NCBI GenBank assembly: GCA_902523535.1
Contig: CABYZQ010000004.1
Coordinates: 39,241 to 103,240 of the forward strand
Length of the DNA: 64,000 nt
Reading direction: 5' to 3'
Origin: an uncultured Pelagibacteraceae bacterium
GTDB taxonomy: Bacteria > Pseudomonadota > Alphaproteobacteria > Pelagibacterales > AG-422-B15
Numbering within the stretch: the first letter of the stretch is position 1; the number at the start of each line of letters is the position of its first letter. The notes below the pieces were generated by a model. That model ran no database searches, was not told the DNA's origin, and was given only the letters and a program-made list of their open reading frames with translations. The position numbers were made by a program, and so were the translations under genes. Of the stretch, positions 1 through 64,000 are shown piece after piece.

Positions 1-593
1 TTGATAGTTTGTTAAATCGATTAGGGCAAGGTGTCGGTTATGACATTTTGAAAAAAGATGAAATTATCAATGAAAAACTAGGTTTGAATGCCAATTCAAG
101 TGGAAATTTGGCTGATCTAATTAATTCTAATAGCAATTCTGGTTCAGGCTCAAGGACAGTTGAAGAAATCGTCAAACGATTTCAGGAGAAAAGTGAAAAC
201 ATCGTCTCTGAAAGTAATGGAAAACAAATTGTAAATCTGATTAAAAATTTTTTAGGTTTAAACGCTTCTCTTGATACTTTTCCGAATATTTTAAGAGAGT
301 TTGTAAGTAATCAAAAGCTTGATTTTTTTAAAAAAGAGATTGATGGCATTGAAGAATTCAAGAACGCCGTCTCATCTGAAATGGATATATCTAAAATTAA
401 TTTTAATAATGACTTTGGACATTCAATTGAATTTTATGATGGTGTTATGTTCGAAATCTATGATCAATCAGGCAATTTAAAGATAATAACTGGTGGAAGA
501 TACGATAAGTTACTTAATATTTTAGGGTCCAGAAACAATCTGTCAGCTATAGGGTTTGCAACAAATAATAATAATTTAAGTAAAATTATATAG
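1..593 (+). CDS. hisZ: ATP phosphoribosyltransferase regulatory subunit HisZ (C-terminal part, 5' end outside window)
   Basis: The ORF is open to the window edge. It has the HisS-like class II core motif ITGGRYDKLL and ends 2 nt before a short-form hisG. Confidence 0.6.
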   Translation, partial: DSLLNRLGQGVGYDILKKDEIINEKLGLNANSSGNLADLINSNSNSGSGSRTVEEIVKRFQEKSENIVSESNGKQIVNLIKNFLGLNASLDTFPNILREFVSNQKLDFFKKEIDGIEEFKNAVSSEMDISKINFNNDFGHSIEFYDGVMFEIYDQSGNLKIITGGRYDKLLNILGSRNNLSAIGFATNNNNLSKII

Positions 594-595
594 TC

Positions 596-1297
596 ATGAA
601 ATTTGAAAATAAATTAAGGATAGGATTACCTAGTAAAGGCAGATTAAGAAAAGACATGGAGAAACTATTTCTAGATAAAAATATTACTTTTGAAAATCTT
701 GTAAATGATAGAGATTATATTGGTACAATAGAGGGACTAAGAGATACAGTTCTATATTTTTTAAGTGCTAAAGAAATTACCAATAGACTTGATGAGGGAT
801 CAATTCATGCAGGCTTAACTGGTGATGACCTCATACAAGAAAAAATTTTCAATTTTAATTCAAAAATAACAAAGGATCTGGAGTTAACTTTTGGAAAAGC
901 GGATCTGGTTGTTGCTGTACCGGATATCTGGATTGATGTAATGACGATGGCTGATTTGGAAGAAGTAAGCAATAATCACAGAGATAAATATTCAAAAAGG
1001 TTGCGTGTAGCAACTAAATATAAGAATTTAACAAATAATTTCTTTTCTAAATGTGGAGTTGTTGATTATAGAACTGTTGAAAGTGATGGCTCTACTGAAA
1101 GTGCGCCTTTCAATGGTTTTTCAGAAATCATCACTGATATAACATCAACAGGTGAAACACTAAGGGCTAACAATTTAAGAGTTCTTGATGATGGCATAAT
1201 CCTGAAATCATCAGCAAATATCTTTTCTTCAAAAGTTGCGGAGTGGGATAAAGAAATAGAAAATAATTATAAAAATTTTATCAATAAGTTTGAATAA
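596..1297 (+). CDS. hisG: ATP phosphoribosyltransferase, short (HisZ-dependent) form
   Basis: 233 aa. N-terminus LRIGLPSKGRL and the motif DITSTGETLRANNL are typical of HisG. It is adjacent to a hisZ-like gene. Confidence 0.85.
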   Translation: MKFENKLRIGLPSKGRLRKDMEKLFLDKNITFENLVNDRDYIGTIEGLRDTVLYFLSAKEITNRLDEGSIHAGLTGDDLIQEKIFNFNSKITKDLELTFGKADLVVAVPDIWIDVMTMADLEEVSNNHRDKYSKRLRVATKYKNLTNNFFSKCGVVDYRTVESDGSTESAPFNGFSEIITDITSTGETLRANNLRVLDDGIILKSSANIFSSKVAEWDKEIENNYKNFINKFE

Positions 1298-1325
1298 AAA
1301 AAACCCGGCGAGGCCGGGTTTTTTT
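1296..1325. terminator. Bidirectional rho-independent terminator between convergent hisG and groEL
   Basis: An A-run is followed by the GC stem cccggc (1304-1309), loop gag, gccggg (1313-1318), then a T-run. This is a perfect 6-bp GC stem in an AT-rich background and reads as a terminator on both strands. Confidence 0.8.
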
Positions 1326-1346
1326 AAAGTTTTTTTAGAATGATTA

Positions 1347-2999
<1,653 letters not shown>

Positions 3000-3020
3000 T
3001 TATTCTCCTTGATTTAAGAT

Positions 3021-3341
3021 TTATTTTTTCTTTTTTGATTTTGATTTTGATTTTTTTTCAATGACACCCATGATGTCAGACTCTTTCATGATACATAGCT
3101 CTTCCCCATCAACTTTGACTTCAGTGCCAGACCATTTTCCAAACAGGACAATATCTCCTGCTTTTAAATCTAATGGTGTAACTTTTCCATCTTCAGATTT
3201 TGTTCCTGACCCAACAGCAACAATTTGTCCTTCTTGAGGTTTTTCTTGAGCTGTATCAGGAATGATAATCCCTCCAGCAGTTTTTTCTTCAGTGTCTAAT
3301 CTCCTTACGAGAACACGATCATGTAAAGGTCGAAAATCCAT
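3021..3341 (-). CDS. groS: Co-chaperonin GroES (Cpn10) with a C-terminal Lys/Ser tail
   Basis: The N-terminus [12 protein letters not shown] is canonical GroES and the gene lies 24 nt upstream of groEL. At 106 aa it ends in [11 protein letters not shown]. Confidence 0.97.
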
Positions 3342-3386
3342 TTTTAATCTCCTAAATATTTAATATCTTTTGCTTAATTACCTAGG

Positions 3387-3415
3387 CATATAGTGATCCA
3401 GTGCGTATGTGTCAA
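3387..3415 (-). promoter_or_regulatory. Candidate groESL promoter (TTGACA-17 nt-TATATG on the minus strand)
   Basis: On the minus strand, TTGACA lies at 3415-3410 and TATATG at 3392-3387 with a 17-nt spacer, about 45 nt upstream of the groES ATG. This is a sequence match only. Confidence 0.4.
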
Positions 3416-3479
3416 GAGGGGCTTCAAAAACGAATAATTATAAAAGATGACAAAAAATGCCTATTTTACAACACTTTGA

Positions 3480-4250
3480 CTACTGTTCAGACTCTCCACC
3501 GTCTATAACTATATTTTGTCCAGTCATAAACGAGCCTGCTTCAGACGCAAGGTAGACGGCGGCTCCTGCGATTTCGTCTGGCATGCCAATTCTTTTGAGC
3601 GCTGATTTCGCCGTTGTTACCCTCAAAATGTCTTCGTTCTCCCAAAGTGCACGTGCAAAATCAGTCTTGATTAGCCCCGGAGATATACAATTTGCTCTAA
3701 TATTATTTCTACCATACTCCACAGAAATATTCCTTGCTAACTGAGAATCAGCGGCCTTGCTAATAGCATAAGCGCCTAACATACTGCTTCCGTGTAGACC
3801 TGCTATTGATGAAATTATAATGATAGAACCACTTTTTATTTTTACCATATCGGGCAGTATTTCGTTACATAGCCAAAAGTTACTCTGTACATTTGATTTC
3901 ATTATTTTTTCAAATGCTTCATCTGGTATGTTGTTAGATGGCCCAAAATATGGATTTACAGCCGCGTTGCATACTAAAGTTGTTATACTCCCACAAAACT
4001 CCTTTGATTTAACATACAAGTTTTTTAACTGTTCTTTGTCAGAAATATTACATGATATTGCTGTAGCGGTATCCTTACCAAACGTACTATTAATTTCTTC
4101 TGCAACGTTCTCGCATGCATCAATTTTGCGACTTGTTATTATTACTTTGGCGCCATGCTCAGCCATTCGATATGCAATAGCCTTACCTATGCCACGTGAA
4201 GATCCAGTAATAATTGCATTTTTATCTTTTAAATTAAAAAGTGATGTCAT
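3480..4250 (-). CDS. Short-chain dehydrogenase/reductase (SDR) family oxidoreductase
   Basis: 256 aa with the cofactor motif TGSSRGIGKA, NAAV, and the catalytic YAISKAA (YxxxK). Confidence 0.85.
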   Translation of the reverse strand: MTSLFNLKDKNAIITGSSRGIGKAIAYRMAEHGAKVIITSRKIDACENVAEEINSTFGKDTATAISCNISDKEQLKNLYVKSKEFCGSITTLVCNAAVNPYFGPSNNIPDEAFEKIMKSNVQSNFWLCNEILPDMVKIKSGSIIIISSIAGLHGSSMLGAYAISKAADSQLARNISVEYGRNNIRANCISPGLIKTDFARALWENEDILRVTTAKSALKRIGMPDEIAGAAVYLASEAGSFMTGQNIVIDGGESEQ

Positions 4251-4310
4251 TTAATTACGAACTGATTTAAAAAAAAGATTATAAGTTAATAAAATAATTT
4301 CAATAAAAAT

Positions 4311-5177
4311 ATGAATATAAATGAAGTTAAGAGTGTTGAGAGTTATTCACTATCCTATAAAGCAATTTTATGTGATCTCTGGGGAGTAATTCATAATGGT
4401 GTTGAAATTTATGCTAGCGCTCTCACTTATCTTGAACGCATGAAGGAGCATGGAATTGATGTTTATTTGATTTCTAATGCCCCTCGTCCTAATTATGTTG
4501 TTCAGGAGGGTTTGACAAATAAACTTGGACTTAATCCCGATCTTTATAAAGATATTTATACCTCTGGAGATATAGGAACGAAGTTTGTTAATAAAAAAAT
4601 TCATGGTGAAAGTTATTTTCATCTAGGCCCAACTAAGGACTATGATCTATTAGAAAATATAAATATTAGTAAGGTAGATAGTATTAATGAGGCAGATTTC
4701 ATTTTAACAACAGGACTTTACGATGACAGTTTTGAAACTCCTAAAGATTATAATGATTTATTTAATGACTTCATTGAGAAAGAAAAACCTATTGTATGTG
4801 TAAATCCTGATGAAATTGTTTATCGAGGATTAAACTCTATTTTTTGTGCTGGAGCTTTAGGCAAATATTATGAAAAACTTGGTGGTAAAGTAGTATATTA
4901 TGGAAAACCATACGTTGAAATTTATGACCAAGCTTTTCAAGATTTGAAAAATATGAATAATATTGAAAATAAGTCAGATATCCTTGCAATCGGGGACAGT
5001 ATCAAAACCGACTGTCTTGGTGCACAAAACTTTAATTTGGATTTTGTCTTTATTATGAATGGTATACATAAGGATCAAATATCAGGTAAAAATAACATTG
5101 AAGATATTAGCAATCTTGTGGAAAATATTCTTTCAAGAGATACAAAAGAAATCACAGTTTCTGATTTTCTAAAGTGA
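4311..5177 (+). CDS. HAD-superfamily hydrolase, subfamily IIA-like
   Basis: 288 aa with the nucleophile motif LCDLWGVIHNG, the later GDSIKTD motif, and a cap region of IIA size. Confidence 0.7.
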   Translation: MNINEVKSVESYSLSYKAILCDLWGVIHNGVEIYASALTYLERMKEHGIDVYLISNAPRPNYVVQEGLTNKLGLNPDLYKDIYTSGDIGTKFVNKKIHGESYFHLGPTKDYDLLENINISKVDSINEADFILTTGLYDDSFETPKDYNDLFNDFIEKEKPIVCVNPDEIVYRGLNSIFCAGALGKYYEKLGGKVVYYGKPYVEIYDQAFQDLKNMNNIENKSDILAIGDSIKTDCLGAQNFNLDFVFIMNGIHKDQISGKNNIEDISNLVENILSRDTKEITVSDFLK

Positions 5178-5183
5178 AATAAA

Positions 5184-6143
5184 GTGAAAATATTTAAAGA
5201 TCTTAAAAAGACGTATAATTTTACGAAAGACTCTATCCTTATAATTGGTAACCTTGATGGTGTTCATAAAGGTCACCAATCAATAATATCGTTAGCCAAG
5301 AAACTTAGTAAAAAAAAAGATGCAAAAGTTGGAGTATTACTTTTTGATCCTCATCCTAGGAGGTATTTTGAAAAGGATAATAAAGGTTTTTTATTAACAC
5401 AGGTTGATACGCGTCTAGAAATTTTAAAATCCCATAAAATTGATTATGCGATTGTCTTAAAGTTCAATAAGAGCATTGCAACAATGACGCCTAAATTATT
5501 TTGTAAAAAAATTCTTTTTTCAGGCATAGCTATGAAGAATATTTTTGTTGGTAAAAATTTTAGGTTTGGGAATAAAAGATCTGGCGACTATCGGTTTCTA
5601 TCAAATTTTGGAAAAGAACATTCATTTTATGTGACACCCATAAATTTAGTGGAAACAAATAAAATACTTCACAAAAAAACAAAAATGAAAATTTACTCTT
5701 CATCAAACATAAGAGCTTTAATTCAAAAAGGAGAGGTGAAACTTGCCAACAAATTTCTTGGGGCTCCGTTTACAATTGTCTCTAGAGTAATGAAAGGTGA
5801 TCAAAGGGGGCGAACAATAGGAGTTCCAACAGCAAACCTTAAAATTGATGAATATATTCAGCCTAACCATGGGGTTTATGCTGTTCGTGCACAAGTCATG
5901 AATAAGAGTGCAAAGGGAAAGAATTACAAGGGAATTGCCAATTTTGGAGTCAGACCGACTTTTGATAAAAATAAGCCCTTATTAGAGGTTCACTTGTTTA
6001 ATTTTAATTTGAATATTTATAATTCTTCATTAAAAGTAGAATTTATTGACTTCATTAGGAAAGAAAAAAAGTTTTCTGGAATAGATTCATTAAAAACTCA
6101 ATTGAAAATAGATATATCCAAAGCTAAGAAAATCTTAAATTAA
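5184..6143 (+). CDS. ribF: Bifunctional riboflavin kinase / FAD synthetase
   Basis: GTG start. Motifs GNLDGVHKGHQ, FDPHP and GDQRGRTIGVPTANL are present. Conserved ribF-ileS-lspA gene order. Confidence 0.9.
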   Translation: MKIFKDLKKTYNFTKDSILIIGNLDGVHKGHQSIISLAKKLSKKKDAKVGVLLFDPHPRRYFEKDNKGFLLTQVDTRLEILKSHKIDYAIVLKFNKSIATMTPKLFCKKILFSGIAMKNIFVGKNFRFGNKRSGDYRFLSNFGKEHSFYVTPINLVETNKILHKKTKMKIYSSSNIRALIQKGEVKLANKFLGAPFTIVSRVMKGDQRGRTIGVPTANLKIDEYIQPNHGVYAVRAQVMNKSAKGKNYKGIANFGVRPTFDKNKPLLEVHLFNFNLNIYNSSLKVEFIDFIRKEKKFSGIDSLKTQLKIDISKAKKILN

Positions 6144-6147
6144 TAAA

Positions 6148-8958
6148 ATGACCGCTAAAGATGATAAAATAGATTTTAGTGAAACTTTGTTTTTGCCTAA
6201 AACTTCTTTTGCTATGCGTGCGGGTCTGCCTGAACAAGAGCCAAGCATATTAGAGGATTGGGATAAAAATAATCTTTACCATAAATTAAGAAACAATTCG
6301 AAGGACCGAAAGAAATTTGTACTTCATGATGGCCCACCATATGCAAATGGCCATCTTCATATGGGTCATGCTTTAAATAAAGTTTTAAAAGATTTTGTTG
6401 TTCGGTCACAGCAAATGCTTGGCCACAATAGCTCATATATTCCTGGCTGGGATTGTCATGGCCTCCCGATAGAGTGGAAGATTGAAGAACAATATCGAGA
6501 AAAAGGAAAAGATAAAGACGAAGTAGATATCATTCAGTTTAGAAAAGAATGCAGGGAATTTGCTAAAAAGTGGATTGATATTCAAAGATCGGAATTTATT
6601 AGGCTTGGAGTAACTGGAGATTGGTTCAATCCCTACACTACAATGTCTTACGAAGCTGAGTCTACAATTGTGAAGGAGTTTTTCAAATTTTTGGAAAATG
6701 AGAGTTTATATCGTGGCTCTAAACCAGTTATGTGGTCAACAGTTGAAAAGACCGCATTAGCTGAAGCTGAGATAGAATATAAAGAACATAAATCGATAAC
6801 AATTTTTGTAAAATTTCCAGTTATTTCTTCACTGGAAAATAATGATGTAAATACGTCGGTTATTATTTGGACTACAACTCCATGGACTATACCAGCAAAT
6901 CGAGCCATAGCTTTCAGTAAAGATATAAGTTATTCAATTTATTCTGTTGATGGATTAGAAGAAAACAGTCTATTAAAAGAAGGAGAGCAAATTATTATTG
7001 CTGATCAATTGATAGACAATGTAAGAACCCAGTGCAAAGTAAAAGAGCTCACAAAAATTAGAGCAATCAAAGACTTAGATCAAATAATTTGTGGACATCC
7101 TTTCAGAGATTCAGGGTATGATTTTGAAGTTAAATTATTTGATGCTGATTTTGTAACGTTAGAACAAGGAAGTGGATTTGTTCATATAGCTCCAGGTCAC
7201 GGAGCAGATGATTATAATTTAGGCATTGCAAATAATGTCGAAGTTCCAGAAACAGTAGATGAGAATGGTCAATATTTTGACAATGTTCCCCTTTTTAAAG
7301 GCAAAAAAGTATTTAATGATGATGGCTCTGATGCAGACGCGAATGTAGCAGTGATTGTTGAGCTTAAAAATCATAATAACCTTGCAGGCAAAGGATCACT
7401 CAGGCACAGCTATCCTCATTCATGGAGATCTAAAGCTCCTGTCATATTCAGAAATACTCCTCAGTGGTTTATTAGTATGGAAAAGAATGGTTTAAGGTCA
7501 ACGGCACTTAATGAAATAGACAAAGTTAATTGGTTCCCTAAACAAGGTAAGAATAGAATATATTCGATGATTGAAGATAGACCTGATTGGGTTGTTTCAA
7601 GGCAAAGAGCTTGGGGTGTTCCTCTATCTATATTTTACAACATAGAAACTGGACAACCTCTAATTGATAAAGAAATTAATCAAAAAATAATCGATCTGTA
7701 TAAAGAAGAAGGATCAGACGCTTGGTTTAAATACTCTAAAGAAGAATTGTTGGGAGATAAGTACGATCCAAATGATTATAAAAAAGTTGATGATATTCTT
7801 GATGTTTGGTTTGATTCTGGCTGTACCCATTCCTTTGTTTTAGATGAAAAGGAAGATCAAATGTGGCCTGCATCTCTTTATTTAGAAGGCACTGATCAAC
7901 ATAGAGGATGGTTTCACTCCTCACTTTTGGAGTCATGTGGAACCAGAGGGATTGCTCCTTATGAGTCGGTCTTGACGCATGGTTTTGTTCTTCACGAAGA
8001 TGGACTAAAAATGAGTAAGTCTTCAGCTAATATAGTTTCACCTGATGAAATTATAAATAAATCTGGAGCAGATATTTTAAGACTATGGGTTGCAAGCAGC
8101 GATTATTCAGAGGATTTAAAGATAGGGCCTGAAATCATGAAGAGCAATGTTGATAGCTACAGAAGGCTGAGGAATACATTACGTTTCATTCTTGGAAACT
8201 TATCTGAATTTAATGATAATGAAAAAATTTCATATGCAGAACTCAGTGAGCTTGATCAATATATTTTATCTCAGTTAGAGGAGCTAAAAAAAGAAGTAAT
8301 AGAAAACTATAAAATATTTGAATATCAAAAAGTTTTTTCTGCAATATTTAATTTTTGTACTAATGATTTATCATCTTTTTATTTTGATATTAAAAAGGAT
8401 GTTCTTTACTGCGAATCTAAGGACAGCCATATCAGGATGTCTACTCGAACAGTATTAGATAAACTATTCTATAATTTGCTTACCTTACTCGCGCCTATTT
8501 TATGTTTTACATCTGAAGAGGCTTGGCAAAGCAGACTTGGAAAAGAATCAAGTATCCATGAAGTTGATTTTCCAGTCTTAGAAAGTGATGTTATTAATAA
8601 AGAGCTCACAAAAAAATGGGATTTATATAAGCAGTTGCGTAAGGCAATAAATGGCGCAATTGAGGTAAAGAGAAAAGAAAAAGTCATCGGCTCAAGTCTT
8701 GAAGCATCTGTAACACTCTTTTCAACAAAAAATATTAATGAAATTGATAGTGATACACTTGAAAATATTTCAATAATAAGTGAATTAACAATATTAAACG
8801 AAAAGCCACCAGAAGGCTCATATATTTCTGAGTCAGAAAAAGATGTAGGTATTGTAGTTAAGAAAGTTGATGGCAATAAGTGCGAGAGATGCTGGAAATA
8901 TTATCCTAATCTAGAAAAAGATATTTGTTTACGTTGTGAGCAAGTTATGAATCAATAA
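6148..8958 (+). CDS. ileS: Isoleucyl-tRNA synthetase
   Basis: 936 aa with the HIGH-type motif PYANGHLHMGHAL, KMSKS (LKMSKSS), and a C-terminal Zn-finger CERCW...CLRC. Confidence 0.97.
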   Translation: MTAKDDKIDFSETLFLPKTSFAMRAGLPEQEPSILEDWDKNNLYHKLRNNSKDRKKFVLHDGPPYANGHLHMGHALNKVLKDFVVRSQQMLGHNSSYIPGWDCHGLPIEWKIEEQYREKGKDKDEVDIIQFRKECREFAKKWIDIQRSEFIRLGVTGDWFNPYTTMSYEAESTIVKEFFKFLENESLYRGSKPVMWSTVEKTALAEAEIEYKEHKSITIFVKFPVISSLENNDVNTSVIIWTTTPWTIPANRAIAFSKDISYSIYSVDGLEENSLLKEGEQIIIADQLIDNVRTQCKVKELTKIRAIKDLDQIICGHPFRDSGYDFEVKLFDADFVTLEQGSGFVHIAPGHGADDYNLGIANNVEVPETVDENGQYFDNVPLFKGKKVFNDDGSDADANVAVIVELKNHNNLAGKGSLRHSYPHSWRSKAPVIFRNTPQWFISMEKNGLRSTALNEIDKVNWFPKQGKNRIYSMIEDRPDWVVSRQRAWGVPLSIFYNIETGQPLIDKEINQKIIDLYKEEGSDAWFKYSKEELLGDKYDPNDYKKVDDILDVWFDSGCTHSFVLDEKEDQMWPASLYLEGTDQHRGWFHSSLLESCGTRGIAPYESVLTHGFVLHEDGLKMSKSSANIVSPDEIINKSGADILRLWVASSDYSEDLKIGPEIMKSNVDSYRRLRNTLRFILGNLSEFNDNEKISYAELSELDQYILSQLEELKKEVIENYKIFEYQKVFSAIFNFCTNDLSSFYFDIKKDVLYCESKDSHIRMSTRTVLDKLFYNLLTLLAPILCFTSEEAWQSRLGKESSIHEVDFPVLESDVINKELTKKWDLYKQLRKAINGAIEVKRKEKVIGSSLEASVTLFSTKNINEIDSDTLENISIISELTILNEKPPEGSYISESEKDVGIVVKKVDGNKCERCWKYYPNLEKDICLRCEQVMNQ

Positions 8959-9462
8959 ATGATATATAGGCTTTCTAAATTTTTTTTACTAATATTATTT
9001 TTTTTCGCTTTAGATCAAATAAGTAAAAATATAATTATACAACTTTACAGCATCGATGTTGAAAATTTAAGTTCCCAGTATTTAACCTCAATTAATGAAT
9101 ACATAAATTTATATTTAATTTGGAATAAAGGCTTTGCCTTTGGGTTATTTCAAAATGACATAAGGATTGTAAATAATATTTATATGATTTTAATGGCTGC
9201 AATTATTGTCGTGGTGTTCATTTACGCCTTAACCATTAATAGCAAAGTTTATTATTATGGATTTAGTTTAATAATTGGAGGTGCATTAGGCAATCTTTTT
9301 GATCGTTATCAGTATGCAGCAGTATTGGATTTTATTGACGTGCATTATAATAATTTCCATTGGTATGTATTTAATATTGCTGATATAAATATAACTCTTG
9401 GATGTATCCTAATAATAATTTTAGAATTGTTTTCAAATAGAAAGAAAAAAAATGAAATATAA
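8959..9462 (+). CDS. lspA: Lipoprotein signal peptidase (signal peptidase II)
   Basis: 167 aa and polytopic, with motifs NKGFAFG and FNIAD. It starts immediately after the ileS stop. Confidence 0.85.
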   Translation: MIYRLSKFFLLILFFFALDQISKNIIIQLYSIDVENLSSQYLTSINEYINLYLIWNKGFAFGLFQNDIRIVNNIYMILMAAIIVVVFIYALTINSKVYYYGFSLIIGGALGNLFDRYQYAAVLDFIDVHYNNFHWYVFNIADINITLGCILIIILELFSNRKKKNEI

Positions 9463-10114
9463 AATAACCAGTCGATACTTTCTATTGATAGTTTTTTTTA
9501 TATTTATTTCTTGTTCTAATAATACAGTAAGAGATTATACGTCACTTAAGCAAAAAGCACTAGAAATACCCCCTGACTTTGAGTTATCACCTCCAGTTGT
9601 GAATGATGACTCTGCAAGTGAAGAGCTGCCAAATGAAGAAGTGGTAGAAGATATTGAAGAAATACTAACAAGTGATAATAGTGCGAAAACTAGTGAAAAG
9701 ACTGAGAGTTCATCTTTAGAAGATTTCATTGATAGTAATTTTGTTAATGATGAAAAAGAAGAAGTATCAAATGAAGTAAACACAAATGACGATACTGAAT
9801 CCCTAGACGTTTTGGTAAATGACGACTTACCTGATCAGCCTACTGATGTCGAAAATACAAATGATACAGAAGAGATGATTCAAGATGATCAAGCCCAAAA
9901 TAATGAGTCTCAAGAAACCAATTTTACTGAAGAAAAGTTGCTAGATGAGTTATCAAATGTAGATGATATAACATCGCTTCCAGAAGAAGAGCAGTTGAAG
10001 CCTGAGATTATTGAAGAAGAAGTTTATGACGATCCTACAGTTTACGATGATGACCAAGATTTAAATGATCTATTGAACAGAGTGGATGATTTACTCAACT
10101 CATATTCAAATTAA
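9452..10114 (+). CDS. Acidic lipoprotein of unknown function (possibly DUF3035-like)
   Basis: A signal peptide ends in the lipobox-like FISC. The segment ALEIPPDFELSPPV is followed by about 170 aa extremely rich in D/E/N/S/T. The ORF overlaps the lspA stop by 11 nt. Confidence 0.6.
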   Translation: MKYKITSRYFLLIVFFIFISCSNNTVRDYTSLKQKALEIPPDFELSPPVVNDDSASEELPNEEVVEDIEEILTSDNSAKTSEKTESSSLEDFIDSNFVNDEKEEVSNEVNTNDDTESLDVLVNDDLPDQPTDVENTNDTEEMIQDDQAQNNESQETNFTEEKLLDELSNVDDITSLPEEEQLKPEIIEEEVYDDPTVYDDDQDLNDLLNRVDDLLNSYSN

Positions 10115-10125
10115 ATATTCTATAA

Positions 10126-11121
10126 ATGTTTAAGTTTTTTAGAGATCCAAAATGGTTTTACTGGGCATATATTGGTTCAGCAATTATTTTATCGTCATTA
10201 TGGATTCAGGTACAAATTGACGTAAAAATTAATGAATGGTTTGGTGAATTTTATGACATGATACAAGAGGCGTTGTCAGCTCCTAACGTAATTACTATAG
10301 AAGAATATTGGGCAAGTCTTTTATCATTTATAACTTTAGCTGGCATGTATGTGGCTGTAGCAGTTCTTGTAAGTTATTTTACTAATCATTTTCTATTCAG
10401 GTGGAGAACCGCAATGGTAGAATGGTATCATTCTGTTTATGACAAAGCCCGCAAAATTGAAGGGGCCTCACAGAGAGTCCAAGAAGATACAATTAAATTC
10501 TCAAGAATCATGGAGTCTCTTGGAACGAGTTTGATCGAAGCATTAATGATACTGGTTGAATTTATGCCAATTTTATTTGGCCTGAGCATTGGAATTCCAA
10601 TATTTTTCTTTGGTGAATGGGAATATGGTTTAGTTGTTGGGGCGTTGGTGTGGTCAATTGGTGGTACATTATTTTTAATTATTCTTGGTTTTATTTTAAG
10701 ACTTGTTGGAATCGAATATGATCTTCAAAAACAAGAAGCTGCATATAGGAAAATGCTCGTAATTGCTGAGGACGATGAGACTGTGAGGCCAAAAACTCTT
10801 GAGGAATTGTTCGGTGATGTAAGGCAGATACATTTTCTAAGTTATATAAGATACCTATATTTTGATATTGGCCGTGTTGCATTTTTACAGGCAAATGTTT
10901 TATCAGCGTATGTATTTTTAGCACCCGCAATCGTTGCAGGCGTTGTTACCCTTGGGGTTATGCAGCAGATAATCAGGGCATTTGGAAGAGTTGAGGGATC
11001 AATGCAGTATCTGCTAAAAGCATGGCCTACGATAATTGAGCTCGCAAGTGTTTATAAGAGACTAAGAGAGTTTGAAAGACAAATTGATGAAGTTTTAATT
11101 GAAGAGGAAACTCCTGTATAA
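10126..11121 (+). CDS. SbmA/BacA-like inner-membrane transporter
   Basis: Strong by-eye similarity to E. coli SbmA across FRWRTAM...IEGASQRVQEDT and the EAAYRK...GEDD-like segments. At 331 aa it is shorter at the N-terminus than the roughly 400-aa SbmA. Confidence 0.85.
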   Translation: MFKFFRDPKWFYWAYIGSAIILSSLWIQVQIDVKINEWFGEFYDMIQEALSAPNVITIEEYWASLLSFITLAGMYVAVAVLVSYFTNHFLFRWRTAMVEWYHSVYDKARKIEGASQRVQEDTIKFSRIMESLGTSLIEALMILVEFMPILFGLSIGIPIFFFGEWEYGLVVGALVWSIGGTLFLIILGFILRLVGIEYDLQKQEAAYRKMLVIAEDDETVRPKTLEELFGDVRQIHFLSYIRYLYFDIGRVAFLQANVLSAYVFLAPAIVAGVVTLGVMQQIIRAFGRVEGSMQYLLKAWPTIIELASVYKRLREFERQIDEVLIEEETPV

Positions 11122-11123
11122 AA

Positions 11124-12146
11124 ATGAATTATTCATTCTTAGATTTCGAGAAACTTGAAAAAAAATTCCTTTTATCTAGTGATATCATTTCTCAAAAATT
11201 TGAAAATATTGTTGTTATTGGCTTTGGAGGATCAACGCAAGGCTCAAAAGCTATTAATTCCTTTTTAAATGAAATACGAGTAATTTATATTGATCATTTA
11301 CATTCTGATATTATTGATAAATTAGTCGTAACTTTGAATTTAGAAAAAACAGGGTTCATTTTCATCTCTAAATCTGGCAAAACTTCTGAAACATTATCTA
11401 TTTTTGAGTACTTGATAGACAAATGCAAAAATAAAATAAATATCTCAAATCACTTTTTTTCTTTAACCGAAGATAAACAATCTCAACTTCACGACTTTGC
11501 GTTACAGCACTCAATGAAATCTATTGAGCATGATCCAGATATAGGAGGAAGATTTTCTATATTCAGCAATACATCTCTTATTCCTGGGTTTTATTTTAAT
11601 TCGGATTTGTGCAAAAATTTTCTTGAGGGCGGCAGAGAAGCTATGGAAGAAAAAGGTTTAGCTGAAGATTTGGCCGATCAGTTAAGTCAGTCTATAAAAA
11701 ATAATAAAAATATCGCAGCATATCTTATTTATGGGCATGAATTACTTGAAGTAGGTAATTGGAAAAAACAACTTTTTGCTGAGTCGCTAGGTAAAAATGG
11801 AAAAGGATTTATGCCAGTTGTTTCTGAGATGACAAAAGACCAGCATAGTATTCTTCAATTATTTCTGGACGGGCCAAGGAATGTATTCTTTGAAATCATG
11901 AGTATGGAGAGTGATAAAGTGAATTTAATAAATATGACACTTTCTAACCATATGAGTGCAATGAACGAGACACTTATAAAGCAAGGTCTTAAACCAAGAA
12001 TTTCAATATTTAAGGAGAATGATGTTAAGAAGCTGGGTTTTTATTTTTGTATCGAAATATTAACTGTTATTTTCTTGGCAAAGCTTCTTAATGTAGATCC
12101 TTTTGTTCAGGAAGCTGTCGAACTTCAAAAAAATAATTTAAGTTAG
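11124..12146 (+). CDS. pgi: Phosphoglucose isomerase (PGI/SIS) family protein, unusually short
   Basis: Contains the PGI motifs SKSGKTSET and DIGGRFSIFSNTSLIPG, but is only 340 aa. Confidence 0.55.
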   Translation: MNYSFLDFEKLEKKFLLSSDIISQKFENIVVIGFGGSTQGSKAINSFLNEIRVIYIDHLHSDIIDKLVVTLNLEKTGFIFISKSGKTSETLSIFEYLIDKCKNKINISNHFFSLTEDKQSQLHDFALQHSMKSIEHDPDIGGRFSIFSNTSLIPGFYFNSDLCKNFLEGGREAMEEKGLAEDLADQLSQSIKNNKNIAAYLIYGHELLEVGNWKKQLFAESLGKNGKGFMPVVSEMTKDQHSILQLFLDGPRNVFFEIMSMESDKVNLINMTLSNHMSAMNETLIKQGLKPRISIFKENDVKKLGFYFCIEILTVIFLAKLLNVDPFVQEAVELQKNNLS

Positions 12147-12707
12147 TCTATAGAAAGAAAATTTTGATATACCCAACTCTTTAACTCTTTCTATTTTTAG
12201 CTCTGGGATTAATATATCTTTTGATTTTCTTTCCTCTTCAATAACCAGTATAGAGTCTTTGTTTATAAGATTTTTCTTTAGGATATTTTTTATAGATCTG
12301 GCAACTAAGTTTTTATTATAGGGGGGATCTATATACACCAAGTTAAATTTTGGCTTATCAGAAATAGTTTCAAATGAGCATGCATTTTCGTTTAGAACAG
12401 ATATTTGATCAGTCAAGCCTAGTTTATTTGCACTCTTATAAATTAGATTAATTATTTGATCATTGTTTTCAACCATTGTTGCACTGTTGGCGCCTCTTGA
12501 TAAAGCTTCAAAACTAAATGAACCTGTTCCTGCAAATAAATCTAGAACATTTGATTTTTCAATTTGAAATCCAGTATTAATTATTTCTTTACCATGCGTA
12601 AGAATATTAAATATTGTTTCTCTATTTTTATCAGATAATGGTCGAACATCTTTATCTTTATGACTAAAAATAGAATGCCCTTTTTTTGACCCACTAATTA
12701 TTCTCAT
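12138..12707 (-). CDS. rsmD: 16S rRNA (guanine966-N2)-methyltransferase
   Basis: 189 aa with the SAM motif DLFAGTGSFSFEALSRGA and the DPPY motif (YIDPPYNKN). Confidence 0.85.
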   Translation of the reverse strand: MRIISGSKKGHSIFSHKDKDVRPLSDKNRETIFNILTHGKEIINTGFQIEKSNVLDLFAGTGSFSFEALSRGANSATMVENNDQIINLIYKSANKLGLTDQISVLNENACSFETISDKPKFNLVYIDPPYNKNLVARSIKNILKKNLINKDSILVIEEERKSKDILIPELKIERVKELGISKFSFYRLT

Positions 12708-13395
12708 ATATTTTGACTTTTTTTAATTTACTTCTCTCTAACGATCCTAATTTATAAGCTCCATAAGATATTCGGATGAGCCGAGTAACAGTTATATTTA
12801 ATGACTCGAAGATATTTCTTATTTCTCTATTCTTACCCTCGAGCAATGACATTTTAATCCAAGAGTAAGTCTTAGTCTTGCTAATGAGGCTTACTTTTAT
12901 AGGCTTATACTTAATATGCTTTATTCTAAGTCCTTTTGATAATCTATCTATGAAATTTTTATCAATAAATCCTTGTACTCTTACCTTGTACACTCTTTCA
13001 AAATTATTTTTGGGTAATTCCATTTTTCTTTTAAATTCTCCGTTATCTGTAAATAGTAATAAACCCTCAGTGTTATAATCTAATCTTCCAATTGATAATA
13101 AATTTTTTTGTTTAGGTCCTAAAAAATCATAAACCGTTTTTCTATTTTTATCATCAGATTTGGTAACTAAGCATCCTCTAGGTTTATGAAAAATATAAAG
13201 TGAATTTAGTTCAGTAATTTTCTTAATTTTAATTATAGTTTCATCAATGCTAATTTTATTACTTGGAGAAACTTTTATTCCTTGTGTAGTCAGTAATTTC
13301 CCATCCACTTTAATACGACCTTCCATAATGAATTTATCAATCTCTCTTCGAGAAAAATTAGTTGATCTTGCGAGAACTTTATTTATTCTTTCCAT
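12694..13395 (-). CDS. rRNA pseudouridine synthase, RsuA/RluB family
   Basis: It has an N-terminal S4 domain, the catalytic GRLD motif (SIGRLDYNTEGLLLFTDNGE), and KVY...V core motifs. Confidence 0.85.
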   Translation of the reverse strand: MERINKVLARSTNFSRREIDKFIMEGRIKVDGKLLTTQGIKVSPSNKISIDETIIKIKKITELNSLYIFHKPRGCLVTKSDDKNRKTVYDFLGPKQKNLLSIGRLDYNTEGLLLFTDNGEFKRKMELPKNNFERVYKVRVQGFIDKNFIDRLSKGLRIKHIKYKPIKVSLISKTKTYSWIKMSLLEGKNREIRNIFESLNITVTRLIRISYGAYKLGSLERSKLKKVKIYENN

Positions 13396-13444
13396 TATTA
13401 TTGTTTAGTTTTTTGAGCAATATTTAAGTTACAATTAAATATTT

Positions 13445-13897
13445 ATGACACAAAATACATTTATGGAACAGGCAATAATAAATGCTTACAAAGGACTAGA
13501 TTTGGGAGAGGTACCAGTCGGTTGTGTGATTGTGAATCAAGATAATAAGATAATCTCCCAATCATATAATAAAGTTATAGCGGATAACGATCCCACTGCT
13601 CATGCTGAGATTAACGCTATAAGGCTAGCATGTGCTTCCTTAAAATCTGAGCGTTTAATCGATTGTAGTGTTTATGTTACTTTAGAGCCTTGTATAATGT
13701 GTGCCGCCGCAATATCGAAATCTAAGTTAAAAAGACTATATTATGGAGCAGATGATATGAATTTTGGTTCTATCAACGGTGGATTTAATTTTTTTCAAAC
13801 AAAAAATTGCAATCATGTGCCAGAGATTTATGATAGTATTTCAAAAATTCAATGTGAGAATTTAATAAACGATTTTTTTAAAGGTAAAAGACCATGA
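13445..13897 (+). CDS. tadA: tRNA-specific adenosine deaminase
   Basis: 150 aa with the CDA zinc motifs HAEINAI and PCIMCAAAI. Confidence 0.9.
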
Positions 13898-15099
13898 CAA
13901 TTTCAGCTAAGGCACAGCAAACAACAGATCGACTAAACACATTTATGGAAAAAAACGTGTATCCAAATAATGATACATATCATAAGCAAATTGAAGACTT
14001 CGGAAATGATCGCTGGCAGGTTGTCCCTATAGTTGAAGATTTAAAAAAAGAAGCAAAAAAAGAGGACCTCTGGAACTTGTTTTTACCAGACAGCGATTTA
14101 GGACATGGACTTTCAAATGCTGAATATGCTCCCATGTGTGAAATAATGGGAAGAGCTATGTGGTCTGCAGAAGTATTTAACTGCTCTGCGCCTGATACAG
14201 GTAATATGGAGGTTCTAGTCAGATACGGAACTGATGAACAGAAAGATAAATATCTTAAACCACTTCTTAATGGCGAAATTCGATCTGCATTTGCAATGAC
14301 AGAACCAGCCGTTGCATCTTCAGATGCAACCAATATTGAAAGTGAGATAAAAAAAGAGGGTAATCAATATGTCTTAAATGGAACAAAATGGTGGACGTCG
14401 GGAGCAATGGATCCAAGATGCCAGTTTTACATTTTTATGGGCAAAACTGATCCTGAGAATGAGAATATTCATAAACAACAGTCCATGATTTTAGTGGATA
14501 AGGATACACCAGGTATTAAAATAAAAAGACACTTACCAGTTTTTGGATTTGACGATGCTCCACACGGGCATGCGGAGGTAGAGTTCAAGGACGTAAAGGT
14601 GCCACCTGAAAATATGTTGTTAGGAGAGGGTAGAGGATTTGAAATCGCTCAAGGCAGACTTGGTCCGGGACGAATTCATCATTGCATGAGAACAATCGGA
14701 CTTGCGGAAGTTGCGCTGGAGGCCATGTGCAAACGATTGATGAGCCGTAAAGCTTTTGGAAAAGAGGTAGTTAGGCATTCTGTGTGGCAAGAAAGAATTG
14801 CAGATGCTCGAATTAATATTGAGATGACAAGACTTTTGACGCTTAAAGCAGCATCAATGATGGATGAGGTAGGTAATAAAGTTGCTAAAAATGAGATAGC
14901 TATGATTAAGGTTGCAGCACCCAATATGGCGCTTAAGATAATAGATGATGCAATCCAAGCCTTTGGAGGCGCAGGAGTCACTACAGATCCAAGATTAGCC
15001 CAAGCTTATGCCGGCATGAGAACGCTACGTTTAGCAGATGGGCCAGATGAAGTTCATAGACTCTCAATCGCTAGAAATGAATTAAAAAAATATCTCTAA
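13894..15099 (+). CDS. Acyl-CoA dehydrogenase family protein, ACAD10/11 (FadE2)-like
   Basis: 401 aa. It has an ACAD fold ([19 protein letters not shown]) and a C-terminal LADGPDEVH in place of the IYEGTxEIQ motif. It overlaps tadA through ATGA. Confidence 0.85.
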
Positions 15100-15258
15100 C
15101 ATTGATAAAAAAAAAGAAGACATTCCAAAAAGACAAGTATGGACGTTACATAAAGTCTAAAGAGTTTGATGTATACTGGGATGAATACCATGAGCTTGAG
15201 GATATCTCGATGAAAGAGTCAGTTAGACAAAAAATTGAAAGAACAAAAAAAATCGAAA

Positions 15259-16503
15259 CTAAAGAATAGTATCTAAAAAATCTATTAGTCTATTTACTTC
15301 CTCAATATTATTATAATGAACCATTGAAACTCTAACCACACCATCATTTGGTTCAATTCCTAATCCCTTCAAACACCTCCATGCATAAAACTCACCATTG
15401 CGAATTCCAATTTGGTTTTTACCTGCAGCTTTTGCAATTTCTAGTGAACTTTTGTCTTTCACAGTAAATGAGACAGTAGGCATTCGTTCACTTCTAGAGT
15501 GAGAAGTTTTGCCAATTAATCGTACATTTTTTTTGAGCTTTAAAAATTCAATAAGTGTTTTGATTAGTGTTTCTTCGTGGTTATAAATTAGCTCAAAAAC
15601 CTTTTTTCCTTTTTCATGAAGGTTCAATCCTTGTTCTGTAAAATGATGACTGTAAAGTGTTTCATAGTAGTCAGTGACTCCAGATAAGCATGCCAATTCC
15701 TCATGGTTTGGGCCGCCTGGGTTCATTGTGTACGGTATCTCTGATGCTAGAAATTCGTGATTCAAGTTTTTAGTTTGATCAAGAAGTTCTTTTTTTCCAT
15801 ATAAAAGGGCTAAATGTGGACCATAAGTTTTGTATAGACTGAACCCATAGAAATCTATGTCTAATTCTTTTAGATCAATAATATCATGTGCCATGTACGC
15901 TACTCCATCACCAACTACTTTTATGTCATGACTATGAGCTATTGAGATTATTTCTTTTAAGTTATTTATTGAAGCCACAACATTTGATGTATGACAGACA
16001 CAAATAAATTTAGTTCTTTTTGTTATTAAATTTTTTAAATCTTCAACTTCAAGTTCAGCACTTTTTGGATTAAACTTCCATTCCTTAATATTAATTCCTT
16101 TTTCCGCAAGTTTCCTCCACGACCCAATATTTGCCTCATGGTCTTGATTGGTTACAATTATTTCATCATCAGTTTTAAGCCAATCCTTAATTGCATTAGA
16201 CAGCAAAAACATATTCATGGTCGTTGATGGACCTATAATAAATTCATTTTTTGAAATATTTAATAGTTCTGCAATTTTCTCTAAGCTGTTATCCATTTCA
16301 TTTCCTGCTTCTATTGATGGACCAAAGTCACCATAAGGTTGAACTTTCTTAGTAATCATAAAATCATTAAGTTTTTCAATTACATGCTTAGGAACATATG
16401 TACCCCCTGCATTTTCAAAGAATGCAAAATCAGCAGTTTTGGGATTTTGAAAAACAGGAAATTGTTTTCTCACAAATTCTATATCTAATATATTTCTACT
16501 CAA
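15259..16503 (-). CDS. Class V aminotransferase-fold PLP enzyme (cysteine desulfurase-like family)
   Basis: 414 aa. The segment FSLYKTYGPH holds the putative PLP lysine, and HTSNV and QDHEAN motifs of the class V fold are present. Confidence 0.75.
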   Translation of the reverse strand: MSRNILDIEFVRKQFPVFQNPKTADFAFFENAGGTYVPKHVIEKLNDFMITKKVQPYGDFGPSIEAGNEMDNSLEKIAELLNISKNEFIIGPSTTMNMFLLSNAIKDWLKTDDEIIVTNQDHEANIGSWRKLAEKGINIKEWKFNPKSAELEVEDLKNLITKRTKFICVCHTSNVVASINNLKEIISIAHSHDIKVVGDGVAYMAHDIIDLKELDIDFYGFSLYKTYGPHLALLYGKKELLDQTKNLNHEFLASEIPYTMNPGGPNHEELACLSGVTDYYETLYSHHFTEQGLNLHEKGKKVFELIYNHEETLIKTLIEFLKLKKNVRLIGKTSHSRSERMPTVSFTVKDKSSLEIAKAAGKNQIGIRNGEFYAWRCLKGLGIEPNDGVVRVSMVHYNNIEEVNRLIDFLDTIL

Positions 16504-16504
16504 A

Positions 16505-17569
16505 TTATTTAATTCCTTCTACAATACTCCAACCGAGCTTACCTAATATTGGAACAAAAGCTTCATAATTTTTAGCCTCTGAGCTTGAAGCAGTTCCATC
16601 TCTTACACGACCCACTATGCCTTGAGCTATTCCTGCAAGTCTAAATATATTATATGCCATATAGAAATCCCAATTATCTATTTTTTCTCTTCCTGTTTTT
16701 TTGTAATAAAGTTCAGCATACTCATTTTCTGAGGGAATATTGAGTGATTTAAGATCCGATCCCATCATTCCTAATCCCTTTGCGCCTGCTGGCAATCTCC
16801 ATGACATCATATGATAAGTAAAATCTGCTATCGGATTTCCTAAAGTAGATAATTCCCAGTCTAATATTGCTTTTACTTCATGAGTTATAGGGTCGAATAT
16901 CATATTGTCCAACCTGAAATCCCCATGAACGATCGTGGTCTCTTGATCGGAAGGTATATTTTTAGGTAACCATTCTATCAATTCATTAATCTCAGGTATC
17001 ATTTGTGTTTCAGAATCTTTGTACTGTTTTGTCCATCTATGAATTTGTCTGTCCATATAATTTTCATGTTTACCGTAATCAGCTAGATTAACTTTATCAA
17101 AATCAACGTTATGTAACTTCGCAATAGTATCATTCATGGATAAGTAAATTTCCCTTCTTTGATTTGGATCGCATCCTGGAAGAAGAAGTTCCCAATAAAT
17201 GTTACCTATGACATGATCCATAATAAAAAAAGATGTACCAATTACTGTTTCATCATCGCAATAACCAAATGTTTCGGGAACAGGAACATCAGTATCATGA
17301 AGAGCTGTTATTACCCTGCATTCTCTATCAACTGCATGAGCGGATTTAAGAAGTTTACCTGGAGGCTTTCTTCTAAGTACAAAATTATTAATATTTGTTT
17401 CAACCAGATAAGTTGGATTTGACTGTCCACCTTTAAATTGTGTTATGTCGCTTATCAGAATATTGTTACCCATAAGTTTTTTTAGATAATCATTTAAAGA
17501 TTCTTTATTAATTTTAAGTTTATCATCAACTTTCTTTGTGCCTGAAAATATTTCATTTCTATCAGTCAT
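16505..17569 (-). CDS. Phosphotransferase (APH/choline-kinase-like) family protein, ACAD10/11 N-terminal-domain type
   Basis: 354 aa with FKGGQSNPTYLV, the Brenner motif HGDFRLDNMIF, and ILDWELSTLGNP. Its start overlaps the purD stop through ATGA. Confidence 0.85.
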   Translation of the reverse strand: MTDRNEIFSGTKKVDDKLKINKESLNDYLKKLMGNNILISDITQFKGGQSNPTYLVETNINNFVLRRKPPGKLLKSAHAVDRECRVITALHDTDVPVPETFGYCDDETVIGTSFFIMDHVIGNIYWELLLPGCDPNQRREIYLSMNDTIAKLHNVDFDKVNLADYGKHENYMDRQIHRWTKQYKDSETQMIPEINELIEWLPKNIPSDQETTIVHGDFRLDNMIFDPITHEVKAILDWELSTLGNPIADFTYHMMSWRLPAGAKGLGMMGSDLKSLNIPSENEYAELYYKKTGREKIDNWDFYMAYNIFRLAGIAQGIVGRVRDGTASSSEAKNYEAFVPILGKLGWSIVEGIK

Positions 17570-18828
17570 GTTAAAGCTTTCTTTCCAATATCTTTTCTAT
17601 AGTACCCCTCAGGCCAGTCTATCGAGTGAATTGAATCATAGATTTTCTTCAAAGCCTCACTAAGTGATGCATTTTTTGACGTTACAGCGAGGACTCTTCC
17701 ACCTGTAGCAATTATTTTTTTATCTTTAATAGCTGTTGCAGCGTGAAATACCTGAAAAGTGTCAGTATTTTCTAACTTATCTATTCCGTTAATTACAGTT
17801 TCTTTCTCAAATGATCCTGGGTATCCATTCGATGCCATTACAACTGTTGCACAATGATCATCTTCCCATTTTAATTCAAAGTCATGTAAATCTTTATCGA
17901 TACAGCTCAGCATAAGTTGAACTATATCACTTTTCATTCTTAGCATTAAAACTTGGCATTCAGGATCTCCAAATCTAATATTATATTCAACAAGTTTTGC
18001 CTTCCCATTTTTAATCATTAGCCCTGCATACAAAATACCTTGATATGGATGACCTAACTCTCTCATGGCATTTAGTGTGGGATATATAATTTCATCATCG
18101 ACTTGTTTTTTAATCTCATCTGTAAAGATAGGAGCAGGTGAGTAGGCTCCCATCCCACCTGTGTTAGGACCAGTATCATTTTCTCCTATGCGTTTATGGT
18201 CTTGAGCACTTTCAAGAGAAATAAACTCAGTACCATCAGTGCATACAAAGTAACTCGCTTCTTCACCTTCCATAAATTCTTCAATGACTGCGGACATATT
18301 TATTCCAAATTTATTTTCAAAAATTTCCTTCAGAGCTTTTTCAGCCATTTCAAAACTGTCTGCGACTGTCACTCCTTTTCCGGCAGCTAATCCATTTGCT
18401 TTTACTACAATTGGCAAACTTTGTTTTTTTAAGTATTTGACTGCGTCTTCGTAGTTATCAAAAGTAGAATAGGCAGCTGTTGGAATAGAATAATTTTTGC
18501 AAAGATCTTTCATAAAGCTCTTTGATCCTTCAAGTTGGGATGCGTATTTATTTGGACCAAATATTTTAATATTTTTTGATACAAAATAATCCACTATTCC
18601 CGCAACTAATGGAACCTCAGGTCCAACTACAATTAAATCAATAAATTTTTCGACACAATATGAATGAATAGAGTTAAAATCATCAAGATCTAAATCTTTA
18701 CATTCTGCTAGTAGACTTATTCCATAATTCCCAGGAGCACAAAATAGTGATGTAGCCAAAGGACTTCTTGATATTGCATAGCATAGAGAATGCTCCCTAG
18801 CTCCATTTCCAAGTACAAGAATTTTCAT
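17566..18828 (-). CDS. purD: Phosphoribosylamine-glycine ligase
   Basis: 420 aa with the N-terminus MKILVLGNGAREH and ATP-grasp core motifs (GPNTGGMGAYSP). Confidence 0.95.
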   Translation of the reverse strand: MKILVLGNGAREHSLCYAISRSPLATSLFCAPGNYGISLLAECKDLDLDDFNSIHSYCVEKFIDLIVVGPEVPLVAGIVDYFVSKNIKIFGPNKYASQLEGSKSFMKDLCKNYSIPTAAYSTFDNYEDAVKYLKKQSLPIVVKANGLAAGKGVTVADSFEMAEKALKEIFENKFGINMSAVIEEFMEGEEASYFVCTDGTEFISLESAQDHKRIGENDTGPNTGGMGAYSPAPIFTDEIKKQVDDEIIYPTLNAMRELGHPYQGILYAGLMIKNGKAKLVEYNIRFGDPECQVLMLRMKSDIVQLMLSCIDKDLHDFELKWEDDHCATVVMASNGYPGSFEKETVINGIDKLENTDTFQVFHAATAIKDKKIIATGGRVLAVTSKNASLSEALKKIYDSIHSIDWPEGYYRKDIGKKALT

Positions 18829-18879
18829 AAAGTAAAATTTAAATTAATTGATATATTAGCATATAAGGAATTAAATTAA

Positions 18880-20181
18880 ATGGTTAGAGAAAATATCCAA
18901 GAGTACTCAGTTTCAGAAATTTCAGACTCTATAAAGGGAACTCTTGAAAACAGTTTTGGCTACGTAAAAGTTAGAGGGGAAGTCTCGGGTTTAAGTAAGC
19001 CAGCGTCAGGCCACATATATTTAAATTTAAAAGATGATAAGGCAGTTATAAAAGCAATAATCTGGCGAAGTGCAGCAGCAAGAATTAGTTTTGTACCCGA
19101 AGATGGATTAGAAGTTATTTGTTCAGGTAAGCTCACAACGGGATATTCTGATCGATACCCGGGGAGATCAGATTATTCAATTATAGTTGATTCAATAACT
19201 CCTGCAGGAGAGGGAGCTTTAATGGCTCTTTTAGAGCAACGTAAGAAAAAGCTTGTGGCTGAGGGTTTATTTGATGAGCAAAATAAGAAAAGTCTACCAA
19301 AGTATCCTGAAACGATTGGTATAGTCACATCTCCAACAGGTGCAGTTATAAAAGATATACTTCATAGATTAAATGAGAGGTTTCCATGCAATGTCATTCT
19401 ATGGCCTGTTCCAGTTCAGGGCCAAGATGCGGCTCAGTTAATTTCTGATGCAGTAGATGGATTTAATAATTTATCGAGTAAAGACGAAGTAAATATACCA
19501 AACCTTATTATCATAGCACGTGGTGGGGGCAGTATAGAAGACCTTTGGCCTTTCAATGAAGAAATTGTAATCAGGTCTGTCTTCAAAAGTAATATTCCTA
19601 TTGTATCTGCAATTGGTCATGAAACAGATACCACACTAATTGATTTTGTTTCTGACTTAAGAGCACCAACGCCTACAGCTGCAGCAGAAATTTCTACCCC
19701 AGATAAAGAAGAACTTTTGAGGGATATCAGTGAAAAAAATAATCGTCTAAATTATTCAATAAATTTATACCTTGATAATCTTAAAGACAATTTCATTTCA
19801 ATAAAAGATAAATTGCCTGTTTCACTAAAACTTTTTCTAAATAATCTTACTTCTCATTTTCAAAATATTTCTCAATCACTTAATTTTCGTGTTATCGGTG
19901 AGCAATTAAAGAGCAGTAAAGTAAAACTCATTTCTTTAGAGGAGTCTCTATTGAAAGCAAAAAATATTTTGGTAGAGAGGCTTCAAAAAGAATTAGATAA
20001 TAAAAGTACACTCCTTGAAAGCTTGAGTTATAAATCTGTTTTAAAAAGAGGGTACTCAGTTACAAGGAGTTCAAATAAAATAATCAAATCAAAAAAAGAT
20101 TTAAAAGATGAAAGTGAGTTGATCATAGAAACTAATTTTGCTACTTTAAAAGCCAAACTTAGAGAAATTAATGACAAATAG
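18880..20181 (+). CDS. xseA: Exodeoxyribonuclease VII large subunit
   Basis: 433 aa with an OB-fold N-terminus (VKVRGEVSG...SGHIYLNLKD) and ARGGGSIEDLWPFNEE. Confidence 0.9.
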   Translation: MVRENIQEYSVSEISDSIKGTLENSFGYVKVRGEVSGLSKPASGHIYLNLKDDKAVIKAIIWRSAAARISFVPEDGLEVICSGKLTTGYSDRYPGRSDYSIIVDSITPAGEGALMALLEQRKKKLVAEGLFDEQNKKSLPKYPETIGIVTSPTGAVIKDILHRLNERFPCNVILWPVPVQGQDAAQLISDAVDGFNNLSSKDEVNIPNLIIIARGGGSIEDLWPFNEEIVIRSVFKSNIPIVSAIGHETDTTLIDFVSDLRAPTPTAAAEISTPDKEELLRDISEKNNRLNYSINLYLDNLKDNFISIKDKLPVSLKLFLNNLTSHFQNISQSLNFRVIGEQLKSSKVKLISLEESLLKAKNILVERLQKELDNKSTLLESLSYKSVLKRGYSVTRSSNKIIKSKKDLKDESELIIETNFATLKAKLREINDK

Positions 20182-20383
20182 TTTTACTACGAAGGCAGAA
20201 ATAAGATTGCATCATGGCCAGTTTCAAATAATAAAGTCTGGGGATTATGTAGAATGCTCAATCACAAAAGAGAAGATCTCACTTGATAATTTGAAGTATT
20301 GGAACGTTGATTTACAGGAAATTTATGCAAATCCAAAAGTTGCACTAAGGAGATACAAAGAGATAAATGAAAATAAAGATTAA
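20171..20383 (+). CDS. Small conserved protein, DUF2093-like
   Basis: 70 aa. The pattern SGDYVECSITKEKISLDNLKYWNVDLQEIYA resembles the alphaproteobacterial DUF2093 family as I recall it. The ORF overlaps xseA by 11 nt. Confidence 0.5.
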   Translation: MTNSFTTKAEIRLHHGQFQIIKSGDYVECSITKEKISLDNLKYWNVDLQEIYANPKVALRRYKEINENKD

Positions 20384-21167
20384 ATTAATAGCAATCTTTT
20401 TTTTTATTTTTCAACCAGCCATAGCAGCTGATTTACCCAAAGAAATACGTCAAGGAAGCCTGGTTATCGGCCAGTCATTAGATGCAGATGAAATTATAGT
20501 AGATAATAATTTTATAAAAGTTAGCGAAAAAGGTCACTTTGTATTTGCAGTCGGCAGGGACCATGTGGAACCTATAAGTGTGACATATTTAAAAAATGGA
20601 TCATTAATTAAAATTCATCAAATAAATATAATAAAACAAGACTACGACATACAAAGGATTGACGGTTTACCAGAACAAATGGTTACACCACTTGATGATG
20701 AAATAATCGAAAGAATAATTTATGAAAATGATTTGATAAAAGAAAAGAAAAAAATCAACTTAAACCTTACTTATTTTAAAGATAGTTTTATTCAACCAAC
20801 AGAAGGAATTATCAGTGGTGTTTTTGGTAGTCAAAGAATATTAAATGGAAAAGCTAAAAGCCCACATCGTGGTTTAGATATTGCGGCTGAAACTGGAACC
20901 CCAATTTATGCCTGCAATGAAGGACTTGTTATACATGCCGAAGATGATCTTTATTATACAGGTGGAACCATAATTCTTGATCATGGGCATGGGGTAAAAT
21001 CAATTTATGCTCATTTATCTAATGTAAAAGTAACAGTAAATCAAACAGTATCAAAGGATGATATTATTGGTGAAGTAGGTTCTACAGGAAGATCAACCGG
21101 CCCTCATCTTCACTGGGGAGTAATGGTGTTTAATACCTATGTAGACCCACAATTGCTTTTAGATTAA
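20367..21167 (+). CDS. M23 family metallopeptidase (secreted)
   Basis: It has a signal peptide and the M23 zinc motifs HRGLDIAA and GSTGRSTGPHLHW. Confidence 0.85.
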   Translation: MKIKIKLIAIFFFIFQPAIAADLPKEIRQGSLVIGQSLDADEIIVDNNFIKVSEKGHFVFAVGRDHVEPISVTYLKNGSLIKIHQINIIKQDYDIQRIDGLPEQMVTPLDDEIIERIIYENDLIKEKKKINLNLTYFKDSFIQPTEGIISGVFGSQRILNGKAKSPHRGLDIAAETGTPIYACNEGLVIHAEDDLYYTGGTIILDHGHGVKSIYAHLSNVKVTVNQTVSKDDIIGEVGSTGRSTGPHLHWGVMVFNTYVDPQLLLD

Positions 21168-21188
21168 TTTTTTAAAAAAAAATTAGAT

Positions 21189-22064
21189 TTATATTTTCCA
21201 TCTATTGTGGAACCAAAAGTATTGTTCAGGGTACTTAGTAATCATTTCTTGATAAAATGAGGATATTTGAGCTGAAATTTTATAAATGTTTTCTTCATTA
21301 CTCTCTTTATCTTTTGTATCAATGCACTCAACTACCTCAAATTTAAAATTATTATCAATTGTTCGTATTGGCCAGGCTAAAAATATTTTACATTTTGCTT
21401 TCAAAGCAATTTGTGCAGGAAGTGTTGATATATTCATTTCCTTATTAAAAAATTTAACCTTTGTTCCTGAAGACAACTGTTGATCTGCCAAGAGGGCAAT
21501 AGAGCTTCCTTTATTGAATTGATTTAATAGCTGTCTCGTCCCTGATCTGTTTTTACTATAGCATTGAACGCTATATTTGTGTCTTAGTTGTTTTACAACA
21601 AAATTTATCAGAGGATTATTTGGTTCTCTTACTATCGCTGAGACCCTATTCATCTTACTTCGAAGAGCCATTCCAGGTATTTCCCAATTTGAACTATGAC
21701 CTGAAACAATTACACTATGTTCATTTTCATTAAATACATCATCTGAGAATTCATTATTAATCACTTCAATCTTACTCTTGAGTATACTTTTCATATGGGC
21801 ATATTCTGAGACCGTATAGCCAAGATTCTTCCAAACTCTATTAGCTGCATCATTAATCCACTCTTTATCTTTGTCATGAAATGCAATAGATAAATTTTTT
21901 ATTAAAAGATTATGTATTGGAAGAAATGGTCCAACAGAAGTAGAAATTAATATTCCAAGAGCACGCGACATTCTCAGAGGTAGAATTTTAAAGACAGTAA
22001 AGAAGAAAATAAAAAATAAAAACTCCAGTGGGTACTTTACCAAGATCTTGAATAATGATTTCAT
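21189..22064 (-). CDS. Lipid A biosynthesis late acyltransferase (LpxL/HtrB family)
   Basis: 291 aa with an N-terminal membrane anchor and an HX4E motif (GHSSNWE). It lies directly downstream of lpxK. Confidence 0.75.
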   Translation of the reverse strand: MKSLFKILVKYPLEFLFFIFFFTVFKILPLRMSRALGILISTSVGPFLPIHNLLIKNLSIAFHDKDKEWINDAANRVWKNLGYTVSEYAHMKSILKSKIEVINNEFSDDVFNENEHSVIVSGHSSNWEIPGMALRSKMNRVSAIVREPNNPLINFVVKQLRHKYSVQCYSKNRSGTRQLLNQFNKGSSIALLADQQLSSGTKVKFFNKEMNISTLPAQIALKAKCKIFLAWPIRTIDNNFKFEVVECIDTKDKESNEENIYKISAQISSFYQEMITKYPEQYFWFHNRWKI

Positions 22065-22068
22065 TATT

Positions 22069-23043
22069 TTAATTAATCAAATTTCTTATTAGTTTTTCAA
22101 TATTCGGTATTTCAAGCTTAATCTTGAAACAATCAATGTTCTTCCTGTAATCTTCAGGAATTCGAACATAGTCCTTTTCTGTCGTGATAAGTGATAAATT
22201 TTCTCTTTTCGCCTTATCTAATAAGCTTTCTAAATCTTTTCTAGTGAACTGATAATGATCGGGAAAACTTATCTTTTTTATAACTTCATAACCTTTGTTT
22301 TTAAGGGTATCAAAAAACCCATCATTATTTCCAATGCCGCTAAAGGCTAAATAATTTTTCTTATCAAAAACATCTACAGCTTTAACGTTAGCATTGTAGA
22401 ATTCTAAGTTATCGTAGTCATATTTTTTTGTAATATGATGAAGGTCATCTCCAATAATGACTACAAATTCGGAAGATTTTAGAGCAGGTCTTATAAGCTC
22501 CCTCAGTGGTCCTGCAGGTAAGCACAATTTATTTCCAAAACCTCTCTTACCATTAACTGTTAGTATGGTTTTATCTTTATGGAATGATCGATCTTGAAAT
22601 CCATCATCCAACAATATGATGTCTGTTTGCTTTTCATTTATTATTTTCTCAATTGCAAATGCTCTATTGGTGGTGATGTAAGTTGGGACGCAATTTGCAT
22701 ATAGTAGGGCTTCATCTCCAACCTTGCTAAACGGGTCTGATTTTGAAACCTTATAGAATTTAGATTTATTTGAAGATCCATAGCCTCTCAACAATACTGA
22801 AACTTGCTTGCCTTTCTTTTTTATTTCTTCAATTAATGTTAGTAATGTTGAAGTTTTACCTGTACCCCCTATATTTATATTGCCAATGCATATGATGGGG
22901 ATACTGAACTTCTTATTTTTATAAAATAATGCTCTTATGTAAAAAAGACATATGTATATGAATGACAATGGAATTAAAAATAGTGAGACGAGATTTGCGT
23001 AATATACATCTTGATACCATATTTTCAGAAAAAATTTTTCCAT
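22069..23043 (-). CDS. lpxK: Tetraacyldisaccharide 4'-kinase
   Basis: 324 aa with the P-loop GNINIGGTGKTS and the DDGFQ motif. Confidence 0.9.
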   Translation of the reverse strand: MEKFFLKIWYQDVYYANLVSLFLIPLSFIYICLFYIRALFYKNKKFSIPIICIGNINIGGTGKTSTLLTLIEEIKKKGKQVSVLLRGYGSSNKSKFYKVSKSDPFSKVGDEALLYANCVPTYITTNRAFAIEKIINEKQTDIILLDDGFQDRSFHKDKTILTVNGKRGFGNKLCLPAGPLRELIRPALKSSEFVVIIGDDLHHITKKYDYDNLEFYNANVKAVDVFDKKNYLAFSGIGNNDGFFDTLKNKGYEVIKKISFPDHYQFTRKDLESLLDKAKRENLSLITTEKDYVRIPEDYRKNIDCFKIKLEIPNIEKLIRNLIN

Positions 23044-23049
23044 AATTAA

Positions 23050-24294
23050 TTAGAGGTATTGATATATTTCTTTCAATACTTTTTTCACTGTCTCTTCACC
23101 CTCCTTTTGTAAACTGCTGATATCAACTTTCCTAACTGCTTTGTCTAATGATTTATACTCTTCATGAATAAAATGTTCCAGCTGTCTCTCATTATTTACA
23201 ACTTGTGACAATTTCATTTGATCCAAAGTCAGATATACGTCAGAAAAATTTTCAACATGTTTGCCATGGTATACTTTTTTTCCATGGTATGCTGCTTCAA
23301 TTGGATTTTGCCCACCATGCATCACTAAACTGCCACCAATAAAAATAATATCAGCTAACTTATAAAATAGATTTAATTCACCAATTGTATCAGCTAAGTA
23401 AATATGAGTATTTCTTTTTATTTTATTCCCCATTGATCTAATTGCAGTATTTTTAATGATATTCTTATTGATGATGTTATTTCTTGTTGGATGCCTAGGA
23501 ACAACAATTGTAAGAAGCTCTTTACAAGTTTTTTTTAATTTTAGAGTTACTCTAGTAATAATTTCTTCTTCTCCAGGGTGAGTACTAGCTGCAAGAAATA
23601 TTTTTCTATCACCAGCCAAAGCTTTGAGCTCGTCATACTTTTTAGCATCAGTAAGATCAGGAATAAGAGCAAACTTTAAATTGCCAGTATAATTAGTTTT
23701 TTTAATTCCAAGTTTTTCATAAAATAAAGTACTATCTGTATTTTGCGTACTGCAAGAACTAAATTTAGAAAACAAATCTTTAGATGATGAATTAAATAAG
23801 GACCATCTTTTAAAACTTTTAATTGTCATTCTTCCGTTAATTATAATTTGAGGTATATTTTTGTTATCTAGGTTATGAATAAAGTTAGGCCAAATTTCAG
23901 ACTCTACAAAAACTGCAAGAGACGGCTTCCAATAATTTAGAAACCTATTTGCAAATACTGGAACATCAAAAGGTATAAATTGATGTACAACTTTACCTTT
24001 GATTTTTTTATTTATTATTTTTGCTGATGTTACAGTTCCAGATGTTATTAATATTTGATCAATAGATTGATCTTTGTTCAATTTATCTACTATTGGTAGT
24101 ATTGATTGACACTCACCAATGCTGGCAGCATGGATCCAGATCAGTTTACCTTTTTTTCGATTATGTGTATTTTTCCCATACCTTTCGCTAATTCTATCTG
24201 GCAACTCTTTGCCTTTTCTTTTCCTTATAAAGATAACAAAAGGAATAAAGATAAGAGCTAAATTTGAAAATATTCGGTAGAGAAAGAATATCAT
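23050..24294 (-). CDS. waaA: 3-deoxy-D-manno-octulosonic acid (Kdo) transferase
   Basis: 414 aa with the WIHAASIGE motif and a GT-B C-terminal half. It sits within an LPS gene context. Confidence 0.9.
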   Translation of the reverse strand: MIFFLYRIFSNLALIFIPFVIFIRKRKGKELPDRISERYGKNTHNRKKGKLIWIHAASIGECQSILPIVDKLNKDQSIDQILITSGTVTSAKIINKKIKGKVVHQFIPFDVPVFANRFLNYWKPSLAVFVESEIWPNFIHNLDNKNIPQIIINGRMTIKSFKRWSLFNSSSKDLFSKFSSCSTQNTDSTLFYEKLGIKKTNYTGNLKFALIPDLTDAKKYDELKALAGDRKIFLAASTHPGEEEIITRVTLKLKKTCKELLTIVVPRHPTRNNIINKNIIKNTAIRSMGNKIKRNTHIYLADTIGELNLFYKLADIIFIGGSLVMHGGQNPIEAAYHGKKVYHGKHVENFSDVYLTLDQMKLSQVVNNERQLEHFIHEEYKSLDKAVRKVDISSLQKEGEETVKKVLKEIYQYL

Positions 24295-24300
24295 TTTTTT

Positions 24301-24981
24301 TTAATTATATCCTTTATTAGCTCTTTTTGTGAGATCATTCATCAGATTCTCAAGCGTTTCTTTAGTTGATTTAATGTTAGTATTTTTTTTGCCTACTTTA
24401 ATTGGCTTGCCCCAAATTACAGTTATTTCATTAAACGGCTTTGGAATAATGAATTGATCCCACGTATTTAATTTCCATTTATTTTTAAATCCAATGCCTA
24501 CAGGTACAATCACTGCATTGCTAAGCTTTGCAATGCTAATGATGCCGTCACTTACTTTATGTCTTGGCCCCTTAGGCCCGTCCGGAGAAATGCCAATACA
24601 GACATCTCCTTGAAGTGATTTTATCATTTTTCTAGCTGATAAAAGCCCACCTTTATTTTTTGTTTTATTAGATTTATGAGTTGATCCTCGAATTGCACTA
24701 AAACCTAAATGCGAAATGACTTTAGATATTATATCTCCGTCACGATGCTTTGATATAAGTACTCTTATAGGTTTTTTATTTTGCCATGTAAGAGGACACA
24801 TTAAAAGCTGGTCGTGCCAAAAAGAGTAAATAAAAGATTCATCTTTTTTAAATAGACCATTAATATTTTTTCGATCTTTAAATTTAATTTTTGAGGACTT
24901 ATGCACAAATAAAATATAAAGAGATCCTAAATAAGATATTATATTTTGTGCAACCACTTTACTTGCAAGATATTTTATCAT
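24301..24981 (-). CDS. DUF374 (lysophospholipid acyltransferase-like) protein
   Basis: It has the SKHRDGDIISKVISHLGFSAIRGS motif and lies between msbA and waaA. I prefer the ATG at 24981, 5 nt after the msbA stop, over the longest ORF start at 25059, which would overlap msbA by 74 nt. Confidence 0.7.
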   Translation of the reverse strand: MIKYLASKVVAQNIISYLGSLYILFVHKSSKIKFKDRKNINGLFKKDESFIYSFWHDQLLMCPLTWQNKKPIRVLISKHRDGDIISKVISHLGFSAIRGSTHKSNKTKNKGGLLSARKMIKSLQGDVCIGISPDGPKGPRHKVSDGIISIAKLSNAVIVPVGIGFKNKWKLNTWDQFIIPKPFNEITVIWGKPIKVGKKNTNIKSTKETLENLMNDLTKRANKGYN

Positions 24982-24985
24982 TAAA

Positions 24986-26716
24986 TTAAAATTCGCGTTC
25001 GTACAATTTCTTATAGACGCCATTCTTTGATAGTAACTCTTCATGAGTGCCACTTTCAACTATCTTTCCATCATCTAGAACTATAATTTGATCGGCATTT
25101 ATTATAGTACTTAGCCTATGGGCTATTACCAAAGTTGTCCTATCTTTCATTAGTTTCTTTATTGCTTCCTGAACAAGGCTTTCTGATTCTGTATCTAAAC
25201 TTGAAGTTGCCTCATCCAATAATAGTATTGGTGCATTTTTTAAAAAAGCTCTTGCAATTGAAACTCTTTGTTTTTGGCCGCCTGAGAGACTGTACCCGTT
25301 CTCTCCAATTACCGTATCGTATCCATTTGGCAGCTGAGCAATAAATGAGTCAGCAGCAGCAGATTTTGCAGCACTAATAATTTCTTCTTCGGTAGAGTCA
25401 GGTCGGCTGTAAAGAATATTTTCCTTAATCGACATATCAAATAGAATTGGTTCTTGACTAACTAAAGCAATCACTGACCTGACTGAAGAAATTGTTAAAT
25501 CTTTTATATTTTGTCCGTTAATTTTTAGTTCACCTGAGTCGGGATCATAAAATCTTGGTATAAGATTTAAAATTGATGATTTACCTGATCCACTTGGTCC
25601 TACTAAAGCAGTAGTTTTTCCATGAGGAATATTGAGATTAATTTTCTTTAGTGCTGAATTTGTCTGTCCTTCATAAGAGAGAGTTACCTCATGCAAATCA
25701 ATATTAGTTTTATTTAACGATAGATCTCTTGCATCTTTTTTTTCGTTAATTAAGCTTTCTTGATCTAACAGACCGAATACTCTTATAGCTGCTGCAAAAC
25801 CTTCCTGAAGAGTTGTATTTATTGAAGCAAGTCTTTTCAGAGGTTGAAATGCCAACATCATTGCTCCAAGAAATGATACAAATTCGTTTAATGGCAGTTC
25901 CCCTTGAAGTCCCCTCAAACCTGCATAGTATAATGTTCCTGCTATACCAAATCCTGCAAGAAACTCAGCAAATGGTGACGCGGCCCCACGAGCATTTGCC
26001 CCTTTAAGAATTTTTTGAACCCTTCTCCAAACTGAATTACTAAGTTTTTCAATTTCTTTTTCTTCTTGTTGATAAGCTTTAACAATTCTTGTTCCATCTA
26101 AATTTTCAGAAAGTATGGATGCAAGTACTCCCGTTTCTTCTTGTGTTTCTGTCGAGGCTTTTTTTACTCTTTTGCCCAATCTTCTCGTCAATACTCCGAC
26201 TAAAGGGAAAGCTATGATTGCTATAGTTGCTAGTTGCCAGTCTTGGTAATACATAACACCAAGAAGGCAAATGAGTGTCAGTAAATCCTTAACTCCATTT
26301 GCAAGACTGCTACTAACTGCATCTTGAAGTAAAGTAACGTCATATAGAAAATTAGAAATTATTTTTGCTGAGTGTATCTTATGAAGCCAAGATAGATCAG
26401 CGTTAATTATTTTTTTGAATAATTTTATTTGTGTGTCTGCGATAATATTTTGGGATACACCGTTTAAAAGTACAATTTGGATATAAGTTGCAACACTCTT
26501 AATGAGAAGTGTAAGAATTATCGCAATTGGTATTAACAACAACATTGATTCATCTTTATCAAGAAAAATTTTGTCAATTGCAGGGTCAAGCAGCCATGCA
26601 GTCGCACCTGTTGAAAGGGCTATTATTATCATAAAGAATAATGAGCTAGCTAATCTTGACGCGTAAGGTCTTATGCTATCTCTGAATAACCTTGCTAATA
26701 TCTGCGATCCAGTCAT
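24986..26716 (-). CDS. msbA: Lipid A export ABC transporter, fused permease/ATPase
   Basis: 576 aa with a 6-TM N-terminal half, Walker A GPSGSGKSS, signature LSGGQKQR, and Walker B ILLLDEATS. Confidence 0.85.
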   Translation of the reverse strand: MTGSQILARLFRDSIRPYASRLASSLFFMIIIALSTGATAWLLDPAIDKIFLDKDESMLLLIPIAIILTLLIKSVATYIQIVLLNGVSQNIIADTQIKLFKKIINADLSWLHKIHSAKIISNFLYDVTLLQDAVSSSLANGVKDLLTLICLLGVMYYQDWQLATIAIIAFPLVGVLTRRLGKRVKKASTETQEETGVLASILSENLDGTRIVKAYQQEEKEIEKLSNSVWRRVQKILKGANARGAASPFAEFLAGFGIAGTLYYAGLRGLQGELPLNEFVSFLGAMMLAFQPLKRLASINTTLQEGFAAAIRVFGLLDQESLINEKKDARDLSLNKTNIDLHEVTLSYEGQTNSALKKINLNIPHGKTTALVGPSGSGKSSILNLIPRFYDPDSGELKINGQNIKDLTISSVRSVIALVSQEPILFDMSIKENILYSRPDSTEEEIISAAKSAAADSFIAQLPNGYDTVIGENGYSLSGGQKQRVSIARAFLKNAPILLLDEATSSLDTESESLVQEAIKKLMKDRTTLVIAHRLSTIINADQIIVLDDGKIVESGTHEELLSKNGVYKKLYEREF

Positions 26717-26781
26717 GAGAGGGTATTCATAATACTATTACAGAAAATTTAAATCTAAATATTGGTTTATGGCTAAAAAGC

Positions 26782-28113
26782 TTATTTTCCTGCTAGTGTC
26801 ATATTCTCAATTAGAACTGTAGGAGCGTTGGTTCGGTACTTGAACTCAAGATCATTAGCTGCGGATAAATTTAAAAACATTTCTGTAAGATTTGAAGCTA
26901 TAGTTACTTCACTTACAGCATGAGTAATTTCGCCATTTTCAATCAGCATGCCACTAGCACCCATACTATAATCGCCTGTAACTAAGTTAACACCCATTCC
27001 AATTAGTTCATTTGCATAAAAACCATATTTAATAGATTTGATCATATCATCATAAGACAGTATTCCATTAGTCATAAAAAAATTTGATGTTGATACACCT
27101 GGAGGTGCTCCAACAGACCGTGATGCGTTTCCTGTTGTTTTAAAGTTAAGCTTCTTTGCTGTTGAGGTATTTAAAATCCAAGTATTGAGTTTTCCATTGG
27201 ACACAATTTCTTTTTTACTGACTTGAATTCCTTCTCCATCAAATGGTTTAGAGCCCAACCCTTTTAGAATTCCTGGATCATCGATTATAGTTACATCTTT
27301 TTTGAATATTTGTTTTCCAAGACTATCCTTTAGAAAACTTGTTCCTCTTGCGATAGATGGACCTGATATTGCTCCAGCAAGGTATCCGATTAAGCCATTA
27401 CTAATTCTTTTATCAAATATTACCGGAAGTTTTGTTGATTTTATTTTTTTTGGATTTAAACGTTTTAATGTTTTGTTTGCTGCTGACGTTCCAATTTCTT
27501 TAGCTGATCGCAAATCTGAAAAATGTCTTGATACAGAGTAATCATAATCTCTTTCCATACTTTGTCCTTCACCAGCTAGAACAGAACAAGATATAGAATT
27601 GGTTGACGATTTGTATCCTCCCTGGAATCCATTACTTGTCGCTAAGTAGAATTCGCCCTGTGAAAAAGATGCTCCAGCGCCTTCTGAATTACTTATCCCA
27701 GGCACTGAAAGAGCTGCTTCTTCACACTCCTTAACAGAGTCTATTAGAACTTCAGTGTTAGTCTCTTCACTTTGATGTAATTCTAAATTACCTATTTCGC
27801 TTTCGAATAATGAACTATCGCCCAAGACAGCCGTATCGTCAACGGGCGCTAATTTTGCCATCGATACACACTTGTTTACAAGTGTTTCTATATTATCATC
27901 GTCCACTTCAGATGAAGAAACAAAAGCTTGCTTCTGATCAACCAGCGCTCTTATTCCAATGGTGCTATCATTTGACTCTTCAAGATCTTCTATATTCTGT
28001 TTTCTGCAGCTGATTGATTTCCCACTTGCCTTTGCAAGCACAACATCGCACTCAGTAGCTCCACTTTTGAGAGTCTTTTCAATAATTTTTTGAGCTGTAA
28101 TTTCAAAATTCAT
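26782..28113 (-). CDS. pmbA: TldD/PmbA family metalloprotease (PmbA/TldE-like)
   Basis: 443 aa. Family-typical length and motifs are present (GASFSQGEF, GDYSMGASG...ENGE). Confidence 0.8.
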   Translation of the reverse strand: MNFEITAQKIIEKTLKSGATECDVVLAKASGKSISCRKQNIEDLEESNDSTIGIRALVDQKQAFVSSSEVDDDNIETLVNKCVSMAKLAPVDDTAVLGDSSLFESEIGNLELHQSEETNTEVLIDSVKECEEAALSVPGISNSEGAGASFSQGEFYLATSNGFQGGYKSSTNSISCSVLAGEGQSMERDYDYSVSRHFSDLRSAKEIGTSAANKTLKRLNPKKIKSTKLPVIFDKRISNGLIGYLAGAISGPSIARGTSFLKDSLGKQIFKKDVTIIDDPGILKGLGSKPFDGEGIQVSKKEIVSNGKLNTWILNTSTAKKLNFKTTGNASRSVGAPPGVSTSNFFMTNGILSYDDMIKSIKYGFYANELIGMGVNLVTGDYSMGASGMLIENGEITHAVSEVTIASNLTEMFLNLSAANDLEFKYRTNAPTVLIENMTLAGK

Positions 28114-28116
28114 ATA

Positions 28117-28983
28117 TCAAATCAGTGTTAGTAGTAAAGAGAACATAATTAATGCGCCAGTATACCGATTACTTTTGAAAATTTCTAGACACACTTCACT
28201 ATTATAAATATCTAGTTTGAATAATTGAAATAACAAATGAAATCCTACGAGAAGAAGAGAAGTATAATATAAATATTTAAAATCAGATAATTGGCCAAAG
28301 ATTAATAGGCAGATAATCATTAACAAATAAAAAGAAGAAATCCATAATTTTGAATTATCTCCAAACAAAATAGCTGTTGATTTTATTCCAATTCTTAAGT
28401 CATCCTCCCGGTCCTGATGGGCATATATTGTATCGTAACCTAAAGTCCAAAAAATTCCTGCAAGATACAAGAAGAAGATAGATAAAGAAATATTCCCATT
28501 AATGGATACATATCCAATAATAACACCAATATTAAAAGTTAGACCAAGAAATAGCTGTGGCCAATATGTAATCCTTTTCATAAGAGGGTATAATATAAAA
28601 AGAAAAAATGAAATAAATCCAATCATAATTGCCGTCTTGTTTAATGAAAGCAATATTGCAAGTCCGACTAGACACAAAAGACAAAATATTGTGATTGCTT
28701 CAATTGTGCTGATGGCTCCACTTGCCAAAGGTCTTTTTGATGTTCTGCTCACATGCTTATCAAGATCTTTATCAAATATATCATTTATTACGCAACCTGC
28801 AGATCTCATCACGACCGAGCCAATGGCGAATAAGATAATGGTGAGAAGATTGTTATGTATATCTTTAAACGAGCTAAAAGCTGCAAATATTCCCCAAAAA
28901 CATGGTAACATTAGTAACATAAATCCATTGGGCTGATGGAGTCTTAATAAATGAATATACTTCTGCAACTTGTATTTCCTCAA
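28117..28983 (-). CDS. ubiA: 4-hydroxybenzoate polyprenyltransferase
   Basis: 288 aa, polytopic, with the UbiA motif NDIFDKDLD...RTSKRPLASG. The conserved N-terminal LLRLHQPNG lies upstream of the first ATG, so a TTG start at 28983 is inferred. Confidence 0.85.
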   Translation of the reverse strand: MRKYKLQKYIHLLRLHQPNGFMLLMLPCFWGIFAAFSSFKDIHNNLLTIILFAIGSVVMRSAGCVINDIFDKDLDKHVSRTSKRPLASGAISTIEAITIFCLLCLVGLAILLSLNKTAIMIGFISFFLFILYPLMKRITYWPQLFLGLTFNIGVIIGYVSINGNISLSIFFLYLAGIFWTLGYDTIYAHQDREDDLRIGIKSTAILFGDNSKLWISSFYLLMIICLLIFGQLSDFKYLYYTSLLLVGFHLLFQLFKLDIYNSEVCLEIFKSNRYTGALIMFSLLLTLI

Positions 28984-29012
28984 AACTAATATTATGAATT
29001 TAATATATATAA

Positions 29013-29732
29013 ATGACTAAGATAAAAAATAGAATTTTTATAACTTCAGCCTTAAAGTCAGGAGAGACTGTTTCTTTAGAAGATGATAAATCTCATTATG
29101 TAAACAATGTTATTAGGTGTAAAATTGGAGACCATATTTCACTTTTTAATGACAAATTTGAATGTATAGCTGAAGTTGTGAGCAATTCAAAAAAAATATG
29201 TAAGCTGAAATTAAAGGAATGTAAAGAAAATGAGATTGATAGCCACAATATAACTCTATTTTTCTCACCTATAAAGAGATCTCCTATGGAGTTTATGGTG
29301 CAAAAATGCACAGAGATTGGAATAACTTCTTTCCAGCCAGTATTAATGGAGAGAACAAATAATAAAAAAATTAATCTTGAGAGATTAAGACTAATCTCTA
29401 TTGAGGCATGCGAGCAGTCTAGTAGAGTAAATTTGCCTTCATTTAATAATTTAATCTCTTTTAGCGAAATGATTAAAACAATGAATTATGATAAACTTAT
29501 TTTCTGCTCACTTGAAAAAAATACTAGCGCAATTGATAAAATAAATTTATCACTTAATGAAAGTATAGGAATTGTAATCGGTCCAGAAGGTGATTTTTCT
29601 CCAAACGAAATGACAGATTTAGGGAGTATAAAGAATTCTGTACCAGTAACCCTGGGTAGTAATATTCTTAAATCTGAAACAGCTGGGGTTGTTGCTACCT
29701 CGCTAGTTATGAACAGCATTTATAATGATTAA
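29013..29732 (+). CDS. rsmE: 16S rRNA (uracil1498-N3)-methyltransferase
   Basis: 239 aa with the SPOUT C-terminal motif IVIGPEGDFSPNE and LGSNILKSETA. Confidence 0.85.
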   Translation: MTKIKNRIFITSALKSGETVSLEDDKSHYVNNVIRCKIGDHISLFNDKFECIAEVVSNSKKICKLKLKECKENEIDSHNITLFFSPIKRSPMEFMVQKCTEIGITSFQPVLMERTNNKKINLERLRLISIEACEQSSRVNLPSFNNLISFSEMIKTMNYDKLIFCSLEKNTSAIDKINLSLNESIGIVIGPEGDFSPNEMTDLGSIKNSVPVTLGSNILKSETAGVVATSLVMNSIYND

Positions 29733-31059
29733 TAAACAAGATTTAATAAATTACTTCAGTGAAGGAATAAAGAAAGATAACACTCTCAGGATAGGTACTG
29801 AGCATGAGAAATTTATTTTTAAGCAAAATGATTTATCTTTGATCCCCTATGATGGCGATGTGAGTATACAAGCTATCTTTCAAGATTTTGTGAAAGAAGG
29901 CTGGAAAGAAGTTAAAGAAGGTAACAATACAATTGCTCTCACAAAGAATAATGCAAGTATAACTCTAGAACCTGGAGGTCAATTTGAGTTGTCCGGCGCT
30001 CCACTTAAATCAGTTCATGAAACATGTAGTGAAATCAACAGTCATCTGGATTTAACTAAAAAATTAGAAAAAAAATATAATATTGGATTTTTAGGAATTG
30101 GCTTCTTACCCATAGGTACTCTTGAAGAAATACCAATGGTTCCCAAAAAAAGATATGCAGAAATTATGACTCCCTATATGAGGTCGCTTGGTGGATTGGG
30201 TTTAGAGATGATGTATCAATCTGCAACAGTGCAAGCTAATTTTGATTTTACTTCAGAAGAAGATATGGGAAAAAAAATCAATGTTTCATCTGTACTTCAA
30301 CCATTAGTGACAGGCTTATTTGCTAACTCGCCATTTAAAAATAACCAACCATCAGGATTTGAAAGTTATAGAGGACATGTGTGGACAAGAACAGATGCGG
30401 ATCGGACGGGCATACCTAAATTTCTTACTGAGCCAAACATGAGTTTTGAAAAGTATGTAGACTTTGCTTTAGATATTCCTGTTTATGCTCTTATAAGAGA
30501 TGGTAATTATATAAGATGCTCAGATTATTCATTCGCAGACTTAATTGAGGGTAAGCATAACGAATTTTCCAAAGATCAAATTACAATTAAAGATTGGACT
30601 GATCATATTTCTACCATATTCACTGAAGTAAGATTAAAAACATTTATTGAAATGAGAGGAGCTGACGCAGGTGGGTACAAAACACTATGTGCATTACCAG
30701 CTTTTTGGACAGGCATACTTTATGATGAGACTGCTCTTGAGGAAGCTTTGAGCATTACCAGTCAGCTCGATTATACCGATTTAATGAATTTTAGAGCAGA
30801 CGTTTTAAAGAATGGTCTCAACTCAACTATTAATAATATTGAAGGATGGGATTTAGCAGAACAAATAGTAAAAATTTCCTCAGAGGGCTTAAACAGACGT
30901 GGAAAATTAAATTTATATGGTGATAGTGAAGCAGTTCATTTAGATTTTCTAAAAGATATTATTAAGAACAAAGAGTCTAATTCAATGCGAATGATTAAAA
31001 ACTACTATGCACAAGATACCCTTAATCACAAAGAGCTTTTTCAAAAGGAGTCTTTTTAG
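29725..31059 (+). CDS. gshA: Glutamate-cysteine ligase, plant/alphaproteobacterial (GCS2) type
   Basis: 444 aa with the IGTEHEKF motif and the overall plant-type GCL pattern. It overlaps rsmE by 8 nt. Confidence 0.85.
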   Translation: MINKQDLINYFSEGIKKDNTLRIGTEHEKFIFKQNDLSLIPYDGDVSIQAIFQDFVKEGWKEVKEGNNTIALTKNNASITLEPGGQFELSGAPLKSVHETCSEINSHLDLTKKLEKKYNIGFLGIGFLPIGTLEEIPMVPKKRYAEIMTPYMRSLGGLGLEMMYQSATVQANFDFTSEEDMGKKINVSSVLQPLVTGLFANSPFKNNQPSGFESYRGHVWTRTDADRTGIPKFLTEPNMSFEKYVDFALDIPVYALIRDGNYIRCSDYSFADLIEGKHNEFSKDQITIKDWTDHISTIFTEVRLKTFIEMRGADAGGYKTLCALPAFWTGILYDETALEEALSITSQLDYTDLMNFRADVLKNGLNSTINNIEGWDLAEQIVKISSEGLNRRGKLNLYGDSEAVHLDFLKDIIKNKESNSMRMIKNYYAQDTLNHKELFQKESF

Positions 31060-32144
31060 GTTGTTCCTTTTTCTATATATATAGATTGAGAAGGGAAAGC
31101 AAAGCCAGCATCATTCTTCTCAACAATACCTTTAATCTCGAAAGCTAAGTTTTCTTTTATCTCTAACCATTCTCCCCAATTTGTAGTGGTAGCAAAACAA
31201 TAAACCAACAAATCAATAGAGCTGTCAGAGAATTTTTCTATTCTAACAAACAATGGTTGTTCCGTAGATTTAACAAAATTTCCATTATCCGTTAAATATT
31301 TTTCAATCTCGTCTCTTATTTTTCTTAACTGATCATGTGTTGTTCGATATTCTAAACCAATGGTCCAATAAATTCGGCGACTTTTCATATTACTAAAGTT
31401 TGTTACGGCGTTTTCGGCAAAATTAAAGTTTGGGACCATTACCGGCGAGGAGTCAAATCTTCTTACTAGCGTTGAGCGAAATCCAATTTTTTCTACAGTA
31501 CCTTCAACTATATTTTCAACTTTTATCCAATCACCGTTTTGAAATCTTTTTTCAAGAAGTATCAGTATACCTGAAATTAAGTTTTTAAATAAATCTTGAG
31601 CACCTAAAGCAACAGCAACACTTAATAATCCAAGACCAGCCAATATGGGTCCAACCTTAATACCCCATATTTCAAGTACTGCCGCACCTCCAATAATAAA
31701 GATAAAGAATTTAAGTATCCTTACACCCCAATCAATTAAATCATACGTTAACAGTTCACCAAATTTATGAATAAAAAAAGAAAAAGGATCAATTACTTTA
31801 TAAAGGAACCAGAATATTTGAATTGTTATGAGTGATGTATTTAGATTTGCGGCAATTATTTCAAGTGTACTGTTTAAATTTAAATATTGAGTGCTGATGT
31901 ATACCCCGATTACGATTGGAAAAAATCTCAGTGGACCATCAAAAGCCTCTAAAACCTCGTCATCAATTTGAGTTGAAGATTTTTTTACAATAGCTTTCAA
32001 TCTACCAACAACAATCTTTGAAAATAAAGATCTGAATAAGACAAAAAGTATAAGAATTAGAATACCGATTAGTATATTATTGAAATCTATTCCAAACACT
32101 CCTTGTGACCAAACTGATGAAACTAAGTCTAAAAAATTATCCAT
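31056..32144 (-). CDS. Mechanosensitive ion channel (MscS family)
   Basis: 362 aa with N-terminal TM helices and the MscS beta-domain motif GDWIKVENIVEGTVEKIGFRSTLVR. Confidence 0.85.
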   Translation of the reverse strand: MDNFLDLVSSVWSQGVFGIDFNNILIGILILILFVLFRSLFSKIVVGRLKAIVKKSSTQIDDEVLEAFDGPLRFFPIVIGVYISTQYLNLNSTLEIIAANLNTSLITIQIFWFLYKVIDPFSFFIHKFGELLTYDLIDWGVRILKFFIFIIGGAAVLEIWGIKVGPILAGLGLLSVAVALGAQDLFKNLISGILILLEKRFQNGDWIKVENIVEGTVEKIGFRSTLVRRFDSSPVMVPNFNFAENAVTNFSNMKSRRIYWTIGLEYRTTHDQLRKIRDEIEKYLTDNGNFVKSTEQPLFVRIEKFSDSSIDLLVYCFATTTNWGEWLEIKENLAFEIKGIVEKNDAGFAFPSQSIYIEKGTT

Positions 32145-32191
32145 TATATTATTTTAACTGATTTGGCATTCAGATAATAGATATAGTTAAT

Positions 32192-33052
32192 TTACAGAAA
32201 ATTATTGATTTCTCTTGATACTTCAGTTGTTTTCTCCAAAGGAAGCATGTGACTTGTGTCTTCAATAAAGCATATTTCCGTTTGAGGGTTATATTTCTTA
32301 ATTCTCTTCTGACTCAGCTTATTGCAGACCACACTATTAGGAGTGAGAATTATTTTTAAAGGTATGTTTATTCTTTTTAGATCAAACCAAACTTCATGCG
32401 ATGTCAACTTGAAGCAAGCTGATTCCCAGCTTGGTTCGCATTTAAGTTTGAGCTCATTGTTTTGGTCAGTATAGGTGCAATATTCGACGTAATCTCTGAT
32501 AATTTGTTCATCAATATGTTTAAATAAATTTTTTTTTGAGAAATATTGAAAAGCATCATCTTTACTTGACCATCCATTTCTTCTTATAGATGCATTTTTT
32601 GCTAGTGGATTCACTAAATGAGAAAGGCCAGTAAATTGTAAAAACTTATAAGTTAAAATATATCTCAAAGGCAACATTACTGGATCAACAAGTATTAACT
32701 TACTCACAAGATCAGGATTAGACAAAGCCACAAGCAAACTTGCGGTTCCACCCATTGAATGACCTGAAAGCACAACAGGTTTATTTTCTATTTTGATAAG
32801 TTCTATTAGGTCATTTTTAAAAGTGTACCAAGATTTTAATTTGTTTGGATCGGCTTTTAGAGTGGTATTTCCATGACCCCGCATATCATAAGTTATGACT
32901 TCGTAACTATCACTAATGTTTGATAATAGTTTGTTATAGACTTTACCACTAAATCCATTTGCATGAGAAAAGTAAAATTTATCTGCACCGGGATTTTCCT
33001 TCTTGTATGTAACTATCTTTTCAGATTCTAGTTCAAATTCTTTTTCTAACAT
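32192..33052 (-). CDS. Alpha/beta hydrolase fold protein
   Basis: 286 aa with the nucleophile elbow GHSMGG and a late His (TSHMLP). Confidence 0.75.
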   Translation of the reverse strand: MLEKEFELESEKIVTYKKENPGADKFYFSHANGFSGKVYNKLLSNISDSYEVITYDMRGHGNTTLKADPNKLKSWYTFKNDLIELIKIENKPVVLSGHSMGGTASLLVALSNPDLVSKLILVDPVMLPLRYILTYKFLQFTGLSHLVNPLAKNASIRRNGWSSKDDAFQYFSKKNLFKHIDEQIIRDYVEYCTYTDQNNELKLKCEPSWESACFKLTSHEVWFDLKRINIPLKIILTPNSVVCNKLSQKRIKKYNPQTEICFIEDTSHMLPLEKTTEVSREINNFL

Positions 33053-33056
33053 TTAC

Positions 33057-33482
33057 TCAGTGACATGATTCATTGTATTTTTTAAGCCTATAGTAATTAT
33101 AGGGCAGCGGGGTGACAAATCCTGCTAAGAGCATGAAAGGAATAATAGTAATGGTTAACACACCACCTGCAAAAATAAGATCTGTTAAATTCATTGAAAT
33201 CTCCATTGCTACCATGCTAATGAAGCTCATTTTAAAAGCGATATTCAAAGCTTCAGAAAATGGAAAACTTTTCATCAAAATAAAAGTCTCTAGCAAAATA
33301 CTTGTCACAAGTCCGTTGAATATGGCAATTAGCATCACAAGATAAATTGACAAGGAATGATCTATCATTTGAAAATAAAATATTGTGCCAAAGTCTCCAA
33401 TACTGCATCCTAGAAGACACCACAAAGTATTGTAGCTTGCAGTCTTCCATGTCGCTTTACAAGTCCAACTAATATCAAGCAT
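33057..33482 (-). CDS. Small polytopic membrane protein, DUF4396-like
   Basis: It contains the CLLGCSIGDFG motif and about four hydrophobic helices. The start is ambiguous. The ATG at 33482 gives an 8-nt overlap (ATGCTTGA) with the upstream gene, while the longest ORF starts at 33518. Confidence 0.5.
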   Translation of the reverse strand: MLDISWTCKATWKTASYNTLWCLLGCSIGDFGTIFYFQMIDHSLSIYLVMLIAIFNGLVTSILLETFILMKSFPFSEALNIAFKMSFISMVAMEISMNLTDLIFAGGVLTITIIPFMLLAGFVTPLPYNYYRLKKYNESCH

Positions 33483-33681
33483 CAAATTTCTTAAATTCCT
33501 CTCTTCTTTCATTAGCATCTTTTAGTGCTAAGGTTTTTTCTTCATCGGACATTCTTAGCCAATTAGTGATTTCAAACTGCTCTCTAAAGCACCCAATACA
33601 GACCTTGCCGTCCATAAAAGCCTCATTATACTTACATATTTTGACGCATGGACTATCTACACGTGTTTCTTTTTTAATCAT
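33475..33681 (-). CDS. DUF1289 (YdhL-like, Cys-rich) small protein
   Basis: 68 aa with the cysteine pattern SPCVKICKY...CIGCFR typical of DUF1289. Confidence 0.7.
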   Translation of the reverse strand: MIKKETRVDSPCVKICKYNEAFMDGKVCIGCFREQFEITNWLRMSDEEKTLALKDANERREEFKKFDA

Positions 33682-33740
33682 ATAAAGCTTGATTTATTTA
33701 TATATTACAATAAAAAGCAACTTCAATTTCAAATAATTAT

Positions 33741-34454
33741 ATGGCTCGTATTACCGTTGAGGATTGCATAAAACTTATTAATAATCAGTATGATTTGGTT
33801 ATTCTTGCTAAAGAAAGAGCAGTTCAATTGGGTAGAGGAGCTACTCCCGCTGTTGACCCTGAAAACGACAAGAAGCCTGTAATAGCGCTCAGAGAAATCA
33901 GTGAATCTAAGATTACAGCCGAAGAGCTAAAAGAAAGTATTGTTTCTAAGCTAAGACAAATTCCAGATTATGAAGAAGAAGAGGAATTAGAGGAAGTGGA
34001 TAATGATACGTTTAGACAGATGTATCAAGGCGGATTGTCCAAATCAGAAATGGAAAAGTCTGCAACACGTAAATTTACTGCAAGATCCCCTAGAGTTGAA
34101 ACGAGAGCTAAGCCAATTGAAGATACGGTAAGTGATGTGGAAACCTCATCTATGAGTTCAACAGATACAAATGAAACTCCAGACCTTAATGAAACTCCAG
34201 ATCTTAATGAGACTCAGGATGTATTAGATACATCAGAAGTTGAATCTCCAATTACGGAAAGTATTGAAACAGCTCACGAGGAAACAACTGATCAAACTAC
34301 TGTTGATCCAATTGAGGAAAACCAACCTTCTGAAGAAGAAAGTTTTGCTGCGAGTGGTCAGCTAGAAGATAACAATGAAAATGAAGTTATTAATGTTGAA
34401 GAGTTGCCTGAAGTTACATCTGACATTGAAGAAGACAATCTTCCTAAAGAATAA
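33741..34454 (+). CDS. rpoZ: DNA-directed RNA polymerase omega subunit with a long acidic C-terminal extension
   Basis: The N-terminus MARITVEDCIKLINNQYDLVILAKERAVQL is the canonical omega core. The total length is 237 aa, with a D/E/S/T-rich repetitive tail. Confidence 0.85.
   Translation: MARITVEDCIKLINNQYDLVILAKERAVQLGRGATPAVDPENDKKPVIALREISESKITAEELKESIVSKLRQIPDYEEEEELEEVDNDTFRQMYQGGLSKSEMEKSATRKFTARSPRVETRAKPIEDTVSDVETSSMSSTDTNETPDLNETPDLNETQDVLDTSEVESPITESIETAHEETTDQTTVDPIEENQPSEEESFAASGQLEDNNENEVINVEELPEVTSDIEEDNLPKE
34170..34223 (+). repeat. In-frame 18-nt tandem repeat (3 copies, the third diverged) inside the rpoZ tail
   Basis: The three units are aatgaaactccagacctt, aatgaaactccagatctt and aatgagactcaggatgta. 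They encode NETPDL, NETPDL and NETQDV. Confidence 0.9.
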
Positions 34455-34459
34455 TTACC

Positions 34460-35590
34460 ATGAACTTTGACTTTTCAGATGATCAAAAGCTTTTGCGCGA
34501 TCAAGCTAGAAAGTTTTTACAAGATAAATGCGACCGTAAGTCTGTAAGAAGTATTCTAGAAGATAATCAGAAAAACTATGATGCTGATCTTTGGTCTCAA
34601 ATTTCTGAATTAGGTTGGACTGGTACTGCAATACCTGAAGAATATGGAGGACTTGGTCTAGGTATGTTGGAATTATGTGTAATAGCTGAAGAGCTAGGCA
34701 GAGCTCTTGCGCCTACACCATTTTCTTCTTCGATATATATCTTTGCTGAATTTTTAAAATCGTATGGTACGGATGAACAAAAGAAAAAATATTTACCACA
34801 CATTGCATCAGGTGAAAAAATTGGGACATTTGCTTTATCAGAAACTAATGGTAAACCAAAACCCAACAACATCAGGACACAGCATGCTTCAGGTAAAATA
34901 AATGGATCTAAAAATCCCGTTTCTGATGGAGAGTCAGCAGACTATATCATTGTTGCAGCAAATTCTGATAGTAATTCAAATTATAATTCTCTCTCACTTT
35001 TTATTATTGATAGAAATGATCCAGGCTTAAATATTTCAAACTTAGACACCATCGATCCCACGAGACCATCTTGCGCATTAGATTTGAAAAATGTTGCATG
35101 TGAAAGACTCGGAGACGAAGGAAGTGGCTGGGAGATGATTGATAATATTTTTAATAGAGCAGCTGTTTTATTCTCTTTCGAGCAAGTGGGTGGGGCACAA
35201 GTCTCACTTGATGAAGCAAAAAAATATTCACTTGAGCGATTCGCTTTTGGAAAGCAGATAGGTGCATTTCAAGCTTTAAAGCATAAGATGGCGGACATGT
35301 ATGTCAAAATTGAATTAGCAAGATCTAATGCCTACTATGGTGCCTGGGCACTAAGCACAGATTCAAATGAATTGCCAATTGCCGCTGCTGGTGCAAGGGT
35401 GAGTGCCTCGGAAGCTTACAATTACGCGTCTCAGGAAAATATTCAAATACATGGAGGTGTTGGTTTTACTTGGGAATATGACTGCCACTTGTTTTATCGT
35501 AGATCCAAACTACTTTCTTTAAATATTGGTAGTATTCGTCAGTGGAAAGAAAATTTAATTTCAAATCTTGAAAAAAGGAATATAGTTTAA
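34460..35590 (+). CDS. Acyl-CoA dehydrogenase family protein (pair 1, small-subunit-like)
   Basis: 376 aa with an ACAD fold (QIHGGVGFTWEYD). The position aligned to the MCAD-type catalytic Glu in IYEGT reads LNIGS. Confidence 0.85.
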   Translation: MNFDFSDDQKLLRDQARKFLQDKCDRKSVRSILEDNQKNYDADLWSQISELGWTGTAIPEEYGGLGLGMLELCVIAEELGRALAPTPFSSSIYIFAEFLKSYGTDEQKKKYLPHIASGEKIGTFALSETNGKPKPNNIRTQHASGKINGSKNPVSDGESADYIIVAANSDSNSNYNSLSLFIIDRNDPGLNISNLDTIDPTRPSCALDLKNVACERLGDEGSGWEMIDNIFNRAAVLFSFEQVGGAQVSLDEAKKYSLERFAFGKQIGAFQALKHKMADMYVKIELARSNAYYGAWALSTDSNELPIAAAGARVSASEAYNYASQENIQIHGGVGFTWEYDCHLFYRRSKLLSLNIGSIRQWKENLISNLEKRNIV

Positions 35591-35592
35591 AA

Positions 35593-36876
35593 ATGGATTT
35601 TAACGACACACCTCAAGAAGCTGAATTTAGAAAAAAAGTAAGATCTTTTCTAGAAGCCAATGCAGAAAAAAGATCTACTCTAGCCGCAAAGCCAAAGGGT
35701 GATGCAGGATCTTCTATTTCAAGTGCTGGAGCGCCAGAAACTGTAAAAGGTGAAGATGCTGCAAAGGTAGCGCTAGACAATGCTAAAGAATGGCAAAGAA
35801 AAAAAGCTGATGCTGGATTTGCTGCTATTCTATGGCCAAAGGAATTCGGAGGTTACGGAGGAACACCTATAGAGCAAGTTATATATGCTCAAGAAGAACA
35901 CGACTACTTTGTACACTCAGGATATTTTGAAATTGGAATAGGCATGCTTGGGCCAACCATGATGGCTTGGGGCAAAGATGAAGATAAAAAAAGATTTCTA
36001 CCGAAAATGATTACAGGCGAAGAAATTTGGTGCCAATTATTTTCTGAACCGTCAGCAGGATCAGATTTAGCTGGTATAAGAATGAAGGCAGAAAAAGACG
36101 GTGATGAATGGGTATTAAACGGTCAAAAGGTTTGGACTTCAGGAGCTCATTTTGCCGATTATGGAATGATTGTAGCACGATCTGATCCTACTGCCTTAAA
36201 ACATAAGGGACTTACTTATTTTTATGTTGATATGAAAACACCAGGAATTGAAGCTAAGCCTATTAAGCAAATTTCTGGTTCAGCTAATTTCAATGAAGTT
36301 TTCTTTAATGACGTTCGTATACCTGACAGTCAAAGAATTGGCGCAGAGGGTGACGGGTGGAAAGTGTCACTTACTACTCTAATGAATGAAAGATTAGCGG
36401 TAGGAGATCCTCCAGGCTTGGATTTCGACCAAATTTTTGAAGCCTCTAAAGAAATTGAAGTTGAAGATGGTCTTGCTGTAAAAAATAGTGAAGTAAGACA
36501 AAAGATGGCTGACTGGTACATTCAATCTCGCGGTTTGCAATATACGAAATACAGAAGCATGACCGCTTTATCAAAAGGTCAAACGCCAGGACCAGAGCTC
36601 TCAATAAGTAAACTAGTCACAGCATCAAAAATGCAAGATGTATCGTCTTATGCTCTGGATTTGATGGACATGTCAGGTATGGTTCACCAAGATAAAAATC
36701 CAATTCTTAAAAACTTATTCCAAAACGGCTATTTTTTCTCTGCTGCCATGAGAATTGCTGGTGGTACTGACGAAGTTTTAAGAAATATTATTGCGGAGCG
36801 AGTCCTAGGGCTACCACAAGATGAAAGGTCAGATAAAAAACTGCCTTTCAATGAGTTACCGTCTGGTAAAAACTAA
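35593..36876 (+). CDS. Acyl-CoA dehydrogenase family protein (pair 1, large-subunit-like)
   Basis: 427 aa with FSEPSAGSDLAG and WTSGAHFADY. The C-terminal IAGGTDEVLRNIIAERVLG has Gly where MCAD has Glu. It starts 2 nt after the preceding ACAD. Confidence 0.85.
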   Translation: MDFNDTPQEAEFRKKVRSFLEANAEKRSTLAAKPKGDAGSSISSAGAPETVKGEDAAKVALDNAKEWQRKKADAGFAAILWPKEFGGYGGTPIEQVIYAQEEHDYFVHSGYFEIGIGMLGPTMMAWGKDEDKKRFLPKMITGEEIWCQLFSEPSAGSDLAGIRMKAEKDGDEWVLNGQKVWTSGAHFADYGMIVARSDPTALKHKGLTYFYVDMKTPGIEAKPIKQISGSANFNEVFFNDVRIPDSQRIGAEGDGWKVSLTTLMNERLAVGDPPGLDFDQIFEASKEIEVEDGLAVKNSEVRQKMADWYIQSRGLQYTKYRSMTALSKGQTPGPELSISKLVTASKMQDVSSYALDLMDMSGMVHQDKNPILKNLFQNGYFFSAAMRIAGGTDEVLRNIIAERVLGLPQDERSDKKLPFNELPSGKN

Positions 36877-36886
36877 TATCAGTTAA

Positions 36887-37738
36887 GTGTTCAGTACAAT
36901 TTTTAGCAATGTTGCGTCAGGCGACTTGCTCTTCTCTATTTCCTTACTGATCGGTACAGGTATTTTTGCTGGTTTTATAGCAGGTCTTTTTGGCATTGGA
37001 GGAGGCGTCGTCGTAGTGCCTGCTCTGTACTATATTTTTACTCTAGCTGAAGTAGATGAAAGTATAAGAATGCACTTAGCAGTTGGAACATCACTTGCAA
37101 ATATCGTCCCAATATCAATTATTTCTGCAGTAAGCCACGCTAGGAAGAATTCCGTAAATATAGATTTCTTAAAGTTTATATTTGTTTCAATAATTGTGGG
37201 TGTTACTTGCGGCTCAATTGCAGTCTCTTATCTAGAGGGAAGCACACTAATTTTGATTTACTCAATAATATTACTGTTTGTCGCTGCGCAGTTTTTTTTC
37301 TGGCAAGATAAATGGAGATTATCGTCTTCTTTTCCTAAAAATATTACTGGTCATGGATTCGGTTCAGTTATTGGATTCCTTTCAGTGATCATTGGAGTAG
37401 GTGGCGGGTCAATAAGTATCCCTATACTTAAACTATATAATTTTGAAATACATAAAGCGATCGGAACAGCAGCTGGAATTGGAACTATTGTTGCTGTACC
37501 TGGAACAATAGGATTTATGATTGCTGGCTTACAAAACAATGTCGATTTGCCATTATCCTTTGGCTATGTAAGCCTTGTAGGACTTATATTAATTACACCT
37601 ATTACAATAATTGGCGCACCGATTGGGGTCAGGTTTGCTCACTATTTATCTAAAAGTAAGTTAAATCTTCTCTTTGGAATATTTATCTTGTTTATGTCGA
37701 TTCGGTTCTATCTGGAATGGTTATCATTAACCAGTTAA
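36887..37738 (+). CDS. TauE/SafE (TSUP, DUF81) family anion exporter
   Basis: 283 aa with about 8 TM helices and duplicated GIGGG/GVGGG motifs. GTG start. Confidence 0.8.
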   Translation: MFSTIFSNVASGDLLFSISLLIGTGIFAGFIAGLFGIGGGVVVVPALYYIFTLAEVDESIRMHLAVGTSLANIVPISIISAVSHARKNSVNIDFLKFIFVSIIVGVTCGSIAVSYLEGSTLILIYSIILLFVAAQFFFWQDKWRLSSSFPKNITGHGFGSVIGFLSVIIGVGGGSISIPILKLYNFEIHKAIGTAAGIGTIVAVPGTIGFMIAGLQNNVDLPLSFGYVSLVGLILITPITIIGAPIGVRFAHYLSKSKLNLLFGIFILFMSIRFYLEWLSLTS

Positions 37739-39241
37739 TTTCTGATCATATTCACCAACCTTACCTGTCTGATCGAGAAGTGCATTTATATAATTAAAGA
37801 TTAACTCAACTTCATTATTAGACTCAAAGCTTTCAATAACAATGACCAAAGATGGTTTATTGGAAGAGGCCCTGACCAGTCCCCAGGACCCATTAGAAAG
37901 TTCAAACCGAATACCATTGATTGTCGTTATTTTCTCAATATTTTGATTTCCAACCTTCCCCCCCTTTTCTTCTGTCTCTGTGATTTTTTTTATAATTGAG
38001 TCTACAACTTGATACTTTTCACCATCTTCGCAGAAAGGGGCCATCGTTGGTGACTGAAAAGTCTTTTTAATTTCCAATTTCTTAACTGATAGTTTTTTAG
38101 TTATGTCATTACTTAAATATTGAAGCATTAAACATGCAGATTTTAATCCATCATCAAAACCTAATCCCAATGGCTCGTTAATAAAAAAATGACCACTTTT
38201 TTCAAAACCACACAGCGCGCCAATTTCTTTAACCCTTCTTTTTATATGAGAATGTCCTGTTTTCCACATATCGACTGTGCAATTATTTTTCTTAAGTATT
38301 GAACTTTCAAAATAAAGTCCTGTAGATTTAACATCGATTACAAACTTTGATCCTGGATAACCATCTGACAAAAACTCAGATAGTAATAAACCTATTTTAT
38401 CGGAAAATATTTCTTCCCCTTTATCATCTACTACACCAAGCCTGTCACCATCACCGTCAAAAGCAAAGCCTACATCAGCATTATGCTTAATAACATTTTC
38501 TGATAAATCCTTTAGCATTACTAGGTCTTCAGGGTTTGGATTATAGTGTGGAAATTTAAAATCTAAATCACAGTGTAACTCAATCACTTCACAGTCCAAA
38601 CGTTTCAATAATTCTGGTGCAAAAGCTCCAGCAGTTCCATTACCACATGCAACTACAACTTTAATTCCTTTATTAATTTTTACATCTGAAGCAAGGTATT
38701 CAATGTATTTATCCTTCACCCCAGGAATAAATTGATACTCCCCATTATTTTCCATCGTAACGTTATGATTGTTATCAACAATTTTTTTAATTGATTTCAC
38801 TTCTTCAGGCCCAAAGGTAAGTGATTTTTCAATACCGCATTTAATGCCGGTCCAGCCATTTTCATTATGACTTGCAGTGATCATGGCTAAACTGTCAGTA
38901 TTTAAATGGTGTTGAGCAAAATAAACCATGGGTGACACTGAAAGTCCGACATCCATTACTTTTAAACCTGAGGACAACAAACCTTTTACAACATGATATT
39001 TTACCTCTTCGCTGTATGACCTATAATCATGACCAACAACGATTGATGACCCACTCCCTTTTATATCAGATATATATTGGCCTAAACCGTAACCAAAAAC
39101 CTCAAGGCCTTTTTTATTTATCTGATCTGGATAGAGCCACCTAGCATCATATTCTCTAAATCCATAAGGAGAAATACTTGCAGCTTCAAGTTCTTCATCG
39201 AAGTCAAAACTGATGCTGGATTGCGATTTAAATATTTTCAT
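37727..39241 (-). CDS. Phosphomannomutase/phosphoglucomutase (alpha-D-phosphohexomutase family)
   Basis: 504 aa with the active-site loop TASHNENGWTG and the Mg-binding FDGDGDR motif. Confidence 0.9.
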   Translation of the reverse strand: MKIFKSQSSISFDFDEELEAASISPYGFREYDARWLYPDQINKKGLEVFGYGLGQYISDIKGSGSSIVVGHDYRSYSEEVKYHVVKGLLSSGLKVMDVGLSVSPMVYFAQHHLNTDSLAMITASHNENGWTGIKCGIEKSLTFGPEEVKSIKKIVDNNHNVTMENNGEYQFIPGVKDKYIEYLASDVKINKGIKVVVACGNGTAGAFAPELLKRLDCEVIELHCDLDFKFPHYNPNPEDLVMLKDLSENVIKHNADVGFAFDGDGDRLGVVDDKGEEIFSDKIGLLLSEFLSDGYPGSKFVIDVKSTGLYFESSILKKNNCTVDMWKTGHSHIKRRVKEIGALCGFEKSGHFFINEPLGLGFDDGLKSACLMLQYLSNDITKKLSVKKLEIKKTFQSPTMAPFCEDGEKYQVVDSIIKKITETEEKGGKVGNQNIEKITTINGIRFELSNGSWGLVRASSNKPSLVIVIESFESNNEVELIFNYINALLDQTGKVGEYDQKLTG

Positions 39242-39284
39242 TTTAAGTGTTGCGTATTTTTAAAGAATATAACATATTTATAAC

Positions 39285-39434
39285 GTTGGTTCACGTAAAG
39301 TGAATAACAGGGAATAAGGTTTAAATCCTTAGCTGTACCCGCAACTGTAACTCCAGAGCTTGAATACAGATGCCACTGATTTTATTGGGAAGGCGTATTC
39401 AAATTTTGACGGAGAAGTCAGGAGACCTACCAAC
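39285..39434 (+). promoter_or_regulatory. Cobalamin (B12) riboswitch aptamer
   Basis: All conserved blocks are present in order: AGGGAA (39309-14), GGTttAAATCC, CCCGCAACTGTAA (39338-50), GCCACTG (39372-78), GGGAAGGC (39387-94), and the B12 box AGTCAGGAGACC (39416-27). The closing P1 stem pairs gttggt (39285-90) with accaac (39429-34). Confidence 0.9.
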
Positions 39435-39514
39435 AAAACATAGTCATCCACACGTGATCGGGATAATCATTTGGGCACAATTTGTTTGCGGTGACTTCAA
39501 ACTGGAGGCAAAAC

Positions 39515-41806
39515 ATGACTAAAAGACTAGTATTATCTGCAATTATACTCTTAATAATCAGCTACAACGCAATTGCTGAAGTCCCTGAAATTCTTATTAA
39601 GCCAACTAACGAAGAATATACAAGACTCTCTACCGGTCTTGCAGGCTCAAATATATCAATCATAACGTCTGATCAATTATCTTTAAGGAAGAATGATAAT
39701 ATACAGAAAATTCTTGAGGATTATTCGGGAATAGAGATTCGAAAATATTATGGTGGAATTGAAAATGTAAAGTCAGGTATAGATATGAGAGGTTTCGGAG
39801 AAGCTTCAATATCTAATGTTCTTGTTTTGCTTAATGGTAATCGTCTAAACAACATTGATATGTCCTCAGTTGATTTGTCAAATATACCTTTAGAGTCTAT
39901 CGAAAGAATTGAAATTATAAGAGGTGGATCTGGATCAACATTATATGGCTCTGGTGCTGTAGGAGGAACGATAAATATTGTAACAAAGAACTCCTCGAAA
40001 GAAAGTTCGATTAATTCGTCTTACGGATCATATAATTCATTATCTGGAGAAATATTGATAAGTAGGCCACTTAACGAAAACAACTCCATTTTATTATCTT
40101 CAAAAATGATTGAAACTGATACTTTCAGAAATTCAGCTGATTATAAGAATGAGTCCTATTTGTTAAATCTCTCAAATATACAAGAAGGTTTTAAAATAAA
40201 TCTAGATATCACTACTTCTTCAATTGAACAACAATTGCCAGGGCCAAGAGTAATTGGCGGAGTATACAATTATCACTTTTGCAATCTTTATGGAGACAGT
40301 AAAACAAATAGAAATATCGGAGGATACTCTCATTTTGATCATCCAGAAGGAGCTGAATATGGAAGAACGGCTGAAAGATGCAATACAGCAAAGAGAGTTG
40401 ATTATGCTGACTCAGAAAGTAATTCCTATAACGGTGGGATTTTATACACAATAGATGAGTTAAATAAACTACAATTTAATTTAGGGTACAAAGATAAAAC
40501 AGAAAAATCTTTTTACGGGGCTAATGCCAATACAACCACAACTTCAGCATCCGGCGACAGATACAGCAAAACAGATGTTGATGGCAACTTATTCAATCTT
40601 GCATATGAAAATAAATTCATTGAACAAAGTCACACTAATAGTCTTAAAATTGGATACGATTTTACCCATAGCTTTTACAATTCAAATAGACACCGAAAAG
40701 AAGACGAGGCAGTAGGACATTTTTACGATGCCGATATAAAATCTGAAGGGATATATTTTCAAAATACCGCTTATATCAATGATATATCTACAGCAATATC
40801 TTTTGGAGTGAGATCAGAAGATAACTATTTTAAAGGCAGGGATACTGTTGACCGGAACGTTTCTGGATTCGCAAGTATTTATTCAGCACAAGATCATTCT
40901 ACTTATAATAATAAAACGTCTAATACAGCCTATAATTTAGGAATTGATAATCGTATAAATGAAAATTTGTCCTTTTATGGTCAATACTCTGCTGCGTTTA
41001 GAATTCCAAATATTGATGAAAGAATTCTAACTAAAGATTACGCAAACACAGGTGTAAATGGTGACTTTATTCTTAAAGATCAAGAATCTGATGGTTATGA
41101 AATCGGGCTGAGATATGAAAATATGGGTTTAAGTTTAAACGCAAGTTTCTTTGATATAGAAACAACAAATGAAATCCAGTACAACCAGTCAGTTAATGCT
41201 AATCTAGATCCAATCAAGAGAGAGGGTATAAATCTTGATTTCAATAATAACCTAGACAGTAACACACGTATTAATGGATCATTTAGTTACGTTAATGCTG
41301 AGTTTACATCTGGAGAACTTTCAATGGGTACTAGTAGCTATTTATATGATGGAGTAAGATATTATACTGGAAGTGAAACTTACGGTTATCTTACTGAAAC
41401 GGCACTTAATTTTATGGGCTCTGACGGTACAGAAAATCAGGTTTTTAGTTTAGCGGGAAAAAAGGTTCCATTAGTAGCTCCAATAAAAGTGAACATAGGT
41501 TTAGAAAGAGAATTAATTAATGAATATGAGCTACTCATAGATTTGAGCTATGTTGATGAGAGGTATGTTTCAAACGATCAAGAGAATGTTGAGCCAAAAA
41601 TGCCAGATTATTATTTAGTAGATTTATATGTAAACAATAATAATAATTTTTACGATATATCATTTGGTGTAAATAATTTATTTGATGAGGCTTATTATGA
41701 TTTTGCAATTTCAAGTGTTTTTCATGATGATGCTCATTATGGAACTAGAAATGTGTATCCTTTACCAGGAAGAAATTTCTTTGTGAATTTGGGATATACA
41801 TTCTAA
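39515..41806 (+). CDS. TonB-dependent outer-membrane receptor (BtuB-like by context)
   Basis: I chose the ATG at 39515 because GGAGG lies 6 nt upstream and a signal peptide follows (...YNAIA/EVPE). It has the plug motif IEIIRGGSGSTLYGSGAVGGTINIVTK and a C-terminal aromatic residue (GYTF). It lies directly downstream of the cobalamin riboswitch. Confidence 0.9.
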   Translation: MTKRLVLSAIILLIISYNAIAEVPEILIKPTNEEYTRLSTGLAGSNISIITSDQLSLRKNDNIQKILEDYSGIEIRKYYGGIENVKSGIDMRGFGEASISNVLVLLNGNRLNNIDMSSVDLSNIPLESIERIEIIRGGSGSTLYGSGAVGGTINIVTKNSSKESSINSSYGSYNSLSGEILISRPLNENNSILLSSKMIETDTFRNSADYKNESYLLNLSNIQEGFKINLDITTSSIEQQLPGPRVIGGVYNYHFCNLYGDSKTNRNIGGYSHFDHPEGAEYGRTAERCNTAKRVDYADSESNSYNGGILYTIDELNKLQFNLGYKDKTEKSFYGANANTTTTSASGDRYSKTDVDGNLFNLAYENKFIEQSHTNSLKIGYDFTHSFYNSNRHRKEDEAVGHFYDADIKSEGIYFQNTAYINDISTAISFGVRSEDNYFKGRDTVDRNVSGFASIYSAQDHSTYNNKTSNTAYNLGIDNRINENLSFYGQYSAAFRIPNIDERILTKDYANTGVNGDFILKDQESDGYEIGLRYENMGLSLNASFFDIETTNEIQYNQSVNANLDPIKREGINLDFNNNLDSNTRINGSFSYVNAEFTSGELSMGTSSYLYDGVRYYTGSETYGYLTETALNFMGSDGTENQVFSLAGKKVPLVAPIKVNIGLERELINEYELLIDLSYVDERYVSNDQENVEPKMPDYYLVDLYVNNNNNFYDISFGVNNLFDEAYYDFAISSVFHDDAHYGTRNVYPLPGRNFFVNLGYTF

Positions 41807-41830
41807 GTATAAAACGTTATAAAAAATAGC

Positions 41831-42346
41831 ATGAGTATAAACAAACATTTAGTAGTTGGATTTGTGATCATATTGCTTTTAGCAGCAAGTAGACTGATAC
41901 CGCACCCACCCAACTTCACTCCTATTCTTGGAATGGCCATATTTTCCGGTGCAATAATTAACCATAGATTTATTGCTTATTTAATTCCTCTAACTGCTAT
42001 GCTTTTAAGTGATTTATATTTAGGTTTTCATGCAGGTATGCCTATTGTTTATTTTTCTTTAGCTGTTTGCGTTCTTATAGGAACGTTTATTGAATCGAGA
42101 GTATCAATTATCAACTCTCTATTAAGTATCAGTCTAGGAGTATTGGTATTTTTCTTGATCACAAACTTTACTGTTTGGTATGGATCTGGAATGTACGAAT
42201 ATAGTATTTCAGGCCTTATGACTTGTTACTTTATGGGACTGCCTTTTGTACAAAACACATTTATTTCAAGTATTTTGTATGGAATGGGAGCTTTTTTAAT
42301 CTACGATATCATCAATAAACGTATGATTTTTGGCAATAATGCTTAA
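41831..42346 (+). CDS. Small six-helix membrane protein, candidate vitamin transporter (DUF6580/BtuM-like by my recollection)
   Basis: 171 aa with about 6 hydrophobic segments and the motif RLIPHPPNFTPI. It starts 24 nt after the receptor stop on the same strand. Confidence 0.55.
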   Translation: MSINKHLVVGFVIILLLAASRLIPHPPNFTPILGMAIFSGAIINHRFIAYLIPLTAMLLSDLYLGFHAGMPIVYFSLAVCVLIGTFIESRVSIINSLLSISLGVLVFFLITNFTVWYGSGMYEYSISGLMTCYFMGLPFVQNTFISSILYGMGAFLIYDIINKRMIFGNNA

Positions 42347-42413
42347 AAAATAGAGTTGAAATCAGTATTTTAAGGCATTATATATTTTTTAAATTTAAAT
42401 ATTAGGTGATTCC

Positions 42414-43616
42414 ATGGATACAGCATTTTCAAGTGAAGATTTAAAATTTCAATCAGACGTAAGAGAATTTATTTCAAACAACTACCCAAAAGAACTGAAA
42501 GACTCAATCGGTACAAAAAGAAAAACTGGAAAAGAGTTGTCCCGCGATGACTTAATGTCGTGGCATAAAATCTTAGGTAAACACAATGGCTGGTCAGCAC
42601 CTGGATGGCCTAAAGAGTATGGTGGAGCAGAATTTTCTCCAACGCAAAAATATATATTTGAGCAAGAGTGTGCTCGAGCTGAATGTCAATACATAATGCC
42701 TTTCGGTGTTAATATGGTTGGTCCAGTTATTTATACATTTGGCAATGACGAACAAAAAGCAAAACATCTTCCAGGTATTTTAAGTGGAGATATATTTTGG
42801 TGCCAGGGATATTCAGAGCCGGGGTCAGGTTCTGATTTAGCATCTCTTAAAACAAGTGCAGTCAAAGAAGGTGACCATTATGTTGTTAATGGTCAAAAAA
42901 CTTGGACTACTCTTGCACAGCACGCAGATTGGATTTTCTGCTTAGTTAGAACAAACCCAGATGCAGAAAAACCTCAACAAGGAATCTCATTTCTCTTGAT
43001 TGATATGAAAACTCCAGGCATTACTGTTCGCCCAATCAAGCTTATGGATGGATCTCACGAAGTTAACGAAACCTGGTTTGATAATGTAAAGGTACCAGTT
43101 GAGAATCTAATTGGACAAGAAAATATGGGCTGGACTTACGCGAAATTTTTATTAGCACATGAAAGATCAGGCATTGCGGGTGTAGCGAGGTCTAAAAAAG
43201 CTTTAGAAAGAATAAAGCAAATTGCTAGTGCCGAGATGTCTTATGGTGAACCGTTAATACAGGATCCTGCATTTAAATCCAAAATAGCAAATGCTGAACT
43301 TGAGTTAAGTTCTTTAGAATATACTGAACTCAGAACTTTAGCGAAAGACTCAGCAGGTAAAGGTCCAGGCCCAGAGTCATCACTTCTGAAAATTAAGGGA
43401 ACTGATATTCAACAAATGGTTACTGAACTTGCGATGGAAGCGGTTGGGTATTATGCTAACCCTCATTTGGGCACTACATTGAGTAATGAATATGTAGGAC
43501 CAGATTACGCAACCAACTTATCAGGGTCATACTTTAATTTCAGAAAAGCATCTATTTATGGTGGCTCTAATGAAATTCAGAGAAATATTATCGCTAAGAT
43601 GGTTCTTGGATTATAA
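42414..43616 (+). CDS. Acyl-CoA dehydrogenase family protein (pair 2, large-subunit-like)
   Basis: 400 aa with YSEPGSGSDLASL and WTTLAQHADW. The C-terminal IYGGSNEIQRNIIAK has Gly at the MCAD Glu position. Confidence 0.85.
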   Translation: MDTAFSSEDLKFQSDVREFISNNYPKELKDSIGTKRKTGKELSRDDLMSWHKILGKHNGWSAPGWPKEYGGAEFSPTQKYIFEQECARAECQYIMPFGVNMVGPVIYTFGNDEQKAKHLPGILSGDIFWCQGYSEPGSGSDLASLKTSAVKEGDHYVVNGQKTWTTLAQHADWIFCLVRTNPDAEKPQQGISFLLIDMKTPGITVRPIKLMDGSHEVNETWFDNVKVPVENLIGQENMGWTYAKFLLAHERSGIAGVARSKKALERIKQIASAEMSYGEPLIQDPAFKSKIANAELELSSLEYTELRTLAKDSAGKGPGPESSLLKIKGTDIQQMVTELAMEAVGYYANPHLGTTLSNEYVGPDYATNLSGSYFNFRKASIYGGSNEIQRNIIAKMVLGL

Positions 43617-43657
43617 AATTTTTGACATTTTAGCTAGCAGTATATAGGACTACCCCC

Positions 43658-44836
43658 ATGAATTTTGATTATACAGAAGAACAAACACTTCTTGAAAACA
43701 TGGTCACCTCGTTTGTAAGGGATGACTATGACTGGGATACAAGATGCTCAATTGTGAAAACTGAGGAGGGATGGAAAGAAGAAAACTGGAAGAAGTTTGC
43801 TGAACTTGGCCTTTTAGGAGTTCCTTTTGAGGAGGATCATGGTGGTTTAGGTGGTGAAGCTACTGACATAATGATTGTAATGGAGCAGTTTGGAAAAGGC
43901 CTTGTTGTAGAGCCTTACATGCCATCAATAATTCTTGCTGGAGGTCTCATCTCTAAACTTGGATCAGCTGATCAAAAAAATTCAATTATCCCCGAAATTA
44001 TATCAGGTGACAGACGTTATGTTTTTGCATACGCAGAGCCTCAGAGTAGGTTTGATTTATTTGATGTTAAATGTTCAGCGACTCTTGACGGAGATAATTA
44101 TATTATTAATGGATTTAAGTCAGTAGTCTTTGGAGCTGGAATGGCAACTCACTTAATTGTTTCAGCGAGAACTGATGGAGATCAAAGATCAAAATCAGGA
44201 ATTACACTATTCTTGGTTGATATAAAATCTGATGGTATCACTTTACAGAATTATCCAACAATAGATGAGTACAGAGCATCTGAGGTTGTTATCGAAAATT
44301 TAACTGTGTCGAAAGAAAATATTTTAGGTGAGCTGGGTAATTCTTATGAAGCAATTGAAGAACAAGTAGATTTATCTACAATTGCAATATGCTCAGAAGC
44401 TGTTGGCATTTTACAAGTGCTAAAAGACTCTACGAATGATTATTGTAAAAATAGAAAACAATTTGGGCAATCCATCAGTGCAAATCAAGCTATACAGCAC
44501 CGCCTTGTTGACATGATGATTGAATATGAGCAAGCAAAATCTATTCTTTATATGGCTATTACTGCAGACCTAAGTAATACAGATGAAAGAAGAAAGGCCG
44601 CATCGGCTGCAAAAGCTCGTATTGGAAAAGCTATTAAATTTGTTGGTGAAAATGCTATTCAATTACACGGTGGCATGGGTGTTGTTGACGAGTATATGAT
44701 CAGTCACTTTTTTAAAAGAGCAACAATGATCGGTATTCTTTTCGGCAATGTTGATTTTCACATGAAAAGATACACTGATTTGACCCAATCTAATATTCAG
44801 TCAATAAATGAAGACGACGGAATTAATCTTTCTTAG
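43658..44836 (+). CDS. Acyl-CoA dehydrogenase family protein (pair 2, small-subunit-like)
   Basis: 392 aa with an ACAD fold (QLHGGMGVVDEY). The C-terminal motif is degenerate (ILFGNVDFH instead of IYEGTxEIQ). Confidence 0.85.
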   Translation: MNFDYTEEQTLLENMVTSFVRDDYDWDTRCSIVKTEEGWKEENWKKFAELGLLGVPFEEDHGGLGGEATDIMIVMEQFGKGLVVEPYMPSIILAGGLISKLGSADQKNSIIPEIISGDRRYVFAYAEPQSRFDLFDVKCSATLDGDNYIINGFKSVVFGAGMATHLIVSARTDGDQRSKSGITLFLVDIKSDGITLQNYPTIDEYRASEVVIENLTVSKENILGELGNSYEAIEEQVDLSTIAICSEAVGILQVLKDSTNDYCKNRKQFGQSISANQAIQHRLVDMMIEYEQAKSILYMAITADLSNTDERRKAASAAKARIGKAIKFVGENAIQLHGGMGVVDEYMISHFFKRATMIGILFGNVDFHMKRYTDLTQSNIQSINEDDGINLS

Positions 44837-44848
44837 ATAAATAATTAC

Positions 44849-45751
44849 CTATTCTGATAGCTTTTTAAATATATGGGCAGTGTGTTCCGCTCCACTTCTA
44901 AGAGCTTTACTGTTTGTCATATCTGAAGCCTCTGACCATTTTTCAGCAAGCATATCAGCATTTAGATCATCTCCTTTAAGAGCTATTCCTTCAGAATGAA
45001 CTATTTCAGCCATTGCAAACACACCTGCTCCAGCAGAAATCATTACACCATCAGGTGCATCTTCAGATGACATGAATATTACCGCGGGAGATACAGACTC
45101 AGGCTTAAGGCTATCAAATACTGCGTCAGGCATTCCAAGATTTTCTGTCATTCTTGTAGCTGCGACAGGTACGAGTGAATTTACTTTGATATTATTCTTT
45201 TGTCCTTCAATTCTAAGAGTATTCATTAATCCAACAACTCCCATTTTAGCCGATCCGTAATTAGACTGTCCAAAATTGCCAAATATTCCTGATGAAGAAG
45301 ATGTCATAACTATTCGGCCATATTTCTGTTCAACCATAATAGGCCATACAGCTTTAGTACAATAGACAGATCCCATCATATGTACATCAACTACAAATTC
45401 AAAATCATCCAAAGTTACTTTTGCAAAAGATTTATCTCTTAAGACACCAGCATTATTTACAAGAATATCAATCCTTCCATATGCTGCCATTGCGTCGTCT
45501 ACCAGTTTTTTTACACCGGCTTTATCAGTTACACTTGATCCATTTGAGATGGCATCGCCACCCATAGCTTTAATTTCTTCAACAACCTTATCAGCTGCTT
45601 CACTTGATCCACCTGATCCATCTACAGAGCCACCTAGATCGTTAACAATAACTTTAGCACCTCTTTCAGCAAATTGAAGTGCATGGCATCTTCCTAATCC
45701 ACCACCAGCGCCTGTTACTATTGCTACTTTATCTTTAAAACTTATTGTCAT
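44849..45751 (-). CDS. MFE-2/Hsd4A-type SDR, probable (R)-3-hydroxyacyl-CoA dehydrogenase
   Basis: 300 aa. VAIVTGAGGGLGRCHALQFAERGAKVIVNDLGG, NNAG, and MTSSSSGIFGNFGQSNYGSAKMG closely track the N-terminal dehydrogenase domain of multifunctional enzyme type 2. Confidence 0.8.
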   Translation of the reverse strand: MTISFKDKVAIVTGAGGGLGRCHALQFAERGAKVIVNDLGGSVDGSGGSSEAADKVVEEIKAMGGDAISNGSSVTDKAGVKKLVDDAMAAYGRIDILVNNAGVLRDKSFAKVTLDDFEFVVDVHMMGSVYCTKAVWPIMVEQKYGRIVMTSSSSGIFGNFGQSNYGSAKMGVVGLMNTLRIEGQKNNIKVNSLVPVAATRMTENLGMPDAVFDSLKPESVSPAVIFMSSEDAPDGVMISAGAGVFAMAEIVHSEGIALKGDDLNADMLAEKWSEASDMTNSKALRSGAEHTAHIFKKLSE

Positions 45752-45760
45752 TTTTAACTC

Positions 45761-46420
45761 CTATGTGATCAAATCTTTTAATTGAGAGAAATTATTTATC
45801 ACCATATCAGCCTCTTTGTAAATATTTTTATTATCTGTATATCCATACTCAACTAAAACAACTGGCATATTTGCATTATGACCTGCATTTAAATCCGTAG
45901 CACTGTCTCCAATCATAATTGACTCAGACTGACTAATTTTGAGGTAGTTACAGATTTCAATTAAAGGGAGGGGATCTGGTTTACTTTTAATATACGTATC
46001 TCCTCCAACAAGAAAATCAAAGTACTTTAATACATCTAACTTCTCTAAAAGCATGACACTTAATTTTTCCATTTTATTAGTGCACACTGCTAATTTAATT
46101 TCTTTAGATTTAAGAAACTCTAAAACTTCTCTTACATTGTTAAAAAGTATGCTGTCATCATCAATATTGTGCGTATAATGTAGTAAAAATATTTTTAACA
46201 TCTCATTCAATTTTGCATCATCGTGTTCAATATTTTTTGTAACAGCAGTTCGTCGTATTAATTCACGCGCACCATAGCCGACCAGATTTCTTATTTCCTC
46301 TAGCGAGACTAATGGATAGTCGAGTTCAGAAAGCATATAGTTCAGAGAATTTTTAAAGTCTGGAGCTGTATCTACCAGCGTGCCATCGAGGTCGAAAATA
46401 AACAATTTTTTGTTTTTCAT
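45761..46420 (-). CDS. HAD-family hydrolase, phosphoglycolate phosphatase-like
   Basis: 219 aa with motif I FIFDLDGTLVDT, motif II CTNK, and motif IV GDSATD. Confidence 0.75.
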   Translation of the reverse strand: MKNKKLFIFDLDGTLVDTAPDFKNSLNYMLSELDYPLVSLEEIRNLVGYGARELIRRTAVTKNIEHDDAKLNEMLKIFLLHYTHNIDDDSILFNNVREVLEFLKSKEIKLAVCTNKMEKLSVMLLEKLDVLKYFDFLVGGDTYIKSKPDPLPLIEICNYLKISQSESIMIGDSATDLNAGHNANMPVVLVEYGYTDNKNIYKEADMVINNFSQLKDLIT

Positions 46421-46500
46421 AGTTAAATTAAAGTAAGCCTCTGAAATAAATTTTTACGATACAATTAATAACATATTGTTTATTTTTCATTCAAAATCCA

Positions 46501-47805
46501 ATGAATAATTTAGAAATTGTCATACTTGCGGCTGGGAAAGGAACTAGAATGAATTCTAGTATCCCAAAAGTATTGCACCCTTTGGGTGGGAAACCCATAA
46601 TTGAACATGTTTTAGATACCGCACGATCTTTAAAGCCCAAGAAAATTCATTTAGTACTTAATAAAGAAATAAAAAATGAATTTGTTCACTTAAAAAATAA
46701 AATCAATTTAATAATACAAAAAAAACAATTAGGAACTGGTGACGCCATCAACGTGGCCATAAAAAGTTTTCAAAAAAATTCTAATATTCTTGTCCTTTAT
46801 GGAGATGTTCCACTCACGCATTCACTCACTTTAAAAAAAATAATTAAGTTCAAAAAAAATGAAATCAATATTCTTTGTTTCAATAAAGAAGAGCAAAATA
46901 ATTATGGAAAAGTTGTATTGGGAACTAATGGTTTGGTTAATGAGATAATTGAACAAAAAGAGCTTAAAAGAAAAGAGAACTTCTACCTATGTAATTCTGG
47001 TATTTTTTCAATACACTCATCACTTCTTCAAAAATTAATACCAAAAATAAATAATAAAAATATGAAGAAAGAATATTATTTAACAGATATCTTCAAAGTG
47101 GCATCAAATAGTGATATCAAAATTAAGTCAGTTATTACATCTGAGAAAGAAGTTCAGGGTATCAATGATAAAAAGGATTTAGCCATGGCAGAAAATGAAT
47201 TTCAGGAAAATTTAAGAGCTAAACATCTTAAAGCTGGAGTAACAATGCATGACCCCAGTACTGTATATTTATCAGAAGACACAAAAATAGGAAAAGATGT
47301 AACTATTCACCCTTTTGTTGTCATTGGTAAAAATGTAAAAATCTTAAATGGGGCTGAGATTTATTCTTTTTCACATTTAGAAGACTGTAAGATCGGAAGG
47401 AAAACTAGCATAGGACCTTACGCCCGTATAAGGCCAGGTACACAGATTAATGAACATACAAAAATTGGAAATTTTGTTGAAGTTAAGAATTCAATAATTG
47501 ATACAAATTCAAAAATTAACCACCTATCTTATGTTGGAGACTCAGTAATTGGAAAAAATGTTAATGTTGGAGCAGGAACAATAACATGTAATTACGATGG
47601 AAAAGCAAAATATAAAACAGTCATTAAAGACAATGCCTTTATAGGATCAAACTCTTCACTTGTTGCGCCATTAGAGGTTGGTAAAAATGCATACATTGGC
47701 TCTGGCTCAACGATAACAAAAAAAGTTAAACAAGATAGTCTGGCTGTTGAAAGATCAGTTCAAATGGAAGTAAAAAATTGGGCCAAGAGGAAAAATAAAA
47801 AATAA
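46501..47805 (+). CDS. glmU: Bifunctional UDP-GlcNAc pyrophosphorylase / GlcN-1-P N-acetyltransferase
   Basis: 434 aa with LAAGKGTRM at the N-terminus and a C-terminal left-handed beta-helix hexapeptide repeat. Confidence 0.9.
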   Translation: MNNLEIVILAAGKGTRMNSSIPKVLHPLGGKPIIEHVLDTARSLKPKKIHLVLNKEIKNEFVHLKNKINLIIQKKQLGTGDAINVAIKSFQKNSNILVLYGDVPLTHSLTLKKIIKFKKNEINILCFNKEEQNNYGKVVLGTNGLVNEIIEQKELKRKENFYLCNSGIFSIHSSLLQKLIPKINNKNMKKEYYLTDIFKVASNSDIKIKSVITSEKEVQGINDKKDLAMAENEFQENLRAKHLKAGVTMHDPSTVYLSEDTKIGKDVTIHPFVVIGKNVKILNGAEIYSFSHLEDCKIGRKTSIGPYARIRPGTQINEHTKIGNFVEVKNSIIDTNSKINHLSYVGDSVIGKNVNVGAGTITCNYDGKAKYKTVIKDNAFIGSNSSLVAPLEVGKNAYIGSGSTITKKVKQDSLAVERSVQMEVKNWAKRKNKK

Positions 47806-47809
47806 TTTT

Positions 47810-49633
47810 ATGTGTGGAATAGTAGGCATCACAGCAAATGAATCTGTTTCTTCAAACATTATTAGCGCCTTGAAGAAACTTGAGTACCGAGGTTACGATT
47901 CAGCAGGTATAGCTATTAATACTGAAAGTCAAATTCACCAAAAAAAAGTGAAAGGTAAGCTTGATAACTTAATACTATCCCTTCAAAAAGATGGTTTTGA
48001 TGGAAAGGTTGGAATTGGCCACACGAGGTGGGCTACACATGGTGAGCCATCAGAAAGAAATGCCCATCCTCACTCGTCACGAAAAGTTTCGCTCGTTCAC
48101 AATGGAATTATTGAAAATGCATCAGAGCTTAAAAGTAGAATAGAATTAAAAAACTATAACTTTGAGTCTGATACTGACTCTGAAGTTATAACAGCACTGA
48201 TTACACATTATCTCAATGAAGGCCATGATCATATGGAGTCAGTTAAACAAACAATATCACTTTTAGAGGGTTCTTATGCGCTAGCTATCATCTTTAGTGA
48301 CCTTAAGGATAAAATAATAGGTGCGAGGAATGGAAGTCCTTTGGTAGCGGGAACTGACGGCAACTCCAACTCATTAGGATCTGATTCTATAGCATTAAGC
48401 GCAATCGCAAATAAAGTATGTTACTTAGAAGATGGTGACATTGTTGTGCTAAGTAGAGAAAATGTTGAGATCTATAATTCATCAGGAGATAAAGCCAATA
48501 GAGAATTTGTTGATATTGGTATTATGGATACAGAAGTCAGCAAGGGATCATACAATCATTTTATGGAAAAAGAGATTCATGAGCATCCTAAGGCTGTTGG
48601 TGAAACATTTAGACAATTCATTGATCATGATCAGGGGATAATTTCAGTTGATGATATAGGACTAAACTTCAATGATATTTCAAAGGTTCATTTAATTGCT
48701 TGTGGTACAGCATACTACTCTTGCTTGGTTGCAAAATATTATTTTGAACAATATGCACGACTGCCCGTAGAGTGTGATATGGCATCTGAGTTTAGATACC
48801 GAGATCCTGTTCTTGATAATAAGGCATTATATATATTTGTTTCTCAATCAGGTGAAACCGCAGATACAAAAGCGGCCTTAGACTTCTGTAAAGATGCTAA
48901 GGTTAGAACTCTCAGTATTGTAAATGTTATGAATAGCTCAATCGCACGCGAAAGTGATTATTGTTTATATACGAAAGCGGGAGCAGAAATTGGTGTAGCT
49001 TCTACAAAAGCATTTACGGCACAATTATCGGTGCTGTTATCAATGGCACTGCATTGTGGCACCAAGAATAATAATGTTACAATTGAGCAGAATAGGCAGA
49101 TTTGTAAAGAAATTATGCAGGCTCCGCAAATTCTTGAAAAAACAATTAAAAGATCTTATGAACTAAAAGAAACGGCAAAAGCCATCATAGACTCAAAAGG
49201 TGTAATGTATTTAGGAAGAGGTACAGCATTTCCTCTCGCCTTAGAAGGTGCGCTAAAATTCAAAGAAATCTCTTATATACATGCAGAAGGTTATCCAGCT
49301 GGCGAAATGAAACACGGTCCACTTGCTTTGATTGAAAAAGATTTGCCAGTAGTATGCATCGTCCCACCAGGTCCTTTATTTCCTAAAACAGTATCCAATA
49401 TTCAAGAGGTTATTGCTCGAGGAGGCAGAATATTGATGATCACTGATGACGATAGTCTTAAGTCTAGTTCTGAAAATATATGGAAGATTTTTAGATTGCC
49501 AAAAACACCAAAATCGATTGAAGCTATTGTATATTCTGTTCCAATACACATGTTGGCGTATTACACGGCTGTTCAACTAGGCAACGATGTGGATCAACCA
49601 AGGAATCTTGCAAAATCGGTTACAGTGGAGTAG
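47810..49633 (+). CDS. glmS: Glutamine-fructose-6-phosphate aminotransferase
   Basis: 607 aa with MCGIVG (the Ntn Cys), two SIS domains, and a C-terminal ...KSVTVE. Confidence 0.95.
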   Translation: MCGIVGITANESVSSNIISALKKLEYRGYDSAGIAINTESQIHQKKVKGKLDNLILSLQKDGFDGKVGIGHTRWATHGEPSERNAHPHSSRKVSLVHNGIIENASELKSRIELKNYNFESDTDSEVITALITHYLNEGHDHMESVKQTISLLEGSYALAIIFSDLKDKIIGARNGSPLVAGTDGNSNSLGSDSIALSAIANKVCYLEDGDIVVLSRENVEIYNSSGDKANREFVDIGIMDTEVSKGSYNHFMEKEIHEHPKAVGETFRQFIDHDQGIISVDDIGLNFNDISKVHLIACGTAYYSCLVAKYYFEQYARLPVECDMASEFRYRDPVLDNKALYIFVSQSGETADTKAALDFCKDAKVRTLSIVNVMNSSIARESDYCLYTKAGAEIGVASTKAFTAQLSVLLSMALHCGTKNNNVTIEQNRQICKEIMQAPQILEKTIKRSYELKETAKAIIDSKGVMYLGRGTAFPLALEGALKFKEISYIHAEGYPAGEMKHGPLALIEKDLPVVCIVPPGPLFPKTVSNIQEVIARGGRILMITDDDSLKSSSENIWKIFRLPKTPKSIEAIVYSVPIHMLAYYTAVQLGNDVDQPRNLAKSVTVE

Positions 49634-49667
49634 TTCACAAAATTAAATTAAAATAAGAGAGAAAAAT

Positions 49668-50042
49668 ATGAATAATTTATCATTATTAAAAAATACTTTA
49701 AGAGTTTTTGGAATAGCCTTTATATTAATTATACCAGTGATGAAGCTTGATCCCTTAGGTGGCTGGGCTTGGAGTCCAGGACAATGGGAATATGAGATGA
49801 TGATCCAGGGAATTTATATGACGCTTGGGATTATGATGGTAATTGCAGCAAAAGATCCACTAAAACACGCAATGTTTGTATGGTTTGTTGTTTGGAGTAG
49901 TGTTGTTCATGGAGGGATTATGGCTTACCAAGCAATTATTGATACGCATGAAATGGGACATTTTTTAGGAGATATACCAGTGTTATTTATTCTGGCTGTG
50001 TTAGCTAGTTATAGTCTCAGAAAAGAACAGGCAAATAACTAA
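49668..50042 (+). CDS. Hypothetical small membrane protein
   Basis: 124 aa with 3-4 hydrophobic segments. There is a good upstream RBS-like sequence, agagag. I did not recognise a family. Confidence 0.5.
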   Translation: MNNLSLLKNTLRVFGIAFILIIPVMKLDPLGGWAWSPGQWEYEMMIQGIYMTLGIMMVIAAKDPLKHAMFVWFVVWSSVVHGGIMAYQAIIDTHEMGHFLGDIPVLFILAVLASYSLRKEQANN

Positions 50043-50191
50043 TAAAATCTTATTTGCTGTTTGTTAAGCAATCGATATTAGTGGAATATGCCTACGAATG
50101 AATTTTGCTTCAAAAAATATCAAATTCCCAAGGCATTAATAGTCTCTTTTTTATACTATACGATATTTAAAAATAAATTATTATAATTTTT

Positions 50192-50875
50192 ATGACGGTA
50201 ACTCTCAAAACAGAAGGCGATGTCTCAATCATTCACATGGATGATGGAAAAGTAAATGTTTTTTCACCAGAGATGATTCAAAATTTCCAAAATATTTTGG
50301 ATCAAATACCAACTAATAAAGGTTCAGTTTTAATTACAGGAAGACCTGGTATGTTTTCAGCTGGATTTGATTTAAAGGTTATGATGTCGAGCCCTGAAAA
50401 TGCTGCCGCTATGGTGAAGTCAGGTTTCTTAATGTTGAAAAGAGTTTTCTCATTTCCTCGTCCTGTAGTTGCCGCATGTAGTGGACACGCTATTGCTCTT
50501 GGGGCTTTTCTTTTATGCAGCAGTGATTACCGTGTTGGCTGTGAAGGTGACTTTAAGGTTGGGGCAAATGAATTGAGAAACAATATGATTGTACCAACAC
50601 CTATTTTAGAAATTGCGAAATTTAAATTAACAAAATCACACAAACAAAGGGCACTACTAAATGCTGAAATGTATTCAATAAAAGACTCTATTGAACCAGG
50701 ATATATTGATGAAGTTGCAAGTCCTGAAAGTTTTTATGATGTCGCCCTAGCCAAAGCTAAAGATTTAGCAACTTTGGCACACCCTCAATATGATCAAACC
50801 AAGAAACTCGATCAGGAAGATGTGTTGCCTAAAATTAGCAAGGGCATAGAACAAATCACCTCACCTGTTGGATAA
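50192..50875 (+). CDS. Enoyl-CoA hydratase/isomerase (crotonase) family protein
   Basis: 227 aa with the oxyanion-hole region GRPGMFSAGFDLKVM and CSGHAIALGAFLL. Confidence 0.75.
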   Translation: MTVTLKTEGDVSIIHMDDGKVNVFSPEMIQNFQNILDQIPTNKGSVLITGRPGMFSAGFDLKVMMSSPENAAAMVKSGFLMLKRVFSFPRPVVAACSGHAIALGAFLLCSSDYRVGCEGDFKVGANELRNNMIVPTPILEIAKFKLTKSHKQRALLNAEMYSIKDSIEPGYIDEVASPESFYDVALAKAKDLATLAHPQYDQTKKLDQEDVLPKISKGIEQITSPVG

Positions 50876-50971
50876 ATTAAATTTATCTAATAAAATCAAT
50901 ATATTTAGCTAAGACTCTAGTAATTTAGATTATTTGGTACTATAAGGCTGAAAAATATAGAGTTTTTAAAA

Positions 50972-52351
50972 ATGAGTAAATGGAGCGCAAATAGTTGGAG
51001 AGGATACAAGGCAAAGCATATTCCTGAATATCCAGATAAATCAGAGTTAGAAAAAACTGAAAGCCAATTAAAAACATATCCACCATTAGTTTTCGCAGGT
51101 GAAGCAAGAGATTTAAAAAGACATCTTGCTAAAGTCTCAGAAGGAAAAGCGTTTCTATTGCAAGGTGGAGATTGTGCAGAAAGTTTTGACGACTTTAATG
51201 CTGATTACATAAGAGATACTTTCAAAGTTCTTTTACAAATGTCTGTGACACTTACAGCAGCAGGCAATTGTCCTGTTGTAAAAGTTGGAAGAATGGCGGG
51301 ACAATTTGCTAAACCAAGAAGTTCACCTAAAGAAGAAATTGATGGAGTTGAGTTAGAAAGTTATAAAGGCGATATCATTAATGATATGGAGTTTACTAAG
51401 TCTTCAAGAATGCCTGATCCTCAACGAATGATCAGAGCATACACTCAATCAGCAGCAACTCTCAATTTATTACGTGCTTTTGCAAAGGGTGGTTTTTCTG
51501 ACCTTAATAAAGTTCACCAATGGAATATGGGTTTTGTCGATGAGAGTCCTCAAGGAAAAAAATTCAGAGATCTAGCTGATAAAATATCAGATACATTATC
51601 TTTTATGGATGCCATAGGTATTTCATCTGGAAATACAAAAAGATTAAGAAATGTTGATTTTTTTACAAGTCATGAAGCGCTCCTTTTGCCATATGAGGAA
51701 TGTTTAACACGTACAGATAGTACAACTGGTGAAGTGTACGATACATCTGCTCACATGGTGTGGATTGGTGATAGAACAAGACAACTTGATGGAGCTCACG
51801 TAGAATTTTGTAGAGGTATTAAAAACCCTATTGGCATTAAGTGTGGTCCAACTTTAGATCCTGATGAATTAAAGAAATTGATCGATGTATTAAATCCCGA
51901 AAATGAAGCTGGTAAAATTACCCTCATTTGTAGATTTGGGGTTGATAATGTTGAAGAGAAGTTGCCCAAACTAATTGGACCTTTTGCCAACTCAGATTAC
52001 AACCTTGTTTGGTCATGCGACCCCATGCACGGTAATACTATGAAAGCTAATTCTGGCTTTAAGACCAGACCTTTCGAGAGAGTTATTCAAGAAGTTGAGT
52101 CATTTTTTGATATTCATCACTCTTTAGGAACATATCCTGGTGGAGTGCATTTGGAGATGACAGGGCAAAACGTGACTGAGTGCATTGGTGGTGCCCAAGC
52201 GATAAAAGATGAAGATTTATCTGCCAGATACCATACTCATTGTGACCCTAGACTTAACGCAAACCAGGCATTAGAACTTGCCTTCTTAATATCTGATAAG
52301 CTCAGAGAATCTCAAGAACCTCACAAGTCAAAAATTATAATTGCCAAGTAA
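50972..52351 (+). CDS. 3-deoxy-7-phosphoheptulonate (DAHP) synthase, class II
   Basis: 459 aa. The N-terminal [19 protein letters not shown], the GGDCAESF motif and the overall class II (plant-like) pattern are present. Confidence 0.9.
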
Positions 52352-52386
52352 TTGCGACTAAATTAATTAGTTGTAATATCAGTCAA

Positions 52387-54033
52387 ATGACAGAAAAAGT
52401 TTCATTATTAGTAGTTCAATCAAACCCAGTTGTTGGGAATATTGCATTCAACAAACAGATCGTTATTGACCACTTACAAAATAATAATTCTGATCTAATT
52501 TTATTTTCAGAGCTTATGTTAACTGGTTACCCGCCAGAGGATTTAATTTTGAAGCCTGCTTTTATGAAAAAAGTTCATGAAGCAGTTGATGAAATTGTCA
52601 ATCTATCAAAAGGTAAGCACCCAACAGTTGTACTAGGTACACCTTGGTTAGATGAAGGTAATTTATTTAATGCTGCGGTAGTCATTCATGATGGAAAGAT
52701 CTTACATAAACATTACAAGATGGCACTTCCAAACTATGGGGTATTTGATGAAAAGAGAATATTTTCTAATGGAGAAAAAGTGAGTGTTATAGATTTTAAA
52801 GGTATTAATCTGGGGATATTTATTTGTGAAGATATTTGGGTAAATCAAACCATCACTGAAATTGGTGAACAACAAATTGATCTTGCTGTTTCTCTCAATG
52901 CGTCTCCTTTTGATATAAATAAAATCAACGAAAGAGAAAAGAAAGCTATCGAATTTTCAAAATCTATTGCTGCACCTCTCATCTATGTTAATCAAGTAGG
53001 AGGTCAGGATGAAATAGTCTTTGATGGAAGCTCATTCCTGAATGATCAAGAAAAAGTTATCTACAAACTTAAGCACTGTCAGTCAGAGTCTAAGGAATTT
53101 TTATTTGATGAAGACCATAAATTTTTAATAGAAGATACGTTCTCTGATCATACAGATATGAATGATGTCATTTACTCCAGTTTAATCTTGGGTCTAAGAG
53201 ATTATGTTGAAAAGAATAATTTTCCAGGCGTTGTATTGGGAATATCAGGAGGCATTGATAGCGCTTTTAGTGCAGCTGTTGCCACTGATGCACTTGGTCC
53301 TTCAAGAGTAAAAGGTATCTTAATGCCCTCAAAATATACAAGCATTGAAAGTAATAAAGATGCATCAGAACTAGGCAACAATTTAGGCATTGAACTAATG
53401 AACATATCTATCAATGACATTGTCAATTCCTACGACAACACACTTAATGATCTTTTTTCTGGAACAGAAAAAGACATCACTGAAGAAAATATTCAATCGC
53501 GAACAAGAGGAGCGATTTTGATGGCCTATTCAAACAAATTTGGCCACATGGTTATCACAAACGGCAATAAATCAGAGGTATCTGTTGGTTATTCGACACT
53601 CTATGGAGATATGTGTGGAGGGTTCTCAGTAGTTAAAGATATTTATAAAACTGATTTATTTAAATTGTCGGAATGGAGAAACAAAAATAAGCCCTCTTTA
53701 TCGTTGCTCGATAAAAATGAGATTATACCAAATAATATTATAACCAAGGAACCTACAGCTGAATTAAAAGAAGATCAGAAAGACAGTGATTCACTTCCAC
53801 CCTATGATGTATTGGATAAAGTATTGTACCATCTTGTGGAAAAAGAAAGTTCAGTAAAAGAGATTGTAGATCAAGGATTTGATAAAGAATTAGTTAAAAG
53901 AATTCAAAATCTACTCTACAATTCAGAATATAAAAGAAGACAAGCAGCGCCAGGCGTGAAGATTTCTGAAAGAAATTTTGGCTATGATAGAAGATATCCG
54001 ATCACGAACGCATTTAGAGATATGGAAAATTAA
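52387..54033 (+). CDS. nadE: Glutamine-dependent NAD+ synthetase
   Basis: 548 aa with an N-terminal CN-hydrolase domain (FSELMLTGY, ICEDIW) and a C-terminal synthetase with the SGGIDS P-loop. Confidence 0.9.
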   Translation: MTEKVSLLVVQSNPVVGNIAFNKQIVIDHLQNNNSDLILFSELMLTGYPPEDLILKPAFMKKVHEAVDEIVNLSKGKHPTVVLGTPWLDEGNLFNAAVVIHDGKILHKHYKMALPNYGVFDEKRIFSNGEKVSVIDFKGINLGIFICEDIWVNQTITEIGEQQIDLAVSLNASPFDINKINEREKKAIEFSKSIAAPLIYVNQVGGQDEIVFDGSSFLNDQEKVIYKLKHCQSESKEFLFDEDHKFLIEDTFSDHTDMNDVIYSSLILGLRDYVEKNNFPGVVLGISGGIDSAFSAAVATDALGPSRVKGILMPSKYTSIESNKDASELGNNLGIELMNISINDIVNSYDNTLNDLFSGTEKDITEENIQSRTRGAILMAYSNKFGHMVITNGNKSEVSVGYSTLYGDMCGGFSVVKDIYKTDLFKLSEWRNKNKPSLSLLDKNEIIPNNIITKEPTAELKEDQKDSDSLPPYDVLDKVLYHLVEKESSVKEIVDQGFDKELVKRIQNLLYNSEYKRRQAAPGVKISERNFGYDRRYPITNAFRDMEN

Positions 54034-55362
54034 ATGACAACAGTAACAAGGTTTGCACCAAGTCCAACAGGTTTATTGCATCTTGGAAACATTAGAACAG
54101 CATTAATTAATTGGCTGTATGCACGTACCAACAACGGGAAATTCATTTTAAGAATTGACGATACTGATTTAGAACGATCAAAAGATGAATATATTTCTCA
54201 GATCAAATATGATCTTGATTGGCTGGGCATTGATTTTGATGAAACGTTCAATCAATCGTCTCGTTTCGACAGATACAGGGAGCAATTCGAAAAATTAAAA
54301 GCTGATGGCAGAATTTACCCTTGCTATGAAACATCTGAAGAACTTGAAAGAAAAAGAAAATTGCTCATCGCAGCGGGTGGCAAGCAAGTGTACGACCGGT
54401 CTGCAATGGAATTAACAGACCAACAAAAGAAAGACTACGAAGCAGAAGGAAGAAAACCCCACTGGAGATTCTTATTAAAAACTGAACGTATGAAATGGGA
54501 TGATTTACTTAAAGGTGAAATAGATATAGACCTCACCAGTTTGTCTGACCCTGTTTTGTTTAGAGAGGACGGCGTTCCTTTATATACTTTTAGTTCAGCA
54601 GTAGATGATATTGACTATGGAATAACCAACGTAATTAGAGGAGATGATCATACGAGCAATACGGCTGTTCAAGTAGAAATTATTAATGCGTTGGATCAAA
54701 ATAAAATAACCTTTGCCCATCACGCCTTACTAAAAGCATCAACTGGAGATAAATTATCAAAACGAGACAATGTCATATCCATTAGTAGTTTCAGGGAGGC
54801 GAATATGGAGCCCATATCAATACTAAGTTTATTGGCAACCATCGGCACGTCTAATTCTATCGAATTAAAAGACAATATAGATCAAATAAAAAGTGAATTC
54901 AAATTGAGCACAATTTCAACGTCACCTGGTCGAATTGAGATTGATGTATTGAATGCTCTCAATAAAAAACAGGTTCAAAAATATAATTTTAGCGAGATCG
55001 AAGAGAGATTAAAAAAGATTGATGAAAAAATTGATCAAAAGTTTTGGGAAACAATCAGAGGCAATTTGAATGTTGTTGAAGATATAAAACAATGGACGGA
55101 CATTGTATTTAATAGTGAGACTATTAAGCCTTCTGATAAAGACTATATTAAGATTGCGATGGAATTGATTCCTGATGATCCATGGAATGATGAAACGTGG
55201 GGACAATGGACTTCGGCCATAAAAGAGAAAACTGGCAGAAAAGGAAAAGAATTATTCCTACCTCTAAGAGAAGCCTTTACAGGACTTAATCATGGTCCAG
55301 AAATGAAATTACTTATTCAATTACTGGGCAGAGAAAAAATCATAGAAAGAGTTGAGTTATAA
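54034..55362 (+). CDS. gltX: Glutamyl-tRNA synthetase
   Basis: 442 aa with RFAPSPTGLLHLGNIRTAL (HIGH-type) and KLSKRD (KMSKS-type). It starts on the base after the nadE stop. Confidence 0.9.
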   Translation: MTTVTRFAPSPTGLLHLGNIRTALINWLYARTNNGKFILRIDDTDLERSKDEYISQIKYDLDWLGIDFDETFNQSSRFDRYREQFEKLKADGRIYPCYETSEELERKRKLLIAAGGKQVYDRSAMELTDQQKKDYEAEGRKPHWRFLLKTERMKWDDLLKGEIDIDLTSLSDPVLFREDGVPLYTFSSAVDDIDYGITNVIRGDDHTSNTAVQVEIINALDQNKITFAHHALLKASTGDKLSKRDNVISISSFREANMEPISILSLLATIGTSNSIELKDNIDQIKSEFKLSTISTSPGRIEIDVLNALNKKQVQKYNFSEIEERLKKIDEKIDQKFWETIRGNLNVVEDIKQWTDIVFNSETIKPSDKDYIKIAMELIPDDPWNDETWGQWTSAIKEKTGRKGKELFLPLREAFTGLNHGPEMKLLIQLLGREKIIERVEL

Positions 55363-56727
55363 ATGTCACTGAATTTATACGACACATTCTCAAACTCAAA
55401 AAAAAAGTTTGAACCAATTGATCCAAAAAATATCAGAATGTATGTTTGTGGTCCCACAGTATACGATTATCCACACGTAGGAAATGCAAGACCTGTCATT
55501 GTTTTTGATATTTTATTTCGAATTCTTCAAAACTTATACGGAACAGAGCATGTAACATATGTGAGAAATATAACAGACGTTGATGATAAGATCATAAATG
55601 CTTCTCAAGAAAATAATGAAGATATCAATGAATTAACTTTAAGAACCATTAATTATTTTCACGCTGATGCGAAATATATAGGAGCAATGGAACCCTCTTT
55701 TGAGCCCAGAGCAACAGATCACATTGCTGAAATGATCAATATTATTGAGACATTGATTGAAAAAAATTATGCTTATGTTGCTGAGAATAACGTTCTTTTT
55801 TCATCTAATAAATTTTCTAAATACGGATCATTATCAGGTAAAAAACTTGAAGAAATGATTGCTGGATCAAGAGTTGATGTTGAAAGCTATAAGCAAGAAG
55901 CATCTGATTTTATACTCTGGAAGCCTTCAAAAGATAACGAGCCTGGATGGGACAGTCCATGGGGCAAGGGAAGGCCTGGATGGCATATAGAGTGTTCTGC
56001 AATGAGTGAAAAATTATTAGGTAAAACATTTGATATTCATGGTGGTGGGCAAGATTTAATTTTCCCACATCACGAAAATGAAATCGCTCAAAGTGAGTGT
56101 GCAAACGGAGAAAAATTTGCAAATTATTGGGTTCATAATGGCTTTGTCACAGTCGAAGGAAATAAAATGGCAAAATCTGATGGAAATTTTGTAACGGTGA
56201 ATGATCTTAAAGAAAAATACCAAGGAGAGGTTATTAGATTAACCATGATACTCACTCATTATCGTCAGCCATTGAATTGGACAAATGATAATCTACAAGA
56301 AAGCAAAAAAACACTGGATAAGTGGTACCAATATTTTTCTGAAGTTGATTTTAAGCCTGACTTAAGTGTGAAGATTGATGAAAATGTAATGAACGCACTA
56401 AATGATGATATGAATACGCCTCAGGCAATAGCTGAATTGCATAAATTATTCAAAAATTGTAAAAGTGATGATCAAGATTCATTAAATCAATTTTTAATTT
56501 CGGCTCAATTTATTGGATTGATGAATAATGAACCTTCTCAATGGTTATCATGGGGTAAAGACAATATAAGCGTAGATCAAAATAAGATTGAGTCATTGAT
56601 TGCTCAAAGAAATACCGCAAGAGCAAATAAAGATTTTGCTGAAGCTGACAGAATTAGAGACGAGTTGGAAAATTTAGGAATAGTACTAGAAGATAAAGAT
56701 GCGGAAACCACATGGAAAACTAAGTAA
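55363..56727 (+). CDS. cysS: Cysteinyl-tRNA synthetase
   Basis: 454 aa with CGPTVYDYPHVGNARP, HIECS, and KMAKSDGN. There is zero spacer to gltX. Confidence 0.95.
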   Translation: MSLNLYDTFSNSKKKFEPIDPKNIRMYVCGPTVYDYPHVGNARPVIVFDILFRILQNLYGTEHVTYVRNITDVDDKIINASQENNEDINELTLRTINYFHADAKYIGAMEPSFEPRATDHIAEMINIIETLIEKNYAYVAENNVLFSSNKFSKYGSLSGKKLEEMIAGSRVDVESYKQEASDFILWKPSKDNEPGWDSPWGKGRPGWHIECSAMSEKLLGKTFDIHGGGQDLIFPHHENEIAQSECANGEKFANYWVHNGFVTVEGNKMAKSDGNFVTVNDLKEKYQGEVIRLTMILTHYRQPLNWTNDNLQESKKTLDKWYQYFSEVDFKPDLSVKIDENVMNALNDDMNTPQAIAELHKLFKNCKSDDQDSLNQFLISAQFIGLMNNEPSQWLSWGKDNISVDQNKIESLIAQRNTARANKDFAEADRIRDELENLGIVLEDKDAETTWKTK

Positions 56728-58326
56728 ATGAAAGAAAAGTTATTTATATTTGATACAACACTGAGAGACGGAGCACAAACTTACGGTGTTGATTTTAACG
56801 TAGATGAGAAAAAAATTCTCGCATCAAAGCTTGATGCCTTAGGCGTTGATTACATTGAGGGTGGGTGGCCTGGTGCAAATGAAACTGATACACAATTTTT
56901 CGCTGAAAAAATGGAATTTAAAAACTCTACGTTTACGGCTTTTGGCATGACCAAAAAGACAGGAAGGAGTGCTGAAAATGATCCTGGTTTAGCTGCCATG
57001 ATTAACGTAAGCGCCCCGTCAGCTTGCGTAGTGGGCAAGTCTTGGGATTTCCATGTAGATTTAGCCCTAGGAATTTCCAATGATGAAAACTTAGTAAATA
57101 TTGCGGAGTCTGTTAACTTTTTATCAAGCAGCAAGAAGGAAGTTCATTTTGATGCTGAACATTTTTTTGATGGCTTCAAAGCAAATCCTCAATATGCGAT
57201 AAAGTGTTTAAAAGCTGCACAAGACAATGGAGCAAGGTGGATGGTTCTTTGTGATACCAACGGAGGCACATTACCCCATGAGGTAGAACAGATTGTTTCA
57301 GAAGTTGTGAAGGATATTCCAGGCGATCAACTTGGTATTCACGCACATAATGATACCGGAAATGCTGTAGCAAATTCATTAGCCGCAGTCCATGCTGGGG
57401 TCAGACAAGTGCAAGGCACGATTAATGGACTTGGTGAACGATGCGGAAATGCTAATTTAATCACTCTTCTTCCTACTTTTGCTCTAAAGGATGAATATGT
57501 CGATAAATTTGATTTATCCATTGATACTAAAAATCTTGGTCAGTTAACTGAACTTTCAAGATTGTTAGATGAAATATTAAATCGTGTACCCAACAGAACA
57601 GCACCTTATGTAGGCTCAGCAGCATTTGCGCACAAAGGAGGATTGCACGTTTCAGCAGTGAACAAAGATCCTAAAACTTATGAACATATCGATCCTGAGT
57701 TAGTGGGTAATCATCGCCAAATCATCATTTCAGAACAATCAGGAAAATCAAATATTCTTGCACGATTAAAATCCACTGGGATACAGATTAATAACGATGA
57801 TCAAACGATACAAAAAATTCTCGATCGAGTGAAAGAACGTGAATTTATTGGATACTCATACGATGGTGCCGATGCTTCATTTGAAATTTTAGTGAAAAAG
57901 GTCATTGCTGAAATGCCAACTTATTTTGAAGTTATTAATTTTAATGTGAATGTAAAGAATTCAGGTGGGGAAGGTAAAACAATATCAGATGCCGAAGTTA
58001 AATTAAAATTTGGAAAAGAAGAACTTATAGGTACAGGACAAGGTGTAGGACCGGTTAATGCATTAGACAATGCTTTGAGGAATAACTTTCAATCAAGTGG
58101 TTATGCTGAATTGATCAAGGATTTATCTCTTATCGACTATAAAGTGAGAATTTTAAACACAGGAACCGATGCGATTACCAGAGTATCAATTGAAAGTTCT
58201 GATAAAGATAAAAAGAGTTGGTACACAATTGGTGTTTCAGAAAATATTATAGAGGCTTCCTTTAGGGCGCTGATTGATAGTGTTGAGTACAAATTAATGA
58301 AAGAAAAGGCTACGGTTCTTAGTTAG
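56728..58326 (+). CDS. cimA: Citramalate synthase (LeuA/CimA family, long form)
   Basis: 532 aa with FDTTLRDGAQ, HAHNDTGNAVANSLAAV, and a C-terminal regulatory domain. It could alternatively be a 2-isopropylmalate synthase. Confidence 0.75.
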   Translation: MKEKLFIFDTTLRDGAQTYGVDFNVDEKKILASKLDALGVDYIEGGWPGANETDTQFFAEKMEFKNSTFTAFGMTKKTGRSAENDPGLAAMINVSAPSACVVGKSWDFHVDLALGISNDENLVNIAESVNFLSSSKKEVHFDAEHFFDGFKANPQYAIKCLKAAQDNGARWMVLCDTNGGTLPHEVEQIVSEVVKDIPGDQLGIHAHNDTGNAVANSLAAVHAGVRQVQGTINGLGERCGNANLITLLPTFALKDEYVDKFDLSIDTKNLGQLTELSRLLDEILNRVPNRTAPYVGSAAFAHKGGLHVSAVNKDPKTYEHIDPELVGNHRQIIISEQSGKSNILARLKSTGIQINNDDQTIQKILDRVKEREFIGYSYDGADASFEILVKKVIAEMPTYFEVINFNVNVKNSGGEGKTISDAEVKLKFGKEELIGTGQGVGPVNALDNALRNNFQSSGYAELIKDLSLIDYKVRILNTGTDAITRVSIESSDKDKKSWYTIGVSENIIEASFRALIDSVEYKLMKEKATVLS

Positions 58327-58329
58327 TAC

Positions 58330-59067
58330 ATGTCTTCAAATAATATTTCAATTATCTTGGTTGATACTCAACTTCCTGAAAATATAGGTCTGGTTGCACG
58401 TTCCATGTATAATTTTGGTTTCTCTGACCTGAGGTTAGTCAATCCTAAATTAGATTGGCCATCAGAAAAGGCACATGCAGTATCAGTCGATGCTAAGTCA
58501 ATTATAGAGAGCACAAAAGTTTACTCTACCTTAAGAGAGGCACTCAGCGATTCCACACTCTCCATTGCTTATACGGCTCGAAAACGCGATATGAGTAAAC
58601 AATTCACTGACAATAAATCTATAATTAAGGAAATACATGATGAACGCAGCAATGATAAGTTAGCTGTTGTTTTTGGCGGTGAAGCATCAGGCTTGACCAA
58701 TGATCATCTTTCTTTAGTGACAAGGTGTGTGACGATTGATACGCATGAGAACTTTTCATCTTTGAATCTTTCACATGCAGTCAATGTATTTTGTTATTCG
58801 ATATTTTCATTAATGTATGATGATGAAAAAGTAGTTGATGAGAATTCACTAACGCGCGGCAATCAAAATGAATTGATGCATTTTTTTGATCATATTGAAA
58901 AAGAGTTGGAAAACAGAGGTTTCTTTCAACCCGAAGAAAAAATGCCAAAAATGAAACAAAATCTCAGGAATATCTTTCACCGGGCTGATCTCAGCGATAG
59001 GGAAATTGCAACACTGAGAGGAGTAGTCACGGTTCTGTCAGATTATAGGAAAACTGAGGAAATTTAG
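58330..59067 (+). CDS. SpoU/TrmH-family RNA 2'-O-methyltransferase (TrmJ-like)
   Basis: 245 aa with a SPOUT fold: [29 protein letters not shown], and LNLSHAV. Confidence 0.8.
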
Positions 59068-59076
59068 TATTCTGGT

Positions 59077-59104
59077 TTGACAATATTCAGGAAAACAGTA
59101 TAAA
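59077..59104 (+). promoter_or_regulatory. Candidate rpsD promoter (TTGACA-16 nt-TATAAA)
   Basis: TTGACA lies at 59077-82 and TATAAA at 59099-104, 17 nt upstream of the rpsD ATG. This is a sequence match only. Confidence 0.4.
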
Positions 59105-59120
59105 CCACGGATCACAATAT

Positions 59121-59738
59121 ATGACAAAACGAATAGCACAAAAACACAAAATCGATAGACGTCTAAGTGTTAACCTATGGGGAAGACCCAAAAGTCCATT
59201 TAATTTAAGAAAATACAGACCTGGCCAACATGGACAGAAGCATACTGGAAAACTATCTGACTACGGTGTTCAGTTGCATGCTAAGCAAAAACTAAAAGGC
59301 TATTATGGCAACCTAAATGAAAGACAATTCCGTAATTGTTATAAAGAGGCCATCAGACAAAAGGGTGACTCAGGAGAAAATTTAATCGCTCTTCTAGAAA
59401 GAAGATTAGATACGATTGTATATCGTTCAAAGTTTGTCCCAACTGTTTTTGCAGCACGACAATTCATCAATCATGGTCATGTCAAAGTAAATGGTAAAAG
59501 AGTAAATATTTCAAGTTATCGTGTTACTGAAGGCGATGTCATTGAAGTTAAAGATAAGTCTAAAGAAATGGCGATTGTTGTTGAAGCAATGAAAAGTCAA
59601 GAGCGTGATATTCCAGGCTATATTACTGTTGATGAAAAGAAATGTTCTTCAACATTTATTCGAACACCGCAGTTTGCCGAAGTTCCATATGCAACACAGA
59701 TGGATCCAAAACTAGTCATCGAGTATTATTCTCGATAA
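59121..59738 (+). CDS. rpsD: 30S ribosomal protein S4
   Basis: 205 aa with a canonical S4 N-terminus and the S4 RNA-binding domain ([11 protein letters not shown]...[15 protein letters not shown]). Confidence 0.97.
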
Positions 59739-59745
59739 ATCCCAA

Positions 59746-60852
59746 ATGAGTGCATCGCACTTTTTTTCAAAAGATTACTTTCAAGCACGAGATAGATTCA
59801 TTAAATCTATTAATGAACTGAAGGGCCAAGGCCATCAAGTTAGTCATGATACACTTACTTTAGATTGCAAAGGACCTAATCAAGAAAATCTTTGCATTGA
59901 TATTGCAACCATCGGATCAATCGATAGTGATAATCTATTACTATATAGTTCAGGCATTCATGGCGTTGAAGGATTTGCAGGTTCAGCTATTCAATTATCA
60001 GTTTTAGAGCAAATCAAAAATGCGAGCCCCATTGCTGACTATTGCATCGTTTTTATTCATATCATTAATCCATACGGCATGGCATGGCACAGAAGGGTGA
60101 ATGAAAATAATGTTGATATGAACAGAAACTTTATAAAGGATCATCAAGGTGAACCTGAAGGATATGAGAAAATAGATACTTTTTTAAATCCTAAAAGTGT
60201 ACCACCCAAATTAGATCTTATGTTTTTACCTCGAGGTATTAGTTTATTGTTAAAGTACGGTTTCACCAATGTGAAGCAATGGTTTGCACAGGGGCAATAT
60301 ACAAGACCACAGAGTTTACAATATGGCGGTGATGCACTTCAACAGGGACCTAAGATGATTTTAGATTGGCTGAAAAAAAATCTTAATAACACAAAAAAGG
60401 TTTTTGGTATAGATTTACATACTGGATTAGGCAAATCAGGATATGACACCATACTTGTGCCTGATGATATCAAAGAAGATAAATATAATATACTAGTTTC
60501 ACTTTTTGGTGATCATGTATCTCCACTTGATCCAACACAAGGAGTGGGTTACCGAATAACAGGAGATATTCACTCAGGTATAGTAAAAGAATTTTCATCA
60601 ATCGAGTGGTTAACAATCACCCAAGAGTTTGGAACATTTGGTCCTACAACTGTTTTCAAAAATTTAAGGGCTGAAAATAGATGGATGCAAAACAATCAAT
60701 TGAATAATGAAAAAGATATAATGAATCATTGGAGTAGAAAAAATCTATTAAACACATTCAATCCAAACAACAAGCGTTGGCAGCAAGATCTAATCAGCAG
60801 GGGCAATACTGTCTTTAAGTCTGTTCAGGAATATTTATCAAAGCTCGATTAG
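59746..60852 (+). CDS. DUF2817 / M14 carboxypeptidase-like protein
   Basis: 368 aa with SSGIHGVEGFAGS and NPYGMAWHRRVNENNVDMNRNF, an M14-like zinc-site pattern. Confidence 0.65.
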   Translation: MSASHFFSKDYFQARDRFIKSINELKGQGHQVSHDTLTLDCKGPNQENLCIDIATIGSIDSDNLLLYSSGIHGVEGFAGSAIQLSVLEQIKNASPIADYCIVFIHIINPYGMAWHRRVNENNVDMNRNFIKDHQGEPEGYEKIDTFLNPKSVPPKLDLMFLPRGISLLLKYGFTNVKQWFAQGQYTRPQSLQYGGDALQQGPKMILDWLKKNLNNTKKVFGIDLHTGLGKSGYDTILVPDDIKEDKYNILVSLFGDHVSPLDPTQGVGYRITGDIHSGIVKEFSSIEWLTITQEFGTFGPTTVFKNLRAENRWMQNNQLNNEKDIMNHWSRKNLLNTFNPNNKRWQQDLISRGNTVFKSVQEYLSKLD

Positions 60853-61178
60853 TCGTGGGCGATATTTTTTTCTTTTAATACCTCAGATAATTCACCAGTT
60901 TTATGCATATCTAATATAATGTCACAACCACCAATAAATTCTCCCTTTACATAAAGCTGAGGTATTGTTGGCCAATTTGTAAAATCTTTTATTCCTTGTC
61001 TTAATTCGTCACTTTCTAAAACATTAACGTCTTTATATTCGATATTCATAAATGATAGGGCATTTACAACAGCATTAGAAAATCCACATTCAGGTTGAAC
61101 TTTGGTGCCTTTCATAAAAAGAACAACATCATTTTGATCAACTATGTCTTTGATATTATTTTGTACTGTTTCGTTCAT
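60849..61178 (-). CDS. grxD: Monothiol glutaredoxin (Grx4 family)
   Basis: 109 aa with the CGFS active site and WPTIPQLYVKGEFIGGCDI. Confidence 0.95.
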   Translation of the reverse strand: MNETVQNNIKDIVDQNDVVLFMKGTKVQPECGFSNAVVNALSFMNIEYKDVNVLESDELRQGIKDFTNWPTIPQLYVKGEFIGGCDIILDMHKTGELSEVLKEKNIAHD

Positions 61179-61256
61179 AACACTACAATTAACTGCTTTT
61201 AATATTTATTCAATAATAAATATTCTATAAAAAATTCCTTTAGTTTTGATTATTTA

Positions 61257-63461
61257 CTATTGAGATATCTGTTTAATGCCCGTTTCGAAACTGCGTTTCA
61301 AAGCAGAAATGTGTTGATCACCTATATTTTTAATACTGATTTTGTCTCCACCAACTATGCCTATTTTTTCAAAATGAACATCATTATTATTTGCTAATTT
61401 TTGGCATTCATCATAATTATTGGGACTTACTTCTAATAGATAACGAGACTGATCTTCTGCAAAGAAATAGCCATGAGGAAAATTTGTTTTAATTTCTATT
61501 GTTATTCCAAGATTTCCTGACATACACATCTCCGATATAGCCACTAAAATACCTCCTTCTCCAACGTCATGTGCTGAAGTAATTAATTTTTGATTTATTG
61601 CATCCATTACAAAATTTCCATTTTTTAATTCAGTTTCTAAGTTAATTTCAGGTGTTCCACCTTCCTCTTTAGATTGGATAATAGATATATACTTTGAAAT
61701 ACCTAAGTGATTAGCTGTTTTCCCTACCACGCATAGAAAATTACCATCTTCTTTTAATGAAAGGGTTTTTACATTTGATAAATCTTTGATTAATCCGACA
61801 CCTCCTATGGCTGGAGTTGGATATATGCCTTCACCATTAGTTTCGTTGTAAAGTGAGACGTTTCCTGAAACGACAGGATAGTTTAATTTTGAACAAGCAT
61901 CGCCCATGCCTCTAATACACTCCACAAATTGTCCCATGATTTCTGGTTTCTCGGGATTACCAAAGTTCATACAATCTGTAATTGCAATTGGAAGGGCGCC
62001 AGAAGCTATTATATTTCTCCATGTTTCAACAACTGCATGCTTTCCACCTTCATAAGGGTTGTGTTTGCAATATACCGGAGAACAGTCTGTGCTCATGGCT
62101 AGTCCTTTATTTGTTCCGTGAACACGTACAACTGCTGCATCGGACCCTGGTCTTACCACAGTATCTGCCATGACCATATGATCATATTGTTCCCAGATCC
62201 ATTTTCGGCTACTAAGATCGGGATGCATGATCATGGTGTTTAAGTCCTTTAAAATATTTTTCTGATCGAAGTCTTCTGATTTGTATTCTTTAATTGGAGA
62301 TGGTTCTTCAACAATGTAATGTCTTTGATATTCAGGAGCATCTTCAACTAATATATTAATAGGTATACTGGCTTCTTCTTTGCCGTTCATCATGAGAATA
62401 AGTCTTTTTGTATCTGTTACTTTGCCAATCACTTCAAATTCAAGATCCCACTTCTTAAAAATGTCTCTGGCCATTTCTTCTTTTGATGGATCAAGGACCA
62501 TAAGCATGCGTTCTTGGCTTTCTGACAACATTAATTCGTATGCTGACATATTTTGTGCACGCATTGGCACTTTTGAAAGATCAATTTCTAAACCCACATC
62601 ACCTTTGGACGCCATTTCAATTGAAGAAGAAGTTAATCCAGCTGCCCCCATATCTTGAATTGCAATAATCGCTTCTTCTTTCATCAATTCGAGACAAGCT
62701 TCTAACAATAATTTTTCAGTGAATGGATCCCCAACCTGAACTGTTGGCTTTTTATCTTCTGAGTCCTCGTCGAATTCAGCAGATGCCATGGTTGCGCCGT
62801 GAATGCCATCACGTCCAGTCTTTGATCCTACATATACAACGGGGTTTCCAATTCCTGCCGCTGCAGAGTAAAAGATTTTATCTTTCTTTGCGATCCCAAC
62901 TGTCATGGCATTTACTAAAATATTGCCGTTGTATGAAGGATGAAAATTGACTTCACCACCGACGGTCGGCACACCAATACAATTGCCATATCCACCAATA
63001 CCACTGACAACGCCCGATAATAAATGTTTTGTTTTTGGATGGTTGGGTTCTCCAAATCTCAAGGCATTTAAATTAGCTACGGGGCGAGCACCCATTGTGA
63101 AGACATCTCGAAGTATGCCACCAACTCCAGTAGCCGCACCTTGATATGGCTCAAGGAAAGAAGGGTGATTATGGCTTTCCATTTTAAAGACAGCAACATC
63201 TCCGTCATCAATATCAATCACTCCAGCATTTTCTCCTGGCCCTTGTACAACTCGTTCACCCGATGTTGGAAGTTTTTTGAGCCAAAATTTTGATGATTTA
63301 TAAGAACAATGTTCATTCCACATAGCACTAAAGATACCCAGTTCAGTAAGATTAGGTTCTCTGCCTAAGCCTTCTACTATTTTTTCAAACTCATCAAGTT
63401 TGAGACCATGATTTTCAACAAGAGACTGCTCTGTTTGAAATAGCCAATTGTGGTTTGTCAT
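61257..63461 (-). CDS. purL: Phosphoribosylformylglycinamidine synthase subunit PurL (FGAM synthase II)
   Basis: 734 aa with typical duplicated AIR-synthase-like domains (HCSYKSS, ESHNHPS). Its ATG shares one base with the purQ stop (TAATG). Confidence 0.95.
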
Positions 63462-64000
63462 TAATTTAAGATACTTTCAAAAATAGTCTTACCGTCTTCA
63501 CATCCGTGTGCCAATTCAGCAGCTCTTTCTGGGTGCGGCATCATGCCTAAAACATTCTTATTTTCATTAAGAATGCCAGCAATATTCTCAAGTGATCCAT
63601 TAGGATTTGAATGTTCACTGACATTTCCATTTTCATCACAATACTGGAAGGCTATTTGGTCATTGTCTTGAATTTTTTTTAATTGTTCAGAAGTTACAAA
63701 AAAATTACCTTCATTATGGGCTATAGGCATTTTTGCCACTTGAGTTTTTTTTGTGAATACTGAACTTTGATTTTTGGGCTTAATTAATATGTCTCTGCAT
63801 ATAAAGCTCAGACTACTATTTCTCATCAACGCACCATCTAATAATCCACTTTCTATCAGAATTTGGAATCCATTACATATTCCCAATACAGGAACACCTT
63901 CTTTAGCCTTTTTCACAACATCTTGCATAATAGGGGATGTTGATGCCATGGCGCCGCATCTTAAATAATCGCCATAAGAGAACCCGCCTGGCACAACGAT
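63461..64000 (-). CDS. purQ: Phosphoribosylformylglycinamidine synthase subunit PurQ (glutaminase), N-terminus outside window
   Basis: It has [11 protein letters not shown], the nucleophile motif GICNGFQ, and MMPHPER. The reading frame is open to the window edge. Confidence 0.9.

Follow-up and report, generated by a model that had tools for sequence, protein, structure and literature searches.

The convergent kinase and acyl-CoA dehydrogenase (ACAD) genes in the stretch of DNA analyzed here (64 kb, hereafter the window), which shares 99–100% identity with the Pelagibacteraceae SAG AG-894-A11 (SAR11), very probably are the SAR11 orthologues of a bacterial two-gene module for a 4-hydroxyacyl-CoA route, the components of which are fused in ACAD10 and ACAD11 and correspond to LvaA and LvaC in Pseudomonas putida. 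Our analysis establishes the homology of both proteins to this module, the conservation of the key residues and the linkage of the two genes across proteobacterial classes. An earlier note, based on inspection of the sequence, had described separate homologues of the two halves of ACAD10/11 and suggested an Lva-like route; residue conservation and gene linkage both favor this prediction. In animals, the fused kinase and flavoenzyme of ACAD10/11 make 4-hydroxy fatty acids accessible to the usual breakdown of fats. The split arrangement is already known and has been tested in other bacteria, and in this respect the SAR11 pair is not new biology; what sets it apart from the ordinary members is a SAR11-only gene for a protein of 55 aa.

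Sequence and Structural Affinities of the Kinase and the Dehydrogenase

The kinase gene (16505..17569, minus strand) encodes a 354-aa protein of the APH fold (Pfam APH, 175 bits) that contains the motifs FKGGQSNPTYLV, HGDFRLDNMIF and LDWELSTLGNP, the ACAD10/11 signatures that the earlier note had recognized. Among proteins of solved structure, the best match is 3dxp (349 bits), followed by the kinase domain of mouse ACAD11 (249 bits; 40.1% identity over 302 positions) and 9o56 (171 bits), with the rest at 40 bits or less. The NCBIfam models for APH(3′) (39 bits against a cut-off of 205) and homoserine kinase (20 bits) both score far under their cut-offs. Judged by sequence, the kinase is of the ACAD10/11 type (LvaA-like), with a similarity far beyond chance, and its place is among these domains and apart from the kinases of aminoglycosides, choline or homoserine; the predicted activity is that of a 4-hydroxyacyl-CoA 4-kinase.

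The ACAD gene (13894..15099, plus strand) encodes a 401-aa FAD enzyme of the acyl-CoA dehydrogenase fold (Pfam Acyl-CoA_dh_N/M/1) and the ACAD10/11/LvaC type. The top PDB matches are 4hr3 from Mycobacterium abscessus (437 bits) and mouse and human ACAD11 (431 bits each; 53.6% identity over 392 positions with the mouse protein), whereas all canonical ACADs score at most 147 bits (MCAD and SCAD ~145 bits or less); the similarity to ACAD10/11 is again far beyond chance. The motif LADGPDEVH and its Asp (D382), with which the protein had been said to end, are indeed present, but at residues 380–388, 13 residues short of the C-terminus. Within SAR11, the ACAD is the best-conserved gene of the locus (86–94% identity vs. 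56–70% for purD, tadA, and xseA) and is under strong purifying selection. It is predicted to catalyze phosphate elimination from 4-phosphoacyl-CoA, yielding 2-enoyl-CoA.

The functional residues named for ACAD11 (D220, N225, R176, R626, H634, R637, and D753; PMC12440821) are retained throughout. In the kinase, D220, N225 and R176 correspond to D217, N222 and R174, which are invariant in an alignment of 10 family members; the catalytic D217 and N222 lie in the motif HGDFRLDN, the metal-binding DWE is D237–E239, R174 is the CoA-contact residue, and the β3 Lys is replaced by Arg (VLRRKP). In the ACAD, R626, H634, R637 and D753 correspond to the cluster R255/H263/R266 and to D382. Across both proteins, 7 of 8 published residues thus map one-to-one, the exception being R86, which has no match by number (the −1 shift suiting all the others leads to a Phe); the Arg beside the αC Glu (DRE; R82/E83) is nonetheless conserved.

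Linkage of the Two Genes and Organization of the Locus

The 3′ ends of the convergent genes are separated by 1405 nt, as the earlier description of two genes 1.4 kb apart on opposite strands had it. This arrangement is kept in 6/6 SAR11 loci (L001–L005 and L091), and an ACAD lies within 10 kb of the kinase in 6 of 7 SAR11-like loci. Among 49 non-SAR11 proteobacterial kinase loci with adequate flanks, 21 contain an ACAD11-type ACAD within a 10-kb radius (7 adjacent and co-directional, 10 convergent downstream, and 4 in other arrangements); in the other 28, such a gene was not found within this distance and may lie elsewhere in the genomes. The pair is co-directional and adjacent in Beta- and Gammaproteobacteria, and convergent within a block of the form xseA | purD-kinase ... 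ACAD-tadA in Alphaproteobacteria; at locus L093, the two genes even overlap convergently. Adjacency in three proteobacterial classes, in differing orientations, is better explained by selection than by synteny that was passively kept. Homologues of lvaABCD have previously been noted in the same three classes (PMC6692424).

On the ACAD side, tadA (13445..13897, plus strand; tRNA adenosine-34 deaminase, with MafB19-deam/dCMP_cyt_deam_1 domains and a score of 136 bits to NF008113 that is below the cut-off of 150) directly precedes the ACAD with an overlap of 4 nt. The same pairing is found in Ferrovibrio, Sneathiella, Parvibaculaceae, L093 and others, so that tadA is a conserved alphaproteobacterial neighbor of the ACAD. 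On the kinase side, purD (17566..18828, minus strand; phosphoribosylamine-glycine ligase, TIGR00877 505 bits, Pfam GARS_N/A/C) lies directly upstream with a 4-nt ATGA overlap (...gctttaacATGActgat). Every SAR11-like locus has purD upstream of the kinase and on its strand, as do 25 of the 49 non-SAR11 loci. This adjacency is an old alphaproteobacterial feature, with no evident functional link. The overlap with purD, which the earlier note read as translational coupling, and the 1-nt spacing between the kinase and a gene for a PLP enzyme, to which it also drew attention, are real but functionally uninformative in a genome with a coding fraction of 96%: of the 42 pairs of genes that share a strand in the window, 26 are separated by 10 nt or less, and the median gap is 5.5 nt. 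The purD and tadA overlaps probably reflect genome streamlining of the ancient alphaproteobacterial synteny block.

Predicted Pathway and Alternative Functions

From the characterized homologues, we infer the enzyme activities of the SAR11 pair, along with the length of the acyl chain and the substrate met in the environment. An acyl-CoA synthetase or transferase from elsewhere in the genome would first join a 4-hydroxy acid to CoA as a thioester. The 4-hydroxyl of this 4-hydroxyacyl-CoA would then be phosphorylated by the kinase at the expense of ATP, with D217 as the catalytic base, N222 and D237 as Mg2+ ligands, and contacts to CoA made by R174 and the Arg of DRE. The resulting 4-phosphoacyl-CoA would be bound by the FAD enzyme through R255/H263/R266, and D382 and FAD would carry out redox-neutral α,β-oxidation, phosphate elimination and re-reduction, with release of 2-enoyl-CoA, an ordinary β-oxidation intermediate. 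For this pair, we found neither an acyl-CoA synthetase gene nor an adjacent LvaD-like reductase, the 64-kb window containing only two SDR genes, at distances of 9 and 27 kb.

It seems unlikely, although it is the best of the alternatives, that the kinase works without the ACAD and has as its physiological substrate a glycerolipid (1-O-alkyl- or 1-O-acylglycerol) or some other small alcohol, the proximity of the two genes in SAR11 being inherited synteny. The kinase domains of Caenorhabditis elegans and human ACAD10/11 and several prokaryotic homologues are reported to act as 1-O-alkyl-/1-O-acylglycerol kinases in vitro, an activity that is stimulated by acetyl-CoA, and the dehydrogenase domain is dispensable for ether-lipid salvage (2026 preprint, PMC13596139). 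Moreover, 17 of 26 purD-linked kinase loci lack an ACAD within 10 kb, none was found in the ~3.9 kb of contig downstream of the kinase in the SAR11-like locus L092, and a kinase paralogue on a Sulfitobacter plasmid has a histidine phosphatase, but no ACAD11-type ACAD, beside it; such loci suggest that the kinase may also act without the ACAD. Ether lipids, however, are not known as a trait of SAR11. Against independent action also stands the co-resident ACAD, in which both the catalytic Asp and the R/H/R cluster for phosphate recognition are intact and which hence needs a phosphorylated acyl-CoA, for which the kinase is the only evident supplier. The recurrence of the adjacency in three classes in varied orientations, the conservation of the CoA-contact residue R176 and the position of the kinase family in acyl-CoA catabolic operons on plasmids, with β-oxidation genes (SDR, ACAD, enoyl-CoA hydratase, thiolase, and acyl-CoA synthetase) as neighbors, point in the same direction.

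Considerably less probable is that no joint pathway exists, the ACAD being a conventional FadE2-like enzyme for unsubstituted or branched acyl-CoAs and the kinase an unrelated one that acts on a small molecule or an antibiotic. The public annotation of the pair ("acyl-CoA dehydrogenase family protein" and "aminoglycoside phosphotransferase") and the four further ACAD genes in the window, indicative of a generally rich acyl-CoA metabolism, would fit such a combination, and truncated ACAD11 has been suggested to accommodate long-chain unsubstituted acyl-CoAs (earlier work, as cited in PMC12440821). In a head-to-head assay, however, ACAD10/11 were inactive on classical substrates (PMC12440821); furthermore, neither the diagnostic Asp nor the R/H/R cluster has been lost, the ACAD is linked to the kinase across classes, and the kinase falls far short of the APH(3′) cut-off.

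[quoted passage not shown]

The larger of these (15259..16503, minus strand) encodes a 414-aa class-V PLP enzyme of the "cysteine desulfurase-like" kind (Pfam Aminotran_5, 181 bits); its TIGR01976/VC1184-like assignment (308 bits) is below the cut-off of 352. Database proteins that are 98–100% identical at full coverage are also 414 aa long. In PDB, the enzyme is closest to FGM3 (229 bits) and UstD (186 bits), SufS matching at ~125 bits in the N-terminal part only. SufS carries the motif RxGHHC at its catalytic Cys; the aligned position reads RNGEFY, without the Cys, so that the protein is not an ordinary desulfurase.

The earlier note had offered, as an alternative, a kinase and PLP phospho-lyase pair comparable to hydroxylysine kinase and its phospho-lyase. 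The kinase would then act on a hydroxy-amino compound, and the PLP enzyme would eliminate the phosphate, as 5-phosphohydroxylysine phospho-lyase does. Although the TTG start of the PLP gene lies one base past the kinase stop codon TAA on the same strand, the same gene order recurs in L001–L005, for a total of six SAR11 genomes with the window, and the SufS-type Cys is missing, this is the least probable reading of all: the gene is absent from 77/77 non-SAR11 kinase loci and, despite the same synteny, from the SAR11-like loci L091 and L092 (79 loci altogether), L091 largely refuting it; the homologues at 55–61% identity occur in unrelated neighborhoods without a kinase; the adjacency is uninformative given the many short gaps and the collinearity of the entire 16-kb region among SAR11 genomes; and known phospho-lyases are class-III aminotransferases, the Pfam domain of which was not found in this UstD/FGM3-like class-V enzyme. 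The pattern of absences indicates a recent insertion. [quoted passage not shown]

The smaller gene (15102..15269, plus strand) is unannotated, occupies what had appeared to be a 159-nt gap after the ACAD, and was missed by the earlier note. Its TTG start is 2 nt past the ACAD stop codon and its 3′ end overlaps the 3′ end of the PLP gene by 11 nt; the product is a 55-aa micro-protein (6.9 kDa, pI 9.3). The gene is real and under purifying selection: the product is conserved at 60–98% identity in L001–L005, dN is 0.15–0.34 with dS saturated (dN/dS 0.13–0.27 where computable), and both other frames contain stops. Among 1.84 billion proteins, only 19 representatives, all of 49–112 aa, are related to it, with the shared motif KDxYG..FDxYWDxY..LSxKESxRQ, and the family is restricted to SAR11-like genomes. 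The gene also occurs in L091, where there is no PLP gene, and has been retained in L092, where it stands beside the kinase although no ACAD was found nearby. An AF2 model (pLDDT 87.7) consists of a β-hairpin and one long helix, and no match was found in Pfam or PDB. The micro-protein gene is a SAR11-specific companion of the kinase-ACAD module and possibly an accessory of it.

Comparison with Known Systems

A close and experimentally tested parallel is Burkholderia pseudomallei, where the split orthologues of ACAD10 (kinase Q63VL0 and the adjacent ACAD), which like the SAR11 proteins are separate ACAD10/11-clade polypeptides, can each stand in for the corresponding domain of ACAD10 in vitro (PMC11342911). 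The SAR11 kinase is 49–55% identical to kinases encoded directly upstream of an ACAD11-type ACAD in Burkholderiales and other Beta- and Gammaproteobacterial loci, and an LvaB-sized gene between kinase and ACAD is absent from both arrangements. In Burkholderiales, the genes are co-directional, with the kinase first and the ACAD 17–190 nt downstream, whereas in SAR11 they are convergent within the purD/tadA block and separated by the micro-protein gene and, in the subclade of the window, the PLP gene.

The lva operon of P. putida encodes the LvaA kinase, its 12-kDa partner LvaB, the LvaC ACAD, the LvaD reductase and the LvaE CoA ligase; LvaA(B)/LvaC perform the same chemistry as ACAD10/11 (PMC11342911, PMC12440821), and LvaC has the catalytic Asp and active-site cluster common to ACAD10/11. 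LvaA, which requires LvaB, is a distant member, with 29% identity to the ACAD10/11 kinase domains (PMC11342911). The SAR11 pair would follow the same two-step logic, from 4-hydroxyacyl-CoA via 4-phosphoacyl-CoA to enoyl-CoA, but no equivalents of lvaD, lvaE or lvaR were found next to it. At 55 aa, the SAR11 micro-protein has half the length of LvaB, and its gene comes after that of the ACAD rather than that of the kinase.

The PLP enzyme resembles UstD, an Aspergillus decarboxylative aldolase, and FGM3 from Fusarium over the full length, all three being class-V "cysteine desulfurase-like" proteins; FGM3 also lacks the Cys at the SufS position. Both are fungal secondary-metabolism enzymes, whereas the bacterial TIGR01976 family is uncharacterized.

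Two stand-alone bacterial proteins of solved structure from other organisms belong to the same clades as the SAR11 pair, namely 3dxp from Cupriavidus pinatubonensis, a kinase labeled "putative acyl-CoA dehydrogenase," and 4hr3, likewise labeled; they are the best solved matches for the SAR11 kinase and ACAD, respectively, and their depositors assigned no function. Mammalian ACAD10 and ACAD11 (PDB 8v3u, 8v3v, 2wbi) are fused single polypeptides with organelle targeting signals, in contrast to the separate SAR11 genes on opposite strands. ACAD10 has an additional N-terminal HAD phosphatase domain; the HAD genes of the window (4311–5177 and 45761–46420), which resemble a TIGR01459-type hydrolase and phosphoglycolate phosphatase, are ~9 and ~28 kb away from the pair, not adjacent to it. 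Across these differences in organization, the SAR11 proteins retain 40% identity to the kinase and 54% identity to the ACAD domain of the mammalian enzymes.

A split ACAD10/11-type pair

Homology, residue conservation and genomic linkage, all observed directly here, agree that the kinase and dehydrogenase halves of the eukaryotic fusion proteins ACAD10 and ACAD11 are present in the window as separate nearby genes, as proposed in the earlier note. The window belongs to SAR11, given that an unbroken run of six proteins, from xseA to tadA, shows 99-100% identity with those of the Pelagibacteraceae single-cell genome AG-894-A11 (CABYDZ010000001.1, locus L003); its G+C content is ~33%, and 96% of it is coding.

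The kinase gene (16505-17569, minus strand) encodes a 354-aa protein of the APH family (Pfam APH, 175 bits) that contains FKGGQSNPTYLV, HGDFRLDNMIF and LDWELSTLGNP. Among PDB sequences, it matches 3dxp, a Cupriavidus protein mislabeled 'putative acyl-CoA dehydrogenase' (349 bits), the kinase domain of mouse ACAD11 (245-249 bits; 40.1% identity over 302 positions) and 9o56, presumably the structure of the C. thermarum enzyme (171 bits), with the remainder scoring at most 40 bits. Of the NCBIfam models, the one for APH(3') yields 39 bits (cut-off 205) and the one for homoserine kinase 20 bits (cut-off 271); Pfam Choline_kinase yields 20 bits, again under the cut-off. By comparison of scores, the protein groups with the ACAD10/11 kinase domains and not with aminoglycoside, choline or homoserine kinases. 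The protein has the motifs HGD217FRLDN222, D237-W-E239 and VLRRKP, the last with Arg for the beta3 Lys, and none of them varies in the family alignment (the HxDxxxxN, DWE and beta3 Lys-to-Arg motifs are as defined in PMC12440821 and PMC13596139). In ACAD11, the catalytic D220 is supported by N225, and R86 and R176 contact CoA (Rashan et al., PMC12440821). These residues were transferred through HMMER alignments at an offset of -1, because the PDB chain lacks Met1. The window kinase conserves D220 as D217, N225 as N222 and R176 as R174; R86 lands on a Phe at this offset, and a conserved Arg adjoins the alphaC Glu (D-R82-E83). The beta3 Arg, alphaC Glu, Asp, Asn and DWE are common to the window kinase and the C. 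thermarum homolog.

The dehydrogenase gene (13894-15099, plus strand) encodes a 401-aa protein with the three-domain ACAD fold (Acyl-CoA_dh_N, Acyl-CoA_dh_M and Acyl-CoA_dh_1, each over the Pfam cut-off) and with LADGPDEVH at residues 380-388. Against PDB sequences, it reaches 431 bits with both the mouse and the human ACAD11 and 437 bits with M. abscessus 4hr3, compared to 141-147 bits for the best canonical ACADs (FadE3, MCAD and SCAD); identity to mouse ACAD11 is 53.6% over 392 positions. In the ACAD domain of ACAD11, the cluster R626/H634/R637, on a helix proposed to bind the 4-phosphate, adjoins the catalytic D753 (Rashan et al., PMC12440821). All four residues are conserved as R255, H263, R266 and D382, the first three within a 15-residue stretch identical to ACAD11. 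The presence of Asp in place of the MCAD-type Glu, read originally from the sequence, holds up, with D382 of LADGPDEVH aligning with D753. In a pairwise comparison with the PimC-like canonical ACAD of the window, the D382 column falls on a position of a Y-x-G-[ST] motif, and MCAD carries its catalytic Glu at that column (YEGT).

The two genes lie on opposite strands in convergent orientation, with 1405 nt between their 3' ends, and the interval contains the gene of a PLP enzyme (15259-16503, minus strand) and a 55-aa ORF (15102-15269, plus strand) but no other gene. Upstream of the kinase, the TGA of purD (17566-18828, minus strand) overlaps the kinase ATG as ATGA; downstream, the kinase TAA is followed by one base and the TTG start of the PLP ORF. 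The earlier note had described these junctions correctly, as it had everything else it read from the sequence, and had taken the first as translational coupling. The overlap was rejected as a sign of functional coupling between purD and the kinase on the spacing statistics of the whole window, in which gaps between same-strand genes have a median of 5.5 nt, 26 of 42 are no longer than 10 nt and six pairs overlap; tight spacing here is no evidence of a functional link. A promoter and terminator scan of 13300-19000 is uninformative on transcription units, because promoter-like sites (19) are no more common than in shuffled sequences (23 ± 5.5) and terminators were not found in this interval. The entire region is collinear among SAR11 genomes.

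Linkage of the kinase and dehydrogenase genes across genomes

A single scan of the GTDB species-representative genomes with the kinase alignment yielded 80 loci which, together with two metagenomic/SAG contigs, were searched with the window proteins. The order xseA, purD-kinase-PLP, ACAD-tadA is kept in all five close SAR11 loci. Among the 77 other loci, 49 were usable (at least 1.5 kb upstream and at least 6 kb downstream of the kinase), and a flanking gene was called ACAD11-type at 45% identity or more (mostly 59-73%). An ACAD lies within 10 kb of the kinase in six of seven SAR11-like loci and in 21 of the 49 others; the chance that a specific single-copy gene falls within 10 kb of another is estimated at ~1% or less in genomes of this size. 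The expectation that the two genes co-occur across genomes was thus borne out. In seven of the 21 linked loci, the genes are adjacent and co-directional (Burkholderiales, Nevskia, Solimonas and other Beta/Gammaproteobacteria), an arrangement also seen on short-flank contigs of these groups, including Casimicrobiaceae; in ten, the ACAD is convergent and 0.8-4.7 kb downstream of the kinase, and four are otherwise arranged.

Of the 49 loci, 25 have purD immediately upstream of the kinase and co-directional with it, mostly at a distance of 46-220 nt (Sneathiellales, Ferrovibrio, Parvibaculales, Caulobacterales, Hyphomonadaceae and Hyphomicrobiales), and tadA often precedes the ACAD in Alphaproteobacteria. 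The same synteny occurs in a 47% G+C alphaproteobacterium (L093), where the kinase and ACAD genes overlap convergently. The purD-kinase/ACAD-tadA synteny is deep and ancient in Alphaproteobacteria; despite the purD-kinase adjacency in the window and among loci L007-L081, no functional link between purine synthesis and the kinase is evident. In the single-cell assembly GCA_902531895.1 (L002, 8739-10004), purD is split into two ORFs of 224 and 196 aa, either by a frameshift or by a sequencing error.

[quoted passage not shown] Tandem APH paralogs with 33-48% identity to the window kinase are found directly downstream of the purD-linked kinase in several Alphaproteobacteria (L013, at 11072-12139, L014, L015, L019, L009, L022 and L028). 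The Ferrovibrio DUF2817 gene (L013, 13914-15002, minus strand; M14/succinylglutamate-desuccinylase-like) is directly downstream of the ACAD; the DUF2817 gene of the window (59746-60852, plus strand) is 45 kb away from the locus. In four loci (L036, L059, L068 and L079), tadA comes right after the kinase and the ACAD is missing.

Among annotated plasmids, 215 records carry the kinase family and 127 carry the ACAD type, and the plasmid kinases are typically located inside beta-oxidation-type operons, as in Acinetobacter soli pGFJ1, where the order is SDR, ACAD with RIYDGPTEVH, kinase, enoyl-CoA hydratase, thiolase and acyl-CoA synthetase. On a Sulfitobacter pontiacus plasmid (NZ_CP081117.1; L089, 1045-8023), a kinase paralog with 46% identity shares its operon with two SDRs, a thiolase, a histidine phosphatase and ACADs that are PimC/D-like; an ACAD11-type ACAD is absent. 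The histidine phosphatase recalls the P. citronellolis lva cluster, in which such an enzyme replaces LvaB.

Predicted function of the pair

It is likely that the pair performs ACAD10/11/Lva chemistry. The kinase is predicted to catalyze ATP-dependent 4-O-phosphorylation of 4-hydroxyacyl-CoA, leaving the free acid untouched, and the ACAD would then eliminate the phosphate in an FAD-dependent, redox-neutral reaction, converting 4-phosphoacyl-CoA to 2-enoyl-CoA; both activities are predictions, as are chain length and substrate source. The weak points of this pathway reading are that Pfam and NCBIfam scans of candidate ORFs detected no AMP-binding enzyme or acyl-CoA synthetase gene in the 64-kb window, that no reductase adjoins the pair (the SDR genes of the window are 9 and 27 kb off the locus), and that many alphaproteobacterial kinase loci, those of Caulobacter and Hyphomonas included, have no nearby ACAD.

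A recent preprint reports that the kinase domains of ACAD10/11 and several prokaryotic homologs phosphorylate 1-O-alkylglycerols and acylglycerols in vitro (2026; PMC13596139), and the real substrate of the window kinase might accordingly be an alkylglycerol or acylglycerol rather than a 4-hydroxyacyl-CoA. We consider this quite improbable for the SAR11 enzyme, against which stands the phosphate-recognition cluster retained in the co-resident ACAD: an enzyme with this cluster would need a phosphoacyl-CoA, and only the window kinase is positioned as the supplier. The variation among loci, with or without the ACAD, with the micro-protein described below, or with tandem kinase paralogs, offers natural 'experiments' that bear on the dispute over the kinase substrate.

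SAR11, generally considered the most abundant heterotroph of the ocean, has a streamlined genome of ~1.3 Mb. The pair is retained in SAR11 under strong purifying selection, within a synteny block common to many Alphaproteobacteria. The maintenance of the pair under such selection in a streamlined genome suggests that 4-hydroxy acids matter in seawater, whether they supply carbon or impose a burden of detoxification. Possible sources include lipid-peroxidation products, lactones, 4-hydroxybutyrate and 4-hydroxyvalerate.

The PLP enzyme gene

The gene adjacent to the kinase encodes a 414-aa class V PLP enzyme (Aminotran_5). The best NCBIfam match, TIGR01976 ('cysteine desulfurase-like'), yields 308 bits against a cut-off of 352, and the SufS-family models yield 189 against 475. 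The closest solved relatives over the full length are the fungal enzymes FGM3 (229 bits) and UstD (186 bits); similarity to SufS is confined to the N-terminal 240 residues (~125 bits). The SufS motif is RxGHHC, and the position of this catalytic-Cys loop is occupied by RNGEFY in the PLP enzyme and by RWGHFF in FGM3. With no Cys in the aligned loop and scores under the family cut-offs, a cysteine desulfurase (SufS/CsdA/IscS) is rejected. The bacterial family TIGR01976/VC1184 is uncharacterized. UstD, a decarboxylative aldolase, couples a PLP-enamine with aldehydes to produce gamma-hydroxy amino acids (PMC11976203).

The earlier note had offered an alternative in which the kinase and the PLP enzyme form a kinase/phospho-lyase pair, analogous to hydroxylysine kinase and its phospholyase. 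This alternative is not supported, because a pair of the hydroxylysine kinase/PHYKPL type requires a phospho-lyase of the class-III aminotransferase fold and co-occurrence of the two genes, whereas the enzyme here is of class V and its gene occurs in none of the 77 non-SAR11 kinase loci and in neither of the SAR11-like contigs L091 and L092. The decisive case is L091 (30% G+C), which preserves the gene order of the window from DUF2093 to ileS, with a kinase and an ACAD that are 70% and 90% identical to those of the window and only 170 nt apart, and lacks the PLP gene. Moreover, PLP homologs with 55-61% identity in other marine Alphaproteobacteria have no kinase neighbor in any case; their neighbors encode a class-II aldolase, an aldehyde dehydrogenase, a GBBH/TauD-type dioxygenase and an HpcH/HpaI aldolase. 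Thus, the absence of the PLP gene from the 77 loci and L091, along with the lack of kinase neighbors for its homologs, points to a recent insertion in one SAR11 subclade.

In MarineAlpha5-type Alphaproteobacteria, a homolog with 55-57% identity is part of a conserved cluster (L083, 2509-7962; L084, 2593-8046; L085, 2553-7248) together with a GBBH-like_N/TauD dioxygenase, an aldehyde dehydrogenase and a class-II aldolase, joined by an HpcH/HpaI aldolase in L083 and L084. The combination recalls the metabolism of hydroxylated amino acids, of carnitine-type compounds or of 4-hydroxy-2-oxo acids.

A conserved SAR11 micro-protein

The 159-nt stretch after the ACAD, overlooked in the earlier note, is a real gene. 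This unannotated ORF (15102-15269, plus strand) encodes a 55-aa protein (6.9 kDa, pI 9.3), starts 2 nt past the ACAD stop and overlaps the 3' end of the PLP gene with its own 3' end by 11 nt. It is conserved at the protein level in all SAR11 loci (60-98% identity), with stops in both other frames, dN of 0.15-0.34, saturated dS, and dN/dS of 0.13-0.27 where computable; the micro-protein is under purifying selection. HMMER, run exhaustively over 1.84 billion representative proteins, recovered only 19 relatives, all of 49-112 aa, which share the motif KDxYG...FDxYWDxY...LSxKESxRQKxER. Searches of Pfam and of PDB sequences returned nothing significant (best E = 0.061 and 0.07, respectively), and AlphaFold2 models the protein as a beta-hairpin that leads into a single long helix (mean pLDDT 87.7). 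The gene was not found in the non-SAR11 loci and is restricted to SAR11-like genomes.

The micro-protein gene is older than the PLP insertion, since L091 has it and lacks the PLP gene. Unrelated genes come after purD-kinase in L092, with no ACAD or tadA in the ~3.9 kb of contig available downstream, and the micro-protein gene is still located 3 nt past the kinase stop. Such retention may indicate a connection with the kinase, recalling LvaB, but could equally be an accident of a rearrangement breakpoint. The conserved micro-protein is a candidate accessory: the presence of its gene beside a kinase without the ACAD in L092, and its precedence over the PLP insertion, would fit a three-part SAR11 module in which the basic micro-protein is a lineage-specific subunit of the kinase and/or the ACAD, LvaB-like in function, although we regard this possibility as rather doubtful. 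A bolder extension of the same reading, by analogy with the gamma-hydroxy (4-hydroxy) amino acids made by UstD, is that the PLP enzyme might have been recruited into the locus to couple aldehyde/gamma-hydroxy-amino-acid chemistry to the 4-hydroxyacyl-CoA route.

Other genes of the window

The window, which covers 64 kb of a streamlined genome, contains five genes of the ACAD family. Two tandem ACAD pairs (34460-36876 and 42414-44836, both plus strand) are pimeloyl-CoA dehydrogenase-like (PimC/PimD large and small subunits; scores below cut-offs). After the first comes a gene for a TauE/SafE exporter (36887-37738), and after the second come an SDR gene (44849-45751, minus strand) and a phosphoglycolate-phosphatase-like HAD gene (45761-46420, minus strand). 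Directly upstream of the second pair are genes for a 774-aa TonB-dependent receptor (39482-42346, plus strand), probably an unusual gene type for SAR11, and then a DUF6580 protein. A predicted 220-aa lipoprotein (9452-10114, plus strand) has a signal peptide ending in Cys and an extremely acidic, low-complexity body rich in D, E, N and S.

Comparison with known systems

A complete P. putida-type lva operon (lvaABCDE and a regulator) can be rejected for this locus, as LvaD and LvaE are not adjacent to the pair. The HAD hydrolases of the window, which resemble a TIGR01459-type HAD-IIA hydrolase and phosphoglycolate phosphatase, were rejected as the missing phosphatase domain of ACAD10, being ~9 and 28 kb from the pair. 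Our literature search found no papers tying SAR11 or Pelagibacter to ACAD11 or 4-hydroxybutyrate.

In P. putida, LvaA, which requires the 12-kDa LvaB, phosphorylates 4-hydroxyvaleryl-CoA and LvaC eliminates the phosphate, and ACAD10 and ACAD11 perform the same chemistry with fused domains (PMC12440821, PMC11342911). Separate B. pseudomallei orthologs can replace either domain of ACAD10 in vitro (Paquay et al., PMC11342911), and a passage of PMC6692424 notes lvaABCD homologs in Alpha-, Beta- and Gammaproteobacteria. Given these precedents, the existence of the ACAD10/11 halves as separate bacterial genes is established knowledge. Both the biochemistry, in which 4-hydroxy acids enter beta-oxidation via 4-phosphoacyl-CoA, and its encoding by two genes being known already, the contribution of the present analysis is mainly one of context, and the residual interest lies in the retention of the pair in the minimal SAR11 genome, the purD-kinase/ACAD-tadA synteny, the SAR11-specific micro-protein and the variation of the locus. 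Alongside the Lva proteins of P. putida, the B. pseudomallei orthologs and the fused eukaryotic enzymes, the SAR11 pair adds one more case to the already known two-gene biology.

Follow-up and report, generated by a model that had tools for sequence, protein, structure and literature searches.

A riboswitch-controlled TonB-dependent receptor and a DUF6580 membrane protein form a candidate corrinoid uptake operon in Pelagibacteraceae

The membrane proteins responsible for B12 uptake are still unidentified in most prokaryotes (Rempel et al. 2018, PMC6072759). In the BtuB-BtuFCD system of E. coli, a cobalamin riboswitch gates a TonB-dependent receptor and transport over the two membranes proceeds in two steps, the second of which relies on a binding protein, a permease pair and an ATPase. 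BtuM from Thiobacillus denitrificans is an inner-membrane protein of about 20 kDa with six helices and an S-component fold, encoded beside the outer-membrane B12 receptor in Gram-negatives. Its import of B12 has been proposed to require neither BtuCDF nor an ECF module; the protein possesses an invariant cobalt-ligating cysteine, Cys80, located in loop L3, and its 131 hits belong mostly to alpha-, beta- and gamma-proteobacteria (Rempel et al. 2018, PMC6072759). In the B12 ECF transporter of Lactobacillus delbrueckii, ECF-CbrT, the S-component is the B12-binding membrane subunit and operates with an EcfAA'T module whose genes accompany its own (Santos et al. 2018). Solitary BioY, a low-capacity, high-affinity vitamin transporter, is a biotin S-component working without an ECF module and thus provides a precedent for a lone S-component, albeit with a different substrate and from a different family.

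The locus described here lies in a 64-kb window, by which we mean the whole stretch of DNA analysed, and is made of a cobalamin riboswitch, a TonB-dependent receptor and a small DUF6580-family membrane protein (Table 1). As in E. coli, a cobalamin riboswitch gates the receptor and transport would take two steps over two membranes, but the inner-membrane step would do without binding protein, permease pair and ATPase. Gene context and predicted fold together make it probable that this is a B12-repressed two-gene operon for corrinoid uptake, with DUF6580 in place of BtuCDF.

Table 1. Features of the riboswitch, receptor and DUF6580 locus (positions in the window)
Feature	Position	Strand	Remarks
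Cobalamin riboswitch aptamer RF00174	39270..39448	+	Complete, with the P6 extension region
Expression platform and leader	39449..39514	+	Ribosome-binding site GGAGG at 39504-39508
TonB-dependent outer-membrane receptor, 763 aa	39515..41806	+	Plug and barrel domains
24-nt spacer, receptor to DUF6580 gene	41807..41830	+	No terminator-like site
DUF6580 protein, 171 aa, six transmembrane helices	41831..42346	+	PF20221 match

The aptamer is the sole Rfam match within the window, and the covariance model is matched over its entire length (model 1-189/189; 108.9 bits for a gathering score of 31.5, E 2.3e-26), in keeping with the complete cobalamin riboswitch that a preliminary description of this DNA had placed before the receptor. 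Since the outermost P1 pairs are non-canonical, the functional 5' end is reasonably approximated by the start given in that description, 39285. The aptamer is kept in all 13 related Pelagibacteraceae loci (103-114 bits), its columns are mostly invariant in a comparison with 10 relatives, and conservation of the leader reaches the start codon in those relatives that have the same receptor type. Control is likely translational. A transcription terminator was considered as the output of the switch and set aside, as no terminator-like site appeared in a consensus scan of 39000-42700; the minimum-energy fold places GGAGG within the 3' arm of a hairpin, which is not statistically distinctive (z-score of only -1.6).

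The receptor had been described as a 764-aa protein, and while its nature and its position after the riboswitch stand, its length differs trivially. Indeed, the start in the list of open reading frames is a TTG at 39482, but an in-frame ATG at 39515 has the GGAGG sequence just upstream and the identical protein is also 763 aa long in metagenome gene calls, which together define the receptor given in Table 1. The protein combines the Plug domain (PF07715, E 2.9e-20) and the 22-strand barrel domain (PF00593, E 7.7e-28) of the TonB-dependent receptor superfamily, and a signal peptide, MTKRLVLSAIILLIISYNAIA, as well as a TonB-box-like EILIKPT were read by eye. It differs from BtuB in being longer (763 versus ~614 aa) and in scoring far below the BtuB equivalog cut-offs, with matches to the plug region only (TIGR01779, 81.5 versus 599.7; NF007926, 68.4 versus 836), and among its NCBIfam matches below threshold, haem and haemoglobin receptor subfamilies rank best. 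We infer that its substrate is a corrinoid because of the riboswitch and of the B12 contexts of two more distant receptor homologues (~25-26% identical), whose surroundings were read and which both sit behind RF00174; one of them clusters with genes for TonB_C, a PduO adenosyltransferase, a BtuF-like binding protein, FecCD/ABC and CobD. At locus L074, a distantly related receptor is found with BtuF-like and FecCD/ABC genes and without DUF6580; BtuF/FecCD/ABC and DUF6580 look like alternative solutions at the locus level.

The second gene, presumably co-transcribed with that of the receptor, agrees with the 171-aa, six-helix protein with a Cys at residue 80 that had been noted 24 nt downstream of the receptor. 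The family name DUF6580, proposed in that description, was borne out by a Pfam search (PF20221, E 7e-44, 150.3 bits for a cut-off of 27; residues 3-164 aligned to positions 3-158 of the 162-position profile), and PF20221 is present in all listed homologues; NCBIfam returned for this protein only a spurious sub-threshold match to TatA. The family comprises ~5,000 clusters at 50% identity; most of the homologues recovered are of Bacteroidota type, with additional ones from Pelagibacterales and the candidate phyla radiation (CPR). Its function is undescribed in the literature searched, in which no paper names DUF6580, the matches to "PF20221" being unrelated catalogue numbers, and searches for a B12 receptor in SAR11 or Pelagibacter gave nothing specific. 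The conserved set of residues consists of R21, H25, N28, D61, Y74, N112, W116 and Y122, the first three lying in RLIPHPPNFTPI (residues 21-32). Among 148 family representatives, R21, N28, D61, Y74, N112 and G128 are each kept in at least 145 and H25 in 135, and such a conservation argues for one ligand common to the whole family.

The AlphaFold2 model of the protein (pLDDT 86.2, pTM 0.82) suggests an S-component-like fold with six helices, and both termini would be cytoplasmic. When this model was compared with the PDB by Foldseek, the seven best matches were the S-components FolT, ThiT, YkoE and PanT, with probabilities of 0.82-0.96 and TM-scores of 0.45-0.54 but weak E-values (0.1-1); the structures of BtuM and CbrT are absent among the 50 matches listed.

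The order riboswitch, receptor, DUF6580 was found in 13/13 Pelagibacteraceae-labelled loci scanned, with DUF6580 identities of 56-89%. Loci that are 88-94% identical in nucleotide sequence over 12.5 kb come from single-cell genomes labelled Pelagibacteraceae, in line with the Pelagibacterales-type host considered in the preliminary description. The same order recurs in five distant loci (L027, an Ignavibacteriaceae MAG, and L078, L080, L081 and L083), which look like Bacteroidota or Ignavibacteriota, have DUF6580 identities of only 36-48% and show no BtuCDF-type gene within ~5 kb. The genomic hallmark of BtuM-type proteins, that is, association with btuB and B12 regulation, is therefore shared by the 13 Pelagibacteraceae and these five distant loci. 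In two Sphingobacteriales loci (L060 and L067), a riboswitch-receptor operon is convergent to the DUF6580 gene. It had been proposed to count how often homologues sit behind RF00174; the riboswitch, found in all Pelagibacteraceae loci scanned, is present in 7 of the 50 distant loci, the chance expectation being, by our own estimate and assuming a few riboswitches per genome, ~1% per 12-kb locus.

Independent gene neighbourhoods also link DUF6580 to B12, and they back the proposal that the small protein is the inner-membrane partner of the riboswitch-gated receptor, with a role as corrinoid transporter. In two Saccharibacteria loci (L062 and L066), one Nomurabacteria locus (L069), all three from CPR genomes, and a MAG labelled Gammaproteobacteria (L034), DUF6580 is encoded in an operon that lacks an outer-membrane receptor but has a ribonucleotide reductase of the B12-dependent type, a corrinoid adenosyltransferase and a DUF4430 protein, while a thioredoxin gene is found in or beside the operons of L062, L069 and L034. 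Transcobalamin-type B12 binders have DUF4430 as their C-terminal domain (PMC4350170), and the DUF4430 protein of L062 has an N-terminal membrane anchor, as read by eye. The adenosyltransferase is of the PduO type in L034 and L066 and of the BtuR/CobA type in L062 and L069, and DUF6580 is the sole integral membrane protein in these operons, which hold no other transporter. The occurrence of two non-homologous adenosyltransferases in equivalent operons having DUF6580 as their only membrane protein amounts to a classic missing-transporter argument. In a Cytophagales locus (L059), DUF6580 lies between metK/queF-like genes and a split metH, one fragment of which has the B12-binding motif DVHDIGKN; transport of a queuosine precursor, which the QueF-like neighbour might evoke, was discarded as this is a single case and a B12-dependent MetH is in the same operon. 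Altogether, a direct B12 link is seen in 12 of the 50 distant loci, and the other 38, mostly from Bacteroidota, are devoid of a B12-related neighbour.

These data are consistent with the following mechanism. At low intracellular cobalamin, the ribosome-binding site would be left accessible and both genes would be expressed. The TonB-dependent receptor would then bind the corrinoid at the cell surface and deliver it to the periplasm, from which DUF6580, instead of BtuCDF, would carry it across the inner membrane. The conserved polar residues R21, H25 and N28 (loop 1), D61 (outer end of helix 3), Y74, N112, W116 and Y122 would face the periplasm and may contact the ligand. DUF6580 probably needs no ATPase of its own and would act as a solitary S-component with a toppling or elevator movement, and uptake may be pulled forward by intracellular cofactor binding or adenosylation. 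Once cobalamin is sufficient, its binding to the aptamer would turn off translation of the operon.

Several other explanations were weighed. DUF6580 might be a B12 S-component that depends on an ECF module (EcfT and two ATPases), or on some other energising partner, whose genes lie elsewhere, which would leave the two-gene unit incomplete. The nearest structures FolT, ThiT and PanT are indeed all module-dependent S-components, and CPR bacteria, having no outer membrane, might carry ECF modules. However, unlike the arrangement of ECF-CbrT, no EcfT or EcfA gene occurs near DUF6580 in the ~80 loci examined (~12-kb loci and the 64-kb window), solitary S-components have precedents in BtuM and some BioY proteins, and cultured SAR11 are not known to encode ECF modules. 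We therefore consider this dependence unlikely.

It is quite unlikely, too, that DUF6580 handles a related molecule or step, be it as an importer of cobinamide, of cobalt or of a lower-ligand precursor such as alpha-ribazole, a function as membrane accessory (anchor or receiver for a surface binder), or the processing of corrinoids by an enzymatic activity. Transporters of cobalt and of precursors are likewise among the targets of cobalamin riboswitches, and one DUF6580 is fused to a PF01902 domain of the ATP-pyrophosphatase type, which also follows the receptor in two riboswitch operons and hints at a linked chemical step. Against this, the CPR operons join a B12 user, a binder and an adenosyltransferase with no gene for corrin or lower-ligand assembly, a content that fits the uptake of a finished corrinoid; furthermore, cobalt and small bases need no TonB-dependent receptor, and the predicted fold is that of a transporter.

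The preliminary description had favoured a BtuM-like protein, with Cys80 as cobalt ligand. That DUF6580 is a divergent BtuM, using this cysteine as axial cobalt ligand with decyanation, now appears highly improbable, even though both proteins are small, are of S-component type, the fold of DUF6580 being predicted, and are encoded beside a B12 receptor. The window protein does have a cysteine at residue 80, as do its Pelagibacteraceae counterparts and two CPR sequences, L062 and L069, but this position lies mid-helix in the model (helix 70-87) and not in a loop like the invariant cysteine of BtuM. The corresponding column in the 148 representatives is mostly occupied by Ile (68), Val (24), Thr (24) and Ser (12), with an Ile in the Ignavibacteriaceae protein found in the same riboswitch context (L027). 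The preliminary description had itself named a lack of conservation of the cysteine among homologues as speaking against its idea, and on that ground the cysteine-ligand idea fails. The common residue number 80 is a coincidence. Moreover, no PDB chain was matched at E<=10, either with the protein (phmmer) or with a 23-sequence profile (hmmsearch), among chains that presumably include crystallised BtuM, and membership in the BtuM family was dropped. Judged from these sequence searches and from the described position of the BtuM cysteine, DUF6580 is not BtuM. The conserved set of DUF6580 having no loop-3 cysteine, cysteine-mediated decyanation is not expected, yet DUF6580 would fill the same role as BtuM in dispensing with BtuCDF and an ECF module.

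Finally, although most Bacteroidota DUF6580 genes have unrelated neighbours that are conserved within lineages only (MutL/rhomboid, T9SS cargo, ATP-grasp and aminotransferase genes), it is scarcely credible that DUF6580 has an unrelated housekeeping role in the membrane and lies next to the receptor without functional meaning, as three B12 contexts (riboswitch with receptor; NrdJ with adenosyltransferase and DUF4430; MetH) recur across Pelagibacterales, Ignavibacteriota-like and other FCB-type bacteria, Sphingobacteriales, Cytophagales, CPR and a gammaproteobacterial MAG, and no other function recurs across lineages.

Returning to corrinoid uptake by DUF6580, we lean, with some reserve, towards a wider reading in which it represents a large, unrecognised family of solitary, ATPase-independent, S-component-like corrinoid importers that would bind their ligand through the loop-1 motif R-x-x-P-H-x-x-N, possibly with His25 as ligand, and not through the cysteine of BtuM. 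While BtuM is mostly proteobacterial, DUF6580 would supply the B12 transporter still missing from the inner membrane in SAR11-type Pelagibacterales, in many Bacteroidota and Ignavibacteriota, and in CPR, where it would act with a membrane-anchored, transcobalamin-like DUF4430 binder; abundant SAR11 lineages would thus scavenge B12 under riboswitch control. If this function holds, thousands of "hypothetical" genes would gain a role, and B12 consumers could be better predicted in oceans, guts and soils. In CPR, the operon encoding NrdJ, adenosyltransferase, DUF4430 and DUF6580 would by itself provide a route for salvaging B12 to make DNA precursors.

Cultured Pelagibacter strains have been reported to be devoid of TonB-dependent transporters (PMC3400609), and a field study of 2022 stated that the regulation of SAR11 btuB by B12 was unknown (PMC9296465). 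The presence of the riboswitch in 13/13 loci answers this question at the sequence level for the lineages concerned, and its conservation implies that these bacteria both consume B12 and compete for it.

As had been claimed, the 64-kb window holds no btuCDF, periplasmic binding protein, tonB/exbBD or B12-dependent enzyme gene (Pfam for ~9-52 kb, other translations by eye), nor an adenosyltransferase gene, so that the B12 need of the organism is implied by the riboswitch alone. The G+C content is 33.9% for the window and 30-35% for the module versus 36-39% for its flanks, a difference too small to argue for recent transfer. Translations assessed by eye correspond to HisZ/HisG, GroEL/ES, IleS, NadE, GltX, CysS, a LeuA-like protein, RpsD and PurL/Q.

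The module opens with a complete cobalamin riboswitch, the sole match of the Rfam scan in the whole 64 kb, and continues with a TonB-dependent receptor gene and, 24 nt past its stop codon, an ORF for a 171-aa protein of the DUF6580 family. These elements had been reported in the preliminary description, and the Rfam and Pfam searches confirm all of them, the only correction being the length of the receptor (763 aa instead of 764 aa). The receptor start codon lies 66 nt 3' of the aptamer, with GGAGG just before it. Because a pattern scan of positions 39000-42700 revealed no intrinsic-terminator-like site, the simplest reading is that both genes share one transcript and that the riboswitch would act on translation initiation; a hairpin burying the GGAGG is statistically not unusual.

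Coordinates of the features discussed, in window positions or in the numbering of the homologous locus
Feature	Location	Positions	Strand	Basis
Cobalamin riboswitch aptamer RF00174, complete	window	39270-39448	+	Rfam scan, 108.9 bits, E 2.3e-26
TonB-dependent receptor, 763 aa	window	start ATG 39515	+	Plug and barrel domains
DUF6580 ORF, 171 aa	window	41831-42346	+	Pfam PF20221, E 7e-44
SbmA/BacA-like membrane protein, 331 aa	window	10126-11121	+	PF05992, E 1e-139
Acyl-CoA dehydrogenase, enoyl-CoA hydratase and short-chain dehydrogenase genes	window	13894-15099; 34460-36876; 42414-44836		acyl-CoA dehydrogenase at 13894-15099 assigned by eye
Proteins between receptor and DUF6580	L080; L081	3121-4903; 3085-4868		
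PF01902 (Diphthami_syn_2, ATP-pyrophosphatase-type) protein after receptor	L060; L067	6504-7202; 6564-7256	-	Pfam
DUF4430 proteins, 128-143 aa, in NrdJ operons	L062; L069; L066; L034	3948-4361; 5591-6001; 5136-5567; 5630-6016		
Operon of SAM-I/IV riboswitch, metK, QueF-like gene, DUF6580 and split metH	L059	4193-9122		riboswitch 47.3 bits
TwoAYGGAY RNA motif RF01731	L043	227-374	+	51.7 bits (gathering score 43)
DUF6580 gene	L043	765-1406		

Relatives of the small protein were found in 69 loci of species-representative genomes, the closest 26 being from Pelagibacteraceae single-cell genomes. Several Pelagibacteraceae loci align with the window (33.9% G+C) at 88-94% nucleotide identity over all 12.5 kb compared, and a second group, which includes AG-422-B15, does so at about 73%. 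These identities, together with NCBI names of receptor homologues such as 'TonB-dependent receptor [Pelagibacteraceae bacterium]', indicate that the window derives from a SAR11-type lineage. In every Pelagibacteraceae locus the receptor gene lies directly upstream of the DUF6580 gene, and RF00174 precedes the receptor in 13/13 of those scanned (103-114 bits), with a nearly invariant aptamer and leader. The module bears on two published statements about SAR11, namely that cultured Pelagibacter have no TonB-dependent transporters (PMC3400609) and that whether btuB responds to B12 is unknown (PMC9296465).

The receptor itself is a hot spot of divergence, located in the barrel part (39990-41540), when the window is compared with the homologous loci L001-L023 and L042. 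In genomes whose flanks match at 88-94% DNA identity, the receptors share only 36-68% of their residues and fall into at least two allele classes, with about 37% and 45-68% identity. Receptor similarity does not track relatedness, the 73%-identity group (L012, L016) being as similar to the window in this respect as the 93%-identity group. This pattern suggests diversifying selection, for instance by receptor-using phages or toxins, combined with allele exchange.

The receptor scores below the BtuB equivalog thresholds, and among its sub-threshold matches haem-receptor subfamilies come first. Its corrinoid specificity is well supported by context, since both more distant homologues whose surroundings were read (25-26% identity) sit behind RF00174, one of them (L074) amid B12 genes: it is followed by genes for a TonB_C protein and a PduO adenosyltransferase, with BtuF-like, FecCD/ABC and CobD genes nearby and no DUF6580 at the locus. 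Locus by locus, DUF6580 and BtuFCD appear to be alternatives to each other. In the 64-kb window, whose terminal regions were annotated by eye from translations, no btuCDF, tonB/exbBD, adenosyltransferase or B12-dependent enzyme gene was seen, which bears out the absences of btuCDF, tonB-exbBD and B12-dependent enzymes stated previously.

Rfam scanning and neighbour annotation of 50 distant DUF6580 loci (about 33-48% identity) revealed a link to B12 in 12 of them. The same-strand order riboswitch-receptor-DUF6580 recurs in an Ignavibacteriaceae MAG (L027) and in loci L078, L080, L081 and L083, while the DUF6580 gene of Daejeonella (L067), like that of a second Sphingobacteriales genome (L060), faces a convergent riboswitch-receptor-PF01902 operon. 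Furthermore, four genomes, three of them CPR, carry an operon in which DUF4430 and DUF6580 accompany a ribonucleotide reductase of class II (B12-dependent type); CPR bacteria have no outer membrane. A PduO-type adenosyltransferase gene precedes DUF4430 in a Gammaproteobacteria-labelled MAG (L034) and in one Saccharibacteria locus (L066), and thioredoxin and BtuR/CobA-type adenosyltransferase genes follow DUF6580 in another (L062) and in Nomurabacteria (L069). Transcobalamin-type B12 binders have DUF4430 as their C-terminal domain (PMC4350170); the small DUF4430 proteins, of which that of L062 has an N-terminal membrane anchor by eye, would be minimal, membrane-tethered relatives of the B12-binding beta-domain of transcobalamin/intrinsic factor. 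These reductase operons encode a B12 user with its reductant, a B12 binder and the enzyme producing the form of the cofactor that this user needs, and the sole membrane-crossing candidate is DUF6580. In a Cytophagales MAG (L059), DUF6580 belongs to an operon headed by a SAM riboswitch and is followed immediately by a split MetH (a 333-aa homocysteine-binding part, then a pterin- and B12-binding part with the DxHxxG motif), a layout which would place B12 uptake under SAM control. B12 is the only functional theme that different lineages share near DUF6580 in the 50 loci. The remaining 38, mainly from Bacteroidota, have unrelated neighbours; as vitamin transporter genes are often solitary, they weaken the B12 inference and do not contradict it.

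Some loci show additional features. In L080 and L081 three proteins intervene between receptor and DUF6580: one of about 440 aa with DUF5074 and a T9SS sorting tail, one of 61-69 aa, and a Cys_rich_CWC protein of 80 aa. They may be surface accessories for corrinoid capture. One 685-aa protein (P0384) is a DUF6580-PF01902 fusion, and PF01902 may point to a B12-related enzymatic step linked to DUF6580. In an Acidihalobacter MAG (L043), an RF01731 motif located some 390 nt ahead of the DUF6580 gene overlaps an ORF, from crude gene calling, without Pfam match.

Our literature search found no paper mentioning DUF6580, for which there is no NCBIfam model; as far as we found, neither the family nor its set of conserved residues and its taxonomic range has been described. 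It is large: when 1.84 billion cluster representatives were searched with a profile, 6,741 clusters matched at E<=1e-3, of which 5,076 reached E<=1e-10, and nearly all of the 150 representatives listed have a single domain and a length of 170-220 aa. From 78 diverse sequences, AlphaFold2 produced a confident model (pLDDT 86.2, pTM 0.82). DSSP assigns seven helical segments to it, of which we read 126-135 and 137-162 as one kinked sixth transmembrane helix; by the positive-inside rule (K5, R46, R89, K163/R164), both termini would be cytoplasmic. With this topology, the conserved polar residues lie in or near outward-facing loops or outer helix halves. Over 148 family representatives, conservation amounts to 148 for Y74, 147 for R21, D61 and G128, 146 for N28, 145 for N112, 142 for W116, 140 for Y122 and 135 for H25. 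Among Foldseek matches in the PDB, ECF S-components (FolT, ThiT, YkoE, PanT) take the first seven places, with probabilities of 0.82-0.96 but E-values of 0.1-1 and TM-scores of about 0.5, so that an S-component fold is likely rather than proven.

The small protein had been proposed to be BtuM-like, with Cys80 as cobalt ligand. In BtuM of Thiobacillus denitrificans, an invariant and essential cobalt-ligating cysteine is located in loop L3, as Cys80 of the crystallised protein (Rempel et al. 2018, PMC6072759). Cys80 of the window protein is instead in the middle of a predicted helix (70-87 in the AlphaFold2 model), and most homologues have Ile, Val, Thr or Ser in its column; the Ignavibacteriaceae protein, which has the same riboswitch context, has Ile there. 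Sequence and profile searches matched no PDB chain to DUF6580 at E<=10. These observations set DUF6580 apart from BtuM and make a BtuM-type ligand at C80 very unlikely, the shared residue number being a coincidence. The functional analogy survives: both systems combine a riboswitch-gated receptor with a solitary S-component-like importer, as context and predicted fold suggest for DUF6580, which differs from BtuM in protein family, conserved residues and taxonomic reach.

The layout of the module, the family assignments, the conservation of gene order and the predicted fold are direct results of the analysis. We infer the substrate, direction and energy coupling of DUF6580, as well as the role of His25, within the following scheme, where it replaces BtuCDF as inner-membrane corrinoid importer. 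At low B12 the ribosome-binding site would be free, and the receptor, powered by a TonB system whose genes lie elsewhere, would bring corrinoid into the periplasm. DUF6580 would bind it at an outward-facing pocket and, needing no dedicated ATPase, carry it over the inner membrane; once the corrinoid is bound or adenosylated inside the cell, uptake would in effect be one-way. At high B12 the switch would close.

The window also encodes an SbmA/BacA-like protein, and a mycobacterial ABC transporter, BacA, is described as importing cobalamin (PMC10960864); this gene has neither a riboswitch nor B12 neighbours in the window. The other genes are for housekeeping, including LpxK, KdtA, an MsbA-like exporter, PmbA, UbiA, RpoZ, TauE, phosphomannomutase, GlmU, GlmS and DAHP synthase, and for fatty-acid oxidation. 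Acyl-CoA dehydrogenase genes number five, two of them lying on either side of the B12 module, and with the enoyl-CoA hydratase and short-chain dehydrogenase genes the content in fatty-acid or branched-chain oxidation is unusually dense for 64 kb.
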